Of a stretch of DNA of 64,000 nucleotides, positions 1 through 64,000 are shown one piece after another (positions within the stretch are counted from its first letter, which is position 1; each line of letters begins with the position of its first letter). The stretch spans positions 5,642,001 through 5,706,000 of the forward strand of contig CM075998.1 in the NCBI GenBank assembly GCA_038087875.1, in the 5' to 3' direction. The position numbers were made by a program, and so were the translations under genes. The notes beneath the pieces were generated by a model. It made no database searches, was not told the origin of the DNA, and saw only the letters and a program-made list of their open reading frames with translations. This DNA comes from Malacoraja senta (lineage: Eukaryota).

Positions 1-59
1 GGTCATAAATGTTCCTAAAACTTACATAATGATCCCTTGTTATTTGATCCAAAGGTACT

Positions 60-1000
60 TTCTCCATATTCCATGTACCTCCACAGCTGAAAATACTTAT
101 AAGTATGACCTCAACTTAGAGCACTACCATTAGTGTGTAGCATAATGGAAGGTGTTTAGCCAGAATCTCTCTGGAGGCATTTGAGACACTCCTGATTCAT
201 TAATATTCCAGTAATAACTGTAACTGGCAAATACATGGCCTGGCAAACTTACCATAAATTGTATTATCCATCCTCTATCCATGCTTACTATAAACTTTGA
301 TAATGCCGCAATCTAAATTCTATAGCTAAAAATAAGCAAAATTTGTAAAATAGGCTTGTTTCCTGCCTAATTGAAGGTTGGTGCTCTATAATGAGCTTAA
401 TACCACTTCCAATTAAATGCCTAATTAAGGATTAGTGCTCTATATTGACCTTTATACAATGGTTGATGCTCTATAATGAGCTACATACAACTTCCACTTA
501 AATGCAGCCTTAATCCTGCAATCGTATCACGAGCATGTGTTCTCATTTAATAATGGAACCCAAATAATCAATAACTGTGTTTGGAAACTGTTTTGATGGT
601 TAACAAATCTCCAAAGTGAGCCTTATTCTAACACTCGTGGTTCTGTTGTAGTCCGAATGTTTCCTACAATCAGAATATGGCAATAGACCATTACCAAATG
701 GCCCTGAGTTCTTAGTAAAGCTAATATTAAATCCAACAACCTGTCAAATAGTCTCAAGGCTGAGACTAAACATTAATACAATGCTTTAAATTGCCATAAT
801 TGGCTTATCCAGATAAAATAGAAAAATCTATTATACCATACACAGTCACATAGTAAAATGCTTATTTGTGAAATTGGCTGCATAACATTAACAAATGTTA
901 TCCACTGTTTATACTGTACAAAATAGAGTTAAAATTCTGTCAGATCTAGAATAAATCTACACCCACCATCCTTATTTGCTCTCATAACATATTTGGCATT
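60..1000 (-). pseudogene. Decayed DIRS reverse transcriptase/RNase H
   Basis: RT and RNase H motifs survive only as short islands separated by stops and frameshifts; not captured by the ORF track. Confidence 0.75.
360..512. repeat. Short tandem duplication inside DIRS pol
   Basis: GGTTG(G/A)TGCTCTATAATGAGCT...ACTTCCA(A/C)TTAAATGC at ~376 and ~461, with a partial copy at ~432. Confidence 0.7.
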
Positions 1001-1989
1001 AATTGATGGCAATGGTGAACTGACTTCTTAATCATCTCTTTCCCACAATATTTCATGTTTTGTCTGAATCTACATATTCTCTTATTTTGAGAAAATATGT
1101 GTCTGGTTTCAAATACCTTAGTTAGAGAAACCAAATATTGGTAGAACTACATTCTAAACCCCACAATACTGTACAGTATAATATTAATTTGCCATTTTTA
1201 GCAAGAAATGTAATCTTCCCCAACTTATAAGTGTAAAACATTTAATATGTTTCTTACAGAACCAGACCTCCTCCTCATGGTTTGCTTATGGCAATTGTTA
1301 TCCCCTGATCTTAGTGGAATATTATAACTTCCACATAACTCAGGAGGAATGCGCCTATAACGCACATATGGGAAAGACAGAATTGATACTTTACTATCCC
1401 CAGTCACCACATATTGGTAGGGAAAACTGCCTTAATTTTATCTGTTAATCACACAGGATCATACCTTTTTTGGCTAGATCTTTCTAAAAACAGATTAATA
1501 GACAATTTAAATATTAGATGGTGTACAGAGCCCCCAAACTTAGGGTATATATTAGGTTTTATAGCACTTTTATAAAACAATTATTTGAAAGTGCGCACTA
1601 CTACATGAGTGCTAATTCAACCTTGTTGTGATATAATCACATGCTCTCCATCCAACCTTTGGTCAAAAAAGCCTTAACGCCTGACCAGTAATTTCAATAC
1701 CCTCTCCCCCGCTGAGACTTGCTTATCATGCTCAATACTGCGGGTTTATTTATGTAGACAGCTCATACCTGGTTAGAACCTGGAGCTGCTGGGAGAGTAA
1801 GTATTATATTGACATGGTTTATTTATCTCCCAATGGTTCCCTCATCTTTTTGGAACCACAACTTTAATATATTGTGCCAACTCTGGTCCTTTGGCTCTGT
1901 ATTGGACCCTAGGCCTCATATGATCCGTTTACTTGAATCTTCGTATGAACTAAACCTCCTCATGGAGGGGCGAATTTACATCCTGCTTC

Positions 1990-2575
1990 AGGTATCTCTA
2001 GCGCTGGCTCTCCCATAGGCCTACGCATAACAACCCTTCCAGTTGCTCTCCATGCGGGCACTCCTGTAGGCCCATCATAGGCAGCCCTCTTTCAGGTGCT
2101 GCTGGCGCTGGCTCACCTGTAGACCAACGCTAACTCCCAGATATAGTTGGCGCTGGCTCTCCTGTAGACCAACGTACCTTAACCAACCATTTGCTCACAC
2201 TGGCTCACCTGTAGGCCAGCGCTGAACCGGATTTTCTCAAATATTTCCTATGCTGGCTCTCCCTTTAGGCCAACATTGAGCCGGACCTTATAAAGCACTC
2301 CATGCGCTGGCTCTCCTCTAGGCCAACGCTAAACCTGGACCTCCACCAGGCACCCCTGCACTGGCCCTGTAGGGACAATGTTAAAACAGACCTTCCCTAG
2401 GCACTTCATATGCTGGCTCTACTTTAGACCAAATAGTTAACCTGGACATTCCCCAGACATTCCCTGCATTGCCCTGCAACTAGGTTTTTAAATATAACAA
2501 ACTAGTGACCTGACCCAGGCATTCCCTGCATTGCCTTGTAACTAGGTTTTAAATATAACCAACTAGTTACCTGAA
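1990..2575. repeat. Degenerate minisatellite (~55-60 bp unit) in the DIRS 5' region
   Basis: Recurrent GCTGGCTCTCCTGTAGGCCAAC core; the last two units are CATTCCCTGCATTGCC...ACTAGGTTTT...AACTAGT. Confidence 0.85.
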
Positions 2576-3585
2576 AGGGAATCTCCGGTCTGACTTTTTT
2601 AACGGCAACCTCTTATCTATGCGATCTAAATAGCGCTAAACGGCAGCCGTTAAAATTTTTTTTAAAATTTTTTTTTTTTTAAAAGGGCACCCGCTACTCA
2701 CAGACCCACGGTCTGTCTGAGCACTCTGCGGTACACCTCCACAATTTTCTTTATTAATACTTGTATTTTATTACTACAAGTCTTTTAAATCGCCTGAAAA
2801 CTGTAAGTAAAAACTTACCTTCAGGTTTTTTACTTACCGGTTTGGTGGAGCTCTGCTCGCTCCAAACATCGGCACTCTCGCTATGCGTCTGTACGATATG
2901 ACGCGTGTGCGGCTGGACGGGCTCTTCTTCACGTAGTCACTCACGTGACTCCGAAGTAAAATTGCCTCCTTCATGCAGGTATAAGATAGCTCTCAGCACC
3001 TAGTCTTTCCTCCAGTCTTTCCATCACCTTTGGAAACTTTTATTGCTGTTTATCAACATGAGGACCAAAGTTGTACCAATGAAAGTCAAAGAAGCCATTA
3101 TGAGACTGAGAAACAAGAATAAAACAGTTAGAGACATCAGCCAAACCTTAGGCTTACCAAAATCAACTGTTTGGAACATCATTAAGAAGAAAGAGAGCAT
3201 TGGTGAGCTTACTAATCGCAAAGGGACTGGCAGTCCAAGGAAGACCTCCACAGCTGATGACAGAAGAATTCTCTCTATAATAAAGAAAACCCCACAAACA
3301 CCTGTCCGACACATCAGAAACACTCTTCAGGAGTCAGGTGTGGATTTGTCAATGACCACTGTCCGCAGAAGACTTCATGAACAGAAATACAGAGGCTACA
3401 CTGCAAGATGCAAACCACTGCTTAGCTGCAAAAATAGGATGGGCGGGTTACAGTTTGCCAAGAAGTACTTAAAAGAGCAACTACAGTTCTGGAAAAAGGT
3501 CTTGTGGACAGATGAGATAAAGATGAACTTATATTAGAGTGATGGCAAGAGCAAAGTATGGAGGAGAGAAGGAACTGCCCAAGAT

Positions 3586-4424
3586 TGAATTGAATTGAAT
3601 TGAATTAGACTTTATTAATCCCCTTATTCAGGGGAAATTCAGAAGTCCTTGCAGCACACTAATAAAATACAACATAGTATTAAAAAGAAGTTCAACACCA
3701 AAACATCCCCCCACAGTGGTCCCCACTGTGGGGGAAGGCACAAAGTCCAGTCCCCATCCTCTTGTCCACCCAGAGTCGGGCCTATTGAGGCCTCCACAGT
3801 TGCCGCCACGGCGCCCGATGTTCTCGCCGGGTGATGGTACTCCGGCATCGGGAGAACCCCCAGCGGCTAGGGGTACCAGGAACGGCCGCATTCCCACCGG
3901 AGACCGCGGCTTCCAAGCCAACAGACCGCGCCGGACGGAGCCCCACACACTGGCGATCTCAGCAAGAGATCCCAGGCTCCGGGATGTACCGTTCAGCGTC
4001 GCAGCTGGCCGCTCCACAGAACCGCTGCTCCACGATGTTCTCATCGGCGGTCCCAGTATACTGGAGTTCCAGCGCGGCGACCCAGGAAAGGCATCGCCCG
4101 CTCCACGACAGCGCTCCAGCGCTGCACCGCCGCCAAAGCCGATGTTCTGCGCCGCCACCAAAGCCGATGTTCTGGCCAGGTCCCCTCAGGGAAACGTCGC
4201 TCCAGGACCCGCTGGTAGGCTGCAAGGACAGGTCGAAGGCGCTGCTCGGAGGAAGGCAACCCCTCCGACCAGGTAGGGACTCGAAAAGCAGTTTCCCCCT
4301 TCCCCCACCACCCCCCACACATAAAAAGATTAGGCCCCCTGACTACACACTCAACATACTAAAAATAATAAAAAAAGAAGGGAAAAAAACGGACAGCTGC
4401 AGGACAGGCAGCCGTTCTGGACAG
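3586..4424 (-). mobile_element. ORF-less GC-rich non-autonomous retroposon with Rex1/Babar-like 3' tail, inserted in Tc1
   Basis: Splits the Tc1 AQD|PKHTT codons. Minus-strand 3' end GAATTTCCCCTGAATAAGGGGATTAATAAAGTCT(AATTC)n. Shares motif blocks with 37181-38208. Confidence 0.75.
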
Positions 4425-4652
4425 AAAGCATACCACCTCATCTGTGAAACACGGTGGTGGGGTTGTTATCGCCTGGGCTTGTATGGGTGCTGAAGGTACT
4501 GGCTCACTTATCTTCATTGAAGACACAACTGCTGATGGTAGTAGCATAATGAATTCTGAAGTGTATAGACACATCCTATCTGCTCAAGTTCAAACAAATG
4601 CCTCAAAACTCATTGGCTGGGCGGTTCATTCTACAGCAAGACAATGATCCCA

Positions 4653-4685
4653 GTCTGAAGAAGGGTTTCGGCCCGAAACGTTACC
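4653..4685 (+). ncRNA. Minimal type I hammerhead-ribozyme-like motif
   Basis: CTGAAGA (4655-4661), stem II GGGT-TTCG-GCCC, GAAAC (4675-4679), then GTT; palindromic ACGT stem III; stem I only ~2 bp. Confidence 0.6.
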
Positions 4686-4746
4686 TATTTCCTTCGCTCC
4701 ATAGATGCTGCTGCACCCGCTGAGTTTCTCCAGCATTTTTGTGTAC
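4653..4746 (+). mobile_element. 94-bp Penelope-like terminal mini-unit with 11-bp TSD
   Basis: CAATGATCCCA duplicated at 4642-4652 and 4747-4757; body matches the PLE terminal repeat seen next to the GIY-YIG remnant at 27836-28275. Confidence 0.9.
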
Positions 4747-5359
4747 CAATGATCCCAAACATACTGCTAAAGCAACAAAGGAGTTTTTCAAAGCTTAAAA
4801 ATTGTCAATTCTTGAGTGGCCAAGTCAATCAACCAATCTGAACCCAATTGAGCATGCCTTTTATATGCTGAAGAGAAAACTGAAGGGGACTAGCCCCCAA
4901 AACAAGCATAAGCTAAAAATGGCTGCAATACAGGCCTGGCAGAGCATCACCAGAGAAGACACCCAGCAACTGGTGATGTCCATGAAGCGCAGATTTCAAG
5001 CAGTCATTGCGTGCAAAGGATATGCAACAAAATACTAAACATGACTACTTTCATTTACATGTCATTGCTGTGTCCCAAACATTATGGTGCCCTGAAATGG
5101 GGGGACTATGTATAAACACTGCTGTAATTTCTACATGGTGAAACCAAAATGTATAAAAATACCCTTTATTAAAATCTGACAATGTGCACTTTAACCACAT
5201 GTGATTTTTTCTATTACAAATCTCAAATTGTGGAGTACAGAGACAAATAAATAAATGACGGGTCTTTGTCCCAAACATTATGGAGGTCACTGTACGTGTA
5301 CCCAGTAAATAAGAAACTGGCTGAAGGTATAAAACATTGGGGAAAAGTGGAGAAATGAG

Positions 5360-5515
5360 TTGTGTAGGAAGGAACTGCAGATGCTGGTTTACACCGAAGA
5401 TAGACACAAAAAGCTGGAATAACTCAGCGGGACCGACAGCATCTCGTCACCCATTCCTCCTCTCCAGAGATGCTGCCGGACCCGCTGAGTTACTCCAGCT
5501 TTTTGTGGCCATCTT
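5360..5515. mobile_element. PLE terminal-repeat fold-back unit
   Basis: Inverted arms: CACAAAAAGCTGG..TAACTCAGCGGG versus CCCGCTGAGTTACTCCAGCTTTTTGTG. Confidence 0.8.
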
Positions 5516-5772
5516 TCTGTAGAAATTAGTCTTTGGGTTGCTAGAACAGAACATATAGAAGAGTGCAGGCCACTCTTATGCTCTCAATTTAACATTTGAC
5601 TCCAGATAAAATGAAAACAAAGATCAGAATGATGGCCAACAGCCAAGCACTCATTTAGCAATGAAGACCAAAAGCAAATTTTGACCTGTGGCATTCGCTG
5701 GTGAGTTTATGTCAGGCTCATTGAATATTTGAACCATGACTTTGACTGTGCACATATGCATCAATGACTTAA

Positions 5773-6162
5773 TGTGTAGGAAGGTGCTGCAGATGTTGGT
5801 TTAAACCAAAGACAGACACAAAATGCTGGAGTAACTCAGCGGGACAGGCAGCATCTCTGGAGAGAAGGAATGGGTGACGTTTCAGGCCGAGACCCTTTTC
5901 AAACTGAGAGTCAGGGGAAAGGGAAACGAGAGATATAGACGGTGATGTGGAGAGATATAGAACAAATGAATGAAAGATATGCAAAAAAGTAACGATGATA
6001 AAGGAAACAGGCCATTGTTAGCTGTTTGCTAGGTGAGAACGAGAAGCTGATGTGAATTGGGTGGGGGAGGGATGGAGAGAAGGGAATGCAGGGGTTACTT
6101 GGGGTTAGAGAAATCAATATTCATACCCCTGGGTTGTAATCCCTGCATCCCTTCTCTCCCAG
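5773..6162 (-). mobile_element. Penelope-like element 3' fragment
   Basis: Terminal repeat plus 3' UTR homologous to 20640-20858, ending in the GIY-YIG tail (GMNIDFSN). Confidence 0.85.
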
Positions 6163-6405
6163 GTGGTGCCTTTATCTGGAAATAACATGCATGTATAAAT
6201 ATTGACAACAGGATTTGGCATTTATCTGACTTTCACCTTTTCTGCTTACACAAAAAGGAGTTATCATAAGATAATTGATTCTGAGAAATTGGAGGCCAGT
6301 TTGTGAAGGGGAGAGAGTTGAATTCCGCTCCTGATTTGAAAGCAAAGGCTGTCGCTCCATACAGAATTCAGGAACAGAAACATCTTTCTAAACTCCCTCT
6401 TATAT

Positions 6406-6682
6406 GTTTAGGAAGGAACTGCAGATGCTGGTTTAAACTGAAGATAGACACAAAATGCTGGAGTAACTCAGCGGGACAGGCAGCATCTCTGGAGAACATG
6501 GATAGGTGATGTTTCACAGAGTGCTGGAGTAACTCAGCGGGTCAGGCAGCATCTGTGGAGAACATGGATAGGTGATGTTTCACAGAGTGCTGGAGTAACT
6601 CAGCGGGTCAGGCAGCATCTGTGGAGAACATGGTTAGGTGATGTTTCAGGTCGAGACGTCCCAAAACGTCACCTATTCCTTT
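6406..6682 (-). mobile_element. PLE terminal repeat in tandem array (3 units of ~66 bp)
   Basis: TGCTGGAGTAACTCAGCGGG...GAGAACATGG(A/T)TAGGTGATGTTTCA repeated three times. Confidence 0.85.
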
Positions 6683-6964
6683 TATATCCTTTTATCTTCC
6701 CTCTTACATGTTGTTTTGTGCTTTGTAATTAAATTATTATAGTATGATAGAAATGGTTCAACGCTAAATTCCATTCAGGGAAAACAATGCTTCTGCCAAG
6801 TCTTGCAAAGAGCTCTGTGGTAAAAGGAGTTGAATCAATTGTTCCATTACATCCTCAAACATACGTTTTATCACTCTAGAAAGAACAGAATGGGGTGGAG
6901 GAAGTATTTGAAGCCAACAGTTCAAGGCATTCAATCCTCAACATCAAAAGAACGGTGAAGTTCA

Positions 6965-7485
6965 ACTCAGTTCAGTTCAGTTTAATTTATTGTCACGTGT
7001 GCCGAGGTACAGTGAAAAGCTTTTGTTGCGTGCTAACCAGTCAGCGGGAAGGCAATACATGATTACAATCGAGCCAGTCACAGTGTATAGATACATGATA
7101 GGGGAATAACGTTTAGTGCAAGGTAAAGCCAACAAAGTCCGATCAAGGATAGTCCGAGGGTCACCAATGAGGTAGATAGTAGTTCAGCACTGCTCTCTAG
7201 TTGTTGGTAGGATGATTCAGTTGCCTGATAACAGCTGGGAAGAAACTGTCCCTGAATCTGGAGGTGTGCATTTTCACAATTCTACACCTTTTGCCTGATG
7301 GGAGAGGGGAGAAGAGGGAGTAGGAGCCGAGGTGAGACTGGTCCTTGATTATGCTGCTGGCCTTGCAAAGGCAGTTTGAGGTATAAATGGAGTCAATGGA
7401 AGGGAGCTTGGTTTGTGTGATGGGCTGGGCTGGGCTGTGTCCACAATTCGCTGCACTTTCTTGTGGTCTTGGATGGGGCTGTCCC
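6965..7485 (-). mobile_element. Rex1/Babar-type LINE 3' fragment
   Basis: Minus-strand tail AAAAGCTTTTCACTGTACCTCGGCACACGTGACAATAAA followed by (ACTGA)n; RT C-terminal remnant (DSFFPAVIR). Confidence 0.75.
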
Positions 7486-7802
7486 CAGGACTATCTTTCT
7501 CATTTGCTTTGGGTGAGGAGAAGGTGATAAAAGTGAAGGAAATCGGAGGGAGGAAGCAAATAAACAGTTGGTGAGGAAAATTCTGTCTACGTATAGGAAC
7601 CGAGCAGCAGTAATAGTTGATGCAGAAAACAATGGACCTCCTGAGAGAGTTTGAGGGATCTGGATATAAATGGTCAAGGCGTTAAGTTTATATACTGGAC
7701 TGTTTTGTTAAATGCAGATTAGAAATATGGCCAGACAGATGGTGTTTGAAAAGGATTTTAGATTTCCCAGATATGGGGGTTCATTGTGAAGCAAGAAGAT
7801 CG

Positions 7803-8240
7803 AGTCATAGAGAGTCAGATGGCATGGAAACATCACCCAACTTGCCCATGCCAACCAAGATGTCCCTTCTACACTAGTCCCACCATGTTTGGCACATATC
7901 CCTCTAAACCTTTCCTATCCATGTACCTGTCCAAATGTCTATAGTACCTGCCTTAACTACCTCCTCCTCCTCCTCCTCCTCGTTCCATATACCCACCGCC
8001 CTCGGTGTGAAAAAGATGCCCCTCAGGTTCCTATTAAATCTTTTCCCCCTCACCTTAGACTTATGTCCTCTGGTTCTTGATTCCCCTAATCTGGGTAATG
8101 GATTGTGCATATACCCTATCCAGTCCACTCATGATCTTATAAACCTCTGTAAGATCACCCCTCATCCTCCTGCGCTCCTAGGAATTAAGTCCTAGCCAGC
8201 CCAACATCTCCCTCAGGTCCGGCCAACATCCTAGTAAAAG
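7803..8240 (-). mobile_element. CR1-type LINE 3' fragment
   Basis: ORF 7904-8128 contains SRTRGH..KVRGKRFNRNLRG.FFT.R.VG.WN. Confidence 0.85.
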
Positions 8241-9092
8241 ATGGTCCGTTAATGGGATCTGTTTTATCTAAACTGGACTGTTTTTAGATTCTTACAGTAT
8301 AGAAGGCAATTAAACTTCCTTGAAAGCCGTGAAAAGATGAGTTTTATCAAAAAAAGTAAGGAATTTAATAGCATAATGATCAATAAGAAATCTGCGCATG
8401 ATTTCAATGTTGTTGGATTAAATTTCCAATGTATGCTTGAGCATTTTGGACGATATATTAAAGAAAGAATTATCTGCTCTCTCAGGTTGGTATGAAAGAT
8501 CAAAAGTTCCTAAGTTATTCTAATATTTTGGAAAATAGTTAGTTTGTCCCTCAACTAATACCAGTAAAAGAAATCATCGGGTCTTTGCCTGAACCTGCTT
8601 GTGGGACTTTGTATAAATTGGATGTCTTATTTCCTACAAAAGTGATGAAATTATAAAAAATTCTTCGTTCACGGTGCTTCAGGGCTCCCTGAGATTGTGA
8701 AAATACAAATCTTTCTTTCTGACAATATTTGGCAGTGGGCAAAATGTGTCAAATTAAATTTAATGTGGATAAATGCAGAACCTTTCCCACTAGAATAAAA
8801 ATAGAAGTCATTCATAATTAATATTGCTGAACTATGTAAAAGATGCAATACAGTAAGTTATTTGGCAAAATTAGTCCATGTTGATGTTTACTTTCCATTT
8901 AAGCAGGTAGCCGTAAACAGCCGTCCACTCAATCTCTGCATCCCCATCTACCCAATCTTGAATGTCAAGTTTTGCCTTAATCACCGCCGTGAGGTGAATT
9001 TCACAGCTTCAAAATTCTCTCTCACCCTCAATCCTAACTACTTCACTTACTCCAAGCAAGCCTCCAAGGTACCATTCATAAGTCTCAAATAG

Positions 9093-9380
9093 CTTAGTTT
9101 AGTTTTGAGATACAGAGTGGAAACAGGCCCTTCGGCCCATCGAGTCCGCACCGCCCAGCAATCCCCGCACATTAACACAAGCCTACACACATATGGGGCA
9201 ATTTACACTTACACCAAGTATACAAACACAAGCCAATTAACCTACAAACCTGCATGTCTTTGGAGTGTGGGATGAAACCGAAGATCTCGGAGAAAACCCA
9301 CGCATGTCACGGGGAGAACGTGCAAACTCCATACAGACAGTGCCCGTAGCCAGGATCGAACCTGGGACTCCAGCGCTGTC
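9093..9380 (-). mobile_element. HE1-type V-SINE
   Basis: tRNA-like B box, V-domain core and CR1-like tail GGGCCGAAGGGCCTGTTTCC. Confidence 0.9.
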
Positions 9381-9852
9381 CATGCCTCCCTATTTAGCCT
9401 ACCTATCTCTAGACTGGAATGAATTAGAAGTAGAGATAGATAGGTACCCAACAGCACAGGGGAGTAAGATAACCGGGGGAAACAGGAATGCAGAGGAGGT
9501 TACGGTCAAGTAGACCATGATCTTATTAAGTTTCAGAGCAGGCCTGAACGACTGAGTGCCATCCTCCTGCTCCTAATTCTTCTGGCCATTAGCCACTGGG
9601 GAGTGATCCAAGTAAAGTAATCCAGTTGTCTTCCAATATCACTGCAAAGTAACAATTAAAGTAAACATAATGTTGAGCTATGTTGCCAAATGCTGAGACA
9701 ATCATGGTCGCACCACACCTTTCAAGCTGCAGAGAAAACAAAAGAAGCATCTAAGAATTGGGAACAGAGAACAGTTGCAGGGCTTGTGTTGGAGGACTGG
9801 TGCTGCAAGTAAGAGGAAACATCATGAAGGCACACAAAGATATTCAGCAACA

Positions 9853-10152
9853 GGCGGCATGGTGACGCAGTGGCAGAGTCGCTTACAGCGCCAAAGACCC
9901 GGCTTCAATCCCGACGACGGGTGTTGTTTGTACGGAGTTTGGACGTTCTCCTCGTGGGTTTTCTCCGGGTGCTCCGGTTTCCTCACACGCTCCAAAGACA
10001 TACAGGTTTGCACATTAATTGGCTTGGTATCAATGTAAAATTGTCCCTAGTGTGTTTAGGATAGTGTTAATGTGCAGGGATCGCTGGTCGGCACAGACTC
10101 GATGGGCCAAAGGGCCTGTTTCTGCGCTGATCTCTAAACTAAAACTAAACTA
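9853..10152 (+). mobile_element. HE1-type V-SINE
   Basis: Head, V-domain and (CTAAA)n tail. Confidence 0.9.
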
Positions 10153-11199
10153 AAGAATAGCTAATCTGGAATACTTTTTGAAGCAGAAAAGGGATAGGTG
10201 CTTACAGATAGAGGAAAGAGGAGCATATACGGTCCTGGTCCTAACTGGCATCTTGCTGGAAAGTGCGCTTGTGCAAGAGACTGGTGCGAAGGTCAGACAT
10301 AACTGTGATGTTGTGTAGCTGAATAGCCTGGGGCCACTCGCTAAACTTGCTTAGCAAAGTTCCTCAAGTGAGATGCTGTATGTACCCCAGAAACAGTCAG
10401 TACTTTCAGGAGAGGAGAAAATTCAGGCAAAAATAAAATGAAAGCCACGGCTCTGTATTTCTTTTCATTGTAAATTTTTGTGAAATCATATACAATAAGC
10501 ACCACTGTCTGTCCTGCCTCACGGTGCCTGGGACAATCCGATGTACTCTATTCCCATGAATGCTTTCACCAAATTTGCTGTAATGTCCAAACCAGATGTT
10601 TGTCACACAAGAACCAAGATTGCTAACATCATTTCACATTGGATAATTCAGCTCAAACAGCACAGAAGCCTTGTGTTCTGGCAACAATCAAACATTTAAA
10701 AAAAACATAGGAGTAATGCATAACTGTGAAGAATACAGTTCATTTCAATGCCAATTATTTTCCCCTTATTACAGTCATTCAACTGGATTCTAATACTCCA
10801 CATTCTTTCCAAATCTGCACCATGAGAGTTACAGATCATCTGCCAAAAAGACGGTAATCTCTATTCTAGAGGAGATTAATTTGTTCTAACTGAACCCATT
10901 TGAAGTTCTAGCTAAATTGAAAGAAGTGGAATATAAATTAAGATTAAGGGATCAGTGAAACACAATAAAAATAATTGTCTTTTGAAAGAGACCTTGCGCT
11001 AAGACCCTGCCTGTCCTCTCAGGATGGTGCATGGGATTCCATGCCACTATTTAAAGAAGAGCAGGCAAGTCGTCCCCAGTGCCCTGACCAATATTTATCC
11101 AACAAATCAACATCACTAAAACAGATTTTCTGGTCTATATCACATTATTTTAGTTTGTTGTTTTTGGGAACTTATATCAGCTGCCACAGTTCCTACATT

Positions 11200-11668
11200 G
11201 GGCGACACGGTGGCGCAGCGGTAGAGTTGCTGCCTCACAGCACCAGAGACAGGGGTGGGAGATTGCAACCTTCACGTGGTCCGCCCTGTTTCGACGAATG
11301 CAATCAACCTGGCGTGCACAATTAAATAAGATCAAATAGAAGAAGAAGAAGCGCCAGAGACCCGGGTTTGATCCTGACTACGGGTGCTGTCTGTACGGAG
11401 TTTGTATGTTCTCCCTGTGACCTGCGTGGGTTTTCCCCGGGTGCTCTAGTTTCTTCCCGCACCGAAAGACGTACAGATGGCTGGTTAGCATGCAACAAAA
11501 GTTTTTCACTGTACCTCAGTACATGTGACAATAAACGAAACTGATTAACTGAGGTTTCTAGGTTAATTTGGCTTCGGTAAAATTGTAAATTGACCCTATA
11601 GGATATTGTTATGTTGGTACGGACTCGGTGGGCCTGTTTCAGCGTTGTATCTCTAAACTAAACTAAAA
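11200..11668 (+). mobile_element. HE1-type V-SINE carrying two nested inserts
   Basis: Interrupted at 11251-11350 and by a Rex-type tail at ~11485-11545. Confidence 0.9.
11251..11350 (+). mobile_element. ~100-bp (GAA)n-tailed retroposed insert (RTE-type tail suspected)
   Basis: Flanked by AGC(A/G)CCAGAGAC duplication; ends AGAAGAAGAAGA. Confidence 0.65.
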
Positions 11669-12234
11669 ATTCCAATATATACACTTTGAAGGTACTTCAC
11701 TGCAATGTATTTTAGGAAATTGTGAAATGTCCCATTTAAGAAAGATAAAAGATCTGGGATTTACATCTCAGAAATGCAAAGAAAATCTACTAATTTGTGC
11801 GTCCAAATCATGAACTGCTTTCCTCAGTTCTCTCAATTCCATGCAAACACCGAGATCCCATTGTGTAGTTACAGCAGAGACAAAGAACAGTAAGTGTTCC
11901 CTCTACCAACCGCCAACACTCTCTCCCAGTTTATTAGTAATGTCAGAACACAGGCATCAAGGGGTTTAGGGACAGAGCAGAAATATGGTACTGAGATTGA
12001 GGATTAATAATGATTGTATCAAATGGCAGAGCAGGCTCAAAGGGCTGAATGGCCTCCTCTTGCTCCTATTTTTCTATGCCCACTGCACCAACGTAACATT
12101 TGCCTTCAAGATGGTCACTTCAAGATCCAAGAGAGAATAACTTAAGGATGATTTGCCCCAAATACTTCAGGTACTAAAATGGGTCAAAGGTGGCCAAAAT
12201 GGGTTCTTGAGTTGCAAAACGAGTTCTAGTTTCA

Positions 12235-12546
12235 GGGTAAAACATGGAACAGGCTCTTCGGCCCACTGAGTCTGTGCCGACCATCAATCACCTCGTTCAC
12301 ACTAGTTCTGTGTTATCCCACTTTCACATCCACTCCATGCACACTCGGGGCAATTTACAGAGGGTCAATTAACCTACTAACCCACACGTCTCTGAGATGG
12401 AGGAGGAAACAAGAGCACCCAGAGGAAACTCACAGTCATAGGAAGGACGTGCAAACACCACCAAGACAGCACCCGAGTTCAGGAAGGAAGTCGGGTATCT
12501 GGCACGATGAGGCAGCAGGTCTACCAGATGCACCACTGTGCCGCCC
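12235..12546 (-). mobile_element. HE1-type V-SINE, diverged
   Basis: Recognisable head and CR1-like tail. Confidence 0.8.
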
Positions 12547-12788
12547 ACTTTAGATGAAACACACACTTGCAATCACTGCTCAAAAGATTGCTTAATAGGT
12601 CGACCGTCATTTAACTTGCCTGCCAAAGGTCATAACGGATGGCCTGGCATTTTGGATGGTAACACCTGAATTATTTCCCAAGAGATTTAAAAAGAAACAT
12701 TGGTGAAAATGTTGAACATGGCTGAAAGGCATACTTGCCTGTTACTGGCCAATTGCTGTTGGAGGCTTGTGGAAGATTATCCCACCAC

Positions 12789-12881
12789 AGATAGACACAA
12801 AGTGCTGGAGTAACTCAGCGGGACAGGCAGCATCTCTGGAGAGAAGGAATGGGTGACGTTTCAGGACAAGATCCTTCTTCA
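12789..12881 (-). mobile_element. PLE terminal unit
   Basis: GATAGACACAAAGTGCTGGAGTAACTCAGC...GACGTTTC. Confidence 0.8.
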
Positions 12882-13383
12882 AGCCAACCAACACAGCACG
12901 TCCACTAGGCTGGGCAGGAAGCCCAACTCTTTTTGTAAGGTCCTTCCGCCATCATGATATTACTGCCACTCTGCAGGCAGAAAAACTCGTCCAGTGGAGA
13001 CATAGTCATTCAAGTCTGGACTGGCATAATATGAGCAATTGAACCACCATCCAAGTTAAAAGGTAGGTAGGCCTGGGGGGCCCTGCGGGGGTGGGGGGGG
13101 GGGGGAAGGAACTGTGACAGCAGCCCTGGCTGTTTTTTGTGGAGCCCAAAGATGTATGCCTTCTCCTCTAGGAATGGGCTTTTTTCAACTGCATTCCCAG
13201 CTGGAACAGGTGGCAAATACTACAGCAGCAGGGTGTAAATTTGGCCAGCGAACTATGCAAGAACTACATTTGTACATTAAACTGAGCAAGCGTCTGTCTG
13301 GGGCAGTAAACTCTTGCTGCACTTCAGACCCAAGGAAGGATTGCAGTGGCCACATCAATAGCAGCAGAGGGAAAGAGCACTCG

Positions 13384-13541
13384 TGTGTAGGATGGAACTG
13401 CAGATGCTGGTTGAACCCAAAGATAGACACAAAATGCTGGAGTAACTCAGCGGGACAGGCAGCATCTCTGGATGACATCACCCGCTCCTTCTCTCCAGAG
13501 ATGCTGCCTGTCCCGCTGAGTTACTCCAGCATTTTGTGTCT
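13384..13541. mobile_element. PLE fold-back unit
   Basis: Inverted arms AGACACAAAATGCTGGAGTAACTCAGCGGGACAGGCAGCATCTCTGGA. Confidence 0.85.
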
Positions 13542-13844
13542 AACTCCCATATTATCATCAGGCCTTAAACAGCAAGCCTTCAATGTCGAAGCCTGCACAT
13601 AAAGGCTGGCAAAGCAAATTAACTGCAGGTAGGCAGCGAGGGGCATTATATCCATGCAAAGGTCGGTGTTCTCAAAGAGGAACGGAAAATAGAACAAAGC
13701 TTCGAAAGAAGAACAAGTTTCCAGAGTATATTTACAAGCAGAGGTCTCATGAGGGGACACACAAACATTATTAACAACAAAAAAGTCACAAAGATAAAAT
13801 GAGAGAAAAGCCAAGAGCAAGTCCCTTTCAACAGATATGTGTTA

Positions 13845-14174
13845 AACCCCTGTCCCACGGTACGAGTTCATTCCAAGAGCTCTCCCGAGTTTGCCCTAAT
13901 TCAAACTCGGAGATTTACGGTAATGGCCGCTCGTCGGTACTCGGGGCTCTCGTGGACATTTTTCAACATGTTGAAAAATCTTCACGAGTCTTCCCGTGCT
14001 TACCTGCCGTTAGCGAGTCTTCCCGAGTACCTGCCGTTCACTTTACAAGCCGGTAAGAGACGTCCCCGAGCTCCGACGTACCCGCTACGTTCATTCTCCG
14101 TGCTTACCACGAGTTTGATTTTTTTTAAACTCTGGAGAGCTCTTGGAATGAACTCGTACCATGGGACAGGGCCA
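13845..14174. mobile_element. PIF/Harbinger-type MITE (330 bp)
   Basis: Long TIR CCCTGTCCCA(C/T)GGTACGAGTTCATTCCAAGAGCTCTCC; TTA/TAA flanks; same family as 22133-22462. Confidence 0.9.
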
Positions 14175-15059
14175 TAACTCTACACATGGAATTTCCTTCG
14201 TTGCACCACCCCCTCACTTTAAGCCATAAGGTTAGGAGCATTTCAGCAATTAGTCGCATAGCAACATTAAGAGCTTGAAGAGCTCTCGGGAACACGGACC
14301 TACTCTCTATCCAGCACCTCCTCATAACTGAAACGCACCATCACAGGCAGAAGTCTGACCAATCTCCTCTGCACTACTCTCCAGCACTATGACATCCTCC
14401 TGAAAGTGTGGTGACCAGAATGTGCTGTTCAGAATCAAAGATGGCGACTGCAGACTGGAGGTCACGCAGAAGCTCAACTGTGTGCAGGACAGGGCACTTA
14501 GCTGCCACAGAGCCAGAGGGTGGAGAATTATGGCATCTAATCCTCCTCTTTCTCCTCCTCACATCCCGCCATCCCCACTCCACAATCTCTTCTGCCTTAT
14601 AACATACACAAGGTTCAAAGCTGTTTTTTCTTACTTGCTCCAACCCTTCCACCTCAATCACGTTCTTCTGGTTTTCTCGCTTCCGATACTAAAAGGGCCC
14701 AGCAGGCAGGTGTCACATTCACCAGCCACGATCCTTGCACTTTGACAGCATTCGGGAGCAGCTTCGAGGTGCTGCTGAGTAACCAGACATAGACAGACTG
14801 CAGCCAGATCAGAGAAAAGCTCGCGTCTCAGCTCTCGGGAGCGTGCTGTCTGCTCCACTGGATGTTGACGATGACTACAATAAAAGAGCACATAAAGACG
14901 GATGACCAGGCGAAGGACATTGCCTGGATGACATGAAAGCTTGTACAAGATGTCCAGCAGAATAGAGGAATCCAGTTGAAACACTGCATGTGGTTTTGTG
15001 CAGGGCCTGGAGCTCATCATTTCCAAAGTGGGAATGGTGGCCAGTTCCATCTTAATACT

Positions 15060-15217
15060 GTGTAGGAAGGAACTGCAGATGCTGGTTTAAACCAAAGATA
15101 GACACAAAATGCTGGAGTAACTCAGCGGGACGGGCAGCATCTCTGGAGAGAAGGAATGGGTGACGTTTCGGGTCGAGACCCTTCTTCAGTCTGTTCTCCC
15201 AGCATTTTGAGTCCATC
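15060..15217 (-). mobile_element. PLE mini-unit with 15-bp TSD and intact hammerhead-like core
   Basis: TTCCATCTTAATACT at 15045-15059 and 15218-15232; minus-strand CTGAAGA-AGGGTCTCGACCC-GAAACGTC at 15162-15189. Confidence 0.85.
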
Positions 15218-15867
15218 TTCCATCTTAATACTCATGGATACAACCAGGATGGAGTGGAGTGTCTGATGACTACAGCTCCCATTGCAGTACCAGTGCTGCT
15301 CTGGAATCTCTGATCTCTTCAATCTCTCACCTTATGTCAACATCCCACCCAGATGTCTCCGTTGAGGGTATGGAGGCACCCCAGCTATCGATGCTCCAGC
15401 AGACTGCGAAACCAGCTGGTGCTCTGTCCTGGGCGAGTGGCAATTAGTCAGTTAAGTAAAATTCTGTCCACTCATGAGGTCAAAATTTGTGCTCCCAGGA
15501 CAATTCTGCTCGCTCTGATGGCCATCATGCCAGCTACCGGAGCAGAACTGCTCACTGCTGTCACAGCATCCACCATTCAAAAGGTAACAACTCCCCTTCT
15601 GCATTGGCTGCTTTCATTCACAGTTTCACTCAAATGCAGAGAGTGGCTCTCCTTTACTCCTTGTCCATTGACTGAAACCTGCCAGCTTTCCAGCACCAAG
15701 CCAATAAGTCACATTTTGCTTTGAAACCATTCAGTGTGAGAACATTGGTGGGAAACATTTTATGGGTACAATGAGTACTTTGAAAACAAAATTGACAGCC
15801 TTTCAATAACAACGTATATTTACATAGTGGTGTCCACATAGCAAAACACCCCAAGGCACTTTACAGG

Positions 15868-16090
15868 CGGGAATACGCCCTGTCCACGGGCACCCTGTGG
15901 GAGTTCCGGGACCGCTGGGCTCCGCAGGGTGTTGAATGCATTCTAGACAAGGAGTGTAAGATAATTGTACAGTCGTTTATTAAGGATGTATGTTTGTATT
16001 GTATTATGGTGGTGGGTTCTGGTTTGTTTTATTGTAGTGTAATATTATTTTTTTAATAAATTGAATACATTTTTTGAATTTAAAAAAAGG
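15868..16090 (+). mobile_element. Tx1/L1-clade LINE 3' end with TSD
   Basis: Reads REYALSTGTLWEFRDRWAPQGVECILDKEC; T-rich UTR and A-rich tail; GGC(A/G)CTTTACAGG duplicated at ~15855 and ~16091. Confidence 0.7.
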
Positions 16091-17225
16091 GGCGCTTTAC
16101 AGGAGCGTTATCAACAAAATGTAATACCAAGACACGTAGAAATATTCCAGGTGATGACCAAAACACTGATTAAAGAGTAATCAACAAAATCAAAAGGAAT
16201 AAAGAGAGGCAGAGAGATTTAAAGCAGGAATTCCAACATTTAAGGACTTGGAGCTGATAAAATAGCCGCCGATTGGTTAAACATTGAAATGAGGAATTCA
16301 TCAAGGGGCCATAATTCGTATGGCAAAGCTTTAAGGGTGCTAGATATCAAGTAACATGGAGGCAAAACTAAAACGTCATTAGAAACATTATGTAATTGAT
16401 GTAATATACAGAAACTAAAACTGATCTTACATATAGACACAGAGTACACAAAGCCTGCACACACCGCATTACTCGGAGTGGTCTCTAGATCAGCATTGCC
16501 ATTTGTTCACTAATCCCTGATCATCCTCTCCCAATTAAACACAGCTTCCAAGAGGATCAAATATCAGACATGAGTGACTCAACTACTAAGAAATGTTTAG
16601 ATGTTAAGGAGGAGCTTAAGATAACATTGTTGTTTATAAATTGAGGGAGAAAGTGAGGCTGCTGATTTTAATTTATCGCACTGATTCTGAAGTCTATTGT
16701 GTGCCTTCGCTATCATCCTTGACAAGACTGCTCGTTATTTTGAATAGCAAGACTGCAATGATAACAACAAAAACTTCCAAAACAAGGAAAAAAACAGAAT
16801 GCCTGAGAAAATAAATTCAAGTCATTCACACACTCTAATCACTGTCCTATGTGGATGAAGATGGGTCATCTCCAGAAACTTTCCAACTGCTTTATTTCTC
16901 TCTCAACCTACTTTATCTGAATATTTTGTGGACAACTTTCAAAATGGGTCTCTCATTTCCTACTGACAACAACATTCTGCTCACTTTCTTCTTCAATGTT
17001 TTAAATTTATTATAATTATGCAGTCCCTTGGGGTCAGGGGCGACTTGCTTCAACTCCGGTTCAGCAGCTGACTGATGAGCCGAACTTCTGGCATGATTTT
17101 AAATATTTAGTGAAAAGCAAGGTTGGTGCCGCGAGTGACATCTCCCTGTGGAGATTGTTGGAATGGCAGGTGGGGAAATACACTGGGGTGTGAGTGGTCC
17201 TCGATGACAATGGCGTCCCCGAGAC

Positions 17226-17549
17226 AGTCACGGTAGCGCAGCGGTAGAGTTGCTGCCTTACAGCGAATGCAGCGCCGGAGACCCGGGTTCCATCCCGACT
17301 ACGGGCGCTGTCTGTACGGAGTTTTACGTTCTCCCCGTGACCTGCGTGGGTCTTCTCCGAGACCTTCGGTTTCCTCCCACATTCCAAAGACGTGCAGGTT
17401 TGTAGGTTAATTGGCTTGGTAAATGTAAAATAAATTGTCCCTAGTGGATGTAGGATAGTGTTAATGTGCGGGGATCGCTGGTCGGCTCGGACCCGGTGGG
17501 CCGAAGGGCCTGTTTCCTTGCTGTATCTCTAAACTAAACTAAACTAAAA
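17226..17549 (+). mobile_element. HE1-type V-SINE
   Basis: Near full length, (CTAAA)n tail. Confidence 0.92.
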
Positions 17550-17574
17550 AGTATAGATGTGGGGGTGGGGAGTG

Positions 17575-18322
17575 GGGAGGATGGCTTGTTTGATGGACTT
17601 GGCTGTTTCCACCACACTCTGCAGTTTCTTGAGGTCTTGGCCAGAGCAGCTGCCATTACCATGCTGTGATGCATCCTGGTAGCATGCATTCTATGTTGCA
17701 TCTGTAGAAATGGTGAGGGTCATTGGGGTTATGTGCAATTCCCCGAGACTTCTGAGGAAATTGGTGGGCTTTCTTGGCCATATTGTCAATGTGGTTGGAA
17801 CAGGTTAAACTGTTGGTGATATTTACACATTGCAACTTGAAGCTCTCTTCCCGATTCAGGACATTGGACTGTCTCAGGAACACATGCGCTAAAATGCTGA
17901 GAACTATATTCTGCAATTGTATTTTTTCCATTGCTCTATCTAAGAATAAGAATAAGGGGGAGGCCATTTAGGGCTGAGATGAGGAAAAACTTCTTCACCC
18001 AAAGAGTTGTGAATCTGTGGAATTCTCTGCCACAGAAGGCAGTGGAGGCCAATTCTCTGGATGTTTTCAAGAGTTAGATTTAGTTCTTAGGGCTAAAGGA
18101 ATCAAGGGATATGGGGAAAAAGCAGGAATGTGGTACTGATTTTCGATGAACAGCCATGATCGTATTGAATGGCTCGAATGGCCTACTGCACCTATTTTCT
18201 ATCTATTATACCCGTTTGAACTGATTGTATCTACATATGGTATATCTGATCTGTTTCGATAACATGCAAAACAAAGCTTTCCACTGTACCTCGATACAGG
18301 TGACAATAATAAACTAAAGCCT
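17575..18322. mobile_element. Rex1/Babar-type remnant (RT piece on minus, 3' UTR on plus) with a nested CR1 3' end at ~17945-18205
   Basis: FYRCNIECMLPGCITAW on minus; TTTCCACTGTACCTCGATACAGGTGACAATAATAAA tail on plus. Confidence 0.7.
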
Positions 18323-18502
18323 CAACATCAAAGATTGTCCAATGCTGCCAAGGGAGATTGATTCGTTACTGCCAAGTACTGATCAACCCAGAATACAAAA
18401 GCTCTCCACATGCAATGCAGATGTGGGTTGAAATCAGTACAAGCCTTGTCATGCTGAGATTTTTAAAAGTGAGATCAAATACCAAACAGTCTGCATACTT
18501 CA

Positions 18503-18600
18503 CTCTGAAGAAGGGCCTCGACCCAAAACGTCACCCATTCCTTCTCTCCAGAGATGCTGCTTGTCCCACTGAGTTACTCCAGCATTTTGTGTCTATCTTC
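18503..18600 (+). mobile_element. PLE terminal unit, hammerhead core mutated
   Basis: CTGAAGAAGGGCCTCGACCCAAAACGTC (GAAA changed to AAAA). Confidence 0.8.
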
Positions 18601-19294
18601 AAACACCAAACAATTTTTTGGAAAATAAAATGCCTATATTTTCTCCACGTTAAAAAATGTATGAAACCTGTGAAAATGGACGAATTAAAGCATCAGCATC
18701 CATGAGCTTTTTGATGTTCTTCAGCAGCAAATACCAGGCGTCAAGCCCTGATGCAAACGCTCCCTTGCATCTCCCCCACTGTAGCACAGATAATCAAATT
18801 AAGTGCAAGCGGAAAAATTAATTTCAATATATGTTGTCAGTTTTCGATTCGCTCTCAACAAGTAGCATTACTCAGAGTTATGGGCATTGTTACCCACTAA
18901 TTCTATCCAATAACATTATTCATTATGAGTCGCCAAGCAATTGCAAGATACGTCTACTTATAAACTTCCTTCCTGAACACAAGTTAGAACTAAGGTTTGA
19001 GTCCGCATCTGGAGACGCAGATAAAGCAGTAGAGTCCAGATAAATGGCTCACCGTCCAACTGGACTTTCAATTGCCTTGAGAAGAACAGGATTCTTTTGG
19101 TTGGCGACCGCATATGTTTAAACTTCAGTGTTATGCAGGAAAAGCTTATGAGTTTGAACATACTACTGTTTGTTCCTTTAACAGGCACCAGATTCACTAC
19201 TCACCTTGCAGCAACTCTGCTGCTTACATGCATTGTAAAGCTATAAATCAGCCCTTTCCCAAGAAGGGATTGTCCGACACAGATGGATGAACAT

Positions 19295-19760
19295 ACAAGA
19301 TCAATAGAAGCAGGAGTAAGCTATTTGACTCTTGTGCCCGCATTGCCATTCAACAAGATCATGCCTTTATTTTGAGACCATGCCTCATGATTTCAGACAC
19401 CCCAACGAGAGGAAACAGTAACAGTAACTCTGCATCCATGTGTTTAAGACCTGCAAAAGTTCTGCACATTACCGAGGTCACTTCTTATTCTTCTAAACTC
19501 CAGACAGTGCAAGCCTAGTCTGTTTTAGCTCTCCTCACATGACAAACTTGTCATGCTGAGAATCAATCTCATGAATCTTCGCTTGCCACTCCCTTAGTCA
19601 CAAATATCCTTCTTTTGGTAGGAAGGCCAGACCTACGCACAATACTCCAGATGAATTCTCACCAGAAAGTTAATATAATTAGAGCAAAACGTTTTGTACT
19701 TACATCCTCTTGCAGTAAGTATAAAGCATACGGTTGGCCTTCCTTACTGCTTGCTGAATC
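19295..19760 (-). mobile_element. Old CR1-type LINE 3' fragment
   Basis: Diverged match to the CR1 end (ATAGAAGCAGGAGTAAGC..., CTTCTAAACTCCAG). Confidence 0.65.
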
Positions 19761-19769
19761 TACATATTT

Positions 19770-19970
19770 TCATCTATCCTACACACTAGGGACAATTTTA
19801 CAACTTCAAAAGCCAATTAACCTACAAACCTGTACGTCTTTGGAGTGTGGGAAGAAACCGGAGCACACGGAGAAAACCATGCGGTGATGGGGAGAACGTA
19901 CAAACTCCGTACAGACAGCACCCTGCGTCTCTGGCGCTGTCAGGCATCAACTCTACCACTGTGCCACCCC
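19770..19970 (-). mobile_element. HE1-type V-SINE fragment
   Basis: V-domain and head. Confidence 0.85.
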
Positions 19971-20444
19971 TTTAATACAGTTGTCAACAATAGTGCTATA
20001 GAGGAACACAGGCAATGTAGCTAGCCTCAGCAGTGCCAAGAATAAGATAATAATGCGGTCTTACTGATGTTCATGGAGATAGCAACACCATAAATGTGAA
20101 ATATATCTGCTGTTGGCAACCACCATTCATATTGTGTGCTGTTGCACTGAATGTTTAGATCACCCACCCACATAGTGATTCGTTTTTCCAGGCACTAGGC
20201 AACAAGGCCTCTCCCAGTTAATGGCAATAGCTTGAAAATGAAGAAAAGGTCATCAACCCAGAACAACTCTTTTTCTTCCCCCCCAACAGATCCTTACCCG
20301 ACCAGACAAGTTTTTCCAGAGTTCTCCATTTGTATTTCAGATGACAAATCTTTGACTGTTACACTAGTTCTCCAAATTCAGCCTACAAAATGTATAGAGT
20401 GAATTCCATAGCACTAGGTACAAATTAATTATTTGAACACGCCT

Positions 20445-20858
20445 GAACCTACCTGATCTCCTGGTTGCCAAACACCTTAATTCTCCTTCCCATTCCCACA
20501 CTGACCTTTCTGTCCTGGGCCTCTTCCATTGTCAGAGTGAGGCCAAATGCAAATTGGAGGAACAGCACCTCATATGTCGCTTGGGCAGCTTACAGCCCAG
20601 TGGTATGAACATTGACTTCTCGAACTTCATGGAACCCCTGCATCCCCTCTCTATCCATCCCTCCCCCACCCAAGTCGTACCAGGTTCAAATTCATCTTTT
20701 TGAGTCTCATTGTCTGCAACTTGTTCTCACCTAGCACAGAGCTAACAATGGCCTGTTTCCTTTATCATTATAACTTTTTTGCACATCTTTCATTCATTTG
20801 TTCTATAATCTCACTACGTCACCGCTATATCTCTCGTTTCCCCTTCCCCTGACTCAGT
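20445..20858 (+). mobile_element. Penelope-like element, GIY-YIG C-terminus plus 3' UTR
   Basis: Reads PDLLVAKHLNSPSHSHTDLSVLGLFHCQSEAKCKLEEQHLICRLGSLQPSGMNIDFSNF. Confidence 0.9.
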
Positions 20859-21462
20859 TTGGTTTTGTGACATAAAGGAGCGATGTTGGATAAAAAAAGT
20901 GAATTGGGTTGATGTTTCAAATGTTACCTGCAGCACTGAAGAACGTGCTGTAAATATTTCACCTCAACCTTCATAATTATTGAAGTATTTATTCAGTTAT
21001 TCATCACAGAGCCATACACAGGATATTGCTTTGTTTTACAAATCAGTAACTGAGTAATTAAATGATAGATTGTCCTGTATTAGAAATTACCCAGTTTTGA
21101 ACTTGTAATGCATTTTAGTGGAAGTATAACATCTGAACAAACTAGATCTGTATTTATCAGAAGGCATTTAAATGATTTACAATAAGCTCATTATCATGAG
21201 CAATATCTATGTCGAGGTTGGAGTTATTGAATTTCCTCCCACAGCTACATTACAGATGTATATTTCAAGTAATTAGAGTACAAGTTTTAAGGCTCCAAAT
21301 GAAGGATGAAAAACAGACTCAAAACAAAAAGCATCATTCTGGCTATTAATAAAAGAGGCAGAATCCATTGGTCCATAAATTAAAGCAAGAAGCTTGTTTC
21401 TTTTCTTTCAAAAACGTTCACAACATTTTATTTCAATTATGCAGGAAATGGAGGGATGTTGA

Positions 21463-21797
21463 TCATAGAGTCATAGAGTGATACAGTGTGGAAACAGGCC
21501 CTTCGACCCAACTTGCCCACATGTCCCAGCTACACTAGTCCCTCCTGCCCGCGTTTGGTCCATATCCCTCCAAATCTGTCCTATCCATGTACCTGTCTAA
21601 CTGTTTCTTAAACGTTGGGATAGTCCCAGCCTCAACTACCTCCTCTGGCAGCTTGTTCCATACACCCACCACCCTTTGTGTGAAAAAGTTACCTCTCAGG
21701 TTCCTATTAAATCTTTTCCCCTTCACCTTAAACCTCTGTCCTCTGGTCCTCGATTCCCCTACTCTGGGCAAGAGACATCTACCCGATCTATTCCTCT
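21463..21797 (-). mobile_element. CR1-type LINE 3' fragment
   Basis: ORF 21535-21822 contains FFTQRVVGVWNKLPEEVV; (ACTCTATG)n tail. Confidence 0.9.
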
Positions 21798-22132
21798 CAT
21801 GGTTTAATTTACCTCTCATCATGTGCAGGCAGCGGAGATTAGTTTATCTTGGCAGCATGTTCGGCATGGACACAGTGGGCCGAAAGGCCTGCTCCTGTGC
21901 TGTACTGTTCTATGTTCGAGTACAGATTGGCATTATTGAAGAAAACAAAGTCATTGAAACATTTATATTACAGAACAAGGACCAATTATCAGGCAAGTCC
22001 AGAGGCAGATGTGAACTTTCAGAGTTATTTATATAGTACTGAATTGTGATTTTCAACGAGCATATTCCCCCCAGCTAAGGGAAATACAATAACATTGCAT
22101 AGGTTCTCTGTCTATCTGGTGCTTATAGCTAA

Positions 22133-22462
22133 AAGCCCTGTCCCACGGTACGAGTTCATTCCAAGAGCTCTCCCGAGTTTGCCCTGATTCGAACTTGGAG
22201 ATTTACGGTAATGGCCACTCGTCGGTACTCGGGGCTCTCGTGGACATTTATCAACATGTTGAAATATCTTCACGAGTCTTCCCGTGCTTACCTGCCGTTA
22301 ACGAGTCTTCCCGAGTACCTGCCGTTCGCGTTACGAGCCGCTAAGTGACGTCCCCGAGCTCCGACGTACCCGCTACGTTCATTCTCCGTGCTCACCACGA
22401 GTTTGATTTTTTTAAAACTCGGGAGAGCTCTTGGAATGAACTCGTACCGTGGGACAGGGCTT
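22133..22462. mobile_element. PIF/Harbinger-type MITE (330 bp)
   Basis: 48-bp perfect TIR AAGCCCTGTCCCACGGTACGAGTTCATTCCAAGAGCTCTCCCGAGTTT; TAA TSD at 22130-22132 and 22463-22465. Confidence 0.95.
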
Positions 22463-23036
22463 TAACATGTGCAAGGCTTGTGTCCTCTGGAACCAGATTG
22501 CAAGACAAGAATTTAATTGTTGCATTTCAGGAAACGTGACAAGAAAACACTGTTTACTTGGTCACTGTGATCTCCCAGATTGCCAACATGCCAAGGTTGA
22601 TTGTCTTCCGCAGAGCTCCAATGAGCACAAACCTCAGACTGTGGGTCTGACCAAGCAAACTCCAGCGCTATGCCACGTATGCCAATTTGTTTGTGTTGGA
22701 CTTGGTGGCCAGTGGGAATCCTCACACCATTCACAAATCCATCTTTGAATACGGTTCGATGATGGGAATCCCAGCTGCAGCAAATGAACGGCAACAAAAA
22801 TATATCTACATGCCACTGAACCACAGGAGGTCAGGCAGAGAATTAAGGGTAGTTATAGGCATACCTTAAGAGGAGAGGAGAGTTTGCAAGAGAGACAGAA
22901 GTTTTGAGAGGGAGTTCCAGGGAGAGCTGCTGATGATGGAGTTAGGAAAATGTGGCATATGGAACAGGAATGTGGAAATCTTGGAGGGGAGTTGAGGTTT
23001 GAGGGAATTCTGGTGGCAATATTCTATATTGGCAAT

Positions 23037-23331
23037 AAGCGAGTTCTTCTCCGCGCTGGCTGTATGCCTGGGCCATCACTGCTCCGGGCCGGTGTCCCGT
23101 CAGTCCAGGGTCACCCCGGACATCTCCAGCCGCCCCCGGACAGGGATGGGACACTCGGGAGGTGACGGTCCAGTAGCAGTTCAACGGTGCTTGCAGCGCC
23201 GGAGACCCAGGGTCGATCCTGGCTACGGATGAAACGCAGGTCTGTATACATGCAGCAGCACAGCTACCGAGAATGTTTATCGCGAGTGACCGATGACCTT
23301 TGCGTGCGCAGTCGGAATACCGAACTCGCTT
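23037..23331. mobile_element. ISL2EU-like non-autonomous DNA transposon, short derivative
   Basis: Ends AAGCGAGTT...AACTCGCTT, AT on both sides; related to 51697-52731. Confidence 0.75.
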
Positions 23332-24640
23332 ATTGGAGCTTGTATTTTATATGTCAGGAAGACGCTGGCTACACAATATTAAAAAAAGGAGAAAAAAATC
23401 GACATCAATTGGTTTTACCTTCCATTTATATCCAGGGCTGTAAGAGTTGGCGTGACAGACTGAATGCATTTTTTGTTAATTAAAGACATCATGACCAATA
23501 TCCATGTTGAAATAAAGTTGGGATTATTGAATTTCCTCCTTCAACTACAAACACTGGCTTGTCTGACATGCACAAACGTCCCTCCCTGAACCACTCCCAA
23601 TACCGTTACATAACATTTGCTTTATAACACTGTAACTGCATGCAGGGAACATTTTACACCATTGAATATACAGTGGGAAAGCGTTCTACTTTGCACCTTG
23701 AAAACATATTTGATCTCTTGGTAATCCTAATAGATGTGGAAACAGGATAATTCTGGACCAAACTTGCATCCACAGAAGGGACCAAAATACATAGAGATGA
23801 TTCAGTAGCTTTAACTGCTTCATATACACGAAGGCTTGAATGTTAAAGTGGCACACCCAGCTCTAGGGAGATCACTTCTTTTGCTGCATTGTGTTCTGCG
23901 CTCCTCAGTCATGCTATTTGAAGTCCACATTCCACTCCCATTACCCATCATTGATATGTGCCAATATAAATCAAAATGAATGGACTGGGTGGACACAGGG
24001 TGTCGGCGAATGGCCTTCCGATTTCCAGTACACTGCTCACACTTCCCATTGAGGGAAAAATAACAGTTATAATGAGAGAAGTTTAATAGAATACTGAATT
24101 TGAAGTGCTTTTGATTGAGACACAAACACACAACATTCAAGACATGCAAGATGATAAAAATGTCTTATTTTGCTTCGCAGGTTGGTGTGGAGAAGATTTG
24201 CTTGACTTGGTTTTATGGATCAACAATTTAAAACCAAAATTCAAAGCACAGGAGAGTTACAGGACTCTATGTGAAATATGCTTCCCATCTGCACCTCACA
24301 ATGAATAGTGTTCTTTTACCATTTATTTTAAAAAGACATGGTCTTGGGATTAAGTTTGTTCAGCTGCTCGCTTTTAAGTTAAAACACAACATTAAAAAAA
24401 AGTGATTTATCTGCTCTTTATCAAAGGCATGGACTGTATTTTTACGCATAAGCATTTGCACACCAAAATTCCCATCTCCAATGTTTTGCTGTTTGTTTAA
24501 TTGAAGTTGATGATCCCGACACTTTCGCAGCTCTTGATGCCCAACCACATTAAAAAGGTGCTCTAAATGCAAGTTTGTGTTTTTTGGAGATACAAACTTC
24601 ACAGGGATATGAGTATTTAACTTAAATAGATGGGATAGAG

Positions 24641-25730
24641 TAGCGATGTTACAAAACCTACCTTCAGCGGCGCTGCAGTTCTGCCACTGGCCGTGTGCGC
24701 GACTTTGGCGCCTTTGAGGGGGGGGACGGGATTAAAATGCAGGTTTGTATTGCTTGTCGGAGAGGGATTTCCTCGGGCTGCTAGCTGATGAAGAAAAATG
24801 GATCGGACTTCCGTTCCCGTTTTTTTTCTTTTTAAAATTTTAATAAATCGCTGGACAATTTAATAATTGGATTAAAATAAAATGCGACTTCGAACGCCCT
24901 CAACACCTACAACGTGACGGATCGTAATAACAGGACAAAACAAAGGGTAAGTCGTCTATTTTAAATATAATCTTGCTTCTTGGGATGAATTTGGTTCCAA
25001 TCGATCGCGTTACAGAAACACCCACTCGCAAGATGATTTAAATGCTCATTTTCTTTGGACAATCATGTCATAAGAGCATCTAAATCGTCTATATTTTGTG
25101 TTATTGTCTATCCATAGTCAATATTTTTATACTAAATATACACAACAGTTTTAGCCACATGTGTTGAGCAAAAAATAATAATTTTGATTATATTGAGTGG
25201 ATGTTTCTAGATTAATTTATGGGAATTTATTTAACAATCCGTTACGGACTTACAGCATATAATACAATAATATTAAAGTTCTGATCTTGAGAATATCACA
25301 TTTTTGAATTTTCAAGGCAGTCTGGGTGTTTATTACTATTTCCGTCACAACGGTCAATTTTGTAATTAACTACAATTAGGTAATTAACTAATTATATGCT
25401 TTAATTTCAGGTCATCCAAGTAAGATGTTTTATATTTGTTTCAGAATGCTTCAATCTACAATAACTGAAAATTTCATTCAGTTCTCTTAATTTTTAAAAA
25501 AGTTATGGGCTTTTAACTGTCCTCGATCACAGCTTTTGTGTTAAGTTAATGGAAAAGCAATAGGGAACAAGATGCTAATTTCCGAGTATGAAAACGGCCA
25601 TAACTTTTTTAATACTGAAGATATGAAAGTGAATTAGGTGTCAAATTAAACTTATTTTTATGCTTTATCTGATGGGATAAATTGCAGACTTTTTTAAATT
25701 TTAAAATCTCAAAATGTTGTAACATTGCTA
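24641..25730. mobile_element. Non-autonomous TIR DNA transposon (hAT- or P-like) with 7-bp TSD
   Basis: TIR TAGC(G/A)ATGTTACAA; GATAGAG at 24634-24640 and 25731-25737. Confidence 0.85.
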
Positions 25731-26237
25731 GATAGAGGGAGGAGGTACAGGGCCATTACTTACATTTGCATGAACCATTTGCTGCCTTATAATGCTGCAA
25801 GTGCTGGCATCTCTCCAGTATTGTCAAGAGAAATAAGTGTGAAAAGACCATTGCCGAAACCTTCCAACTAAGGTCTATCTAGTCCTTGCCCAATGCCCAC
25901 CCATGCCGTGGTCTAGCAATGGGACGGCACAGTGGCACAACGGTAGAGTTGCTGCCTTACAGCTCCAGAGACCTGGGTTCAATCCTGACTACGGGTGTTG
26001 TCTGCACGGAATTTGTATGTTCTCCCTATGACCGCGTGGGTGCTCCGGTTTCCGCCCACACTCCAAAGACATACAGGTTTATAGGTTAATTGGCTTTGAT
26101 AAGTTTTTTTTTAACAGGGCTCGAAATTAGCAGTTGCCCGGGTGCCAATGGCAACTTACAGTCCCGCCGGGCAATCTAAAAGCCATGCCATTTTGCCCGG
26201 CTTGGCAAGCAACCGGGACACCCGCCCGCCATCCGTG

Positions 26238-26452
26238 TCCGGGTCTCGGCTCTCCCCTCGGCGCTCGCTCTCGGCGCTAGCTCTCGGCTCTCCGCTCGGC
26301 GCTAGGCTCTCGGGTCTCGCTCGGCTCTCGGGTCTCGGCGCTAACTCTCGGCTCTCCGCTCGGCGCTGGCTCTCGGTTCTCCGCTCGGCGCTGGCTCTTG
26401 GCTCTCCTCTCGGCTCTCGGGTCTCCGCTTGGCTCTCGGGTCTCCGCTCGTC
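26238..26452. repeat. GC-rich (CTCTCGG/CGCTCGG) minisatellite
   Basis: Directly visible; produces the spurious ORFs at 26142-26769. Confidence 0.9.
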
Positions 26453-27616
26453 ACGGCCGGCCGCCTTATACATGCGCACTGCCACGGCCAGCACATCATC
26501 GGCCGTGGTTGTGCGCATGTGCAGCCCTGCACATGCGCACTGCCACGGCAACGTCGGCCACTTTCTCCCTCCCTTTGCATTGGAGTTGTGGCCGACATTG
26601 CTGTCTGGTCGCTGCCTCACCACGACCGTTGAAAAACAACGCAGAATCACTCCCTGGAGCTGCAGTAACTCCCTGGAGTAACTCTTGCTTCTTGGTTTCC
26701 TGGTCCTCCAAAATATTTGAAATGGAATTTAAACTGGTGGACCCACCACCACCAAACTCTGAAAAATAACAGCCTTTTGCATTTTATCTATTTATTGTGT
26801 ATATATATGGTCCATAGTATATAGACACACTGAACTTTTATCTCCTGTTCTGTATTATGTTTACATATTCTGTTATGCTGCAGCAAGCAAGAATTTCATT
26901 GTCCTATCTGGGACACATGACAATAAAATTCTCTTGATTCTTGACTTGGACAAGCAAAAAAGGGTTCTTGGGGAAAAAAAAGCTACCTTAAATTTAGTTG
27001 CGTCAGGTTGGTACCTATGGTAGGGTGAAGACTATTCCATGTTTTAATTGTGCGGGGGAACTCCATGGAGCAGCCAGCATCTCTGGATAGAAAAAAATTG
27101 GGTGACGTTTCGGGTAGAGACCCTTCTTTACATTTCCTCTGGTTTTAGTGTTTTTAGTTTAATTTAAAGATACAGCGTGGAAACAGGCCCTTCGGCCCAC
27201 CGAGTCCACGCCAACCACCGATCACCCGTACACTAGTTCTATCCCACACATCAGCGACGTAAGTCAAGAGTGTTTTATTCTCTCACGTCACAGTTAGAAC
27301 AATGAAATCCTTACTTGCAGCAGCACAACAGAATATGTAAACATAGTACTCTGTAAACAATGTTATAAACGAGAAAACAAAACTCCATACAAACAGCACC
27401 CATATTCAGGATCAATTCCGGGTCTGGCAATTTTAGGCAGCAAATTTATGGCCAATGTACTGCCCCAATAGCCTTGAACTGAATTAAAACATACAGTAGC
27501 TGTAAAGGGGGACATAGCGTCACTTAGAGATTTAAGACTGAAAATGGATAGTTTCATTTTTTTTAGTAACCAAAGTTATCAACGTATAATTTTTTGTGTG
27601 TTGGAAAATAAAATAT

Positions 27617-27835
27617 AGTGGCACAGCTGGTGGACTTGCTGCCTCACACGCCAGAGATCTGTGTTCGATCCTGTTCTCGGGCACTGTCTGTGTTGAATTT
27701 GCACATTCTCCCTGCAAGCATGCGGGTTTCCTCCCAAAGACGCATTAGCTTTGTAGGTTAACTTGTCTCTGTAAAATTGCCCCTAATGTGCAAGGAGTGG
27801 GCGAGGAAAGTGGGATAACAGAACTTGTGTGAATG
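27617..27835 (+). mobile_element. Diverged HE1-type SINE inside the hAT-like element
   Basis: GTTCGATCCTG B box and V-domain. Confidence 0.75.
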
Positions 27836-28275
27836 GGTAGACAAAAATGCTGGAGAAACTCAGCAGGTGAGGCAGCATCTATGGAGCGAAGGAAATAGGC
27901 GACGTTTCGGGTCGAGACCCTTCTTCAGACTGATGTCGGGAGGGGTGGGGGGTGGGAAAAAGAAAGGAAGAGGTGGAGACAGTAGGCTGTGGGAGAGCTG
28001 GGAATGGGAGGGGAAGGAGGGAGAAAGCAAGGACTACCTGAAATTGGAGAAGCCAATGTTCATACCGCTGGGGTGTAAACTACCCAAGCAAAATATGAGG
28101 TGCTGTTCCACCAATTTGCGGTGGGCCTCACTCTGGCCATGGAGGCGGCCCAGGACAGAAAGGTCGGATTCGGAATGGGAGGGGGAGTTGAAGTGCTGAG
28201 CCACCGGGAGTTCAGGTTGGTTATTGCGAACTGAGTGGAGGTGTTGTGGAGGCCTGCGCTTGGTCTCACCGAGGT
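27836..28275 (-). mobile_element. Penelope-like element 3' end (GIY-YIG remnant plus terminal repeat)
   Basis: ORF 28034-28297 contains GETKRR...PVAQHFNSPSHS..DLSVLG...EQHLIF.LGSLHPSGMN. Confidence 0.92.
27898..27932 (-). ncRNA. Minimal hammerhead-ribozyme-like motif in PLE terminal repeat
   Basis: Minus strand CAGT-CTGAAGA-AGGGTCTCGACCC-GAAAC-GTC-GCC. Confidence 0.6.
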
Positions 28276-29419
28276 TGATCATACGCTGAATAACCATATT
28301 TTTGTTTGGAAGTGGAAAGAACTAATAGAAATTGCATTCATTGCAATGTGTAAAAAGAGATGAGATACTGTATTGTAATTTTGCTGCATGTTATTGTGGT
28401 ATATATATCATGTCTTGATTGGTGAATATGTTTAGTTTGTGACTTTATTTGAAGCAGAAATAATATGTGAATGCTTCATTGAGTATAATTCCGACTGGTA
28501 ACTACGCACTTCGTCCAAGCACATTATCGCACGCGTCATGCAAGCCGTCTTAAATGACCACCTAAACTGTCATTTGGCAACCTAAAAAGCTGCCAAGGTT
28601 GCCCGGCTGGCAACAGGGAAAAAAAATTAAGCGAGAGCCCTGAGTCCCTAGTGTGTAGGATAGTGCTAGTGATCGCTGGTCGGCACGGACTCAGTGCGCC
28701 GAAGAGCTTGTTTCCGCATTGCATCTCTAAACACGAAAGTCAATGCTCATTTGGTAAGAGATCTAGATGTATTTTGACAGACCAAAAATCTTAAGCCAAC
28801 TTGAACATCAACTCCAGTGCAAGCTCACCCTTAATGTTCCATAACAACAGCTGAATGGTTTAATGTTTACTTAAGGAATGATTCCAGAGTTCAAAGCAAG
28901 TTTCCTGGGCTACGAGAGTGTTCCTTCAGTGCTTAGTGGTGTAGGGATCTGCATTAGGACACAAATACATTATTAAATATTAACTCGTTGGAATATTATA
29001 TGTCATCTCTTTTTGCAAACTGGACCTCACTCAGATGATCTGGAAAGACGAGCAAAATTCAATGGCATATTATATGATTTTATAATCCCTTTCAATATTG
29101 CAACCACACCTCATCTGAAATTGAACCCAACAATGCGGCAACTCCAGGTGGATGACATCAGAGTGACAGATTTTCCCATGCCACTGCTGATATCCATCAA
29201 TGTGGTGACCAACAAACACTATTGATTCTGCAAATGAGGTCAGAGTAGAGCAAAACGGAGTCTCTCTCAACCCAAACTCACATCAAGCTCATTCATTCTG
29301 TAGCCATGGTGCTGTGCAAGGGAAATGTCAGCTTTGATTATTTTCTGTGAAGAAGGTTTGGATTCCTTGTTGGACAGAGACATTACCTAAAATCTGAAAA
29401 CCGAGTTAAGTCTTAAGTC

Positions 29420-29521
29420 TTCTTCTTCAGAAGGGTCTCGACCCGAAACATCTCCCATTCCTTCTCTCCAGAGATGCTGCCTGTCCCCTACTGAGTTACT
29501 CCAGCACTTTATGTCTATCTT
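29420..29521 (+). mobile_element. PLE terminal unit
   Basis: GAAGGGTCTCGACCCGAAACATC...GAGTTACTCCAGCAC. Confidence 0.8.
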
Positions 29522-29902
29522 TTATTAATAAAATTGTAGCATGCATTCAGCAGATTCTTTGTCCATAGGTCAGTCCAATTTCTAGGCTTGATTTCCAGCT
29601 AGGCAGAAAATAATCCAGAATAGTTCACAGGGGGAAAGATATCTGATCCTGGGAGCATGTCTATGGAGATAAAAGGAGTAGTGAAAGGGTAGATTGTAGT
29701 TCAGCACACCTGCATCTCCTAGCTCGTGAACAGTACAGTTTAAAAATCAGGCCACCTGCCCCATCTACATTAGTCCCACCTGCCCCTGCCTGAGCTATAT
29801 CCCCCTAAATCTTTCCTAGCCATGTATCTATCAAAATATCTTTTAAATGTTGTTATCGTACCCACCTCAACTACCTCCTCTGGCAACTCGTTCCGTACAC
29901 GG

Positions 29903-31019
29903 TATTGGGGGTTCAGTATTGATGTGGATAGAGAACTGGCTGGCAGACAGGAAGCAAATAGTAGGAGTAAACGGGTCCTTTTCAGAATGGCAGGCAGTGA
30001 CTAGTGGGGTACCGCAAGGCTCAATGCTGGGACCCCAGCTATTTACAATATATATTAATGATTTGGACGAGGGAATTGAATGCAACATCTCCAAGGATGA
30101 CACGAAGCTGGGAGGCAGTGTTAGCTGTGAGGAGGATGCTAGGAGGCTGCAAGGTGACTTGGATAGGTTGGGTGAGTGGACAAATGCATGGCAGATGCAG
30201 TATAATGTGGATAAATGTGAGGTTATCCACTTTGGTGGCAAAAACTGGAAAGTAGACTATTATCTGAATGGTGGCCGATTAGGAAAAGGGGAGATGCAAC
30301 GAGACCTGGGTGTCATGGTACACCAGTCATTGAAAGTAGGCATGCAGGTGCAGCAGGCAGTGAAGAAAGCGAATGGTATGTTAGCATTCATAGCAAAAGG
30401 ATGAGTATAAGAGTAGGGAGGTTCTACTGCAGTTGTACAGGGTCTTGGTGAGACCACACCTGGAGTATTGCGTACAGTTTTGGTCTCCTAATCTGAGGAA
30501 AGACATTCTTGCCATAGAGGGAGTACAGAGAAGGTTCACCAGACTGATTCCTGGGATGGCAGGACTTTCATATGAAGAAAGACTGGATAGACTTGGCTTG
30601 TACTCGCTAGAATTTAGAAGATTGAGGGGGGATCTTATAGAAACTTACAAAATTCTTAAGGGGTTGGACAGACTAGATGCAGGAAGATTGTTCCCGATGT
30701 TGGGGAAGTCCAGAACAGGGGGTCACAGTTTAAGGATAAGGGGGAAGTCTTTTAGGGCCGAGATGAGAAAAACATTTTTCACATAGAGAGTGGTGAATCT
30801 CTGGAATTCTCTGCCACAGAAGGTAGTTGAGGCCAGTTCATTGGCTATATTTAAGATGGAGTTAGATGTGGCCCTTGTGGCTAAAGGGATCAGGGGGTAT
30901 GGAGAGAAGGCAGGCACGGGATACTGAGTTGGATGATCAGCCATGATCATATTGAATGGCGTTGCAGGCTCGAAGGGCCGAATGGCCTACTCCTGCACCT
31001 ATTTTCTATGTTTCTATGT
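29903..31019 (+). mobile_element. Young CR1/HER1 LINE, 5'-truncated, nested in an older antisense CR1 (29755-29895 and 31020-31100)
   Basis: RT motifs SGVPQGSMLGPQLF, LQGDLDRL, LVRPHLEYC; CR1 3' UTR and (TTCTATG)-type tail. Confidence 0.95.
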
Positions 31020-31484
31020 ATATCCACCACCCTCGAGTTCCTATTAAATCTTTTCCTCTCACCTTAAACTTCTGGTTCTTGATTCCCCTAATCTGGGTAC
31101 ATTACTCCTTTACTTCAAAAATGTCCTCAGTCCCTGAGGTTGCTGAGTTTCCCAGAGACCTAGGAAACCTGGTAAAATTGGCCTGAATAAAAGACTTCAA
31201 TTGCCAAGCCACCTTCTTGGACTGATTTGACTGGGTTTCCCTTGCCCCACTGCTGTTAAATTCACAGATATGCATGTTGGGGTCAAGATTCAGATTTTTT
31301 ACAAAAACAACTGACATATTTTTAGCCGTTCAGGTTTATGTGCTTATACTAGAGCGAATCAAACAGACACCCATTAATGTGTACAAAGGTTGCAGAATAC
31401 TTAATGGAATTAGAAGCCACAAACTATTAAAAGTGCAGTGAAGAAGCGGAAACTGCTTATGCTGGCATTAACCAGGGCGCCAAA

Positions 31485-31782
31485 GTGACGCCATTGGTGG
31501 AGTCGCTGCCTCACAGCGCCAGAGACACGGGTTCAATTTTGACCTCGGGTATTGTCTATGTTAAGTTTGCACATTCTCCCTATGACCGCGTGGGTTTCCT
31601 CTAGGTGCTCTGGTTTCATCCCACATCCCAAATACATGCAGGTTAATCGGCCGCTGTACATTGCCCCTGGTGTGTCGGGAGTGGATGATAAAAGTGGGAG
31701 AACATAGAACTAGTATGAACGAGTGATCTATGGTCGGCGTGGACTCGGTGGGCCTGTTTCCATGCTGTAACTCTAAATTAAA
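31485..31782 (+). mobile_element. HE1-type V-SINE
   Basis: Head, V-domain and tail. Confidence 0.85.
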
Positions 31783-33039
31783 GTCGTCGAAACAAACGTT
31801 TTTTTCCTTTGGATCCATCACCTTCAAGGAAATATCAGCTTTCAGATTTGGTTGATCTTGTTTAAACACTGAAAATCTTGGAAATATATACATGGGTAAA
31901 GGTTAAGCTGTTTATACAGTCTTGCGAATTCCCAAGAGCACAACACAGAGCAGCAGTTAACAGTTCCCACATTTTGCTCCCCCGATCAAGCTTTCCAGCT
32001 ACCAGGCGATGGGAAGAGTGGATATTGCTGGAAATGGAATACATACAGAGGTCAATGGATAGCTGGCAGTGAAAAGCCTGACAATAATTAAATTAAGGGC
32101 TCAAATGGCATTATAAATCAGAAAGGGTAAAGCCCAAAGCTGACAATAAGGACGTCAATGTTATCTTACGTTGGGGGGGAATCTAAAATGTGCACATTTT
32201 CAGGATTTATAACAGTTGATGTGTCCTGAAATATCATGGTTATTAGTAAATGACAATTATTATTCTAAAATAAATCAGACTGCAATGTCTGACATGAAAT
32301 AAAATCAATACAAACAACACACGCCTCTGCTACACTGTGCTCCTCGGAATATCTTGTGAAATGGGAACATTTTCCGTTCAATTAAAAACACAAAGGCAGT
32401 CCCCCAACCCACCATAAAAACACGGATAAGATTTGAATGTAGATAGGACATGGAAAACACAGGGAAATTATTAAGTCATTCACTAATACACTCCCTATGC
32501 TCCAATCATTATCCCCTTTGAATTGGTCACAATGGTCACTGGACAACAACACATTCTCGTGGTTAGTTGTAGATCTTTTGTATTATATATATTTAAGCAG
32601 TTCCTGATTGAATATTGATTCCTGATTGTGAGCATTCATTCCAATTAAGAGTAATACACTTGGTGTAAACTACAAAGCTTAAATACTGAACCAACATGGA
32701 AACAAGAGCACTGGTGCTTTCTCACCAACCCAACAAAGGATGTTCTTGACCTTCGCAGCCAATTTGCCTGAATGTACAGATGGGCACAGTTGATTCAGTG
32801 ACCTTTATGTTGCAGCATCCTTTAATATGTGAGAGCTGATGATGAACATTTCTCAACTATTTCATGGAGGGGCCAGCAGAAACTAATGATGGCCCCGCAT
32901 GATTTCAACATTTGTACATGTTCTGGCAGCACAGAGAACCAGGTCCTTCATTTTTAGGTGGATCCACAACTTCACAGTCCAGGATATCAAGACCCACTAC
33001 ATAAGTTAACCAAACTCAGCCACACTGGTGATTGTAACA

Positions 33040-33163
33040 TAGTTGTATAGTAGTTTACTTAGTATATTTGTTTGTCTTGTATTATGGTGGTGGGTTCTGT
33101 TTTGTTTTATTGTATTGTAAATATTCTTTTTAATAATTTATTTTTTTCAATATTTTAAAAAAG
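33040..33163 (+). mobile_element. Tx1-like 3' UTR fragment
   Basis: TTGTATTATGGTGGTGGGTTCTG is shared with ~15998-16021. Confidence 0.6.
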
Positions 33164-33184
33164 CAGGTTACCATGCCCAAGCCA

Positions 33185-33550
33185 GTATGTCAAAGAGGAT
33201 TATTTTGAACTTCTACAGGTGTACAATAGAGGGCATATTGACTGGTTGCATCATGGCCTGGCTCGGCAACTTGACCTCCCCACCATCGAAGGGATTTATC
33301 GGCTTCTCTGCCTCAAAAAGGCAGCCAGCATCATCAGAGACCCACACCACCCTGGCCACGCTCTCATTTCACCCCTGTCATTGGGAAGAATGGAGCCTGA
33401 GAACTGTAACGTCCAGGTTCAGGAACAGCTTCTTCCCTACAGCCATCAGGCTATTAAACACTACAACCTCCAAATCAGCTCTGAATTTCAATAGACTATT
33501 ATTATTATTATTATACTGGTATTGTATGTTATTTGAGTATGTATGTGTAT

Positions 33551-33622
<72 letters not shown>

Positions 33623-33782
33623 GTGAGTGTGTATATATGCACACACTGAACTTTTTTTTCTCTCTCTCATTTACCATATTGTTTACTGTGTACTGTGTTT
33701 CCATATTGTGTTGTGCTGCAGCAAGTGAGATTGTCATTGTTCTATCTGGGACACATGACAATAAAACACTCTAGACTCTCTT
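33185..33782 (+). mobile_element. Internally deleted Rex1/Babar-type element containing (TG)n
   Basis: NFYRCTIEGILTGCIMAW, SRFRNSFFPTAIRLLN; GACACATGACAATAAA tail; (TG)n at ~33555-33618. Confidence 0.85.
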
Positions 33783-34414
33783 GTCGATGAGGGGTCCCAG
33801 TCCCATTTTTGAGAGGGATGGGGAAATTCAGAGCAGGTTTAAAAGTTTAAAGATTAAAGAGCTGGTTTAAAAGTTTAAAGTTCACGGTGTAGGATAGGGT
33901 TAAAAACTACTAGCACGTTGCTGGAGAATTCTCGACTGCCAAATAGCAGTCCCAGCCTCCCACAGCTGCCTGCCACTGTAGGCAGCTCAAGAGATTGTAA
34001 GCTTCATTGTGGTAAAGCACAATTTCAAGATTTTTATTAATGAGGAGCTGGAAAAAGTGACGAGTGCTGGTCTGAATCAGTTTAAGGGTGGGACCAGAAA
34101 TGTTAAAAAAAGACTGAACTGGATTACCCAAAACAAATAGCAGCCGTGTTCAAAAGGGAAAACCAAGCTAGACATGGGAACTTTTAATGGCAAGTGTCTA
34201 TTTGCAGCACTGAATGGACCTTGCCGTTTTCCAAAAACATGTGCATCATGCATGTCAAAGAACAGATGGGAAAAGTAATTTTCTGTACAAGACAACATTA
34301 GGAGTCAAATATTTCCCACCAAGATAATCTTTCAATATCCAAGAGAGTGAAAAAAAGGGCTAATTTAAAAAAAGTTATGTGCCCTAGTGATACGAGTTTG
34401 ACTCTACTAAGGGC

Positions 34415-34620
34415 CACAGGGTGCAACACCAAATTGACGGAAGCCAATCAACCTACAAACCCGCACATCTTTGGGATGTGGGAGGAAACCGGAGCACCCG
34501 GAGGAAACCCAACAGTGAAATCCACAGTGGGAAACCCACAGTGAGAACGTGCAAACTCCGTACAGACAGCACCCATAGTCAGGATCAAAACCAGAACTCT
34601 GACGCTGAGAGACAGCAACT
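34415..34620 (-). mobile_element. HE1-type V-SINE fragment
   Basis: V-domain and head. Confidence 0.8.
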
Positions 34621-34744
34621 GAATTGGGGGGGGGGGGGGGGGGAGCGGGGACTTTAAAGGCTTACAGTGGAGCCCAAGACACACTCCTATCCTGCCAAGA
34701 ACCATGAGAATTGTTTAATAGAACAGATCAACCCAAATGTTGAA

Positions 34745-34869
34745 GAAAGAACTGCAGATGCTGGAAAAATCAAAGGTAGACAAAAAATGCTGGAGAAACT
34801 CAGCGAGTGTCGCAGCATCGATGGAGAGAAGGAATTGCCGACGTTTCGGGTCGAGACCCTTCTTCAGAA
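34745..34869 (-). mobile_element. PLE terminal unit with intact hammerhead-like core
   Basis: Minus strand CTGAAGAAGGGTCTCGACCCGAAACGTCGGC. Confidence 0.85.
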
Positions 34870-35844
34870 CGAAATGATATTTTCACCCTCTTCGTCAATT
34901 GTCCAGTGTCGCTGGTGAAGTGGAAACACCATATGGGACCTCGCTATGAAAATGTCATCTGGGCATGAATTACATCCATAACCTTACAATATCAATAAAA
35001 CGTGGAAGCTTCCCAATCCAAGGATCGCGAATCAGTTCCATGCAGTGTAATGGCCACACAGAGAGAGAGTTGATGACTCAATACACAACACATCTATCTA
35101 TCTATCAAGGTCAAATAATAACCGGCAATAATGGCTGTTTAAAAATACATTTGGCATGAATACTGAAGGTTAAAAATACTGCAGATTTTGAAATGGCTTC
35201 AAAATAAGAAAAAAAGGGGAAATAAAACGTTCTCATGGTGATACAGTTTTTAACTTCAGAACATCCATTTTTATACTCCGTTACTCTCCAAGGAGAGAAG
35301 ATATGCATGATAAGTCCAAGTGCATCAACAAGGGGAAAAGAAACTACTAATGTCAATAAAATATTCCAAAAAGGAATGACTTTGCTGGCCTTGTCTGCTG
35401 AAGGAGCAACACTTGTGCAGATCTACAGCTCCATTGGCAGCAGCAGCCATCTGATGTGCTGCCAATGAGTAAGCTGCTTGACCGCTAAAAGGAGCGAGTG
35501 ATCTGGGGCAAAGAGTAGTGAGAAAGCAAGGCCACACTCAGTCCTACCTTCACCTAACATTAATGAGCATGCTCTTTGTAGTGGGGGGTTGGGGGGGGGG
35601 GCACTAAACTGGAATGTGAGATTAAAGACTTGTGTGATTTTCTGCTTCCTAGTGAGGTCGAGATGGTGTAGAAGGTCAAGACTTTTTCCTCGGGTGGAAA
35701 TGTCAAGAGACTAGAGAGAATAGCTTTAAGGTGGGAAGGACACATTTTTAAAGTGGATTTGCTTTGTTTGTTTTTCACAGAGCGTGGCGATTGCTTGGAA
35801 CGTGCTGCTGGGGGTGGTGGAGGTGGTGATGGTGGTGCAGGCAG

Positions 35845-36140
35845 TGGCAGCACTGTGGCCCCACGGTAGAGTTGCTGCCTTACAGTGCCAGAGACCCACG
35901 TTCGATTCTGACTACACTTGCTGTCTGTATGGAGTTTGTACGTTCTCCCCCTAACCGCAAGGGTTTTCTTCGGGTGCTCCAGTTTCTTCCCACACTTCAA
36001 AGATGTACAAGTTATTGGCTTCTGTACATTGTAAATTGTCCCTATGTGTAGGATAATGCTAGAGTATAGGATGATCGCTGGTCGGCACGCACTGGGTGGG
36101 CCGAAGGGCCTGTTTCCACGCTGTATCTCTGAAGTCTAAA
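35845..36140 (+). mobile_element. HE1-type V-SINE nested in an old CR1 3' end (~35630-36295)
   Basis: CR1 text TTTTTCACAGAGCGTGG...TGGAAC resumes after the SINE. Confidence 0.8.
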
Positions 36141-36711
36141 GTTATGATAGTGGCATTTAAGAGGCTTTTGCATAGGCACACGGATATGCAGGGATATAGA
36201 TTATGTGCAGGCAGACAAGAGTTGGTCTTGACATAGTGTTCAGCAATCATGCTGTGGGCCGAAGGGCCTGTTCCTGTGCTGTACTGTTCTATGTTAAAAG
36301 CTGTGAGGTTGAGTAGAGCAGCTATAGAGAGTGTGTTTTAAGTAAAATACCGCTGATGAGTATAAAATAGATTTTGACCTTGTAGCAAATATGGTGTACG
36401 AGGCAACATTCGATCTGCGATAGGCCACATCCCTGATCATATTGAAATGGCGGTGCAGGCTCGAAGGGCCGAATGGCCTACTCCTGCACCTATTTTCTAT
36501 GTATCTATGTATCTAACCCAAATATACATTCAGATTGCTAGCTCTCCTGTAAAAATGAATTGCAAACCTAATCAATATCGAGTATGGACCTGCATTTCTG
36601 CATAAAAACTGCAATTCCTAACAGCTCTGCTGCTGTGGCATTAAAAAAAAAGGGATCAATCACTTGTAGGTTTGTTGGGTAGTCATTTAAATTAGAGCCT
36701 GAGCTGGAATA

Positions 36712-36888
36712 GGGGTCCCCACCTGAAACTTCACCTATCCATGTTCTCCACAGATGCTGCCTGACCCGCTGAGTTACTCCAGCACTCTGTGAAACGTCAC
36801 CTATCCATGTTCTCCACAGATGCTGCCTGACCCGCTGAGTTACTCCAGCACTTGGTGACCTTTTGGGTAAACCAGCATCTGCAGTTCA
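36712..36888 (+). mobile_element. PLE tandem terminal units
   Basis: Two ~66-bp units, reverse complement of the 6406-6682 array. Confidence 0.85.
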
Positions 36889-37180
36889 TTATTTTAAAAT
36901 TAGAGCTTACTTAATTTCACAAGAATGACAGGTTTGTGAGACACAGAGGGATCACGTGACCGTACTGGTCAGGCACTCAACTAAAGTTAACCTTGGATTG
37001 CTGCTGATAGTAGGTGCTTTAGATGTAGAATCAATGGACCTCCATCACGAGTAAGAGCAGGAGAAGAGCAGCAACCTTGCCAGAGAATGAAAGAGATGAT
37101 GCAGATAGGCCCTGGGTATGAGCCAAAAGTACAGAGTGCTGGAGTAACTCAGCGGGTCAGGCAGCATCTGTGGAGAACAT

Positions 37181-38208
37181 GCTCGCCTGCAGTCCGTCTT
37201 TTTTTTCTTTTGTTTTCTTTTGTGTTTTAGTTAAAGTTAGTTAAATTTAGTTTATTAGGTTGTGTATGTGTGGGGGGGGTGGGAGAAACATGGTTTTAGT
37301 CTCTTCCTTCGTGTCCCCCGTCTCCGTCTCCGTCTGCGCTGAGGCCTAATGGCGGAGCTGGCGGCCTCGGGGCTGTGGCAGCATTCCGGCGATGGCCCGA
37401 CTCAGGGCTGTGGCAGCGTTCCAGCGATGGCCCGACTCGGAGCTGTGGCGGTGTTCCGGCAGCGGCCCGACTCGGAGCTGTGGTGGTGTTCCGGCGGTGG
37501 CCCGACTTGGAGCTGTGGCGGTGTTCCGGCGGCGGCCCGACTTGGAGCTGTGGCGGTGTTCTGGCGGTGGCCCGACTTGGAGCTGTGGCGGTGTTCTGGC
37601 GTTCCAGCATCAGCCCAACATAGCTGTGGCGGCATTCTGGCGTTCCGGCGGCGGCCCGACTTGGAGCTGTGGCGCCGTTCTGGCGGCGGCCCGACTTGGT
37701 GCTGTGGCAGCGTTCTGGCGTTCCGGCGGCGGACCCGAATTCGGAGGCTCGGCCGCGGGCCCAGTGGACGACATCGTCGGGAGCTCGCAGGTCACAGGTT
37801 GGTGACCTGTTTTTCCGGAGCTCCCGCAACAACAGCTGCGTACGCTGGACTGGAGGGCGGCAGCTTCGGCAGCTTCGACCACCCCGGGCCACGGAGTTTG
37901 AACCGGCCCGTTCGCGGAGCACGGTTGAGCCACGGGACTTACTTACCATCACCCGGTGGGGTCACAACATCGGAGGCCTGGATCGCCTCAGCGCAGAGGG
38001 AGAACAAGGAGGGAAGAGACAAAGACTTTAAGACTTTTGCCTTCTATCACAGTGAGGTGCCTGGTGAACTCACTGTGGTGGATGTTAAATTTGTGTTTAT
38101 TGTATGTTTTTGTTACTTTTTATTATATGTATGATTGCAAGGCAACGAAATTTCGTTCAGACCGAAAGGTCTGAATGACAATAAAGGATACTTTGACTTT
38201 GACTTTGA
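37181..38208 (+). mobile_element. ORF-less GC-rich non-autonomous retroposon with Rex1/Babar-like tail
   Basis: Head CCTGCAGTCCGTC then T-run; tail GAAATTTCGTTCAGACCGAAAGGTCTGAATGACAATAAAGGAT(ACTTTG)n; motif blocks shared with 3586-4424. Confidence 0.75.
37367..37735. repeat. 35-bp GC-rich minisatellite (about 9-10 units)
   Basis: TGGAGCTGTGGCGGTGTTCCGGCGGCGGCCCGACT. Confidence 0.92.
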
Positions 38209-38209
38209 T

Positions 38210-38672
38210 GTTATGGGAAAGAGTGCAGAGAAGGTTTATGAGGATGTTGCCAGGACTCGAGAGCCTATAGGTAGAGGTTGAGTAGGCTGGGTCTCTATTC
38301 CTTGGAGCGCAGGAGGATGAGGGGTGATCTTATAGAGGTGTACAAAATCATGAGAGGAATAGATCGGGTAGACGCACAGAGTCTCTTGCACAGAGTAGGG
38401 GAATCGAGGACCAGAGGACATAAGTTTAAGGTGAAGTGAAAAGATTTTCACACAAACGGTGGTAGGAATATGGAACAAGCTGTTGGAGGAGGTAGTTGAG
38501 GCAGGCACTATTGCAACGTTTAAGTTACATATAGACACGTACATGGATAGCACAGGTTTAGAAGGATATGGGCCAAACGGCAGGTGGGACTAGTGTAGCA
38601 GGGACATGTTGGGCGGAATGGGCAAGTTGGGCTGAAGGGCCTGTTTCCACGCTGTATCACTCTGTGACTATA
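38210..38672 (+). mobile_element. CR1-type LINE 3' fragment
   Basis: GATCTTATAGAGGTGTACAAAATCATG...GGGCCTGTTTCCACGCTG. Confidence 0.9.
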
Positions 38673-39192
38673 TGGCAAAGGGATGACCACGACCGACAAT
38701 TAATGAGAGACTCAAATCCACATGGTAGACATTCTCACGTTGTTGACCAGAGTGCCTCATTGACCCCTTGCACGTAATTCATGAAACCCAAGCAAATCAG
38801 GACTGATAGTGAGAATGGTGCAATGAGTGTGCATGATATGCCTGCCGAGGTTGAATACCTGTAAATGGGTAAGTATTGTTGGAATAATAATGAGCCCGGG
38901 TTCAGACTGGTTGTGTTTTAGACCTTTCACTAACATTGACCACATGTGGGGAATCAGAGACTCCTTGCAGCATTGGGACCAGTTCCTTGAGCTTCATTCC
39001 AAGGACTGATTCCTCCAGGCACCTCCTCTCAATGGTACTTTATTTCTTCTCTTTGCAGCTTCTGCAGACATCCAACTCTCCAACTGAGATTCAGAAATGA
39101 ATTGCTCAGTTAGGGTGCCCCTCCCCTATCTGTGCTGCTAATGTAGTTGGGGCTTTAAACTGGTATGACTACTTCTATGGAGTGCATACATT

Positions 39193-39480
39193 GGGGCAGC
39201 AGAGTGGTGCAGCTGGTAGAGCCGCTGCCTCACAACGCCAGAGACCTGGGTTCAATCCTGACCTGGATTGCGTCTGTGTGGAGTTTGCACCTTCTCCTTG
39301 AGACCACGTGGGTTCCTCACGGTGCTCTGGTTTCCTCCTACATCCCAAAGAGGTGCAGGTGTGCCGGCTAATTGGCCCCTGAATTAGGCCTTGTGTGTCG
39401 GGAGTGGATGATAAAGTGGGATAACGTAGAATTAGTGTGAATGGGTGATTGATGGGCTGAAGGGCCTGTTTCCACGCTGG
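39193..39480 (+). mobile_element. HE1-type V-SINE
   Basis: Head, V-domain and tail. Confidence 0.85.
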
Positions 39481-39634
39481 GCAATGAGGAGGGCAAATGA
39501 AGTTTGCAATTTCTAGCTCATGCCATAAATGACACCGCAAATGAAATCAGATTAAATAATTCTGGTGTGAATTGCTTGGTATTTTGTCAGCCCCTTTTAC
39601 TTCCCCTTCAAGGAGTCAAAGCAAACATGAGATG

Positions 39635-39843
39635 GCCACAAAATGCTGGAGTAACTCAGCGAGTCAGGCAGCATCTCTGGAGAGAAGGAATAGGTGACGT
39701 TTTGGATCGAGACCCTCCTTCAGACTCTCGACCCAAAACATCACCTATTCCTTTTCTCCAGAGATCCTGTGTGACCTGCTGAGTTGCTCCAGCATTTTGT
39801 GTCCATCTTCTGTGTAAATCAGCATCTGCAGTTCCCTTCTACA
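39635..39843. mobile_element. PLE fold-back unit
   Basis: Two terminal repeats in inverted orientation. Confidence 0.85.
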
Positions 39844-40187
39844 TATAATATGGCTCTGGCACAGGAGGTTGGTGTGACAAAGGACTGGGTTAACAATCCG
39901 CAGTTAAAAATCTCAATTTGGCAGCTGTGGAATTAAAATTCAGTTAAACAATTTGGACTCGTTTTTTTAGACAAAAGACTAGACTCTAATGGCAAACAAG
40001 AAACTACTGGATTGTCATAAACAAAAATGTTTCTTTCTTTAATGCGGTCCTGAAAAGCCATCTTTTGTCACCTGTCATCTTAAGTTTTGTCTGATATGTG
40101 AAGCATCTTTGGACATTTGACTGCAATATGCATGCCAGTCGCTGCTATCTGTTGCAAGGTCAGGACAAGGTCAGTTTGGCAGATTTA

Positions 40188-40424
40188 AGGGCCTGTCCCA
40201 CTTTCACGACCTAATTCACAACCTTTTTTACTCGTGGACATTTTTCATCATGCTAGAAAAACGCCCCGACCTACTTGATGCCACGAGTACCTACGACTAG
40301 CATCACGGCCAGCTACGACCTACCTACGGCCTCCTACGACCTCGTGACGACCATGCTGCGAGTTTGAGTCAAGGGCAAACTCGGCAGAGGTCGTGAATTA
40401 GGTCGTGAAAGTGGGACAGGCCCT
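40188..40424. mobile_element. PIF/Harbinger-type MITE (237 bp)
   Basis: TIR AGGGCCTGTCCCACTTTCACGACCTAATTCAC; TTA TSD at 40185-40187 and 40425-40427. Confidence 0.93.
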
Positions 40425-41527
40425 TTACATGTCTGAGCTAGAGAACCAGGAAATACACCAGTGCTTCAGAATTAAACAAATATAGGAAGGAAGCTCCCTG
40501 CAAAGCTAAGACTGAATTATTTACACCTCAAAAGATATAATGTAGCAAAATATAATTTGTAACTTTAGAGAGATGATACTCACAAAAGTGCATCATAGGT
40601 AAATATAAATCACAGAATACTATGTATATCTTTTCATCCAAAGTTCTAAAATGTTTCATCTTTTCAGCTGTAAACACGTATTTTAAGCATTGTTCTTAGT
40701 TGTTTATTGTACCATGATAGAGATCTATACGACTGACTTCAGCCAAATTCATCTACAAAATACTCCATTTTATAGCTTCTCAGTTGCAATAACAGATTAA
40801 GTGTTATGGAATTTAAGCCTAAAAATGCAAAATTCAGGGTTTAAACAAGGATACTGACAACATTTGTCAAGTTGTTGCACTAAAACCTGATGCTACATGA
40901 AAACTGACAACTTTGGGGCAATATTTAAACTACTTGTTTTAATGTATATTATTACTTCTACATCCTGAAGGGAGCTGACAGACCTTGAACACACTGTGCT
41001 AGATAAAACCCAGATACCAGCAAATGTTTTCATCTGTAGACGTGAACAGCATTTCTAATGGGTAAAAGTTTCAAAATATATTAGCCTAGCAACTGGATTT
41101 CACCCATTTTTGGGTGCAAGCGGGTTCATATTCCTGGCAACAGTGGCAAAACAATTCCTTTTCTTCTGGAGAATCCTTCAGTCAATTGGGCTCTGTGCCA
41201 TTTCTTCAAAGGGATACAAACTGTCCAATACGATGATAAAATGATACTTTTATTGCTGCCTTGATCTTTTCCCTTTTTAAACAAAGATTTGCATCTCAAG
41301 ACTTCACTTTCAAAAGCGAAAGGCTGAATGATCTGATCATCTTGATGCAGCTGTATTACTGTACTTCTACAGCAATTAGGAGGAATCATAGATCCTTGCT
41401 ACTGAATAAAGTGGCTCTTGGCACTTTCCCAAATAAGTTATTTGCCCACAGGCTAAAACCCATAATTTAAAAAAAAAAGAATTCTAAAGCAACCCATTTC
41501 TCCACCATAGCACAATTTCAGTGGATA

Positions 41528-41698
41528 TTCTTAAGGGAGAGATTGATAGATTCTTGATTAGTACGGGTGTCAGAGAGTATGGGGAGAAGGCGCGAGAATG
41601 GGGTTAGGAGGGAGGGATAGATCAGCCATGATTGAATGGCGGAGTAGACTTGATGGGCCGAATGGCCTAATTCTACTCCAATCACTTATGACCTTATG
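41528..41698 (+). mobile_element. CR1-type 3' end
   Basis: GATCAGCCATGATTGAATGGCGGAG...GGCCGAATGGCCT. Confidence 0.85.
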
Positions 41699-43461
41699 AG
41701 GACCCGCCAATAAGAAAAGAGAATGGACATAAACGTCTATTTTTGTTATGCAGAGAAAAGTTGCTAATGGTCTAATCCGTCACCGTCAATGCAAAGATAC
41801 AGGTGGAAGATAAATAAAATCCTTACCACAGGCATTGAAGAATCATTGTAAATGATATCTAAACAAAAGGACAATAGGCCACTTTGTAGTCCACTTGGTG
41901 GGGGGGGGGGGGAACTACTTTGCACAATTACACATGTTTACCTCAAACCTACATCGAGACAGTTAGTTATTTGCCCACACATCTTACAAAATCTCTTTCC
42001 ACCCTACTCAGGACTTACCCATGACAAACTTTCTATTTTCTGCGGAAATATCAACCTCGCCTTTAAGCGATGATTTTAAAGGAGGAACACATTTTTTCCA
42101 AACATTTCAATTAAACTTCAGCTGGCCAACATATTTTGAGAAGCTCGGAGAATTTACTTCCTCCCACTTCATAATTGGTCCACTTTCATCCAAAGCACAC
42201 AGCCTGTATCCAAAATTGCACAGTGCCAACTGACAGGAGGCAGCTTGTGGGATAGGCTGACGCTCCACTGCACATTTTTCTACCCCCTGCTGACACGGCC
42301 CTCCTGCCCCTTGCCGAATGAGCATTCCTTACCTCATAGTCCAGCAAAGAAATGCAAAAATCTCACCACAGGGAGTTTGTGAATTAATTGAGGATGGAAG
42401 GAAGAGCGAATTCTGGATAGCACATTCATTCTAAAAAATAAAATCAGAATTTCATCACCATGCTCTGATCAAGCAGAAACAGTGGCAGATGGCTCCTTGT
42501 ATTGATTAGCCCTGATGCAGACGATTCTTGTACCCACTACTGTCAAGAGAATACGGCATATTCTACTACTGGAAATAAAAATGTTATGGACAGTGGACCA
42601 CGTTATTTAAAAAAAAATCTTCAATTTCCAAACATAAGAGATGCGATAAATATAACGGATGAACGAAGGCATCAATGGGTAGCTAACTTTCAATCAGCTA
42701 CCGAGCTGCATAGCAGTGTAAAGATGAACAGAATCCACCTGCTATGCCCCACAATCACAATCTGTAACATGCCTCTGTGTTTCAGAAGTATTTATTTTTA
42801 ATGGTGACTTGAGCCCAGACCCTTGCCCTTCATTTTCTTTTTCAAACGTTTAATGGCAACGTAGCAGGCATACAGCAGAGCACAAAATGGTAATTTTTTT
42901 CATATGTATCCCATAAAAGTTTGATCCAAAGATTTAAATTTATTGGCTCTACTTGTGTATTTATTTGGATTCAACTATATTACAACAGTTTTTGCAAAAT
43001 AGCTTGTTATCGAAAGGAGATTTTAAAAGTTTTCCATAAAAACGGAGAGGCCAAACTGTTAGCTCTCTATGACATAATTTTGATTGGGATGTGCATTTTG
43101 AAATTTAAATATAACAGGTTTCCTTTTTTTCAATTCTGCAAAACAACAGGGCTCTTTCTTACCCATTTCTACCAGGATTTTCCTCCCAGTTCTGAAGGAA
43201 TTGTGTGCTGGATAGGATCTAGTACACATCACAAGTCACCAACGTTACTTCAGCTGTCGGACCCCATGTTGACACCACCACAAGAAACTGAGAATAGGCG
43301 ATGTTCAATGCTGTTGAAAATGAAGGTGGCGATTTCTGCAGCAACTCCACACATCCATATGCAGGAGGTCGGAGCTGTATGCCAGCATTGGAAGTGTATT
43401 TTGTTCTAACAGCTCATTTACTCCACTTTGCCAAATGCATGGAGGTTTCCAAAATGACAAA

Positions 43462-43737
43462 ATTTAGTCTAGTTTAGTTTAGCCCACTGAGATCACGCAG
43501 ACCAGTGATCCCCCGCACACTTACACTGTCCTACACACACAATTTTACCAAGCTAATTAACCTACACACCTTTACGTCTTTGGAGTGTGGGAGGAAACCG
43601 GAGATCCCGGAGAAAACCCACGCAGGTCACGGGGAGAACGTACAAACTCCATACAGACAGCACCCGTAGTCGGCATCGAACCCGAGTCTCTGGCGCTGCG
43701 AGGCAGCAACTCTGCAGCTGTGCCACCGTGCCGCCCC
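43462..43737 (-). mobile_element. HE1-type V-SINE
   Basis: Near full length. Confidence 0.9.
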
Positions 43738-43805
43738 ACGTACTCCAAAGTGCTGGGGTAACTCAGCAAGTTAAGCAGCATCTCTGGAGAACATGGATAG
43801 GGTGA

Positions 43806-44585
43806 TACATAGATACATAGATACATAGAAAATAGGTGCAGGAGTAGGCCATTCGGCCCTTCGAGCCTGCGTCTTTGGAGTGTGGGCTGATCATCCAACT
43901 CAGTATCCCGTACCTGCCTTCTCTCCATACCCCCTGATCCCCTTAGCCACATCTAACTCCCTCTTAAATATAGCCAATGAACTGGCCTCAACTACCCTCT
44001 GTGGCAGAGAGTTACAGAGATTCACCACTCTCTGTGTGAAAAAGTTTTTCCTCATCACGGTCTTAAAGGATTTCCCCCTTATCCTTCAGCTGTGACCCCT
44101 TGTTCTGGACTTCCCCAACATCGGGTACAATCTTCCTGCATCTAGCCTGTCCAACCCCATAAGAATTTTGTACGTTTCTATAAGATCCCCTCTCAATCTC
44201 CTAAATTCTAGCGAGTATAAGCCAAGTCTATCCAGTCTTTCTTCATATGAAAGTCCTGACATCCCAGGAATCAGTCTGGTGAACCTTCTCTGCACTCCCT
44301 CTATGGCTATAATGTCCTTCCTCAGATTTGGAGACCAAAACTGTACGCAATACTCCAGGTGTGGTCTCACCAAGACCCTGTACAACTGCAGTAGAACCTC
44401 CCTGCTCCTATACTCAAATCCTTTTGCTATGAAAGCCAACATACCATTCGCTTTCTTCACTGCCTGCTGCACCTGCATGCCTACTTTCAATGACTGGTGT
44501 ACCATGACACCCAGGTCTCGCTGCATCTCCCCTTTTCCTAATCGGCCACCATTTAGATAATAGTCTGCCTTCCCGTTTTTGCCAA
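43806..44585 (-). mobile_element. Young CR1/HER1 LINE 3' part inserted in a PLE unit (43745-43805 and 44586-44720)
   Basis: ORF 44086-44769 RT C-terminus is nearly identical to 30240-30730; GTGAT flanks both sides. Confidence 0.95.
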
Positions 44586-45491
44586 GTGATGTTTCGGGTC
44601 GACACTCTTCTTCAGATTGATTTGGGGTTGGGGGAAGGGAAGAAAGCTGGGAAAGGGGTGAGGCAGAACAAAGCATGGCAGGTAATAGGTAGACAAAAGG
44701 CAAGGGGGGTATTTGGTAGGCAGGTTGCCAGATGGTGCAATGGGTAAGGATGGCATGGCGTGGCATCAAGCCAAGGTGTTATTCCCAGACCATGCTGAAT
44801 GAACTGATTCAGTGTTGGAGCTCCAAATTGGCTTGGCTGTCACTGAACCAAGAGGGTGAAACTATCCAGACTTAACAGTTCCAAGTAATCTTAATGGGAA
44901 ACTGAATGTAGGTGAGAATTTAGAGCACAGAATGAAGTGATTCGGCCCAAGTGGTCCATGCTGGTATTTATACTCCGGACAAGCCTCCCTTATCTTATCT
45001 CCCTTCAGCAGCACATCTAATCCAAATGATTGTGCTCAGCTGTAATTCTCTCCATAGTTAAAAGGTTTGCAAGCACACATCAGTTTTAGTTACTGGGCAG
45101 CAACTCGGCCAAGCAAATACCTGCACAAGCAACGGAACATGGGATTTAGGCGGGAGATTTTAGAAATAACCTAGGATATGGCAAGTTGCCACTGGCTGAT
45201 TTACAAATCAAAATGCCTCGGAGTCTGCCAACATGCACCCATTAAAATTGGGCAGAGGAAGGATAGGGATGAGAGGATAGTTGGCAGCACCAAGTTAAAT
45301 GATAGGAAGTGACGGGACGGGGTGGGGAGGTATCTGAGTGGGTTGGCAGTTGGGAAACAAGAGACCCAGATCAGCTGTCCTGTTCTTGGTCCCACAAGGA
45401 AAAAAAATGTAATACAAATCATCCCTCCAGACCCAGATCACTTCCTCTGCCCGACAGCTCGGTGAAGTAGGTCACCACTGCTCTCTTGTTT

Positions 45492-45782
45492 GGGTGGCAC
45501 GGTGGGTCAGCGGTAGAGTTGCTGCCTCACAGCGCCAGAGACCCGGGTTCCATCCTGACTACGGGTGCTGTCTGTACGGAGTTTGTACCTTCTCCCCGTG
45601 ACCTGCGTGGGTTTTCTCCAAGATCTTCGGTTTCCTCCCACACTCCAAAGAAGTAGGTTAATTACTATTGGCTTGGTATAAATGTAATTTGCCCCTAGTG
45701 TGAGTAGGATAGTGTTAAAGTGCGGGGATCGCTGGTCGGTGTGGACTCGGTGGGCCAAAGGGCCTTTATCTCTAAACTAACA
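45492..45782 (+). mobile_element. HE1-type V-SINE flanked by a 43-bp direct repeat
   Basis: Repeat at 45445-45487 and 45791-45833. Confidence 0.9.
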
Positions 45783-46639
45783 GCAACTATCTCTGCCCGA
45801 CAGCTAGCCAAAGTAGGTCACCACTGCTCTCTTCTTCAGGCCGCAGGTTAATAGTGCAGTCACTCGTTGATGAAAACATCACAGTCCATTAGATTCAGAT
45901 GGGTGGGGAGCAGTTAAAAGTTTTGTTACCTTATTGGGATTAATAGTTTTAACCATTGTTGCTATTTATAATGCGTAAGTAGTTCACAGAGCGTGGATTG
46001 TGAATGACACCTCCCCAGAGTAAGGTGGAAAACCCCACGGGTAGAGATGAGGTGAGGCGAGTCAAAAGTCAACTCCAATCACAGAAAATTGAGTACAAAA
46101 AAGAACAAAGGTCACCTTTAATATTGAGAAGCCAGCTAATGAAGATAGCAAGGACCTGCAAAATGTTAGAGGATCAAACGTAGCCAGAATGTGCAGAATG
46201 AAATACGAGGGGACTATAGTTGATAGAGTAGAGATGAAGAAACTTGGATCCAGGTCAATTCTTCTTATTTTCCACTAACTAATCCTTATTATTAACTTGC
46301 CGTTGACTGGTTGGCAGATGGAATGTTCCAGTCCAGGCATGACTCCTATTTCACTTGGCGACTGCCTCGTATTGGACATATTTTGAGGCAGATGTTAAAC
46401 TTGCTGCCTTCTACAAAATCAGGTGATTGTCGAGGATAGGATTCTTCCTTCTCCTCTGGGGATTACCCTTCTGCACAATTTCCGCCTCTCTATTCTTTGG
46501 GGCGTGCTAATGAGTTAGATCTTGACTCCTATTCTTGCTTTGATTAAATGCAGCTGTACTTGTGTATTAATGCAAATGCCTGCATGATCATGCATCCCAC
46601 CACTTCAAAGGTATGATCCCTGGCCCCTTCATTTGGTAA

Positions 46640-46932
46640 TTTAGTTTAGTTTAGAGATACAGCACGGAAACAGGCCCTTCGACCCACCCAGTCCGCGTCA
46701 ATCCCCGCAAACTAATACTATCCTACGCAAAAGGACAATTTACAATTTTACCAAGCTAATTAACCCATAAACCTGTACATCTTTAGAGAGTGGGAGGAAA
46801 CCGGAATGGCCGGAAAAAAATCCACGCAGATCATGGGGCGAATGTAGAAACTCCATACAGACAGCACCCGTAGTCATAATCGAACCCGGGTCTCTGGCAC
46901 TGTGAGGTAATAACTCTACCACTGCACCACCA
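46640..46932 (-). mobile_element. HE1-type V-SINE
   Basis: Head, V-domain and tail. Confidence 0.9.
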
Positions 46933-48019
46933 TGGTGGTGCAGTATCTGTAATCAAACAGTTAAATCTTATTGTTCCCTTCCATTCGTCAACTACTTTGC
47001 CTTAAAGAATCCTTAACATTATAGAACATAGGAAAATGTTAGCTTTGCATTCAAATCCAATTATTTTCTGTCACAAACCTGTTCGCACTTTATTCAAAAT
47101 TACTAATGCCCTGTCATAGCCTATTGAGCAGAACATTTTTAAAGAAAATCAGATAAATGAGGCAAAACTTGGCTACTTAAGTTTCAAGCATAAATAGCTC
47201 TTTCGGGGTTTGAAGCCACTGAATTGCTCATGTATCAAGGCCAAAACCAATTTGGGATCATGAACAAACCTTAGTACGGCACCACAGACTATAAATTTAA
47301 GAGATTAAAACAAGCTACCACTCAAGAAAAATACCAATGCTAACTAAACTTTAGAAAGACAACTCACCCAGTTTTTAAATGCACGGCAGACATTTGTCAC
47401 TCTAGGTCTTAAAATATAAATATTGCTCTGGAGTGCAAACGTCAGACAACAGTCCAGGCCATGGAAAATAAAGACACAGTAAACTAGAGCAAAAAGACCT
47501 TGAGCAATACACCACCTTATTAGGCATGACCCTTATTATTCCAAGATGGGTGGAGATCAAAGTGAGATGTGATTTGAAGAAATTACTTTTGACAGTGAAT
47601 GCATTGCACTTGATGCCGTATAACCTAATGCAATATTCTTTCCAGACACGGGTCACCTAGAATCCTATAAATGAAACAGGTACATGGAACTGCAACAGCA
47701 AGAAAAATAACTGAACAAAAATACTCATTACCAATGACATAGACTACGACTGCAGATGGCTTTCTCTCAGTCATTCTCAAATATTTAACTAATCTTATGG
47801 TTCAAATGATAAAAACAACCTGCCCAAACTCTCCTCTCAAGTGCCATCTCCATCTCAAATTCAATCTCACTGTGTTCTTCCACTTCAACTGAAATATCTC
47901 CAATTAAAATTCCAGACAGTTGGAGAAAATATAGATTTTTAAAAAGAGTCAAGGCAGCATGCATGAAAGCAACCATCCTCTAGAAACATAACAGATTTTG
48001 GAGATCCACATTCCTGTGA

Positions 48020-49622
48020 GACTTACATGATACATGAGGTGTGTCATGCCATGAACAAGCTGTCCAACAACAAAGCAAGTGGCTTGGATCATATTTCTGC
48101 TGAATATCTTAACTATGCCAGTATGAGGGTAGCTCCTCTCCTTGCTATTTGTTTTACTGGCTTTATGATTCATGGCTTGTTACCAGACTCAATGTTGTCT
48201 GTTCTGTTAGTGCCAGTCATTAAGGACAAAGCTGGTAAAGTAGGCAGCCTAAATAATTACAGGTCCATAGCTTTAGCCAGCATATTGTCACAAGTCCTAG
48301 AAAGAATTCTGCTGGATAGATTAAATGAGTTTGTGAACTCCACAGATAACCAGTTTGGTTTTAAAGCTAAACATGGCACTGATGTGTATATATGCCCTAA
48401 AGGAGATTGTACACAAATATAGGGGTAAAAACTCATCAATTCTTATGTGCCTTATTGATGCTTCCAAAGCCTTTGATCATGTTAACCATAGAAAGCTGTT
48501 TGTTAAAATGAGTCAAAGAGGGGTGCCTAAATACATTGTGAGAATTCTGACATACAGGTATGCCCACCAGACTATGCAAATAAAATGGGGCAATAGGGTC
48601 TCAGCCCCATTTGGGGTTAGACATCATGTCAGACAAAGGGGGGGGGGGGATTTTGTCCCCAGTCCTTTTTAATCTTTATATTGATGATCTGTCCAAGCAA
48701 TTGAAAGCCTGTAATACTGGGTGCATGATTGGTAATACTTTACTGAACCATAATATGTATGCAGATGATCTTGTGGTCTTCAGTCCATCTAGCGCTGGTC
48801 TACAGCAGCTCCTTACTATGATGTTCTGTGTGTGGTGTGGAACATGATATCAAATATAATGCTGGTAAGAGTGCTGTTATAATCTGTGGAACCAAAGAGG
48901 ATAAATGTCTAATATTTCCTGATTTTAAATTGTCTGACAATAATCTTAAGTGTCTGTAATAAGGTAAAATATCTTGGACATTTTAATACAGAACTAATGA
49001 CAGATGATGAGGATATTTATAGGCAACGCCGTATTATGTATGCGCATGCAAACATTATCTTACGCAAATTTAGTGCGTGTACAGATGGAGTGAAGCTGTC
49101 TCTGTTCAGAGTATATTGTACACCACTCTATACTGCACACCAGTGGTCAAACTACAGAAAAACAAGTTTACAGAGACTTAAAGTAGCGTATAATGATGCC
49201 ATGAGAATACTACTAAAGAAACCTAGATGGTGTAGTGCAAGTAAAATGTTTGTGGCTGCAGGAGTCAGTACTATACAAGTTATCCTAAGAAATCTTATGT
49301 ATACATTTATTTGCTGGTTTAATGACTCTGAAAATGAAATTATCTTGGTCTTATCAAACATAAGGTTTAGCACTACACGCTACCAATCCCAGCTGTGGAG
49401 ACATTGGTATAGTTGTCTCCTTGTAGGACACTGATCTTTCTTTTTATTCTGGTTTTTAAACCATGTATTGTGGTTTTGTATATAATTTATGATGCTCTTA
49501 TAAGTAAATTACTAAGCTTTTATATGTATTTTATGGTGATTTTATATGCAATGTGTTTTATGTAATGTCGTCTTTTATCTGGACCTTGAGTCTGAAATAA
49601 AAGTGTAATAATAATAATAATA
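48020..49622 (+). mobile_element. 5'-truncated non-LTR retrotransposon, RTE-X-like RT with frameshifts
   Basis: KASGLDHIS, NNYRSIAL, DNQFGFK, IDASKAFDHVNH, ILSPVLFNLYIDDL, MYADDLV, YLG; 3' end GAGTCTGAAATAAAA then (TAA)n. Confidence 0.85.
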
Positions 49623-50189
49623 ATTATAATTATTATTATTATTACCAGTAATTATCCAAAAGGATTGGACAATCTTGAAAGCATTATAATACATTTGCCA
49701 TCACCTTGAGAATTAGCCATAAGAGGACATTGCCTGTACCAAGCTCTTCCAACTGTTACAACTCAGACCACGGCCGTTGTACCACCTTGGCAGAAATGCC
49801 CCATTCTTTAAGGGGTATTTTAATGGTGCCATTCAACAATGGCAAGGGTCTACGATGAATGGGATAGCACAGTCTAGGGTGAATGGGATAGGTGTGGTCA
49901 AGGCCGGCCTTAGGAGGTGCGGGGCCCAATTGGGAACAATTTTGGTGAGCACCAGGTTCCCAGCCAAGGTCTGTGGAATCATAGAAATACAAATAAAGTA
50001 TAGACTTTATATATCTATGGTAGAATGGAAAGTAATCAAAATGTGCGCTTAAACAGTGCCTGCGAGTTAATGGACCAAACAGATCTAAGCTACATTTTAA
50101 TATAAAATTGCATACATGTAAGCCTACAAGTAACAAACAACATGTGTAGATCACCTCTGAAAAGTACATAGTTACAATAGTTAGTTAGT

Positions 50190-50285
50190 TAGTGTGTGAG
50201 TGCGAGTGCGAGTGCGAGTGCGAGTGCGAGTGCGAGTGCGAGTGCGAGTGCGAGTGCGAGTGCGAGTGCGCGTGCGCGTGCGCGT

Positions 50286-50316
<31 letters not shown>

Positions 50317-50613
50317 CGCGCGTGCATTATGTGTGTGTGTGTGGGAGGGAAGGAGAGAAGGGAGGAAGGAGAGAAGGGAGTGAGGGAAGTAGAGAAAGAA
50401 GGGAGGGGGGAAGTAGAGAAAGAAGGGAGGGAGGGAAGGAGAGAAGGGAAAAGAGAGAGAGGAAGGAGGGAGGGAAGGAGAGAAGGGAGGGAGGGAAGGA
50501 GAGAAGGGAGGGAAGGAGAGAAGGGAGGAAGGTGAGAAGGGAGGAAGGTGAGAAGGGAGTGAGGGAAGTAGAGAAAGAAGGGAGGGGGGGGAAGTAGAGA
50601 AAGAAGGGGGGGA
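50190..50613. repeat. (GAGTGC)n, (GT)n and a polypurine tract
   Basis: Directly visible low-complexity sequence. Confidence 0.95.
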
Positions 50614-50744
50614 NNNNNNNNNNNNNNNNNNNNNNNNNNNNNNNNNNNNNNNNNNNNNNNNNNNNNNNNNNNNNNNNNNNNNNNNNNNNNNNNNNNNNNN
50701 NNNNNNNNNNNNNNNNNNNNNNNNNNNNNNNNNNNNNNNNNNNN
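50614..50744. other. Assembly gap (131 N)
   Basis: Run of N. Confidence 0.99.
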
Positions 50745-51696
50745 TGGGAGCGGATGCCAGGGTCCGGGCGAACGTGTGTGAGCTGAGGCCGAGGTTTGTA
50801 AACGTTGCTCCAAACCCCGGCCTGGCCCTCCCTGTAGTGTTCACTGCGTCTCCCCGGGGAGAGAGAGGGGTGGAGCCGGGGCTGTGTGCGTGAAGCACGG
50901 TGACTGGAGGGGCGGGAACGCTGCCCTGGGACTGTGAGGGACCTCCCCTTCTCCAGTCCCCCTCACACCCCCCTCCCTGTCTACCCCTTTTTTCTCCCTC
51001 CACCCCTCTACTCTCTCTCCACCCCTCTCTCCCCCCTCCACCCGGGGTAGATCTACCCGAGCCGAGAGTAGATTACTCCAAAGATCCTAGAGCGGAGCTT
51101 TGGATTACTCCAGCGCGGGGGCCCCCTTAGGCGCGGGGCCCAATTGGGAGCAATCGGTCCAATCGGCTTAAGGCCGGCTCTGGGTGCATAAAGTGTCTGG
51201 TGTGGTGCATAAAGTGTCTGCCAAAGAAAGCTGGCAGTGATGAATGAACCTAGTCAGTAATGGTTAGTCAAACTTCTACAGTCTCATTTGAGATCCACAA
51301 ACCTGTCTTTATTAAGGTGGTGGAGATCTTCAAAAGCTTCACATTCCTGGGTGTGCATATCTCTGAAGATCTGTCCTGGACCCAGCACATTGATGCAATC
51401 ATGAAGAAAGCCCATCAACACCTCAACTTCTGTAGAAGATTGAGGAGATTGGTATGTTAATGAATTTGAACTTCTACTGCACAGTAGAGAGCATATTGAC
51501 TGGTTGCATTGCAGCCTGGTTCAGTAACTTGAACGCCCAGGAAGAAAGAAGACCGCAAAAAGTGGTGAACACTGCTCAGTCCATCACGAATACTGACCTC
51601 CCCATCAGCGAATGGATCTACAAGAGTCACTGTCTCAAAAAGGTATAGGAGCCTGAAAACTGTAATTCTCTACCTCAGAAGGCAGTGGAGCCCAAT

Positions 51697-52731
51697 AAGC
51701 GAGTTTGGTATTCCGAAAAACGCAAGGAGTCATGGGATTTGTCAAAGGTCACTCGCTGTAAAGAAAAAGCGAACAAAGCGCTGGCTGTACAAACTGTGTA
51801 TAAATTCTTATCTTTATTCATGATTTATGTGTAAAAATATATTTAATCTGAGGAACAGGGTGCCAAGTAGTGGGGTGCAACAGCGAGAGAGAGGGGGCTT
51901 TTGCGAGTGGGAGACAGGGGAGAGCGAGCACACAGACCCGCGCCTCATCCGCAGCCAGGATCGAACCCGGATCCCCGGCGCCGCAAACGCTGCCGAACCG
52001 TCACTGGACCGTCCCTGCCCCCCCGTCTCCCACTCGTATCTGCCCCCTCTCTCTCGCTGTTACACCCCACTCTCCTGCTATCTGGCACCGGCTCTCCCTG
52101 TCCCGCCGGGAATGACTGCGGCGGCCCCGGGCTTGCAGCCGGCGTGGAGGGGGGGGGGCGCTAGCTCCAGCTTTGCTCTGCCTGTCCCGCCGGGTTGGCC
52201 GGCAGCCCTGTACTGGCGGCGGCCCCAGGCTTGCAGCCGGCGTGTGGGGGGCGCTAGCTCCAGCTTTGCTCTGCCTGTCCCGCCGGGTTGGCCAGCAACC
52301 CTGTACTGGCGGCGGCCCCAGGCTTGCAGCCGGCGCGTGGGGGGGGGGGGGGGGGGGGGCTGGCTCCAGCTTAGTTTTGCCTGGACTGGCGGTGGCAGCC
52401 CCGTACTTGCAGCCGGCGCGGAGGGGGGGCGCTGGCTCCAACTCGGCTCTGCCTGTCCCACCAGGTTGACCGGTAGCCCTGGACTGCAAGTCCGGGGCCT
52501 CCACCGCCCCGCCAGCCCAGGGCCACCCCGAACCCCTTCGGATAGGGACGGGACACCCAGCAGGGGACGGGGACGGCCCACCAGCAACTCAACAGCGCTA
52601 GAGACCCGGGCCCGACCCCGACCATGGACGAAGCGCAAGCCTGCACACAACGCAGCATTACAGTTGTCGAGAATGTTTATAGCGATTGACCTGTGACCTG
52701 GGCATGCGCAGTTGGAATACCGAACTCGCTT
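51697..52731. mobile_element. ISL2EU-like non-autonomous DNA transposon (AT TSD)
   Basis: 20-bp TIR AAGCGAGTT(T/C)GGTATTCC(G/A)A; interrupts the CR1 sequence CCAATTCTCTGG and duplicates AT. Confidence 0.85.
52118..52485. repeat. GC-rich tandem repeat (~85-95 bp units) inside the ISL2EU-like element
   Basis: GGCGGCCCCAGGCTTGCAGCCGGCG...GCTCCAGCTTTGCTCTGCCTGTCCC recurs about four times. Confidence 0.85.
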
Positions 52732-53274
52732 ATTCTCTGGATGCTTTTAAGAGAGAGCTAGACAGGGCTCTTAAAGATAGCGGAGTCAGGGGATATGGGG
52801 AGAAGGCAGGAACAGGGTACTGATTGTGGATGATCACGCATGCTCACAGTGAATGGCGGTGCTGGCTTGAAGGGCTGAATGGCCTACTCCTGCACCTATT
52901 GTCTATTGTCCAGGTTCAGGAGCAGCTTCTTCCCAACTACCCATTAGGCTATTAAACATTACAACCTCCAAATAGGCTCAGAACCATATAGACTTGGGGG
53001 CATTCTTTTTGACTTTGCACCATTATTGTCTATATATTTGTCTGTTTTTTTAATATGTATTGAACTTTTGTTGTTGTTATTATGGGTTTCACAGTGTACT
53101 ATGTTAACATATGTGCTGTGCTGCTGCAAGTAACAATGTCATTGTTCTGTTTCTGGACAATAAAACTCTCTCAAGAGACTCAGTCATTGGGTTTACCCTT
53201 TAGTGGTGAATGAGGTGATCTAAAATCAAAGCCACATTCTGACTATCTTGCTTGTTTTGTTCTCACCTATATGT

Positions 53275-53586
53275 AGAGTCATAGAGTGATACAACGTGGA
53301 AACAGGCCCTTCGGCCCAACTTGCCAACATGTCCCATCTACACTAGTCCCACCTGCCCGTGTTTGGTTCATATCCCTCCAAACCTGTCCTATCTATGTAC
53401 CTGTCTAACTGTTTCTTAAACATTGGGATAGTCCCAGCCTCAACTACCTCCTCTGGCAGCTTGTTCCATACATCCACCACCCTTTGTGTGGAAACGTTAC
53501 CCCTCGGATTCCTATTAAATCTTTTGCCCCTCACCTTGAACCTATGTCCTCTGATCCTTGATTCACCTACTATGGGTAAGAGACTT
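53275..53586 (-). mobile_element. CR1-type LINE 3' fragment
   Basis: ORF 53343-53702; same subfamily as 21463-21797. Confidence 0.9.
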
Positions 53587-54257
53587 TGTCCACCGATGCT
53601 TTTAAATATAGGTATTACCAATGGGCTGTAAAGCTGAATGACATATGCATAATATTCACACCTGGAATAGAGTTCATTGCAAAGTTCAGAAATTAGATGC
53701 AAAATTCCCTTTGGAGGAAATCATGCCTGGAAGTGAAATGTCCCTCCCATTCCACCATACTGGATGGATAGACATTTATTATGAGATGGATGGAAAGATA
53801 TTGCATTTTATCAACTTTAGTTTTGGCTTGTTCCAAATGAACTGAACAACGCTAGCTACTTTGTAAAGAAATCATAGGGCTTTGGTGATAGTGCCCATTG
53901 TTGACAAGGACGCTGGCAGAGACAAAGCTAAATTCTATTCAAATTCAATTATTCTTACATACTGCTTCCAAGTCCACATTTTTTCTGTTGTTGATTTCAT
54001 GATGCAGTCAATATCCAGCACAAACAATGCTGGCTAATTGTACTCAAATGTACTCTGGCAATGAACTCAAAAAGCTCAGGAAGCTTTCTATCAATATGGA
54101 CCCAGTTACTTGTGTGGACATAAATGCCCTTATTAATGATACTGGACACTGTAACAAGAGGGTGTCAAAAGTTATTTCAATCAATAGAGGCAACATGTAC
54201 GATGAATTCAATGTCCTTGTGTTGGTTAACTCCCACCAGCATTGTGAAAACCTAAAC

Positions 54258-54380
54258 ACGAGGAACTGCAGATACTGGTTTACACAAAAAAACTCACAAT
54301 GGGCTAGAGTAACAAAAAGTCAAGCAGCATCTCTAGGGAACATGGATAGGTGGCGTTACTGGTCGGGACCCTTCTTCTGA
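54258..54380 (-). mobile_element. Diverged PLE terminal unit
   Basis: GGAACTGCAGATACTGG...GACCCTTCTTCTGA. Confidence 0.7.
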
Positions 54381-55218
54381 TTGAATCAGATCAATATTTA
54401 TTATTGCTAGTCTGCTTTAGATCGCTTGCTTTTACAAAAATACACAAGGATACCTTTGTGTCTATGTGGCAATTCAGCGGACAAGAAGAATCAGGTTTTG
54501 GATAAGAGCTTCTATACATGGGACTGGCTAGCTCGGAATACGCTCGTCGAGAACATGAACGTTTCCGTCTGGCTCATGAAAATAAACAATAGTTTATTTG
54601 AATGGTAGAAAAATTAGGACAGTATATTTTTGATTTGAAAGATGAATTTCAGGAAACATTAGTTAAATAAATCTTGATTCTCAAAACCCCACAACACTGC
54701 AGCTCAATATAGAGGCCGCATCTTACAGGTTTCCTGCACGTAATCTTTAAATAAACAATGACGGTAGATTTAAGGAATGCGCCTACTGTTCAAATACAAA
54801 GTGAAATTTAGACAACGATTTCCAAACAGTTTACCACATGGACAAAAAACGTAAAAAATAAATGGTCATCTCAACAAGATGTTTGCATTCCATTGTAATG
54901 TTTCAAACTCAATTAAAATTATTTTCCTTTGTCTCAGCTATGGTTCCATTAGAAGTTCTTTGAATCTGACTCTCCAATAAACAAACACTTCCTCAAGAAA
55001 ATTTGGCAAATTGCACGTCAACATTTGTGGTGAATTTTCACTCAATTGTAACGTTGCCCAACTGTAATTATTTTGCCTCCTCGGAAGCGCTGCATGCAAT
55101 ATCTATCACCACATATGGAGCAAGTGACTGGTCATCTTTGTGTTAGCCTGCCAAAAGGACCAAGGCCAGAGAAGAGCATGAAGTTGAAATCGATATTAAC
55201 AAAATGGTGACTGTATTT

Positions 55219-55455
55219 GAACATAGAACAGTACAGTACAGGAACACACCCTTTAACCAACAATGTGCCAATTATGATGCCAAGATAAACAAATCTCCTC
55301 TGATATCCATATCCCTCCATCTGCTGTATATCCACGGCGTGCCTATCTAATTGTCTCTACATTGCTGCTATCGTATCTGCTTCCACCACCACTCTTGGCA
55401 GCGTGATCCAGGCCCCCACCCTGTGTGTACAAAAAAGATGCCCCGCATATTTCCA
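55219..55455 (-). mobile_element. Old CR1-type 3' end
   Basis: AACATAGAACAGTACAG..., CACCACTCTTGGCAGCG. Confidence 0.7.
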
Positions 55456-55584
55456 TTTCAGGGAAAATCCTTGAAGAAATAGATTTTTTCTAAATTTGCA
55501 TCCCAGATGCAAGCTTCACCAATGTAATTTTTGAATAGTGGTGGTTTTGTTTCAACAACTGAATAATGAGCTAACTCAATCACC

Positions 55585-56140
55585 TAGAAACATAGAAACA
55601 TAGAAATTAGGTGCAGGAGTAGGCCATTCGGCCCTTCGAGCCTGCACCGCCATTCAATATGATCATGGCTGATCATCCAACTCAGTATCCCGTACCTGCC
55701 TTCTCTCCATACCCTCTGATCCCTTTAGCCACAAGGGCCACATCTAACTCCCTCTTAAATATAGCCAATGAATTGGCCTCGACTACCCTCTGTGGCAGAG
55801 AGTTCCAGAGATTCACCACTCTCTGTGTGAAAAAAGTTCTTCTCATCTCGGTTTTAAAGGATTTCCCCCTTATCCTTAAGCTGTGACCCCTTGTCCTGGA
55901 CTTCCCCAACATCGGGAGCAATCTTCCTGCATCTAGCCTGTCCAACCCCTTAAGAATTTTGTAAGTTTCTATAAGATCCCCTCTCAATCTCCTAAATTCT
56001 AGAGAGTATAAACCAAGTCTATCCAGTCTTTCTTCATAAGACAGTCCTGACATCCCAGGAATCAGTCTGGTGAACCTTCTCTGCACTCCCTCTATGGCAA
56101 TAATGTCCTTCCTCAGATTTGGAGACCAAAACTGTACGCA
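55585..56140 (-). mobile_element. Young CR1/HER1 LINE 3' part
   Basis: ORF 55682-56086; (TTTCTATG)n tail. Confidence 0.95.
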
Positions 56141-57007
56141 GCTAGATCAGCGTACACTATATTAGGGGTGGACATCAGCCTCCCTTCATGTAGAACTTGC
56201 AATGGAAACTTGTATTCTAGCACAGCAGGTTTTACAAACTCGTCTGTCATCCTAATTTTTCACTTTGTGTTCACCACCAAGCCACCCTCCTTGATCAGCA
56301 CCACCTCACTCTTCCTTGCAATGTTACAAGAGCAGGATCGAGCCACAAAATCATTCTGGCCACAGTGTTGCTTCTTGTCCAAGCCTTTGAAGATACATGT
56401 AATATCGTAGTGATCGCACTTGATATTTCTGTCAAGTATGTAAGAATCAAAGGGCTCCTTGCCAGTCAGCCACATTTAAAGAAGCTACAAGAAGGATAAC
56501 CAGGTATAAGGGGAAAATTCATGACAAAAATTACTGCTAGCCGTGTGGAATGATGTAATCAACACAGTGCACTTTCAAGGCATAATAATGGTGAGTGCAC
56601 AAAATGTGCAGAGTCGTGTAGTGTAGAAACAAAATTCTTTTGTCGTTCCTATCTTGATGCATCCTCAAGCTATGGAGGATAATTTGTAGAATGAGTCTGA
56701 CAGCAATCAGGCTCTTATAACCACCTTTCTCTTTACCCAATCAACTTTCGGCTCCCACGTGCAAAATTAATACTTGACATTTGGTGTAAATGTAAGACAG
56801 CCTGAATCAATGTCAGAATTGTGGATTCACCATGACAGCTCTGAAATGTATCAAATGGTGGAACTGCTTCAATCTTGGGATACCAAGAGGCCCAAATGCT
56901 GATCATATTGTGTTGCAGTTACAGGATACCCCAATCAGAAGATGAAAGACTGAACTGCGGCTCAATAACTTGAACATGCAAAAGACTGCAACGCTGAGTG
57001 TTCGTTC

Positions 57008-57277
57008 CAATAGACAATAGGTGCAGGAGTGGGCCATTCGGCCCTTCGAGCCAGCACCGCCATTCAATATGATCATGGCTGATCATCCCCAATCAGTACC
57101 CCATACCTGCCTTCTCCCCATATCCCCTGACTCAGCTATCTTTAAGAGCCCTATCTAGATCTCTCTTGAAAGTATCCAGAGAACCTGCCTCCACTGTGGC
57201 AGAGAATTCCACAGACTCACAACTCTCTGTGAGAAAAAGTGTTTCCTCATCTCCGTTCTAAATGGCTTACCCCTTGT
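57008..57277 (-). mobile_element. CR1-type 3' end
   Basis: CAATAGACAATAGGTGCAGGAG... Confidence 0.9.
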
Positions 57278-58387
57278 TCCCTGCTATGGTGCCTTGCCTC
57301 TCTGCCCTGGCTGCATCAGCCTACACGAGGCACACAGTAATTATGCAATCATTGCACATGCCTCACACATACTGAGCTTTGCTTTATGCATTTCTCAATG
57401 TGGCCTCAGGCTCTACCTTGTAATCCATTTCTTGGTCTTCAATTGACAGACGATCTTAATCACTGTCATGATTGACCAAATTTGGTATTCAAACACAGGG
57501 GTGTGGGTATGGCAATGGTGGTTGATGCAATGTGAAGGTGGAGAGATGACAGAACAAAGAGCAGAAGCAGGACACCATTAATCATCAGCACAGCTGCGGC
57601 ACCAAGAAAGAGGAGGCGCTCACAGTCCATGCTTGCCGTACCAAATGAGCGCCTGAAGCATCTGAGCAAACTTCCCCCTCCCCAAAGCCACACCACTATC
57701 CCACACCTGCTTCACGCAGCTGTTATCATGGTGGTAAGTGATAGGTCACGCATAGGTTAAGCAGATGCCACTGCAGTAGATTTTAGTGGGAAGAAAACAA
57801 CAAGCTCACCCAGCAAGGCACAATGTTAAAATTGCAGCTACTCACTTACAACTCCAGCAATGTCACTTGACACGGTTGAAATATGAAATACTGAGAGCAG
57901 AGTTGTGGTGCACCCCCTCCTGCACACAGATTAATTTTACAAGCAGCAATTATAATGTTTAACACTTGACTACTTTCTGTTTATTCCATTTGCACAGCTG
58001 GTACTTTTGAATGGCATGCCATACAAATCTTCTCTGCATACATCACGCTCGTCCGAGCAGTGAACATTTTATGCCTAGAATTATGTTTGAATACCAAATT
58101 TGGTCATTTATGCTGGAAGTGAATTTTCTCTTTTGCCGTCTAAACACAATTCTTTATTCTGCATATTTTAAAGCATAAACCGTAGAATATAAAGTTACAT
58201 ACGGCAACATAAACACTTCAGACTTGTGAATGGCATACTACTTAATCCTCTCTTGCATTTCACAGCTGTTTAAATCACGCAGGTTTACAGAAATGCGACT
58301 GAAACCTGGTAGGGTTTTAATGGAGGGCCAGATGATCACATTTAAGGGCTTCTGCTATGATCCGATTGCCATTGAGAATCTGGTGTC

Positions 58388-58690
58388 AATCTGCCATGGG
58401 AAGAGATTACGAGGCGCACAGGGGAAAGGATTCAAAGATGTGCTAAAGGCCACCTTGATGAAGTGCAACATTCCCACTGCCTCGTGGGAATCTCTGGTCC
58501 TTGACTTCTCAAAGTGGAGGAGGAGCATTTGGGACAATGTCGAGAGCCTCACGGGAAGCACACGGAGGCCCTACAGAATCAGTGGAGGGACAGCAGACCC
58601 CAGACTGTACACCCACCCACCCGTCCCATCTGTGGATGAGTGCGTGGGTCTCACGTTGACAGCATCAGTCACCTCAGAACCTCAGTCACC
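58388..58690 (+). mobile_element. RTE-clade LINE C-terminal fragment
   Basis: HGKRLRGAQGKGFKDVLKATLMKCNIPTASWESL...KWRRSI. Confidence 0.8.
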
Positions 58691-58734
58691 TTTGGCCAAG
58701 CATTCTACTTTTTGCTGTCCTTTAAGGTCTCTGT

Positions 58735-59862
58735 CAAAAAGATGAAGGAGCTAGTCATCAACTTCAGGAAGCGTGATGGCCCGGTGGCGCAGCGGTAGAG
58801 TTGCTGCCTTACAGCGCCAGAGACCCGGGCTCCATCATGACTACAGGTGCTTGTCTGCACGGAGTTTGTACGTTCACCTCGTGACCGAGTGGGTTTTATC
58901 CGGGATCTCCAGTTTCCTCCCACACTCCAAAGACATACAGGTTTGGAGGTTAATTGGTTTGGTATAAATGTATATTGTCCCTAGTGTGTGTAGGATAGTG
59001 TTAGTGTGTGGGGATCGCTGGTCGGCACGGACCCAGTGGGCCGAAGGCCTGTTTCCGCGCTGTATCTCTAAAACTAAAACTAAACTACCGCATGGTGGAG
59101 TACACGCCTCAATCAGTATTAATGGTGCCAAAGTGGAAATGGTTCAGTGCTTGGAGTCAATATTACCAACGATCTGCTATGGACCAACCACATTGAAGCG
59201 GCAGCCAAGAAGGCATACCAATGCCGCTACTTCCTGAGGAGTCCGGGGGTAAGCCATTTAGAACGGAGATGAGGCACACTTCCACAGGTGCACCAGAGAA
59301 AGCATACTCTCAGGTTGAATCACAGCTTGAGTTGGGAATAGCTCTGCACAAGACCACAAGGAATTGCAGAGTGTGATTGAGGTAGCCCAGTCCATCACAC
59401 AGACCCGACTCCCCACCAATAGGTAACTCCATCTACACTTCACGTTGCCTCAGGAAAGCAGCCAATAGAATCAGAGACTTGTCCCTGTCCCATCACAATA
59501 ATATCTCCTTCACCCTCCACTCCCGTCGGGCAGAAGGCACAGAAGCGTGTAAGCGTGCACCACCAGACTTCGGAACAGCTTCTTCTCCTCTATTATCAGG
59601 CTTCTGAACAGCACTTCAGTAAACTACGGAGCTGTTCGATCCACCACTACCTCACTGCGGACATTGCACTTTGTCTGTTGGACAGATGCACTACAATGCT
59701 GAGAACTATATTCTGCATCTTCCCCTTTGCTCTATTGTACTTGCGTTTGGCTTGATTGCATCAATGTATAGTATTATCTGATTTAATTGGGTAGCCTGCA
59801 AAATGGAGCTTTTCTCTGTATCTCGACACGTGACAATAATAAACCCAAACCTAAACCGAAAA
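58735..59862 (+). mobile_element. Rex1/Babar-type remnant with a nested HE1 SINE (58778-59087)
   Basis: K.KELVINFRK, SINGAKVEMV, TTRLRNSFFSSIIRLLN; GTGACAATAATAAA tail. Confidence 0.8.
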
Positions 59863-60888
59863 AAGGTCCAGTTTGCCTGGTCAATGATCAGTGTGCATCC
59901 ATCATCCTTGGCTCCAGCGGCTTGTATTTTAAAATTGCTAATGAGGTCCTAATGCTAGGAAAGGATCTCGACTCGAAACACTTTGTAAAGTGACTCCCAC
60001 CTGCTTCTGCCAGGAGTAACCGGCACCATTTAAAATGAAAAATGGAAATTGAAAATTGCACCAGGTATGCTTTGAACACCCAAGAAACAATCACTGTTTC
60101 ACAGCCATTTTGATCAGTATGACCATTTTGACCAATATGATCGCCATGATCATATTGAATGGCCTACTCCTGCACCTATTTTTCTATGTTTTTTCTATTT
60201 TACTGCTAGAGGCATCATAAGCGAGATGGGCAGCATGGGAAAATGACCCAACACAAATCCGGTAGGCACCATGAGAAAGTAACCGGATTTCACCTTGGCA
60301 GGCAGCAAGGAATAATCACACTGCCACTTGGTTAGTAAACATGGTTCCCAAGTCAGTGGAGGTTATTGGGGGATGTTTTACAGATTGCCTTTGGCATTTT
60401 ACAAGTGATAAGGATTACTGTACAAGTGGGAATGCTCAAATTCAATATTTACAATTCAGAGAGCCCAGACTAATAGACTCATTCAAACAGTACCTACAGC
60501 AGGATGTAATCCTGTCTTGGGACAAACAGAACATTATCCCCTCGAAATTACCACGGGTGATTTGATCATTCATAGCAAATAACAAAGCTGTCAGAAAAAT
60601 AATTAGTCAATCCTGCAACAGAGTCATAGTGATGAAGAAAACATATTGTGTATAAAGCTGGCAAAATACAATTGTTACGAGTCATTTTGACAAACCCTTT
60701 CTCCTGCATTATTTCTTCAATTGTGCATATTTTCCATGTGATTGGTATGTCTTACTGGGTGACTGATAAAGACTCACCCAACGTTCAGATGATCCACAAG
60801 GGCTTCAGTGAGACGTGTAGCAGCCACAACAGCTTCCCTCCGCCGCTTTTCTGAAAGGAAATGAAGGAGCATTATTGGTGATGAACTG

Positions 60889-61045
60889 CAGATGTTGGTT
60901 TACACCAAAGATAGACACAAAATGCTGGAGTTACTCAGCGGGTCAGACTGAAGTAGGGTCTCGACCCGAAACGTCACCCATTCCTTCTATCCAGAGATGC
61001 TGCCTATCCATCCCGCTGAGTTATTCCAGCATTTTGTGTCTATCT
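60889..61045. mobile_element. PLE fold-back mini-unit with 14-bp flanking duplication
   Basis: TTGGTGATGAACTG at 60875-60888 and 61046-61059. Confidence 0.85.
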
Positions 61046-61422
61046 TTGGTGATGAACTGTATGATTTTGCGATTCTATCCTCATCACCTGAAGAGGGGGA
61101 TGAATAACAACCACAAGCAAGTGACAAAAGATGCAATTCTAAATAACTGCTGCTTTTTATCAAAATGCACTCTTGGAACATTGCACGAGAAGCGACCAGC
61201 TCAAGTCCATTCATCTGTGTAGGAATGGAAATGAAGACCAAAATTGTATCAAATTGCCCCAATTTATTTATTTTGTGTTGTCATTTGATTGCACATTGAC
61301 AGACAATAGTGGGAATTAATCTCAGCTATACCTCTGCAACATTCTGAAAGCAGCCATTAAACTGCCGAGAATATACATTATAACCTTCTCCCTGTCCTCA
61401 CGTAAATGGCTGATTGTAGCAA

Positions 61423-61602
61423 GAGACACAAGGAACTGCAGATGCTGGATTCTTGAGCAAAACACAAAGTGCTGGAGGAACTTAGCAGGTCAGGCAGCAT
61501 CTGTGGAGTGACTGAATGGGTGACGTTTCAGGCTGGGACCCTTCTTCTGAAACGTCACCGAACATTCCCTCCACAGATGCTGCCTGACCCACGGAGTTAC
61601 TC
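61423..61602. mobile_element. PLE fold-back unit
   Basis: Inverted GGTCAGGCAGCATCTGTGGAG arms. Confidence 0.8.
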
Positions 61603-62039
61603 TTGTTTAGCAGAAGACTGGGGGAAGGAACAACGCAGTTAGAACCTGTTAAATGTAAACATGTTAAAATAAATTGTCATGGAAGAACTGCAGTTTTAGA
61701 GATTTTACTAATGTCACATTAAGATACTAGGAACCCATCCAAAAGAACCAATCTTCTGTTTTAATTAAAAAATTATCTTCTCCATGCCCATCACTCCCTT
61801 GCAAAATGAGAGGTTATGCCATATGTACAAGCAGCTCTCCAATACTTCACCAACCTTACATATATGCCAAGTAGGAAGTCCTCATGTGGCAAGTGTACTG
61901 TCTGCTGATCAGAACAGCAACCATTCCCAAACTCCTCAAGCTAACAGGAGTTATCAGTCACCAATCATCTGTCCACTCAGTACAGTAAAAAGACTGAACC
62001 AGAGGCCTTTTTCACCTGTGAAGATCAGCATTACATTGT

Positions 62040-62180
62040 TCATGAGTTCGTAAGTGATAGGAGCAGAATTAGGCCATTCGGCCCATCAAGTCTAGTCCAC
62101 CGTTCAATCATGGCTGATCTATCATTCCCTCAACCCCATTCTCCTGCCTTCTCCCCATACCCCCTGACAGCCATACTAAT
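62040..62180 (-). mobile_element. CR1-type 3' end
   Basis: Reverse-complement match to 41570-41698. Confidence 0.85.
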
Positions 62181-63030
62181 AGTGTAGTATATAGTATGTG
62201 TGGTATATTTGCCAATCAAGTCCTCTTCAAAGCCCATCACAATAGTGTTTGAATTTCTGTGAAAAATGTTCTCTTTTTTTCATCTTATATTCATAAGATT
62301 GATATGACAGAAACAGCCCACCAACGTACTACCACAAAGTGGGTTATGCCTGCAGATCCCAGGCAGCACATTCCTAATCTTACCAAGGAAAAATAAACAA
62401 AGAAAGGCAAGCTGGAGTTGGTCCTCAAAGAGGGGGAAAAAGTAAATCAAGAATAAAGGATCCCACATTGGAGAGTTAAACATAAGATTTTAAACCCAGA
62501 AGAGACCAACCAATAACTTGTCTTTTAAGAATTATCCAATTATCCGTCTTTATTTTCTTGCTTCTGAGCAGTTTTAAAAAAATCTCCTTCGGACTACAAC
62601 ACCTCAGAAAGCAAGATTCATAGTTACCATATAAGCTCACCGTTAATTCAGTGATTCCAGCATCCTATATTTGCTGAAAACACAAAAGGAGGAAAGAAGT
62701 GGTAGGAGAGTGATAATTAGACATGGCTTACATGACATGGTCACGGCAGCAATAGCGCAGAATCTACACAATATATAGCAGCTATTAAATATAACATAAA
62801 GCAAGTTCTTCCAACTTGAAGATTTCAAGGTTTATAAAGCTACTATGGTGAAACACTGGTTGTTGGAGGACTAAATTTAAAAATACAAAGGTATTGGGTG
62901 AATTATTAAAAATGTTAATCAAAATCACATTGCAAATTAGTTTTGACGAAGGATCTACATCCAAAATATGACGTCAATTCTCTTTGCAGGTATTTACATA
63001 GGCTAAATTTCTATCCATTTTTATTTGATA

Positions 63031-63986
63031 CTAGACTAAGTGGGACGCGTTGGGTCCCTGTCACACAGGAGGCTTGGTCCCCCAACGCAATATTCCACCA
63101 CTCACCTATAGCCCCCAACTGCACAGGCGCAGCTTATTTCCCTTCATTTTTCTCCCCCTCCTCTTCTTTCCCCTCTCCTCCTCCCCTATCCCTCTCACTC
63201 CTCTCTCCCTCTCCTTTCCCCTACCCTCAGTCACTCCCTCCATAGCTCCTCTCCCCTCCCTACCCCCATCCTATCCCTCTATCCCCCACCTCCCCCACTC
63301 CTCACCTTCCCCTACCCCCCCCCCACTATTCCTCCTCATCTCCCCCACTGCCCTCCTCTCCCTCTATTCCCCAGTCCCTACCTTCCCCACTCCCCTCCTC
63401 CTCTACTTCTCCCCTCCTCCCCCGCTCTCCATCCTCACCTCCTCCCTCTTCTTTTCCCTCTCCTCCTACTCTCCCTCACCTCTCCTTTCCCCTATCCTCA
63501 GTCACTCCCTCCATAACTCCTCTCCCCTCCTCACCCTCTATCCCCTCTCCTCCCCCACTCTCCCTCCCCAGGATCTCGAGGTTGCTGCTCCTCTCCCTTC
63601 TAGCGTGCCCCGGAGGTGCATCAGATTCACCGCTTTCCGTTTGGTGACATCTGGTTTCCAGTCCCTCCGAAAGTTGGTGACCTCCGGATGAGATGGCGCA
63701 GGAAGGGACGGACCATCCCGCGGAGCGACAGGAGAAGAGACTAATCCGCGCGGCGCTGACTGGCAGGAGAGGAGATCGATCTGCACACGCGCGGTTTTTA
63801 CGATTTTTAAACTTCACTAACTTTTACAATAGACCACCAATCGGAACGAAACTTGTTGCACTTGCGGCACAGGAGAACGGTGAGTGAGCTGGCGAAAAAT
63901 TGTAGCACTATTGCGTAAATTTTGTGCAAATAGAAAAACAGCGCAAACCGGAAGAGCACAAGATCAGAGCTTTACTTATGTGTAGA
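63031..63986 (-). mobile_element. Non-autonomous Helitron
   Basis: On minus: A|TCTACACATAAG... start; GGGAC-CCAACGC-GTCCC hairpin (63042-63058) ending 11 nt from the terminus; ...CTAG|T end; no TSD. Internal C/T-rich tract at ~63150-63570. Confidence 0.85.
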
Positions 63987-64000
63987 TGTAGTATGTAGTA

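What the first reader, a model, noticed from the sequence alone, without database searches (positions are those of the whole stretch)
3586..4424. ORF-less, non-tRNA, GC-rich retroposon family (copy A) with conserved RNA structure
Seen: this insert (minus strand) and 37181-38208 (plus strand) are very diverged but collinear. Both have head CCTGCAG(CTG)TCCGT plus T-run, TATGTGTGGGGGG..GAAAC, ACATCGT..GGAGC, CAGCTGCG, TACCATCACCCGG, GGAGGCCT, GACTTT(G)TGCCTTC, a CACAGTG..CACTGTG hairpin (here a 12-bp stem at 3708-3734), GGATGTT, TGCAAGG, then AATTTC-hairpin-AATAAA-microsatellite. I see no RT and no Pol III A/B box. Inference: a long SINE-like parasite of Rex1/Babar LINEs whose conserved islands are RNA structural or protein-binding signals. 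It inserted into the well-preserved Tc1, so it was active relatively recently.
Basis: partly seen in the sequence, partly recalled or inferred. Interest (0 to 1): 0.75.

Follow-up and report, generated by a model that had tools for sequence, protein, structure and literature searches.

The report
Gene-less LINE-dependent skate retroposon copy
This 839-base insert is one copy of a very abundant, protein-less jumping element of skates that carries a CpG-rich body and RNA hairpins, ends like a LINE and most likely borrows a LINE's copying enzyme; it is an unusual form of a familiar kind of genomic parasite, and this scan has already met the family many times.

Summary
Window 3586-4424 (minus strand) is a discrete insert in a Tc1 transposase gene. 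Uninterrupted Tc1 copies in public reads fix both borders to the base, with no target duplication and 2 bases lost. It is related to 37181-38208. The head (z 6.6), the last ~240 bases (nhmmer E 2e-6) and two unique shared 13-mers are significant. The GC-rich middle cannot be aligned. Three hairpins sit at matching places, keep pairing through compensatory and wobble changes, and two of them fold better on the sense strand.

There is no shared ORF, no Pfam or Rfam match, no tRNA and no A/B box. T7-T8 runs near the 5' end argue against Pol III. The body is CpG-island-like (CpG o/e 0.87-0.95, against 0.24 in the host Tc1).

Reads from three organisms show a very abundant family. A polyA RNA run shows 10-15-fold strand-biased transcripts.

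Best reading: a Pol II-type, ORF-less, non-autonomous non-LTR retroposon mobilised through its hairpin-AATAAA-microsatellite tail by a CR1-group (probably Rex1-type) LINE.

The partner LINE, the promoter and the Repbase/Dfam status remain untested. The scan found this family before, on other DNA of this genome. Interest is moderate.

The parts
3586..4424 (-). Copy A, the whole retroposon insert (839 bases)
   Evidence: Both borders are fixed by the empty-site Tc1 consensus from public reads. There is no TSD and 2 target bases are lost.
4290..4424 (-). 5' head. Contains CCTGCAG (4397-4403), CTG, TCCGT (4389-4393), T7 runs, an AT-rich stretch, TATGTGTGGGGGG (4311-4323) and GGGGGAAAC.
   Evidence: Head-to-head similarity with B has z 6.6 and blastn E 2e-6. 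The 13-mer is unique to A and B. The T-runs are listed.
3745..4289 (-). GC-rich, CpG-island-like non-coding body
   Evidence: GC is 65.5% and CpG o/e 0.87. There is no Pfam match and no frame shared with B. Family depth peaks at 4056-4137 and 3728-3809.
4122..4174 (-). 25-base tandem repeat, 2.1 copies (GAACATCGGCTTTGGYGGCGGYGCA in sense)
   Evidence: TRF. Loose ends at 4149 show that most expressed relatives lack about 40 bases here.
3936..3981 (-). Hairpin H1: outer stem CGGAGCC/GGCUCCG enclosing GGGAUCUC..GAGAUC
   Evidence: B has the same two-tier hairpin at 37778-37826, with a different inner stem and the same spacing between the outer arms (32 against 31 nt).
3827..3839 (-). Conserved island TACCATCACCCGG, followed by AACATCGG and GGAGGCCT
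   Evidence: Exact 13-mer found only in A and B. It opens the 3' 240 bases that nhmmer aligns.
3708..3734 (-). Hairpin H2 (CCCCCACAGUGG / CCACUGUGGGGG), preceded by GACTTTGTGCCTTC
   Evidence: 100% complementary over 12 bp, dG -28, z -4.5. Against B there are 2 double compensatory changes, 3 one-sided changes and 0 broken pairs. The family-majority variant at 3716 turns a G-C pair into G-U in the sense RNA.
3637..3700 (-). AT-rich segment resembling a LINE 3'UTR (TGAACTTCTTTTT, TACTATGTTG, GTGCTGCAAGG, AATTTC)
   Evidence: The motif grammar is shared with LINE tails at 26770-26930, 33620-33768, 52990-53167 and 27272-27420. The A tail against 27272-27420 has z 4.8.
3619..3635 (-). Terminal hairpin H3 (UCCCCU GAAUA AGGGGA)
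   Evidence: B has an 11-bp stem of a different sequence with a GAAA loop at the same place.
3611..3616 (-). AATAAA, the only one in the element
3586..3606 (-). Terminal microsatellite (AATTC), 4.6 copies
   Evidence: TRF
3043..3585 (+). Host Tc1 transposase gene, part before the insert
   Evidence: ORF 3043-3537. The Tc1 family consensus runs across the empty site.
4425..4641 (+). Host Tc1 transposase gene, part after the insert (..KHTTSSVKHGGG..)
37181..38208 (+). Copy B, a diverged relative. Head 37181-37300; 35-base VNTR 37366-37720; H1 37778-37826; TACCATCACCCGG 37944-37956; H2 38043-38082; H3 38153-38178; AATAAA 38180-38185; (GACTTT)n 38190-38208.

Best explanation
Copy A is a near full-length member of a very abundant skate family of ORF-less, non-autonomous non-LTR retroposons.

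Shown:
- It is a discrete insert with exact borders.
- The family has many copies in at least three organisms.
- It has no coding capacity and no small-RNA head.
- It has a CpG-island-like, minisatellite-prone body.
- It has three position-conserved hairpins.
- It ends in hairpin-AATAAA-microsatellite.
- A polyA RNA library contains strand-biased family transcripts.

Inferred mechanism:
- RNA polymerase II transcribes source copies from at or near the 5' head through to the AAUAAA.
- The ORF2 protein (endonuclease plus reverse transcriptase) of a stringent CR1-group LINE, probably Rex1-type, binds the terminal stem-loop and microsatellite in trans.
- That protein nicks the target and copies the RNA by target-primed reverse transcription. 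Here the result is a full-length insertion with a 2-base target loss and no duplication.
- The different terminal hairpins and microsatellites of A and B imply different partner LINE lineages.
- The GC-rich body changes by expansion and contraction of 25-35-base units, and each new copy seeds a CpG-rich block.
For: - Exact insert: borders fixed by the empty site, no TSD, no inverted repeats.
- Homology to B: head, 3' 240 bases and unique 13-mers.
- Non-coding: no shared frame, no Pfam, no protein relatives of the 177-aa sense ORF.
- Not Pol III: no tRNA, no Rfam match, no A/B boxes, and T7/T8 runs 19-36 nt from the 5' end.
- LINE-type end: a single AATAAA 25 nt before the end, a hairpin just upstream and a microsatellite.
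- Same grammar in the window's LINEs: TGCAAG..AATTTC-hairpin-GACAATAAA-microsatellite in LINE fragments whose ORF2 ends ..RFRNSFFP.AIRLLN. Their microsatellites differ from copy to copy. Relatives of that ORF2 carry APE and RVT_1 domains.
- Rex1 features from the literature: a conserved 3'UTR followed by oligonucleotide repeats (PMC6274825), and the highest genome coverage in rays (PMC13343379).
- Hairpins: kept with compensatory and G-U changes; H2 and H3 are more stable on the sense strand.
- Abundance: 8,868-16,628 contigs per DNA run laid at 80% or more, in three organisms.
- Transcription: in the polyA RNA run the first mate lies on + 10-15 times more often than on - inside the element, against about 1:1 in the Tc1 flanks. 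The RNA/DNA depth ratio is 5-250 times that of Tc1 and is highest at 4220-4301.
- CpG: o/e 0.87-0.95 in both diverged copies against 0.24 in Tc1.
Against: - The partner LINE with an (AATTC)n or (GACTTT)n tail was not found.
- A profile of four LINE tails from the window does not detect A or B. Only 2 of 12 tail pairs exceed shuffles.
- The LINE clade (Rex1 rather than another CR1-group lineage) rests on my recollection of ORF2 C-termini and on the literature, not on a tool result.
- No transcription start was seen (table 6).
- The sense reading of the strand bias assumes a dUTP-type library.
- The 5' ends of A and B differ by about 17-22 nt.
- Only two full copies could be read, so covariation rests on one pair.
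- Depth along the element is patchy rather than a simple 3'-to-5' gradient.
Confidence: 0.75

Rival explanations
1. Simple 5'-truncated copies of an autonomous LINE that has a long, GC-rich, repeat-bearing 3'UTR. The 'head' would then be the end of ORF2 plus the start of the UTR.
For: - tblastn of LINE ORF2 C-termini gives a recurrent weak match to B 37865-37972: FGSFDHPGPRSLNRPVRGARLSHGTYLPSPGG against FGNSTAGNRRALQRVVRTARHIVGGELPSLQD, 40% over 35 aa, E about 0.02.
- The A and B heads resemble the ORF-end/UTR-start of one LINE copy, 33400-33560 (z about 3).
- The last ~90 bases resemble LINE 3'UTRs.
Against: - A profile HMM of the ORF2 C-terminal domain scores B at E 0.46 and A not at all.
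- The head resemblance is absent for three other LINE copies and lies in low-complexity T/TG-rich sequence.
- Two very diverged copies both start within about 20 nt of the same head motif, which random truncation would not give.
- No coding relic lies upstream of either copy: the flanks are Tc1 and a 66-base repeat unit.
Confidence: 0.12
2. Retrocopies of a single-copy host Pol II transcript (a structured lncRNA or UTR) occasionally picked up by LINEs. These would be processed pseudogenes rather than a self-propagating family.
For: - Pol II features (AATAAA, CpG-rich 5' part).
- Strong sense-strand RNA signal concentrated on the 5' part.
Against: - Thousands of contigs per low-coverage run in three organisms.
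- Deep subfamily divergence with different tails and microsatellites between A and B.
- Many separate notes of the family in this genome.
Confidence: 0.06
3. A and B are unrelated inserts. The shared blocks would be chance matches between GC-rich, low-complexity sequences.
For: - blastn against the whole window at E 1e-3 finds no A-B match.
- The middle ~500 bases do not align.
Against: - Head z 6.6, tail 1 of 200 shuffles.
- nhmmer E 2e-6.
- Two unique collinear 13-mers.
- Matching order of three hairpins.
Confidence: 0.03
4. A DNA transposon, Helitron or solo LTR carrying a GC-rich cargo.
For: Other elements in this genome carry CpG-rich cargo, for example window 51697-52731.
Against: - No terminal inverted repeats.
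- No target duplication.
- No TG..CA ends.
- A polar structure ending in AATAAA plus a microsatellite.
Confidence: 0.02

Closest known systems
SVA / LAVA-type composite retroposons of hominoids
   Same: Non-coding. About 1 kb or more. GC-rich internal VNTR that acts as a mobile CpG-rich block. Pol II-type with an AATAAA near the 3' end. Mobilised in trans by a LINE. No Pol III head.
   Different: SVA uses the relaxed L1 machinery, ends in poly(A) and makes 5-20-bp target duplications. This element ends in a stem-loop plus microsatellite (the stringent CR1-group type) and shows no duplication. No recognisable SINE or LTR pieces were found in it. No common ancestry is implied.
SINEs with CR1-group LINE tails (for example UnaSINE1/UnaL2, HE1/HER1, V-SINEs)
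   Same: Non-autonomous. The 3' end mimics the partner LINE's 3'UTR stem-loop and repeat tail, which the LINE ORF2 protein recognises (PMC4176376 for the mechanism in zebrafish L2). Tails can be exchanged between lineages.
   Different: Those SINEs have a tRNA- or 5S-derived Pol III head and are under about 500 bases. Here there is no tRNA, no A/B box, Pol III terminators sit near the 5' end, and the length is 839-1028 bases.
Rex1/Babar LINEs (the presumed partner)
   Same: Conserved 3'UTR followed by oligonucleotide tandem repeats of variable sequence (PMC6274825). Especially abundant in rays (PMC13343379). The window's LINE fragments with APE/RVT-type relatives share the tail grammar.
   Different: The element has no endonuclease or RT and no significant relic of ORF2. 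Clade assignment of the window's LINEs was not made with a tool.
Internally deleted non-autonomous LINE derivatives (for example HAL1, NARTc/RIME)
   Same: ORF-less elements that keep LINE ends and depend on the parent's proteins.
   Different: The 5' head and body could not be matched to any LINE 5'UTR, because no full-length partner was available.

Membership tests
SINE (Pol III-transcribed) | Head derived from tRNA, 7SL, 5S or snRNA | tested here: not met
   ARAGORN finds 0 genes in the window. Rfam finds 0 matches at E<=1 in 3500-4500. For B there is only a chance mir-343 hit at E 0.28.
SINE (Pol III-transcribed) | Internal A and B boxes, and no T>=4 run before the end | tested here: not met
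   A has no A or B box with up to 1 mismatch. T7 runs at nt 36 and 49 of A and a T8 run at nt 19 of B would stop Pol III.
SINE (Pol III-transcribed) | 3' tail shared with a LINE | tested here: inconclusive
   The motif grammar is shared with four LINE tails in the window. The A tail against 27272-27420 has z 4.8 and the B tail against 52990-53167 has z 3.4, but a tail profile finds neither copy.
Non-autonomous LINE-dependent retroposon (stringent type) | Discrete insertion without inverted repeats, polar structure, 3' stem-loop plus short tandem repeat | tested here: met
   Empty site. Inverted repeats occur only as internal hairpins. Hairpin H3, AATAAA and (AATTC)4.6.
Non-autonomous LINE-dependent retroposon (stringent type) | No coding capacity of its own | tested here: met
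   No frame shared with B. No Pfam match. No protein relatives of the sense ORF.
Non-autonomous LINE-dependent retroposon (stringent type) | Many dispersed copies | tested here: met
   8,868-16,628 contigs laid per DNA run in three organisms, and two copies in this window.
Non-autonomous LINE-dependent retroposon (stringent type) | An identified partner LINE with a near-identical 3' end | not testable with these tools
No eukaryotic genome collection was on hand.
SVA-like composite retroposon | Internal GC-rich VNTR | tested here: met
   B: 35-base unit x 6.7, plus 41- and 35-base arrays. A: 25-base unit x 2.1. Length variants appear among relatives (joints).
SVA-like composite retroposon | Poly(A) tail and L1-type target duplication | tested here: not met
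   The element ends in a microsatellite, with no poly(A) and no TSD.
Autonomous or 5'-truncated Rex1-type LINE | RT, endonuclease or an ORF2 C-terminal coding relic | tested here: not met
   No Pfam match. The ORF2 C-terminal profile gives E 0.46 for B and nothing for A. Single-sequence tblastn E of about 0.02 is not significant over 150 related queries.
Ribozyme-headed retroposon (HDV-like head) | Self-cleaving ribozyme fold at the first nucleotide | tested here: not met
   No Rfam ribozyme family matches at E<=1 over 3500-4500 or 37050-38300.

The most novel reading that the evidence does not exclude
The family could be an independent, cartilaginous-fish counterpart of SVA. It would be a Pol II-driven structured RNA carrying its own CpG-island promoter. 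It would exchange 3' hairpin/microsatellite modules to exploit several LINE lineages, and it would have sown thousands of CpG-rich, transcriptionally active blocks through skate genomes. The conserved internal hairpins H1 and H2 would be binding sites for a factor other than the LINE protein, for example one acting in export, stability or loading.
Probability: 0.25. Interest if true: 0.55.

Novelty: new variant of a known kind. Interest (0 to 1): 0.4.

Why it matters
Nearly all known parasites of stringent (CR1-group) LINEs are short Pol III SINEs. A kilobase-sized element without a small-RNA head would differ from these in four ways. It would be transcribed by Pol II, carry a CpG island and a minisatellite, and have hairpins that covary. 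That would show the SVA-type strategy can arise outside primates and outside the L1 system.

It would also give a natural system for asking which RNA features a Rex1-type ORF2 protein needs. Finally, it could account for part of the CpG-rich, transcribed 'islands' in skate genomes that might otherwise be mistaken for promoters.

For annotation, these copies should be masked as repeats and not called as CpG-island promoters or genes. Copy B has an open ATG frame of 261 codons.

Tried and rejected
- Whole-window blastn with A or B (word 7, E 1e-3) found no third copy. nhmmer found only the A-B pair.
- MAFFT global alignment of A and B is unreliable in the middle, so I used local tests instead.
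- The 177-aa sense ORF of A against 5.8 billion proteins gave 0 hits, so spurious ORFs could not be used to harvest copies.
Neither full-length partner LINEs nor further skate loci could be fetched. The one large protein search therefore served only to show that the window's LINE C-terminus belongs to ORF2 proteins with APE, RVT_1 and PF09004.
- Two metagenome scans with core motifs gave 0 hits, then 119 chance 16-mer hits with no blastn similarity to A or B.
- The idea that the head is the end of LINE ORF2 plus the UTR start has z about 3 with one LINE copy only, in low-complexity sequence. Not adopted.
- The idea that the 3' body is an ORF2 C-terminal relic rests on suggestive tblastn alignments, but profile E is 0.46. 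Not adopted.
- The idea that the 66-base repeat unit in front of B is the native head of the family: of 21 such units in the window, only B's is followed by the head. B lies in a local cluster of these units, and the 9-of-11 match of A's first bases is probably chance. Not adopted.
- Hairpin H0 (4242-4272 / 37336-37373) is not better than shuffles.
- The HDV-like or other ribozyme head (a lead from earlier notes) has no Rfam support.
- Literature searches found no description of this family. Repbase and Dfam could not be queried.

Full report
**What is there**

Read on the minus strand, window 3586-4424 starts CTGTCCAGAACGGCTGCCTGTCCTGCAGCTGTCCG. Then come T-runs and an AT-rich stretch, followed by TATGTGTGGGGGG..GGGGGAAAC. 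Next is about 550 bases of GC-rich sequence. The element ends with GACTTTGTGCCTTC, a perfect 12-bp hairpin, GGATGTT, an AT-rich stretch, GTGCTGCAAGG, AATTTC, a short hairpin, AATAAA and (AATTC)4.6.

It interrupts a Tc1 transposase gene encoded on the plus strand. Public reads of three organisms were laid on 3400-4600. Their many uninterrupted Tc1 copies give the consensus ...GGAACTGCCCAAGATCC|AAAGCATACC across the site (joints and loose ends at 4425). In the window, CAAGAT is followed by the insert and AAAGCATACC resumes at 4425. There is no target duplication, two target bases (CC) are lost, and there are no terminal inverted repeats.

**Is it related to 37181-38208?**

Yes at the ends, not demonstrably in the middle.

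- Local alignment against shuffles gives head-head 36 against 18.8+-2.6 (0 of 200). Tail-tail is 30 against 17.5+-2.3 (1 of 200). Middle-middle is 28 against 23.2+-3.1 (21 of 200).
- nhmmer with B finds A 3605-3840 at E 2.2e-6 in the whole window.
- The 13-mers TATGTGTGGGGGG and TACCATCACCCGG occur only in these two elements, in the same order and orientation.
- A collinear chain of exact 8-mers scores 84 against 47+-13.
It lies before hairpin H1 in A and after it in B.
- The 5' ends are close but not identical. B starts at CTCGCCTGCAG, right after a truncated 66-base repeat unit. A has about 17-22 more bases upstream of CCTGCAG.

**Structure**

Three hairpins occupy matching positions.

- H1 is a two-tier stem just after ACATC. 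It lies at A 3936-3981 and B 37778-37826, with 32 and 31 nt between the outer arms. The inner stems are entirely different (GGGAUCUC/GAGAUC in A, CAGGUCAC/GUGACCUG in B). Against shuffles z is -1.9 for A and -4.6 for B.
- H2 shares the core CACAGUG/CACUGUG. Around that core there are two double compensatory changes, three one-sided changes to G-U or U-A, and no broken pair. z is -4.5 and -4.3.
- H3 lies directly before AAUAAA. It is UCCCCU/AGGGGA in A and an 11-bp stem with a GAAA loop in B.
- H2 and H3 are more stable on the sense strand than on the antisense strand. For H2 in B the values are -21.8 against -13.2 kcal/mol, because of G-U pairs.
- The commonest family variant at 3716 turns a G-C pair of H2 into G-U in the sense RNA.
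- With only two full copies this is good but limited evidence that the RNA hairpins are maintained.
- A fourth candidate, H0, is no better than shuffles.

**What it is not**

- It is not coding. A and B share no frame. Six long ORFs have no Pfam match. The 177-aa sense ORF has no relatives. The 261-codon ATG frame in B runs through a 35-base repeat, a length that is not a multiple of three.
- It is not a Pol III SINE. There is no tRNA, no Rfam match and no A/B box, and T7-T8 runs lie within the first 50 nt.
- It is not ribozyme-headed.

**The body**

- GC is 65-67% and CpG o/e is 0.87 (A) and 0.95 (B). The window as a whole has 0.46 and the host Tc1 has 0.24.
- B holds a 35-base array of 6.7 or more copies. 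A holds a 25-base unit of 2.1 copies.
- Related contigs show many internal length variants (joints and loose ends at 4149 and 4208).
- The body behaves as a CpG-island-like minisatellite region.

**The family and its RNA**

- At 80% likeness, 8,868-16,628 contigs per DNA run from three organisms were laid on the 1.2-kb stretch.
- Inside the element, depth peaks at 3728-3809 and 4056-4137. It is 5-10 times lower over A's own tail (3605-3686). This fits earlier notes that relatives share a core but carry different tails.
- In a polyA RNA-seq run of one of these organisms, first mates lie on the plus strand 10-15 times more often than on the minus strand inside the element. In the Tc1 flanks the ratio is about 1:1.
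- With the usual dUTP chemistry this means sense-strand transcripts. The library chemistry was not verified.
- The RNA/DNA depth ratio is about 0.2e-3 in Tc1, 1-7e-3 in the 3' half and 42-54e-3 at 4220-4301. Transcripts are therefore enriched for the 5' part that only full-length copies have.
- No sharp start or end was reported.

**The likely partner**

- The window holds several 5'-truncated LINE fragments whose ORF2 ends ..RFRNSFFP.AIRLLN.
- Their 3'UTRs end ..TGAACTTTT..TATGTT..GCTGCAAG..AATTTCATTGT-hairpin-GACAATAAA plus a microsatellite. The microsatellite differs from copy to copy: (ACTCTTG), (GAACT), (TAAACC), (TTTAG).
- Relatives of this ORF2 C-terminus carry Exo_endo_phos, RVT_1 and PF09004.
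- A and B follow the same grammar, but the sequence similarity is weak. The A tail against 27272-27420 has z 4.8 and the B tail against 52990-53167 has z 3.4. The other ten pairs are not significant, and a profile of four tails finds neither element. The true partners, with (AATTC)n and (GACTTT)n tails, are not in the window.
- Rex1 is described as having a conserved 3'UTR followed by oligonucleotide repeats (PMC6274825) and as most abundant in rays (PMC13343379).
- Assigning the window's LINEs to Rex1 rests on my knowledge that L2 and CR1 ORF2 C-termini look different, not on a tool result.

**Rivals**

- The main rival is simple truncation of a LINE with a long GC-rich 3'UTR.
  - tblastn gives a suggestive match of B 37865-37972 to the ORF2 C-terminal domain, covering the TACCATCACCCGG island. 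A profile HMM of that domain scores it at E 0.46 and finds nothing in A.
  - The head resembles the ORF-end/UTR-start of only one of four LINE copies, in low-complexity sequence.
  - Two deeply diverged copies starting within about 20 nt of the same motif also argue against random truncation.
- The processed-pseudogene, chance-similarity and DNA-transposon readings are unlikely, for the reasons given in the rival section.

**Limits**

- I therefore could not harvest copies, define the family's 5' end statistically, find the partner LINE, or test covariation beyond one pair.
- Repbase and Dfam could not be queried. Four literature searches found no description of the family.
- The run of N near 50.4 kb was left untouched.

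**Verdict**

It is a non-autonomous LINE-dependent retroposon with maintained hairpins. The Rex1 partner, the promoter and the recency are not established.
- The kind is known. The form is unusual: Pol II-type, kilobase-sized, CpG-island-bearing, VNTR-containing, with a stringent-LINE tail.
- This scan has already noted the same family many times on other DNA of this genome, and has followed it up with the same general conclusion.

Noticed in passing
window 4642-4757: A ~95-base unit (GTACACAAAAATGCTGGAGAAACTCAGCGGG...CTTCTTCAGACT) is inserted in the same Tc1, flanked by the direct repeat GGGATCATTG. The window holds 21 copies of its core.
   Followed up: partly
window 6449-6648 and 36724-36852: A subfamily of that unit (..GTGGAGAACATGGATAGGTGA..) forms 66-base tandem arrays of 3.0 and 2.0 copies. 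Copy B abuts a truncated unit of this subfamily at 37122-37180.
   Followed up: partly
window 26110-26940: This is a different GC-rich, non-coding element (CpG o/e about 1.0). It has a 25-base VNTR (26244-26419) and the canonical LINE tail ..GCAAGCAAGAATTTCATTGTCC..GACAATAAA(ATTCTCTTG)n, and it lies right after a tRNA-SINE-like head and a T9 run. It suggests that several GC-rich bodies are joined to this type of tail in this genome.
   Followed up: no
window 37865-37972 (copy B): One frame reads FGSFDHPGPRSLNRPVRGARLSHGTYLPSPGG. It resembles the LINE ORF2 C-terminal motif FGNSTAGNRRALQRVVRTARHIVGGELPSLQD (40% over 35 aa). The match is not significant by profile (E 0.46), but it would place the TACCATCACCCGG island on the LPS motif.
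   Followed up: yes
proteins P0001, P0013, P0023, P0029, P0035, P0137: Pfam PF09004 (ALKBH8_N) matches fish and elasmobranch LINE ORF2 proteins just after RVT_1. In P0137 it sits together with an RVT_1 piece inside an NLR/SPRY-type protein. The Pfam family seems to describe a LINE-derived segment.
   Followed up: no
window 48027-49434 (+): RT-bearing ORF fragments (..YADDLVVF..) belong to a LINE different from the RFRNSFFP-type fragments at 51260-51648 and 52909-52978.
   Followed up: no
window 6959-6982, 17529-17548, 59840-59861, 26927-26945, 33766-33780: LINE fragments with the same ORF2 C-terminus end in different microsatellites: (GAACT), (TTTAG), (TAAACC), (ATTCTCTTG/ACTCTAG). Tail repeats therefore vary by lineage.
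   Followed up: partly
window 55682-56086 (-) and 38210-38600 (+): CR1-type ORF2 C-termini (..VQRRFTR..ERRRLRGDLIE.YK..RTRGH..) are present. One is an intact 134-aa ORF, and the other forms the 3' flank of copy B.
   Followed up: no

What the first reader, a model, noticed from the sequence alone, without database searches (positions are those of the whole stretch)
37181..38208. ORF-less retroposon copy B: same scaffold, different tail hairpin, internal 35-bp VNTR
Seen: the CACAGTGAG/CTCACTGTG stem (38048-38077) is kept with a different loop from copy A. The terminal hairpin differs in sequence (TTCAGACC-GAAA-GGTCTGAA versus TCCCCT..AGGGGA) but sits at the same place between AATTTC and AATAAA. 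The tail repeat is (ACTTTG)n instead of (AATTC)n, and a GC-rich VNTR expands the middle. Inference: structure rather than sequence is selected and subfamilies may have switched LINE partner. The modular head-VNTR-tail design is loosely analogous to primate SVA.
Basis: partly seen in the sequence, partly recalled or inferred. Interest (0 to 1): 0.7.

Follow-up and report, generated by a model that had tools for sequence, protein, structure and literature searches.

The report
Skate non-coding retroposon copy with minisatellite
This 1-kb insert is one fairly fresh copy of a very abundant gene-less jumping element of skates. It probably borrows the copying enzyme of a LINE, and this copy has grown a 35-base internal repeat array that most of its relatives lack, so it is a curiosity for transposon specialists rather than a new kind of element.

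Summary
Window 37182-38207 (+) carries:
- a T-rich/G-run head;
- ten 35-bp GC-rich tandem units (37372-37735);
- a GC-rich body with a two-tier hairpin;
- the CACAGTG hairpin;
- a terminal 11-bp/GAAA hairpin between AATTTC and AATAAAG;
- an (ACTTTG)3 end.

Copy A (3584-4425, minus strand) has the same order of parts with other hairpin sequences and an (AATTC)4 end.

Contigs from four organisms show a high-copy family. The unique flank has depth 2.3 in run X1, against 54,000-168,000 over most of the 3' half. The 5' part is several-fold rarer. The array is 10-1000 times rarer.

So this is a non-autonomous, non-coding, LINE-dependent retroposon. T-runs rule out Pol III transcription. The body is CpG-rich (observed/expected 0.95). 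The array is a sublineage expansion, not a family module.

The claim that structure is kept is supported, but only by two copies. The SVA analogy is loose.

This scan has met the family many times on other DNA of this genome (for example s1-213380, s1-140178, s1-178004). This report adds rough abundance, the 5'/3' gradient, the rarity of the array and the CpG state.

The parts
37182..37330 (+). Head. It holds a CTGCAG..TCCGT leader, T-runs of 4-9, an AT-rich stretch and a G8 run (37272-37279). It aligns with the head of copy A.
   Evidence: (z 5.3)
37331..37371 (+). GC-rich segment just before the array. It resembles the end of a unit and is far more abundant in contigs than the array itself.
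37372..37735 (+). Minisatellite of ten GC-rich units: eight of 35 bp, two lengthened to 41 and 43 bp by a GCGTTCC(A/G) insert. GC is 70% and CpG observed/expected is 0.94.
   Evidence: rare in contigs
37736..38040 (+). GC-rich body. It includes the motif TACCATCACCCGG..AACATCGG (37944-37973), shared with copy A.
37778..37826 (+). Hairpin H1, two tiers. The outer stem is 9 bp (37778-37786 / 37818-37826) and the inner stem 8-9 bp (37788-37795 / 37802-37809). The loop is 6 nt and a 7-nt internal loop lies on the 3' side.
   Evidence: z -5.5
38043..38082 (+). Hairpin H2, with the CACAGTG core at 38048-38077.
38153..38178 (+). Terminal hairpin H3: 11 bp with a GAAA loop. It is the presumed recognition site for the LINE enzyme.
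   Evidence: (z -5.2)
38180..38185 (+). AATAAA, kept at the same place in copy A.
38190..38207 (+). (ACTTTG)3 terminal microsatellite.
3584..4425 (-). Copy A, a distant relative inserted in a Tc1 transposase remnant. Its parts are H1 at 3936-3981, H2 at 3708-3734, H3 at 3619-3635, AATAAA at 3611-3616 and (AATTC)4 at 3584-3606. CTT lies on both sides.

Best explanation
Copy B is a nearly full-length member of a very abundant family of 0.8-1.0-kb non-coding, non-autonomous non-LTR retroposons of skates.

Shown:
- It is dispersed and high-copy in at least four organisms.
- Its 3' part is commoner than its 5' part.
- It has no conserved ORF and no tRNA, 5S or 7SL head.
- It ends in a stem-loop, AATAAA and a short tandem repeat.

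Inferred mechanism:
- RNA polymerase II makes the RNA, either from the element or by read-through. T-runs in the first 60 nt would stop Pol III.
- AAUAAA places the RNA 3' end at about the microsatellite.
- The reverse transcriptase of a stringent-type LINE of the CR1 group (Rex1- or L2-like) binds the terminal hairpin and primes on the microsatellite at a nicked target (target-primed reverse transcription). This gives frequent 5' truncation and tiny or absent target duplications.
- The internal hairpins H1 and H2 probably serve RNA stability or RNP assembly.

The 35-bp array arose by replication slippage or unequal exchange in one sublineage and is not needed for mobility.
For: Abundance:
- The unique flank 36900-37115 has depth 2.28 in X1 and 87.9 in X2.
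- The element's 3' half has 30,637-168,270 (X1), 239,651-1,304,450 (X2), 196,816-2,976,232 (X9) and 2,302-19,247 (X15).
- The head bins have 16,338-33,674 (X1), 26,368-260,404 (X2), 39,628-1,098,399 (X9) and 228-3,780 (X15).
- In X1 and X15 every head bin lies below nearly every 3' bin. In X2 and X9 the ranges overlap at the pre-array bin, so the 5'/3' gradient is clear in only two of the four runs.

No coding capacity:
- Several frames on both strands are open across the GC-rich part.
- There are no homologues and no Pfam match.
- The sense ORFs of A and B are unrelated.

No small-RNA head: no tRNA and no Rfam match.

Tail anatomy. Hairpin plus repeat is what the ORF2 proteins of L2-clade LINEs bind, and the loop gives specificity (PMC4176376). 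[quoted passage not shown]

Insertion site: copy A interrupts a Tc1 transposase reading frame, between ...VWRREGTAQ and KHTTSSVKHGGG..., with only CTT repeated at the two sides.

Freshness: CpG observed/expected is 0.97 in B against 0.46 for the window. Only about a dozen positions in the 3' 470 nt differ from the majority of contigs.
Against: - No LINE carrying either tail was seen, so dependence on a LINE and its clade rest on anatomy alone.
- Summed contig depth is not a copy number. The AT-rich head may be under-counted at the 80% likeness threshold.
- In runs X2 and X9 the pre-array bin is about as deep as the 3' body, so the 5'/3' gradient is not uniform.
- Target duplications are ambiguous. 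CTT at A and ATG at B are 3 nt only, and about 8 nt of Tc1 seem to be missing at A.
- No RNA evidence: no listed run is on record as RNA.
- Structure conservation rests on two window copies.
Confidence: 0.8

Rival explanations
1. A and B use the same LINE lineage, with no partner switch. Their different hairpins and end repeats reflect step-by-step co-divergence of tails within one Rex1-like lineage, not capture of a foreign tail.
For: - The frame around the hairpin is shared: TGCAAGG, AATTTC, hairpin, AATAAAG, then the repeat.
Against: - Stem and loop differ completely: 11 bp with GAAA against 6 bp with GAAUA.
- In zebrafish L2 elements the loop decides which enzyme binds (PMC4176376).
- Earlier unchecked notes of this scan report bodies with several tail types (s1-140178).
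Confidence: 0.35
2. The element is an internally deleted LINE, like the SIDEs of R2. Its head and tail would be the 5' and 3' untranslated regions of its own parent LINE.
For: - Deletion derivatives that keep only the ends are known (PMC3414825).
- The greater abundance of the 3' half could come partly from sharing that half with truncated parent LINEs.
Against: - No remnant of ORF1 or ORF2.
- No LINE in the window shares any part of it.
- Not testable further here.
Confidence: 0.2
3. The element lies on the opposite strand and is a poly(A)-type (L1-style) retroposon. The reverse complement of the head has AATAAA followed by an A-rich run.
For: In both copies the reverse complement of the head reads AATAAA and then A-rich sequence.
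Against: - The A-rich run is not terminal. It is followed by 17-45 nt that match in part between A and B.
- Depth rises toward the other end.
- The hairpin, AATAAAG and microsatellite lie exactly at the other end in both copies.
- There are no long target duplications.
Confidence: 0.03

Closest known systems
SVA (SINE-VNTR-Alu) of hominids (PMC3287187)
   Same: Non-coding composite retroposon of 1-2 kb with no Pol III gene head. It has a GC- and CpG-rich internal minisatellite with units of about 35 bp and is moved in trans by a LINE.
   Different: SVA ends in poly(A) and uses the relaxed-type L1. Its VNTR is a constant module flanked by Alu-like and SINE-R parts. Here the end is a hairpin plus microsatellite, the array occurs in a minority of copies, and no part derives from a known SINE or retrovirus.
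Stringent-type SINE/LINE tail sharing (UnaL2, ZfL2-1/2; HE1 SINE with HER1 LINE in elasmobranchs) (PMC4176376, PMC3747384)
   Same: A terminal stem-loop followed by a short tandem repeat serves as the handle for the LINE enzyme. 5' truncation is frequent and target duplication is tiny or absent.
   Different: Those SINEs are 150-400 nt long and have tRNA-derived Pol III heads. This element is about 1 kb, has no tRNA head and carries Pol III stop signals. Its partner was not identified.
Rex1/Babar LINE 3' ends (PMC6274825)
   Same: [quoted passage not shown] That matches A against B.
   Different: No Rex1 sequence could be compared here. The likeness is one of description only.
CORE-SINE / V-SINE type superfamilies with a conserved centre and exchangeable tails (PMC5499810, PMC11481361)
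   Same: Distant members keep internal segments while their 3' ends differ.
   Different: Those have tRNA heads and a sequence-conserved centre. Here the kept internal parts are mainly hairpins with different sequences.
SIDEs, internally deleted R2 elements (PMC3414825)
   Same: Gene-less non-LTR elements that keep the ends needed for copying.
   Different: SIDEs are demonstrably derived from their parent. No parent is known here.

Membership tests
Non-autonomous LINE-dependent retroposon (broad sense) | Dispersed and multi-copy | tested here: met
   summed contig depth is 10^3-10^4.8 times the single-copy flank, in four organisms. This is not an exact copy number.
Non-autonomous LINE-dependent retroposon (broad sense) | No coding capacity of its own | tested here: met
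Non-autonomous LINE-dependent retroposon (broad sense) | 3' end identical or near-identical to that of an autonomous LINE | not testable with these tools
Collection scans gave only chance bacterial hits.
Non-autonomous LINE-dependent retroposon (broad sense) | 5' truncation series with a fixed 3' end | tested here: inconclusive
   the 3' half is clearly deeper than the head in X1 and X15. In X2 and X9 the ranges overlap at the pre-array bin. Contigs cannot show individual truncation points.
Non-autonomous LINE-dependent retroposon (broad sense) | Short or absent target-site duplication (CR1-group style) | tested here: inconclusive
   CTT flanks A and ATG flanks B, 3 nt each. About 8 nt of Tc1 may be missing at A.
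Classical SINE | Head derived from tRNA, 5S or 7SL with a Pol III promoter | tested here: not met
   No tRNA and no Rfam match. T-runs of 4-9 lie within the first 60 nt.
SVA-type composite | VNTR as a constant central module | tested here: not met
   The array is 10-1000 times rarer than its flanks. Its unit has no significant match in copy A.
SVA-type composite | Poly(A) end and L1-type long target duplications | tested here: not met
   The end is a microsatellite with no A-run. Only 3-nt repeats flank the copies.
Rex1- or L2-tailed element | Terminal stem-loop followed by a short tandem repeat | tested here: met
   This shows anatomy only, not sequence identity to any LINE.

The most novel reading that the evidence does not exclude
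Skates carry a Pol II-transcribed, CpG-island-like, structured non-coding retroposon superfamily. It keeps three RNA hairpins by compensating change and exchanges its terminal handle among different Rex1/L2 LINE lineages. In one sublineage it has independently evolved an SVA-like expandable GC-rich minisatellite. That would be a convergent SVA in a cartilaginous fish.
Probability: 0.3. Interest if true: 0.55.

Novelty: new variant of a known kind. Interest (0 to 1): 0.35.

Why it matters
If the family really exchanges tails among LINE lineages, it is a natural experiment in how stringent LINE enzymes recognise their RNA handle. It would also be a second, independent case of a long non-coding, VNTR-bearing LINE parasite beside primate SVA. 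Many thousands of CpG-rich 1-kb inserts could also seed CpG islands or regulatory elements in skate genomes. For genome annotation, the practical point is that these elements should be masked as retroposons. They should not be read as CpG islands or as genes, although chance ORFs reach 261 aa.

Tried and rejected
- Protein route to other copies: the 261-aa and 97-aa sense translations found nothing. The third search, with a CR1 RT fragment, found skate proteins, including Leucoraja erinacea at 96% identity.
- Pattern scans of metagenome, viral and prokaryote genome collections gave either nothing or chance hits. The metagenome hits lie in a conserved bacterial protein-coding gene, probably a sugar-nucleotide dehydratase; the prokaryote-genome hits showed no wider similarity to the element.
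- Rfam and tRNA scans were empty.
- I looked for a partner LINE in the window. It holds only CR1 fragments with 8-mer tails, (TTTCTATG)n and (CTCTATGA)n, and one other decayed LINE.
- I tested whether the whole GC-rich body is a decayed array of the 35-bp unit. The unit profile has no significant match outside 37372-37720, so I rejected the idea.
- I first took copy A to sit in-frame in Tc1 with a clean 3-bp duplication. On translation the Tc1 frame is offset and about 8 nt seem to be missing, so I withdrew the claim.
- I considered the opposite-strand poly(A) reading and rejected it (see rivals).
- The big representative protein search was not run. The non-coding call rests on the lack of any ORF shared by A and B, not only on the absence of relatives.

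Full report
**What is there.** The stretch was read directly. In order it shows:
- a leader, CTCGCCTGCAGTCCGTC;
- T-runs of up to nine;
- an AT-rich stretch and a G8 run;
- a GC-rich tandem array;
- a GC-rich body;
- an AT-rich 3' region with two hairpins;
- AATAAA and (ACTTTG)3.

Tandem Repeats Finder reports a 35-bp period with 6.7 copies at 90% match, plus two overlapping rows. Cutting at the recurring GCTGTGG gives ten units from 37372 to 37735. Eight are 35 bp long. Two are lengthened to 41 and 43 bp by a short GCGTTCC(A/G) insert. Neighbouring units resemble each other most, as expected for stepwise duplication.

The CACAGTGAG..CTCACTGTG pattern occurs once in the window and in none of 100 shuffles. 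The terminal hairpin folds as 11 bp with a GAAA loop (z -5.2).

**Copy A and homology.** The (AATTC)n end led to copy A on the minus strand. MAFFT shows colinear motifs. The similarity is weak: nhmmer gives E = 0.025 for the heads and nothing for the tails. A local alignment test against dinucleotide shuffles is significant for the head (z 5.3, 0 of 300) and the tail (z 4.2-4.9, 1 of 300). It is not significant for the middle (z 0.5).

Three composite patterns occur in the 64 kb only at A and B:
- AATTTC-N-AATAAAG;
- TGCCTTC-N-CACAGTG;
- TACCATCACCCGG-N-AACATCGG.

A and B are therefore distant members of one superfamily with a shared frame, not close copies.

**Hairpins.**
- In B the outer stem is 9 bp, the inner stem 8-9 bp, the loop 6 nt, and a 7-nt internal loop lies on the 3' side.
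- In A the outer stem is 7-8 bp, the inner stem 8 bp with one bulge, the loop 5 nt, and an 8-nt internal loop lies on the 3' side.

The outer stems share GGAGC, while the inner stems are unrelated in sequence. The CACAGTG hairpin keeps its core but extends outward in A (C4/G4) and inward in B (AG/CT). The terminal hairpins are unrelated in sequence.

This fits selection for structure. It rests on two copies, and A's H1 alone is not better than shuffles (z -1.3).

**It is a high-copy element.** Contigs of four public runs from four organisms were laid on 36900-38500 at 80% likeness. The unique flank 36900-37115 gives the single-copy level. Summed contig depth per run:

| Region | X1 | X2 | X9 | X15 |
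|---|---|---|---|---|
| Unique flank 36900-37115 | 2.28 (one contig, no differences) | 87.9 (one contig, 12 differences in 261) | 0-11.7 | 0 |
| Head 37224-37385 | 16,338-33,674 | 26,368-260,404 | 39,628-1,098,399 | 228-3,780 |
| Array 37386-37709 | 85-4,133 | 1,446-24,696 | 1,671-10,633 | 24-489 |
| 3' half 37710-38195 | 30,637-168,270 | 239,651-1,304,450 | 196,816-2,976,232 | 2,302-19,247 |

The tool warns that summed depth is not a copy number, so I read it only as an order of magnitude of 10^3 to 10^4 or more. Three points follow.
- The family is real and is shared by several species.
- The 3' part is commoner than the 5' part in X1 and X15, as 5' truncation during target-primed reverse transcription would give. 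In X2 and X9 the pre-array bin is as deep as the body, so the gradient is uneven.
- The array is one to three orders of magnitude rarer than the segments on either side, yet tens of distinct contigs per run cover it.

Most copies therefore lack this expansion, but it is not private to this locus. A profile of the unit has no significant match elsewhere in B or in A. The body is not a decayed array of that unit.

Joints in the contigs also show variants that skip 37770-37965, which includes H1, in organisms B and G.

**Non-coding.** Several frames on both strands are open across the GC-rich part, up to 261 aa. That is what GC-rich non-coding DNA gives. The translations have no homologues and no Pfam family. 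The sense ORFs of A and B are unrelated. There is no tRNA and no Rfam match.

From established knowledge, runs of four or more T end Pol III transcripts. Both copies have several such runs in their first 60 nt. A full-length RNA must therefore come from Pol II or from read-through.

**Insertion sites.**
- *Copy A* interrupts a Tc1 transposase remnant. On the + strand the frame ends ...VWRREGTAQ at 3582 and resumes KHTTSSVKHGGG at 4426. This pins the insert to 3584-4425, plus or minus 3. CTT lies on both sides. The two frames are offset, and by my memory of Tc1 proteins two or three residues are missing, so a small target deletion or an older frameshift is possible.
- *Copy B*, upstream, is preceded by the first 51 nt or so of the very abundant hammerhead/Penelope-type unit. 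That unit normally continues GATAGGTGACGTTTCGGG (loose ends), but here B replaces the continuation.
- *Copy B*, downstream, is followed at once by a CR1 ORF2 C-terminal segment. ATG lies on both sides.

Long target duplications are absent in both copies. That fits CR1-group LINEs and not L1.

**Age.** CpG observed/expected is 0.97 in B (0.94 in the array, 0.95 in the body) and 0.78 in A, against 0.46 for the window. About a dozen positions in the last 470 nt differ from the letter that most contigs carry. B is therefore fairly fresh, or is protected from methylation decay.

**Partner LINE.** The window holds two CR1 subfamilies with classical 8-mer ends, (TTTCTATG)n and (CTCTATGA)n. It also holds one decayed LINE of another clade at 47967-49431. 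Neither has these tails.

The CR1 RT fragment is 96% identical to a Leucoraja erinacea protein, so the window is little skate or a close relative. The public collections open to pattern scans hold no skate DNA.

The partner is therefore inferred from anatomy only.
- L2-clade enzymes bind a terminal stem-loop, and the loop gives specificity (PMC4176376).
- Skates carry CR1, L2, Rex1, Zenon, Crack and Daphne elements, and CR1-group elements make up 22-34% of the genome in elasmobranchs (PMC13343379).

**Partner switch or co-divergence.** The different loops (GAAA against GAAUA) suggest that A and B use different enzymes. The shared frame around the hairpin leaves co-divergence within one lineage about as likely as capture of a foreign tail.

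**Relation to earlier work of this scan.** The family has been met many times on other pieces of this genome. Follow-ups called it a 0.7-0.9-kb non-coding retroposon with a shared body, covarying hairpins and L2- or Rex1-type tails (s1-213380, s1-140178, s1-178004, s1-178020). First readers elsewhere also noted VNTR-bearing, SVA-like copies (s1-207034, s1-141358). I treated these as leads. My own data agree on the kind of element. They add rough abundance across species, the rarity of the array, the CpG state and the Pol III argument. They do not confirm any clade for the tails.

**Verdict.** The element is a new variant of a known kind, of moderate to low interest, and has already been seen repeatedly in this scan.

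Noticed in passing
window 37123-37181: The first 51 nt or so of the hammerhead/Penelope-type mini-unit abut B's 5' end in the same orientation. In most contigs that unit continues GATAGGTGACGTTTCGGG, but here B replaces the continuation. B either inserted with a target deletion or this is a template-switch chimera.
   Followed up: partly
window 38209-38700: The 3' part of a CR1 (ORF2 C-terminus...RRRMRGDLIEVYKIMRGIDRV...) begins directly after B's microsatellite. This is among the most abundant sequences in all four runs.
   Followed up: partly
window 37770-37965: Contigs of organisms B and G join 37769/37771 to 37965/37966. These family variants lack about 195 nt, including hairpin H1, so H1 may not be essential.
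   Followed up: no
window 47967-49431: A decayed LINE of another clade, with an RT carrying YIDD and YADD and a C-terminal ...KYLGH...DDEDIYRQRR...VKLSLFRVYCTPLY. A run that translates as Ile repeats follows near 49600-49650 and may be its tail.
   Followed up: no
window 55590-55660, 43800-43870 and 21460-21510: Two CR1 subfamilies end in a GC-rich hairpin plus 8-mer repeats: (TTTCTATG)n or (TATCTATG)n, and (CTCTATGA)n.
   Followed up: partly
window 6449-6648 and 36724-36852: The hammerhead-type unit also forms 66-bp tandem arrays of 3.0 and 2.0 copies at 96-98% match.
   Followed up: no
P0003, P0066: Partial proteins filed under Aeromonas cavernicola and Proteus mirabilis, on contigs of 709 and 653 bp, are 79% and 59% identical to this skate CR1 reverse transcriptase. 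They are probably fish DNA contaminating bacterial assemblies.
   Followed up: no
window 3584-4425 flanks: The Tc1 remnant hit by copy A has a second, separate insertion of a 94-bp hammerhead unit at 4642-4757 (note s1-181384).
   Followed up: no
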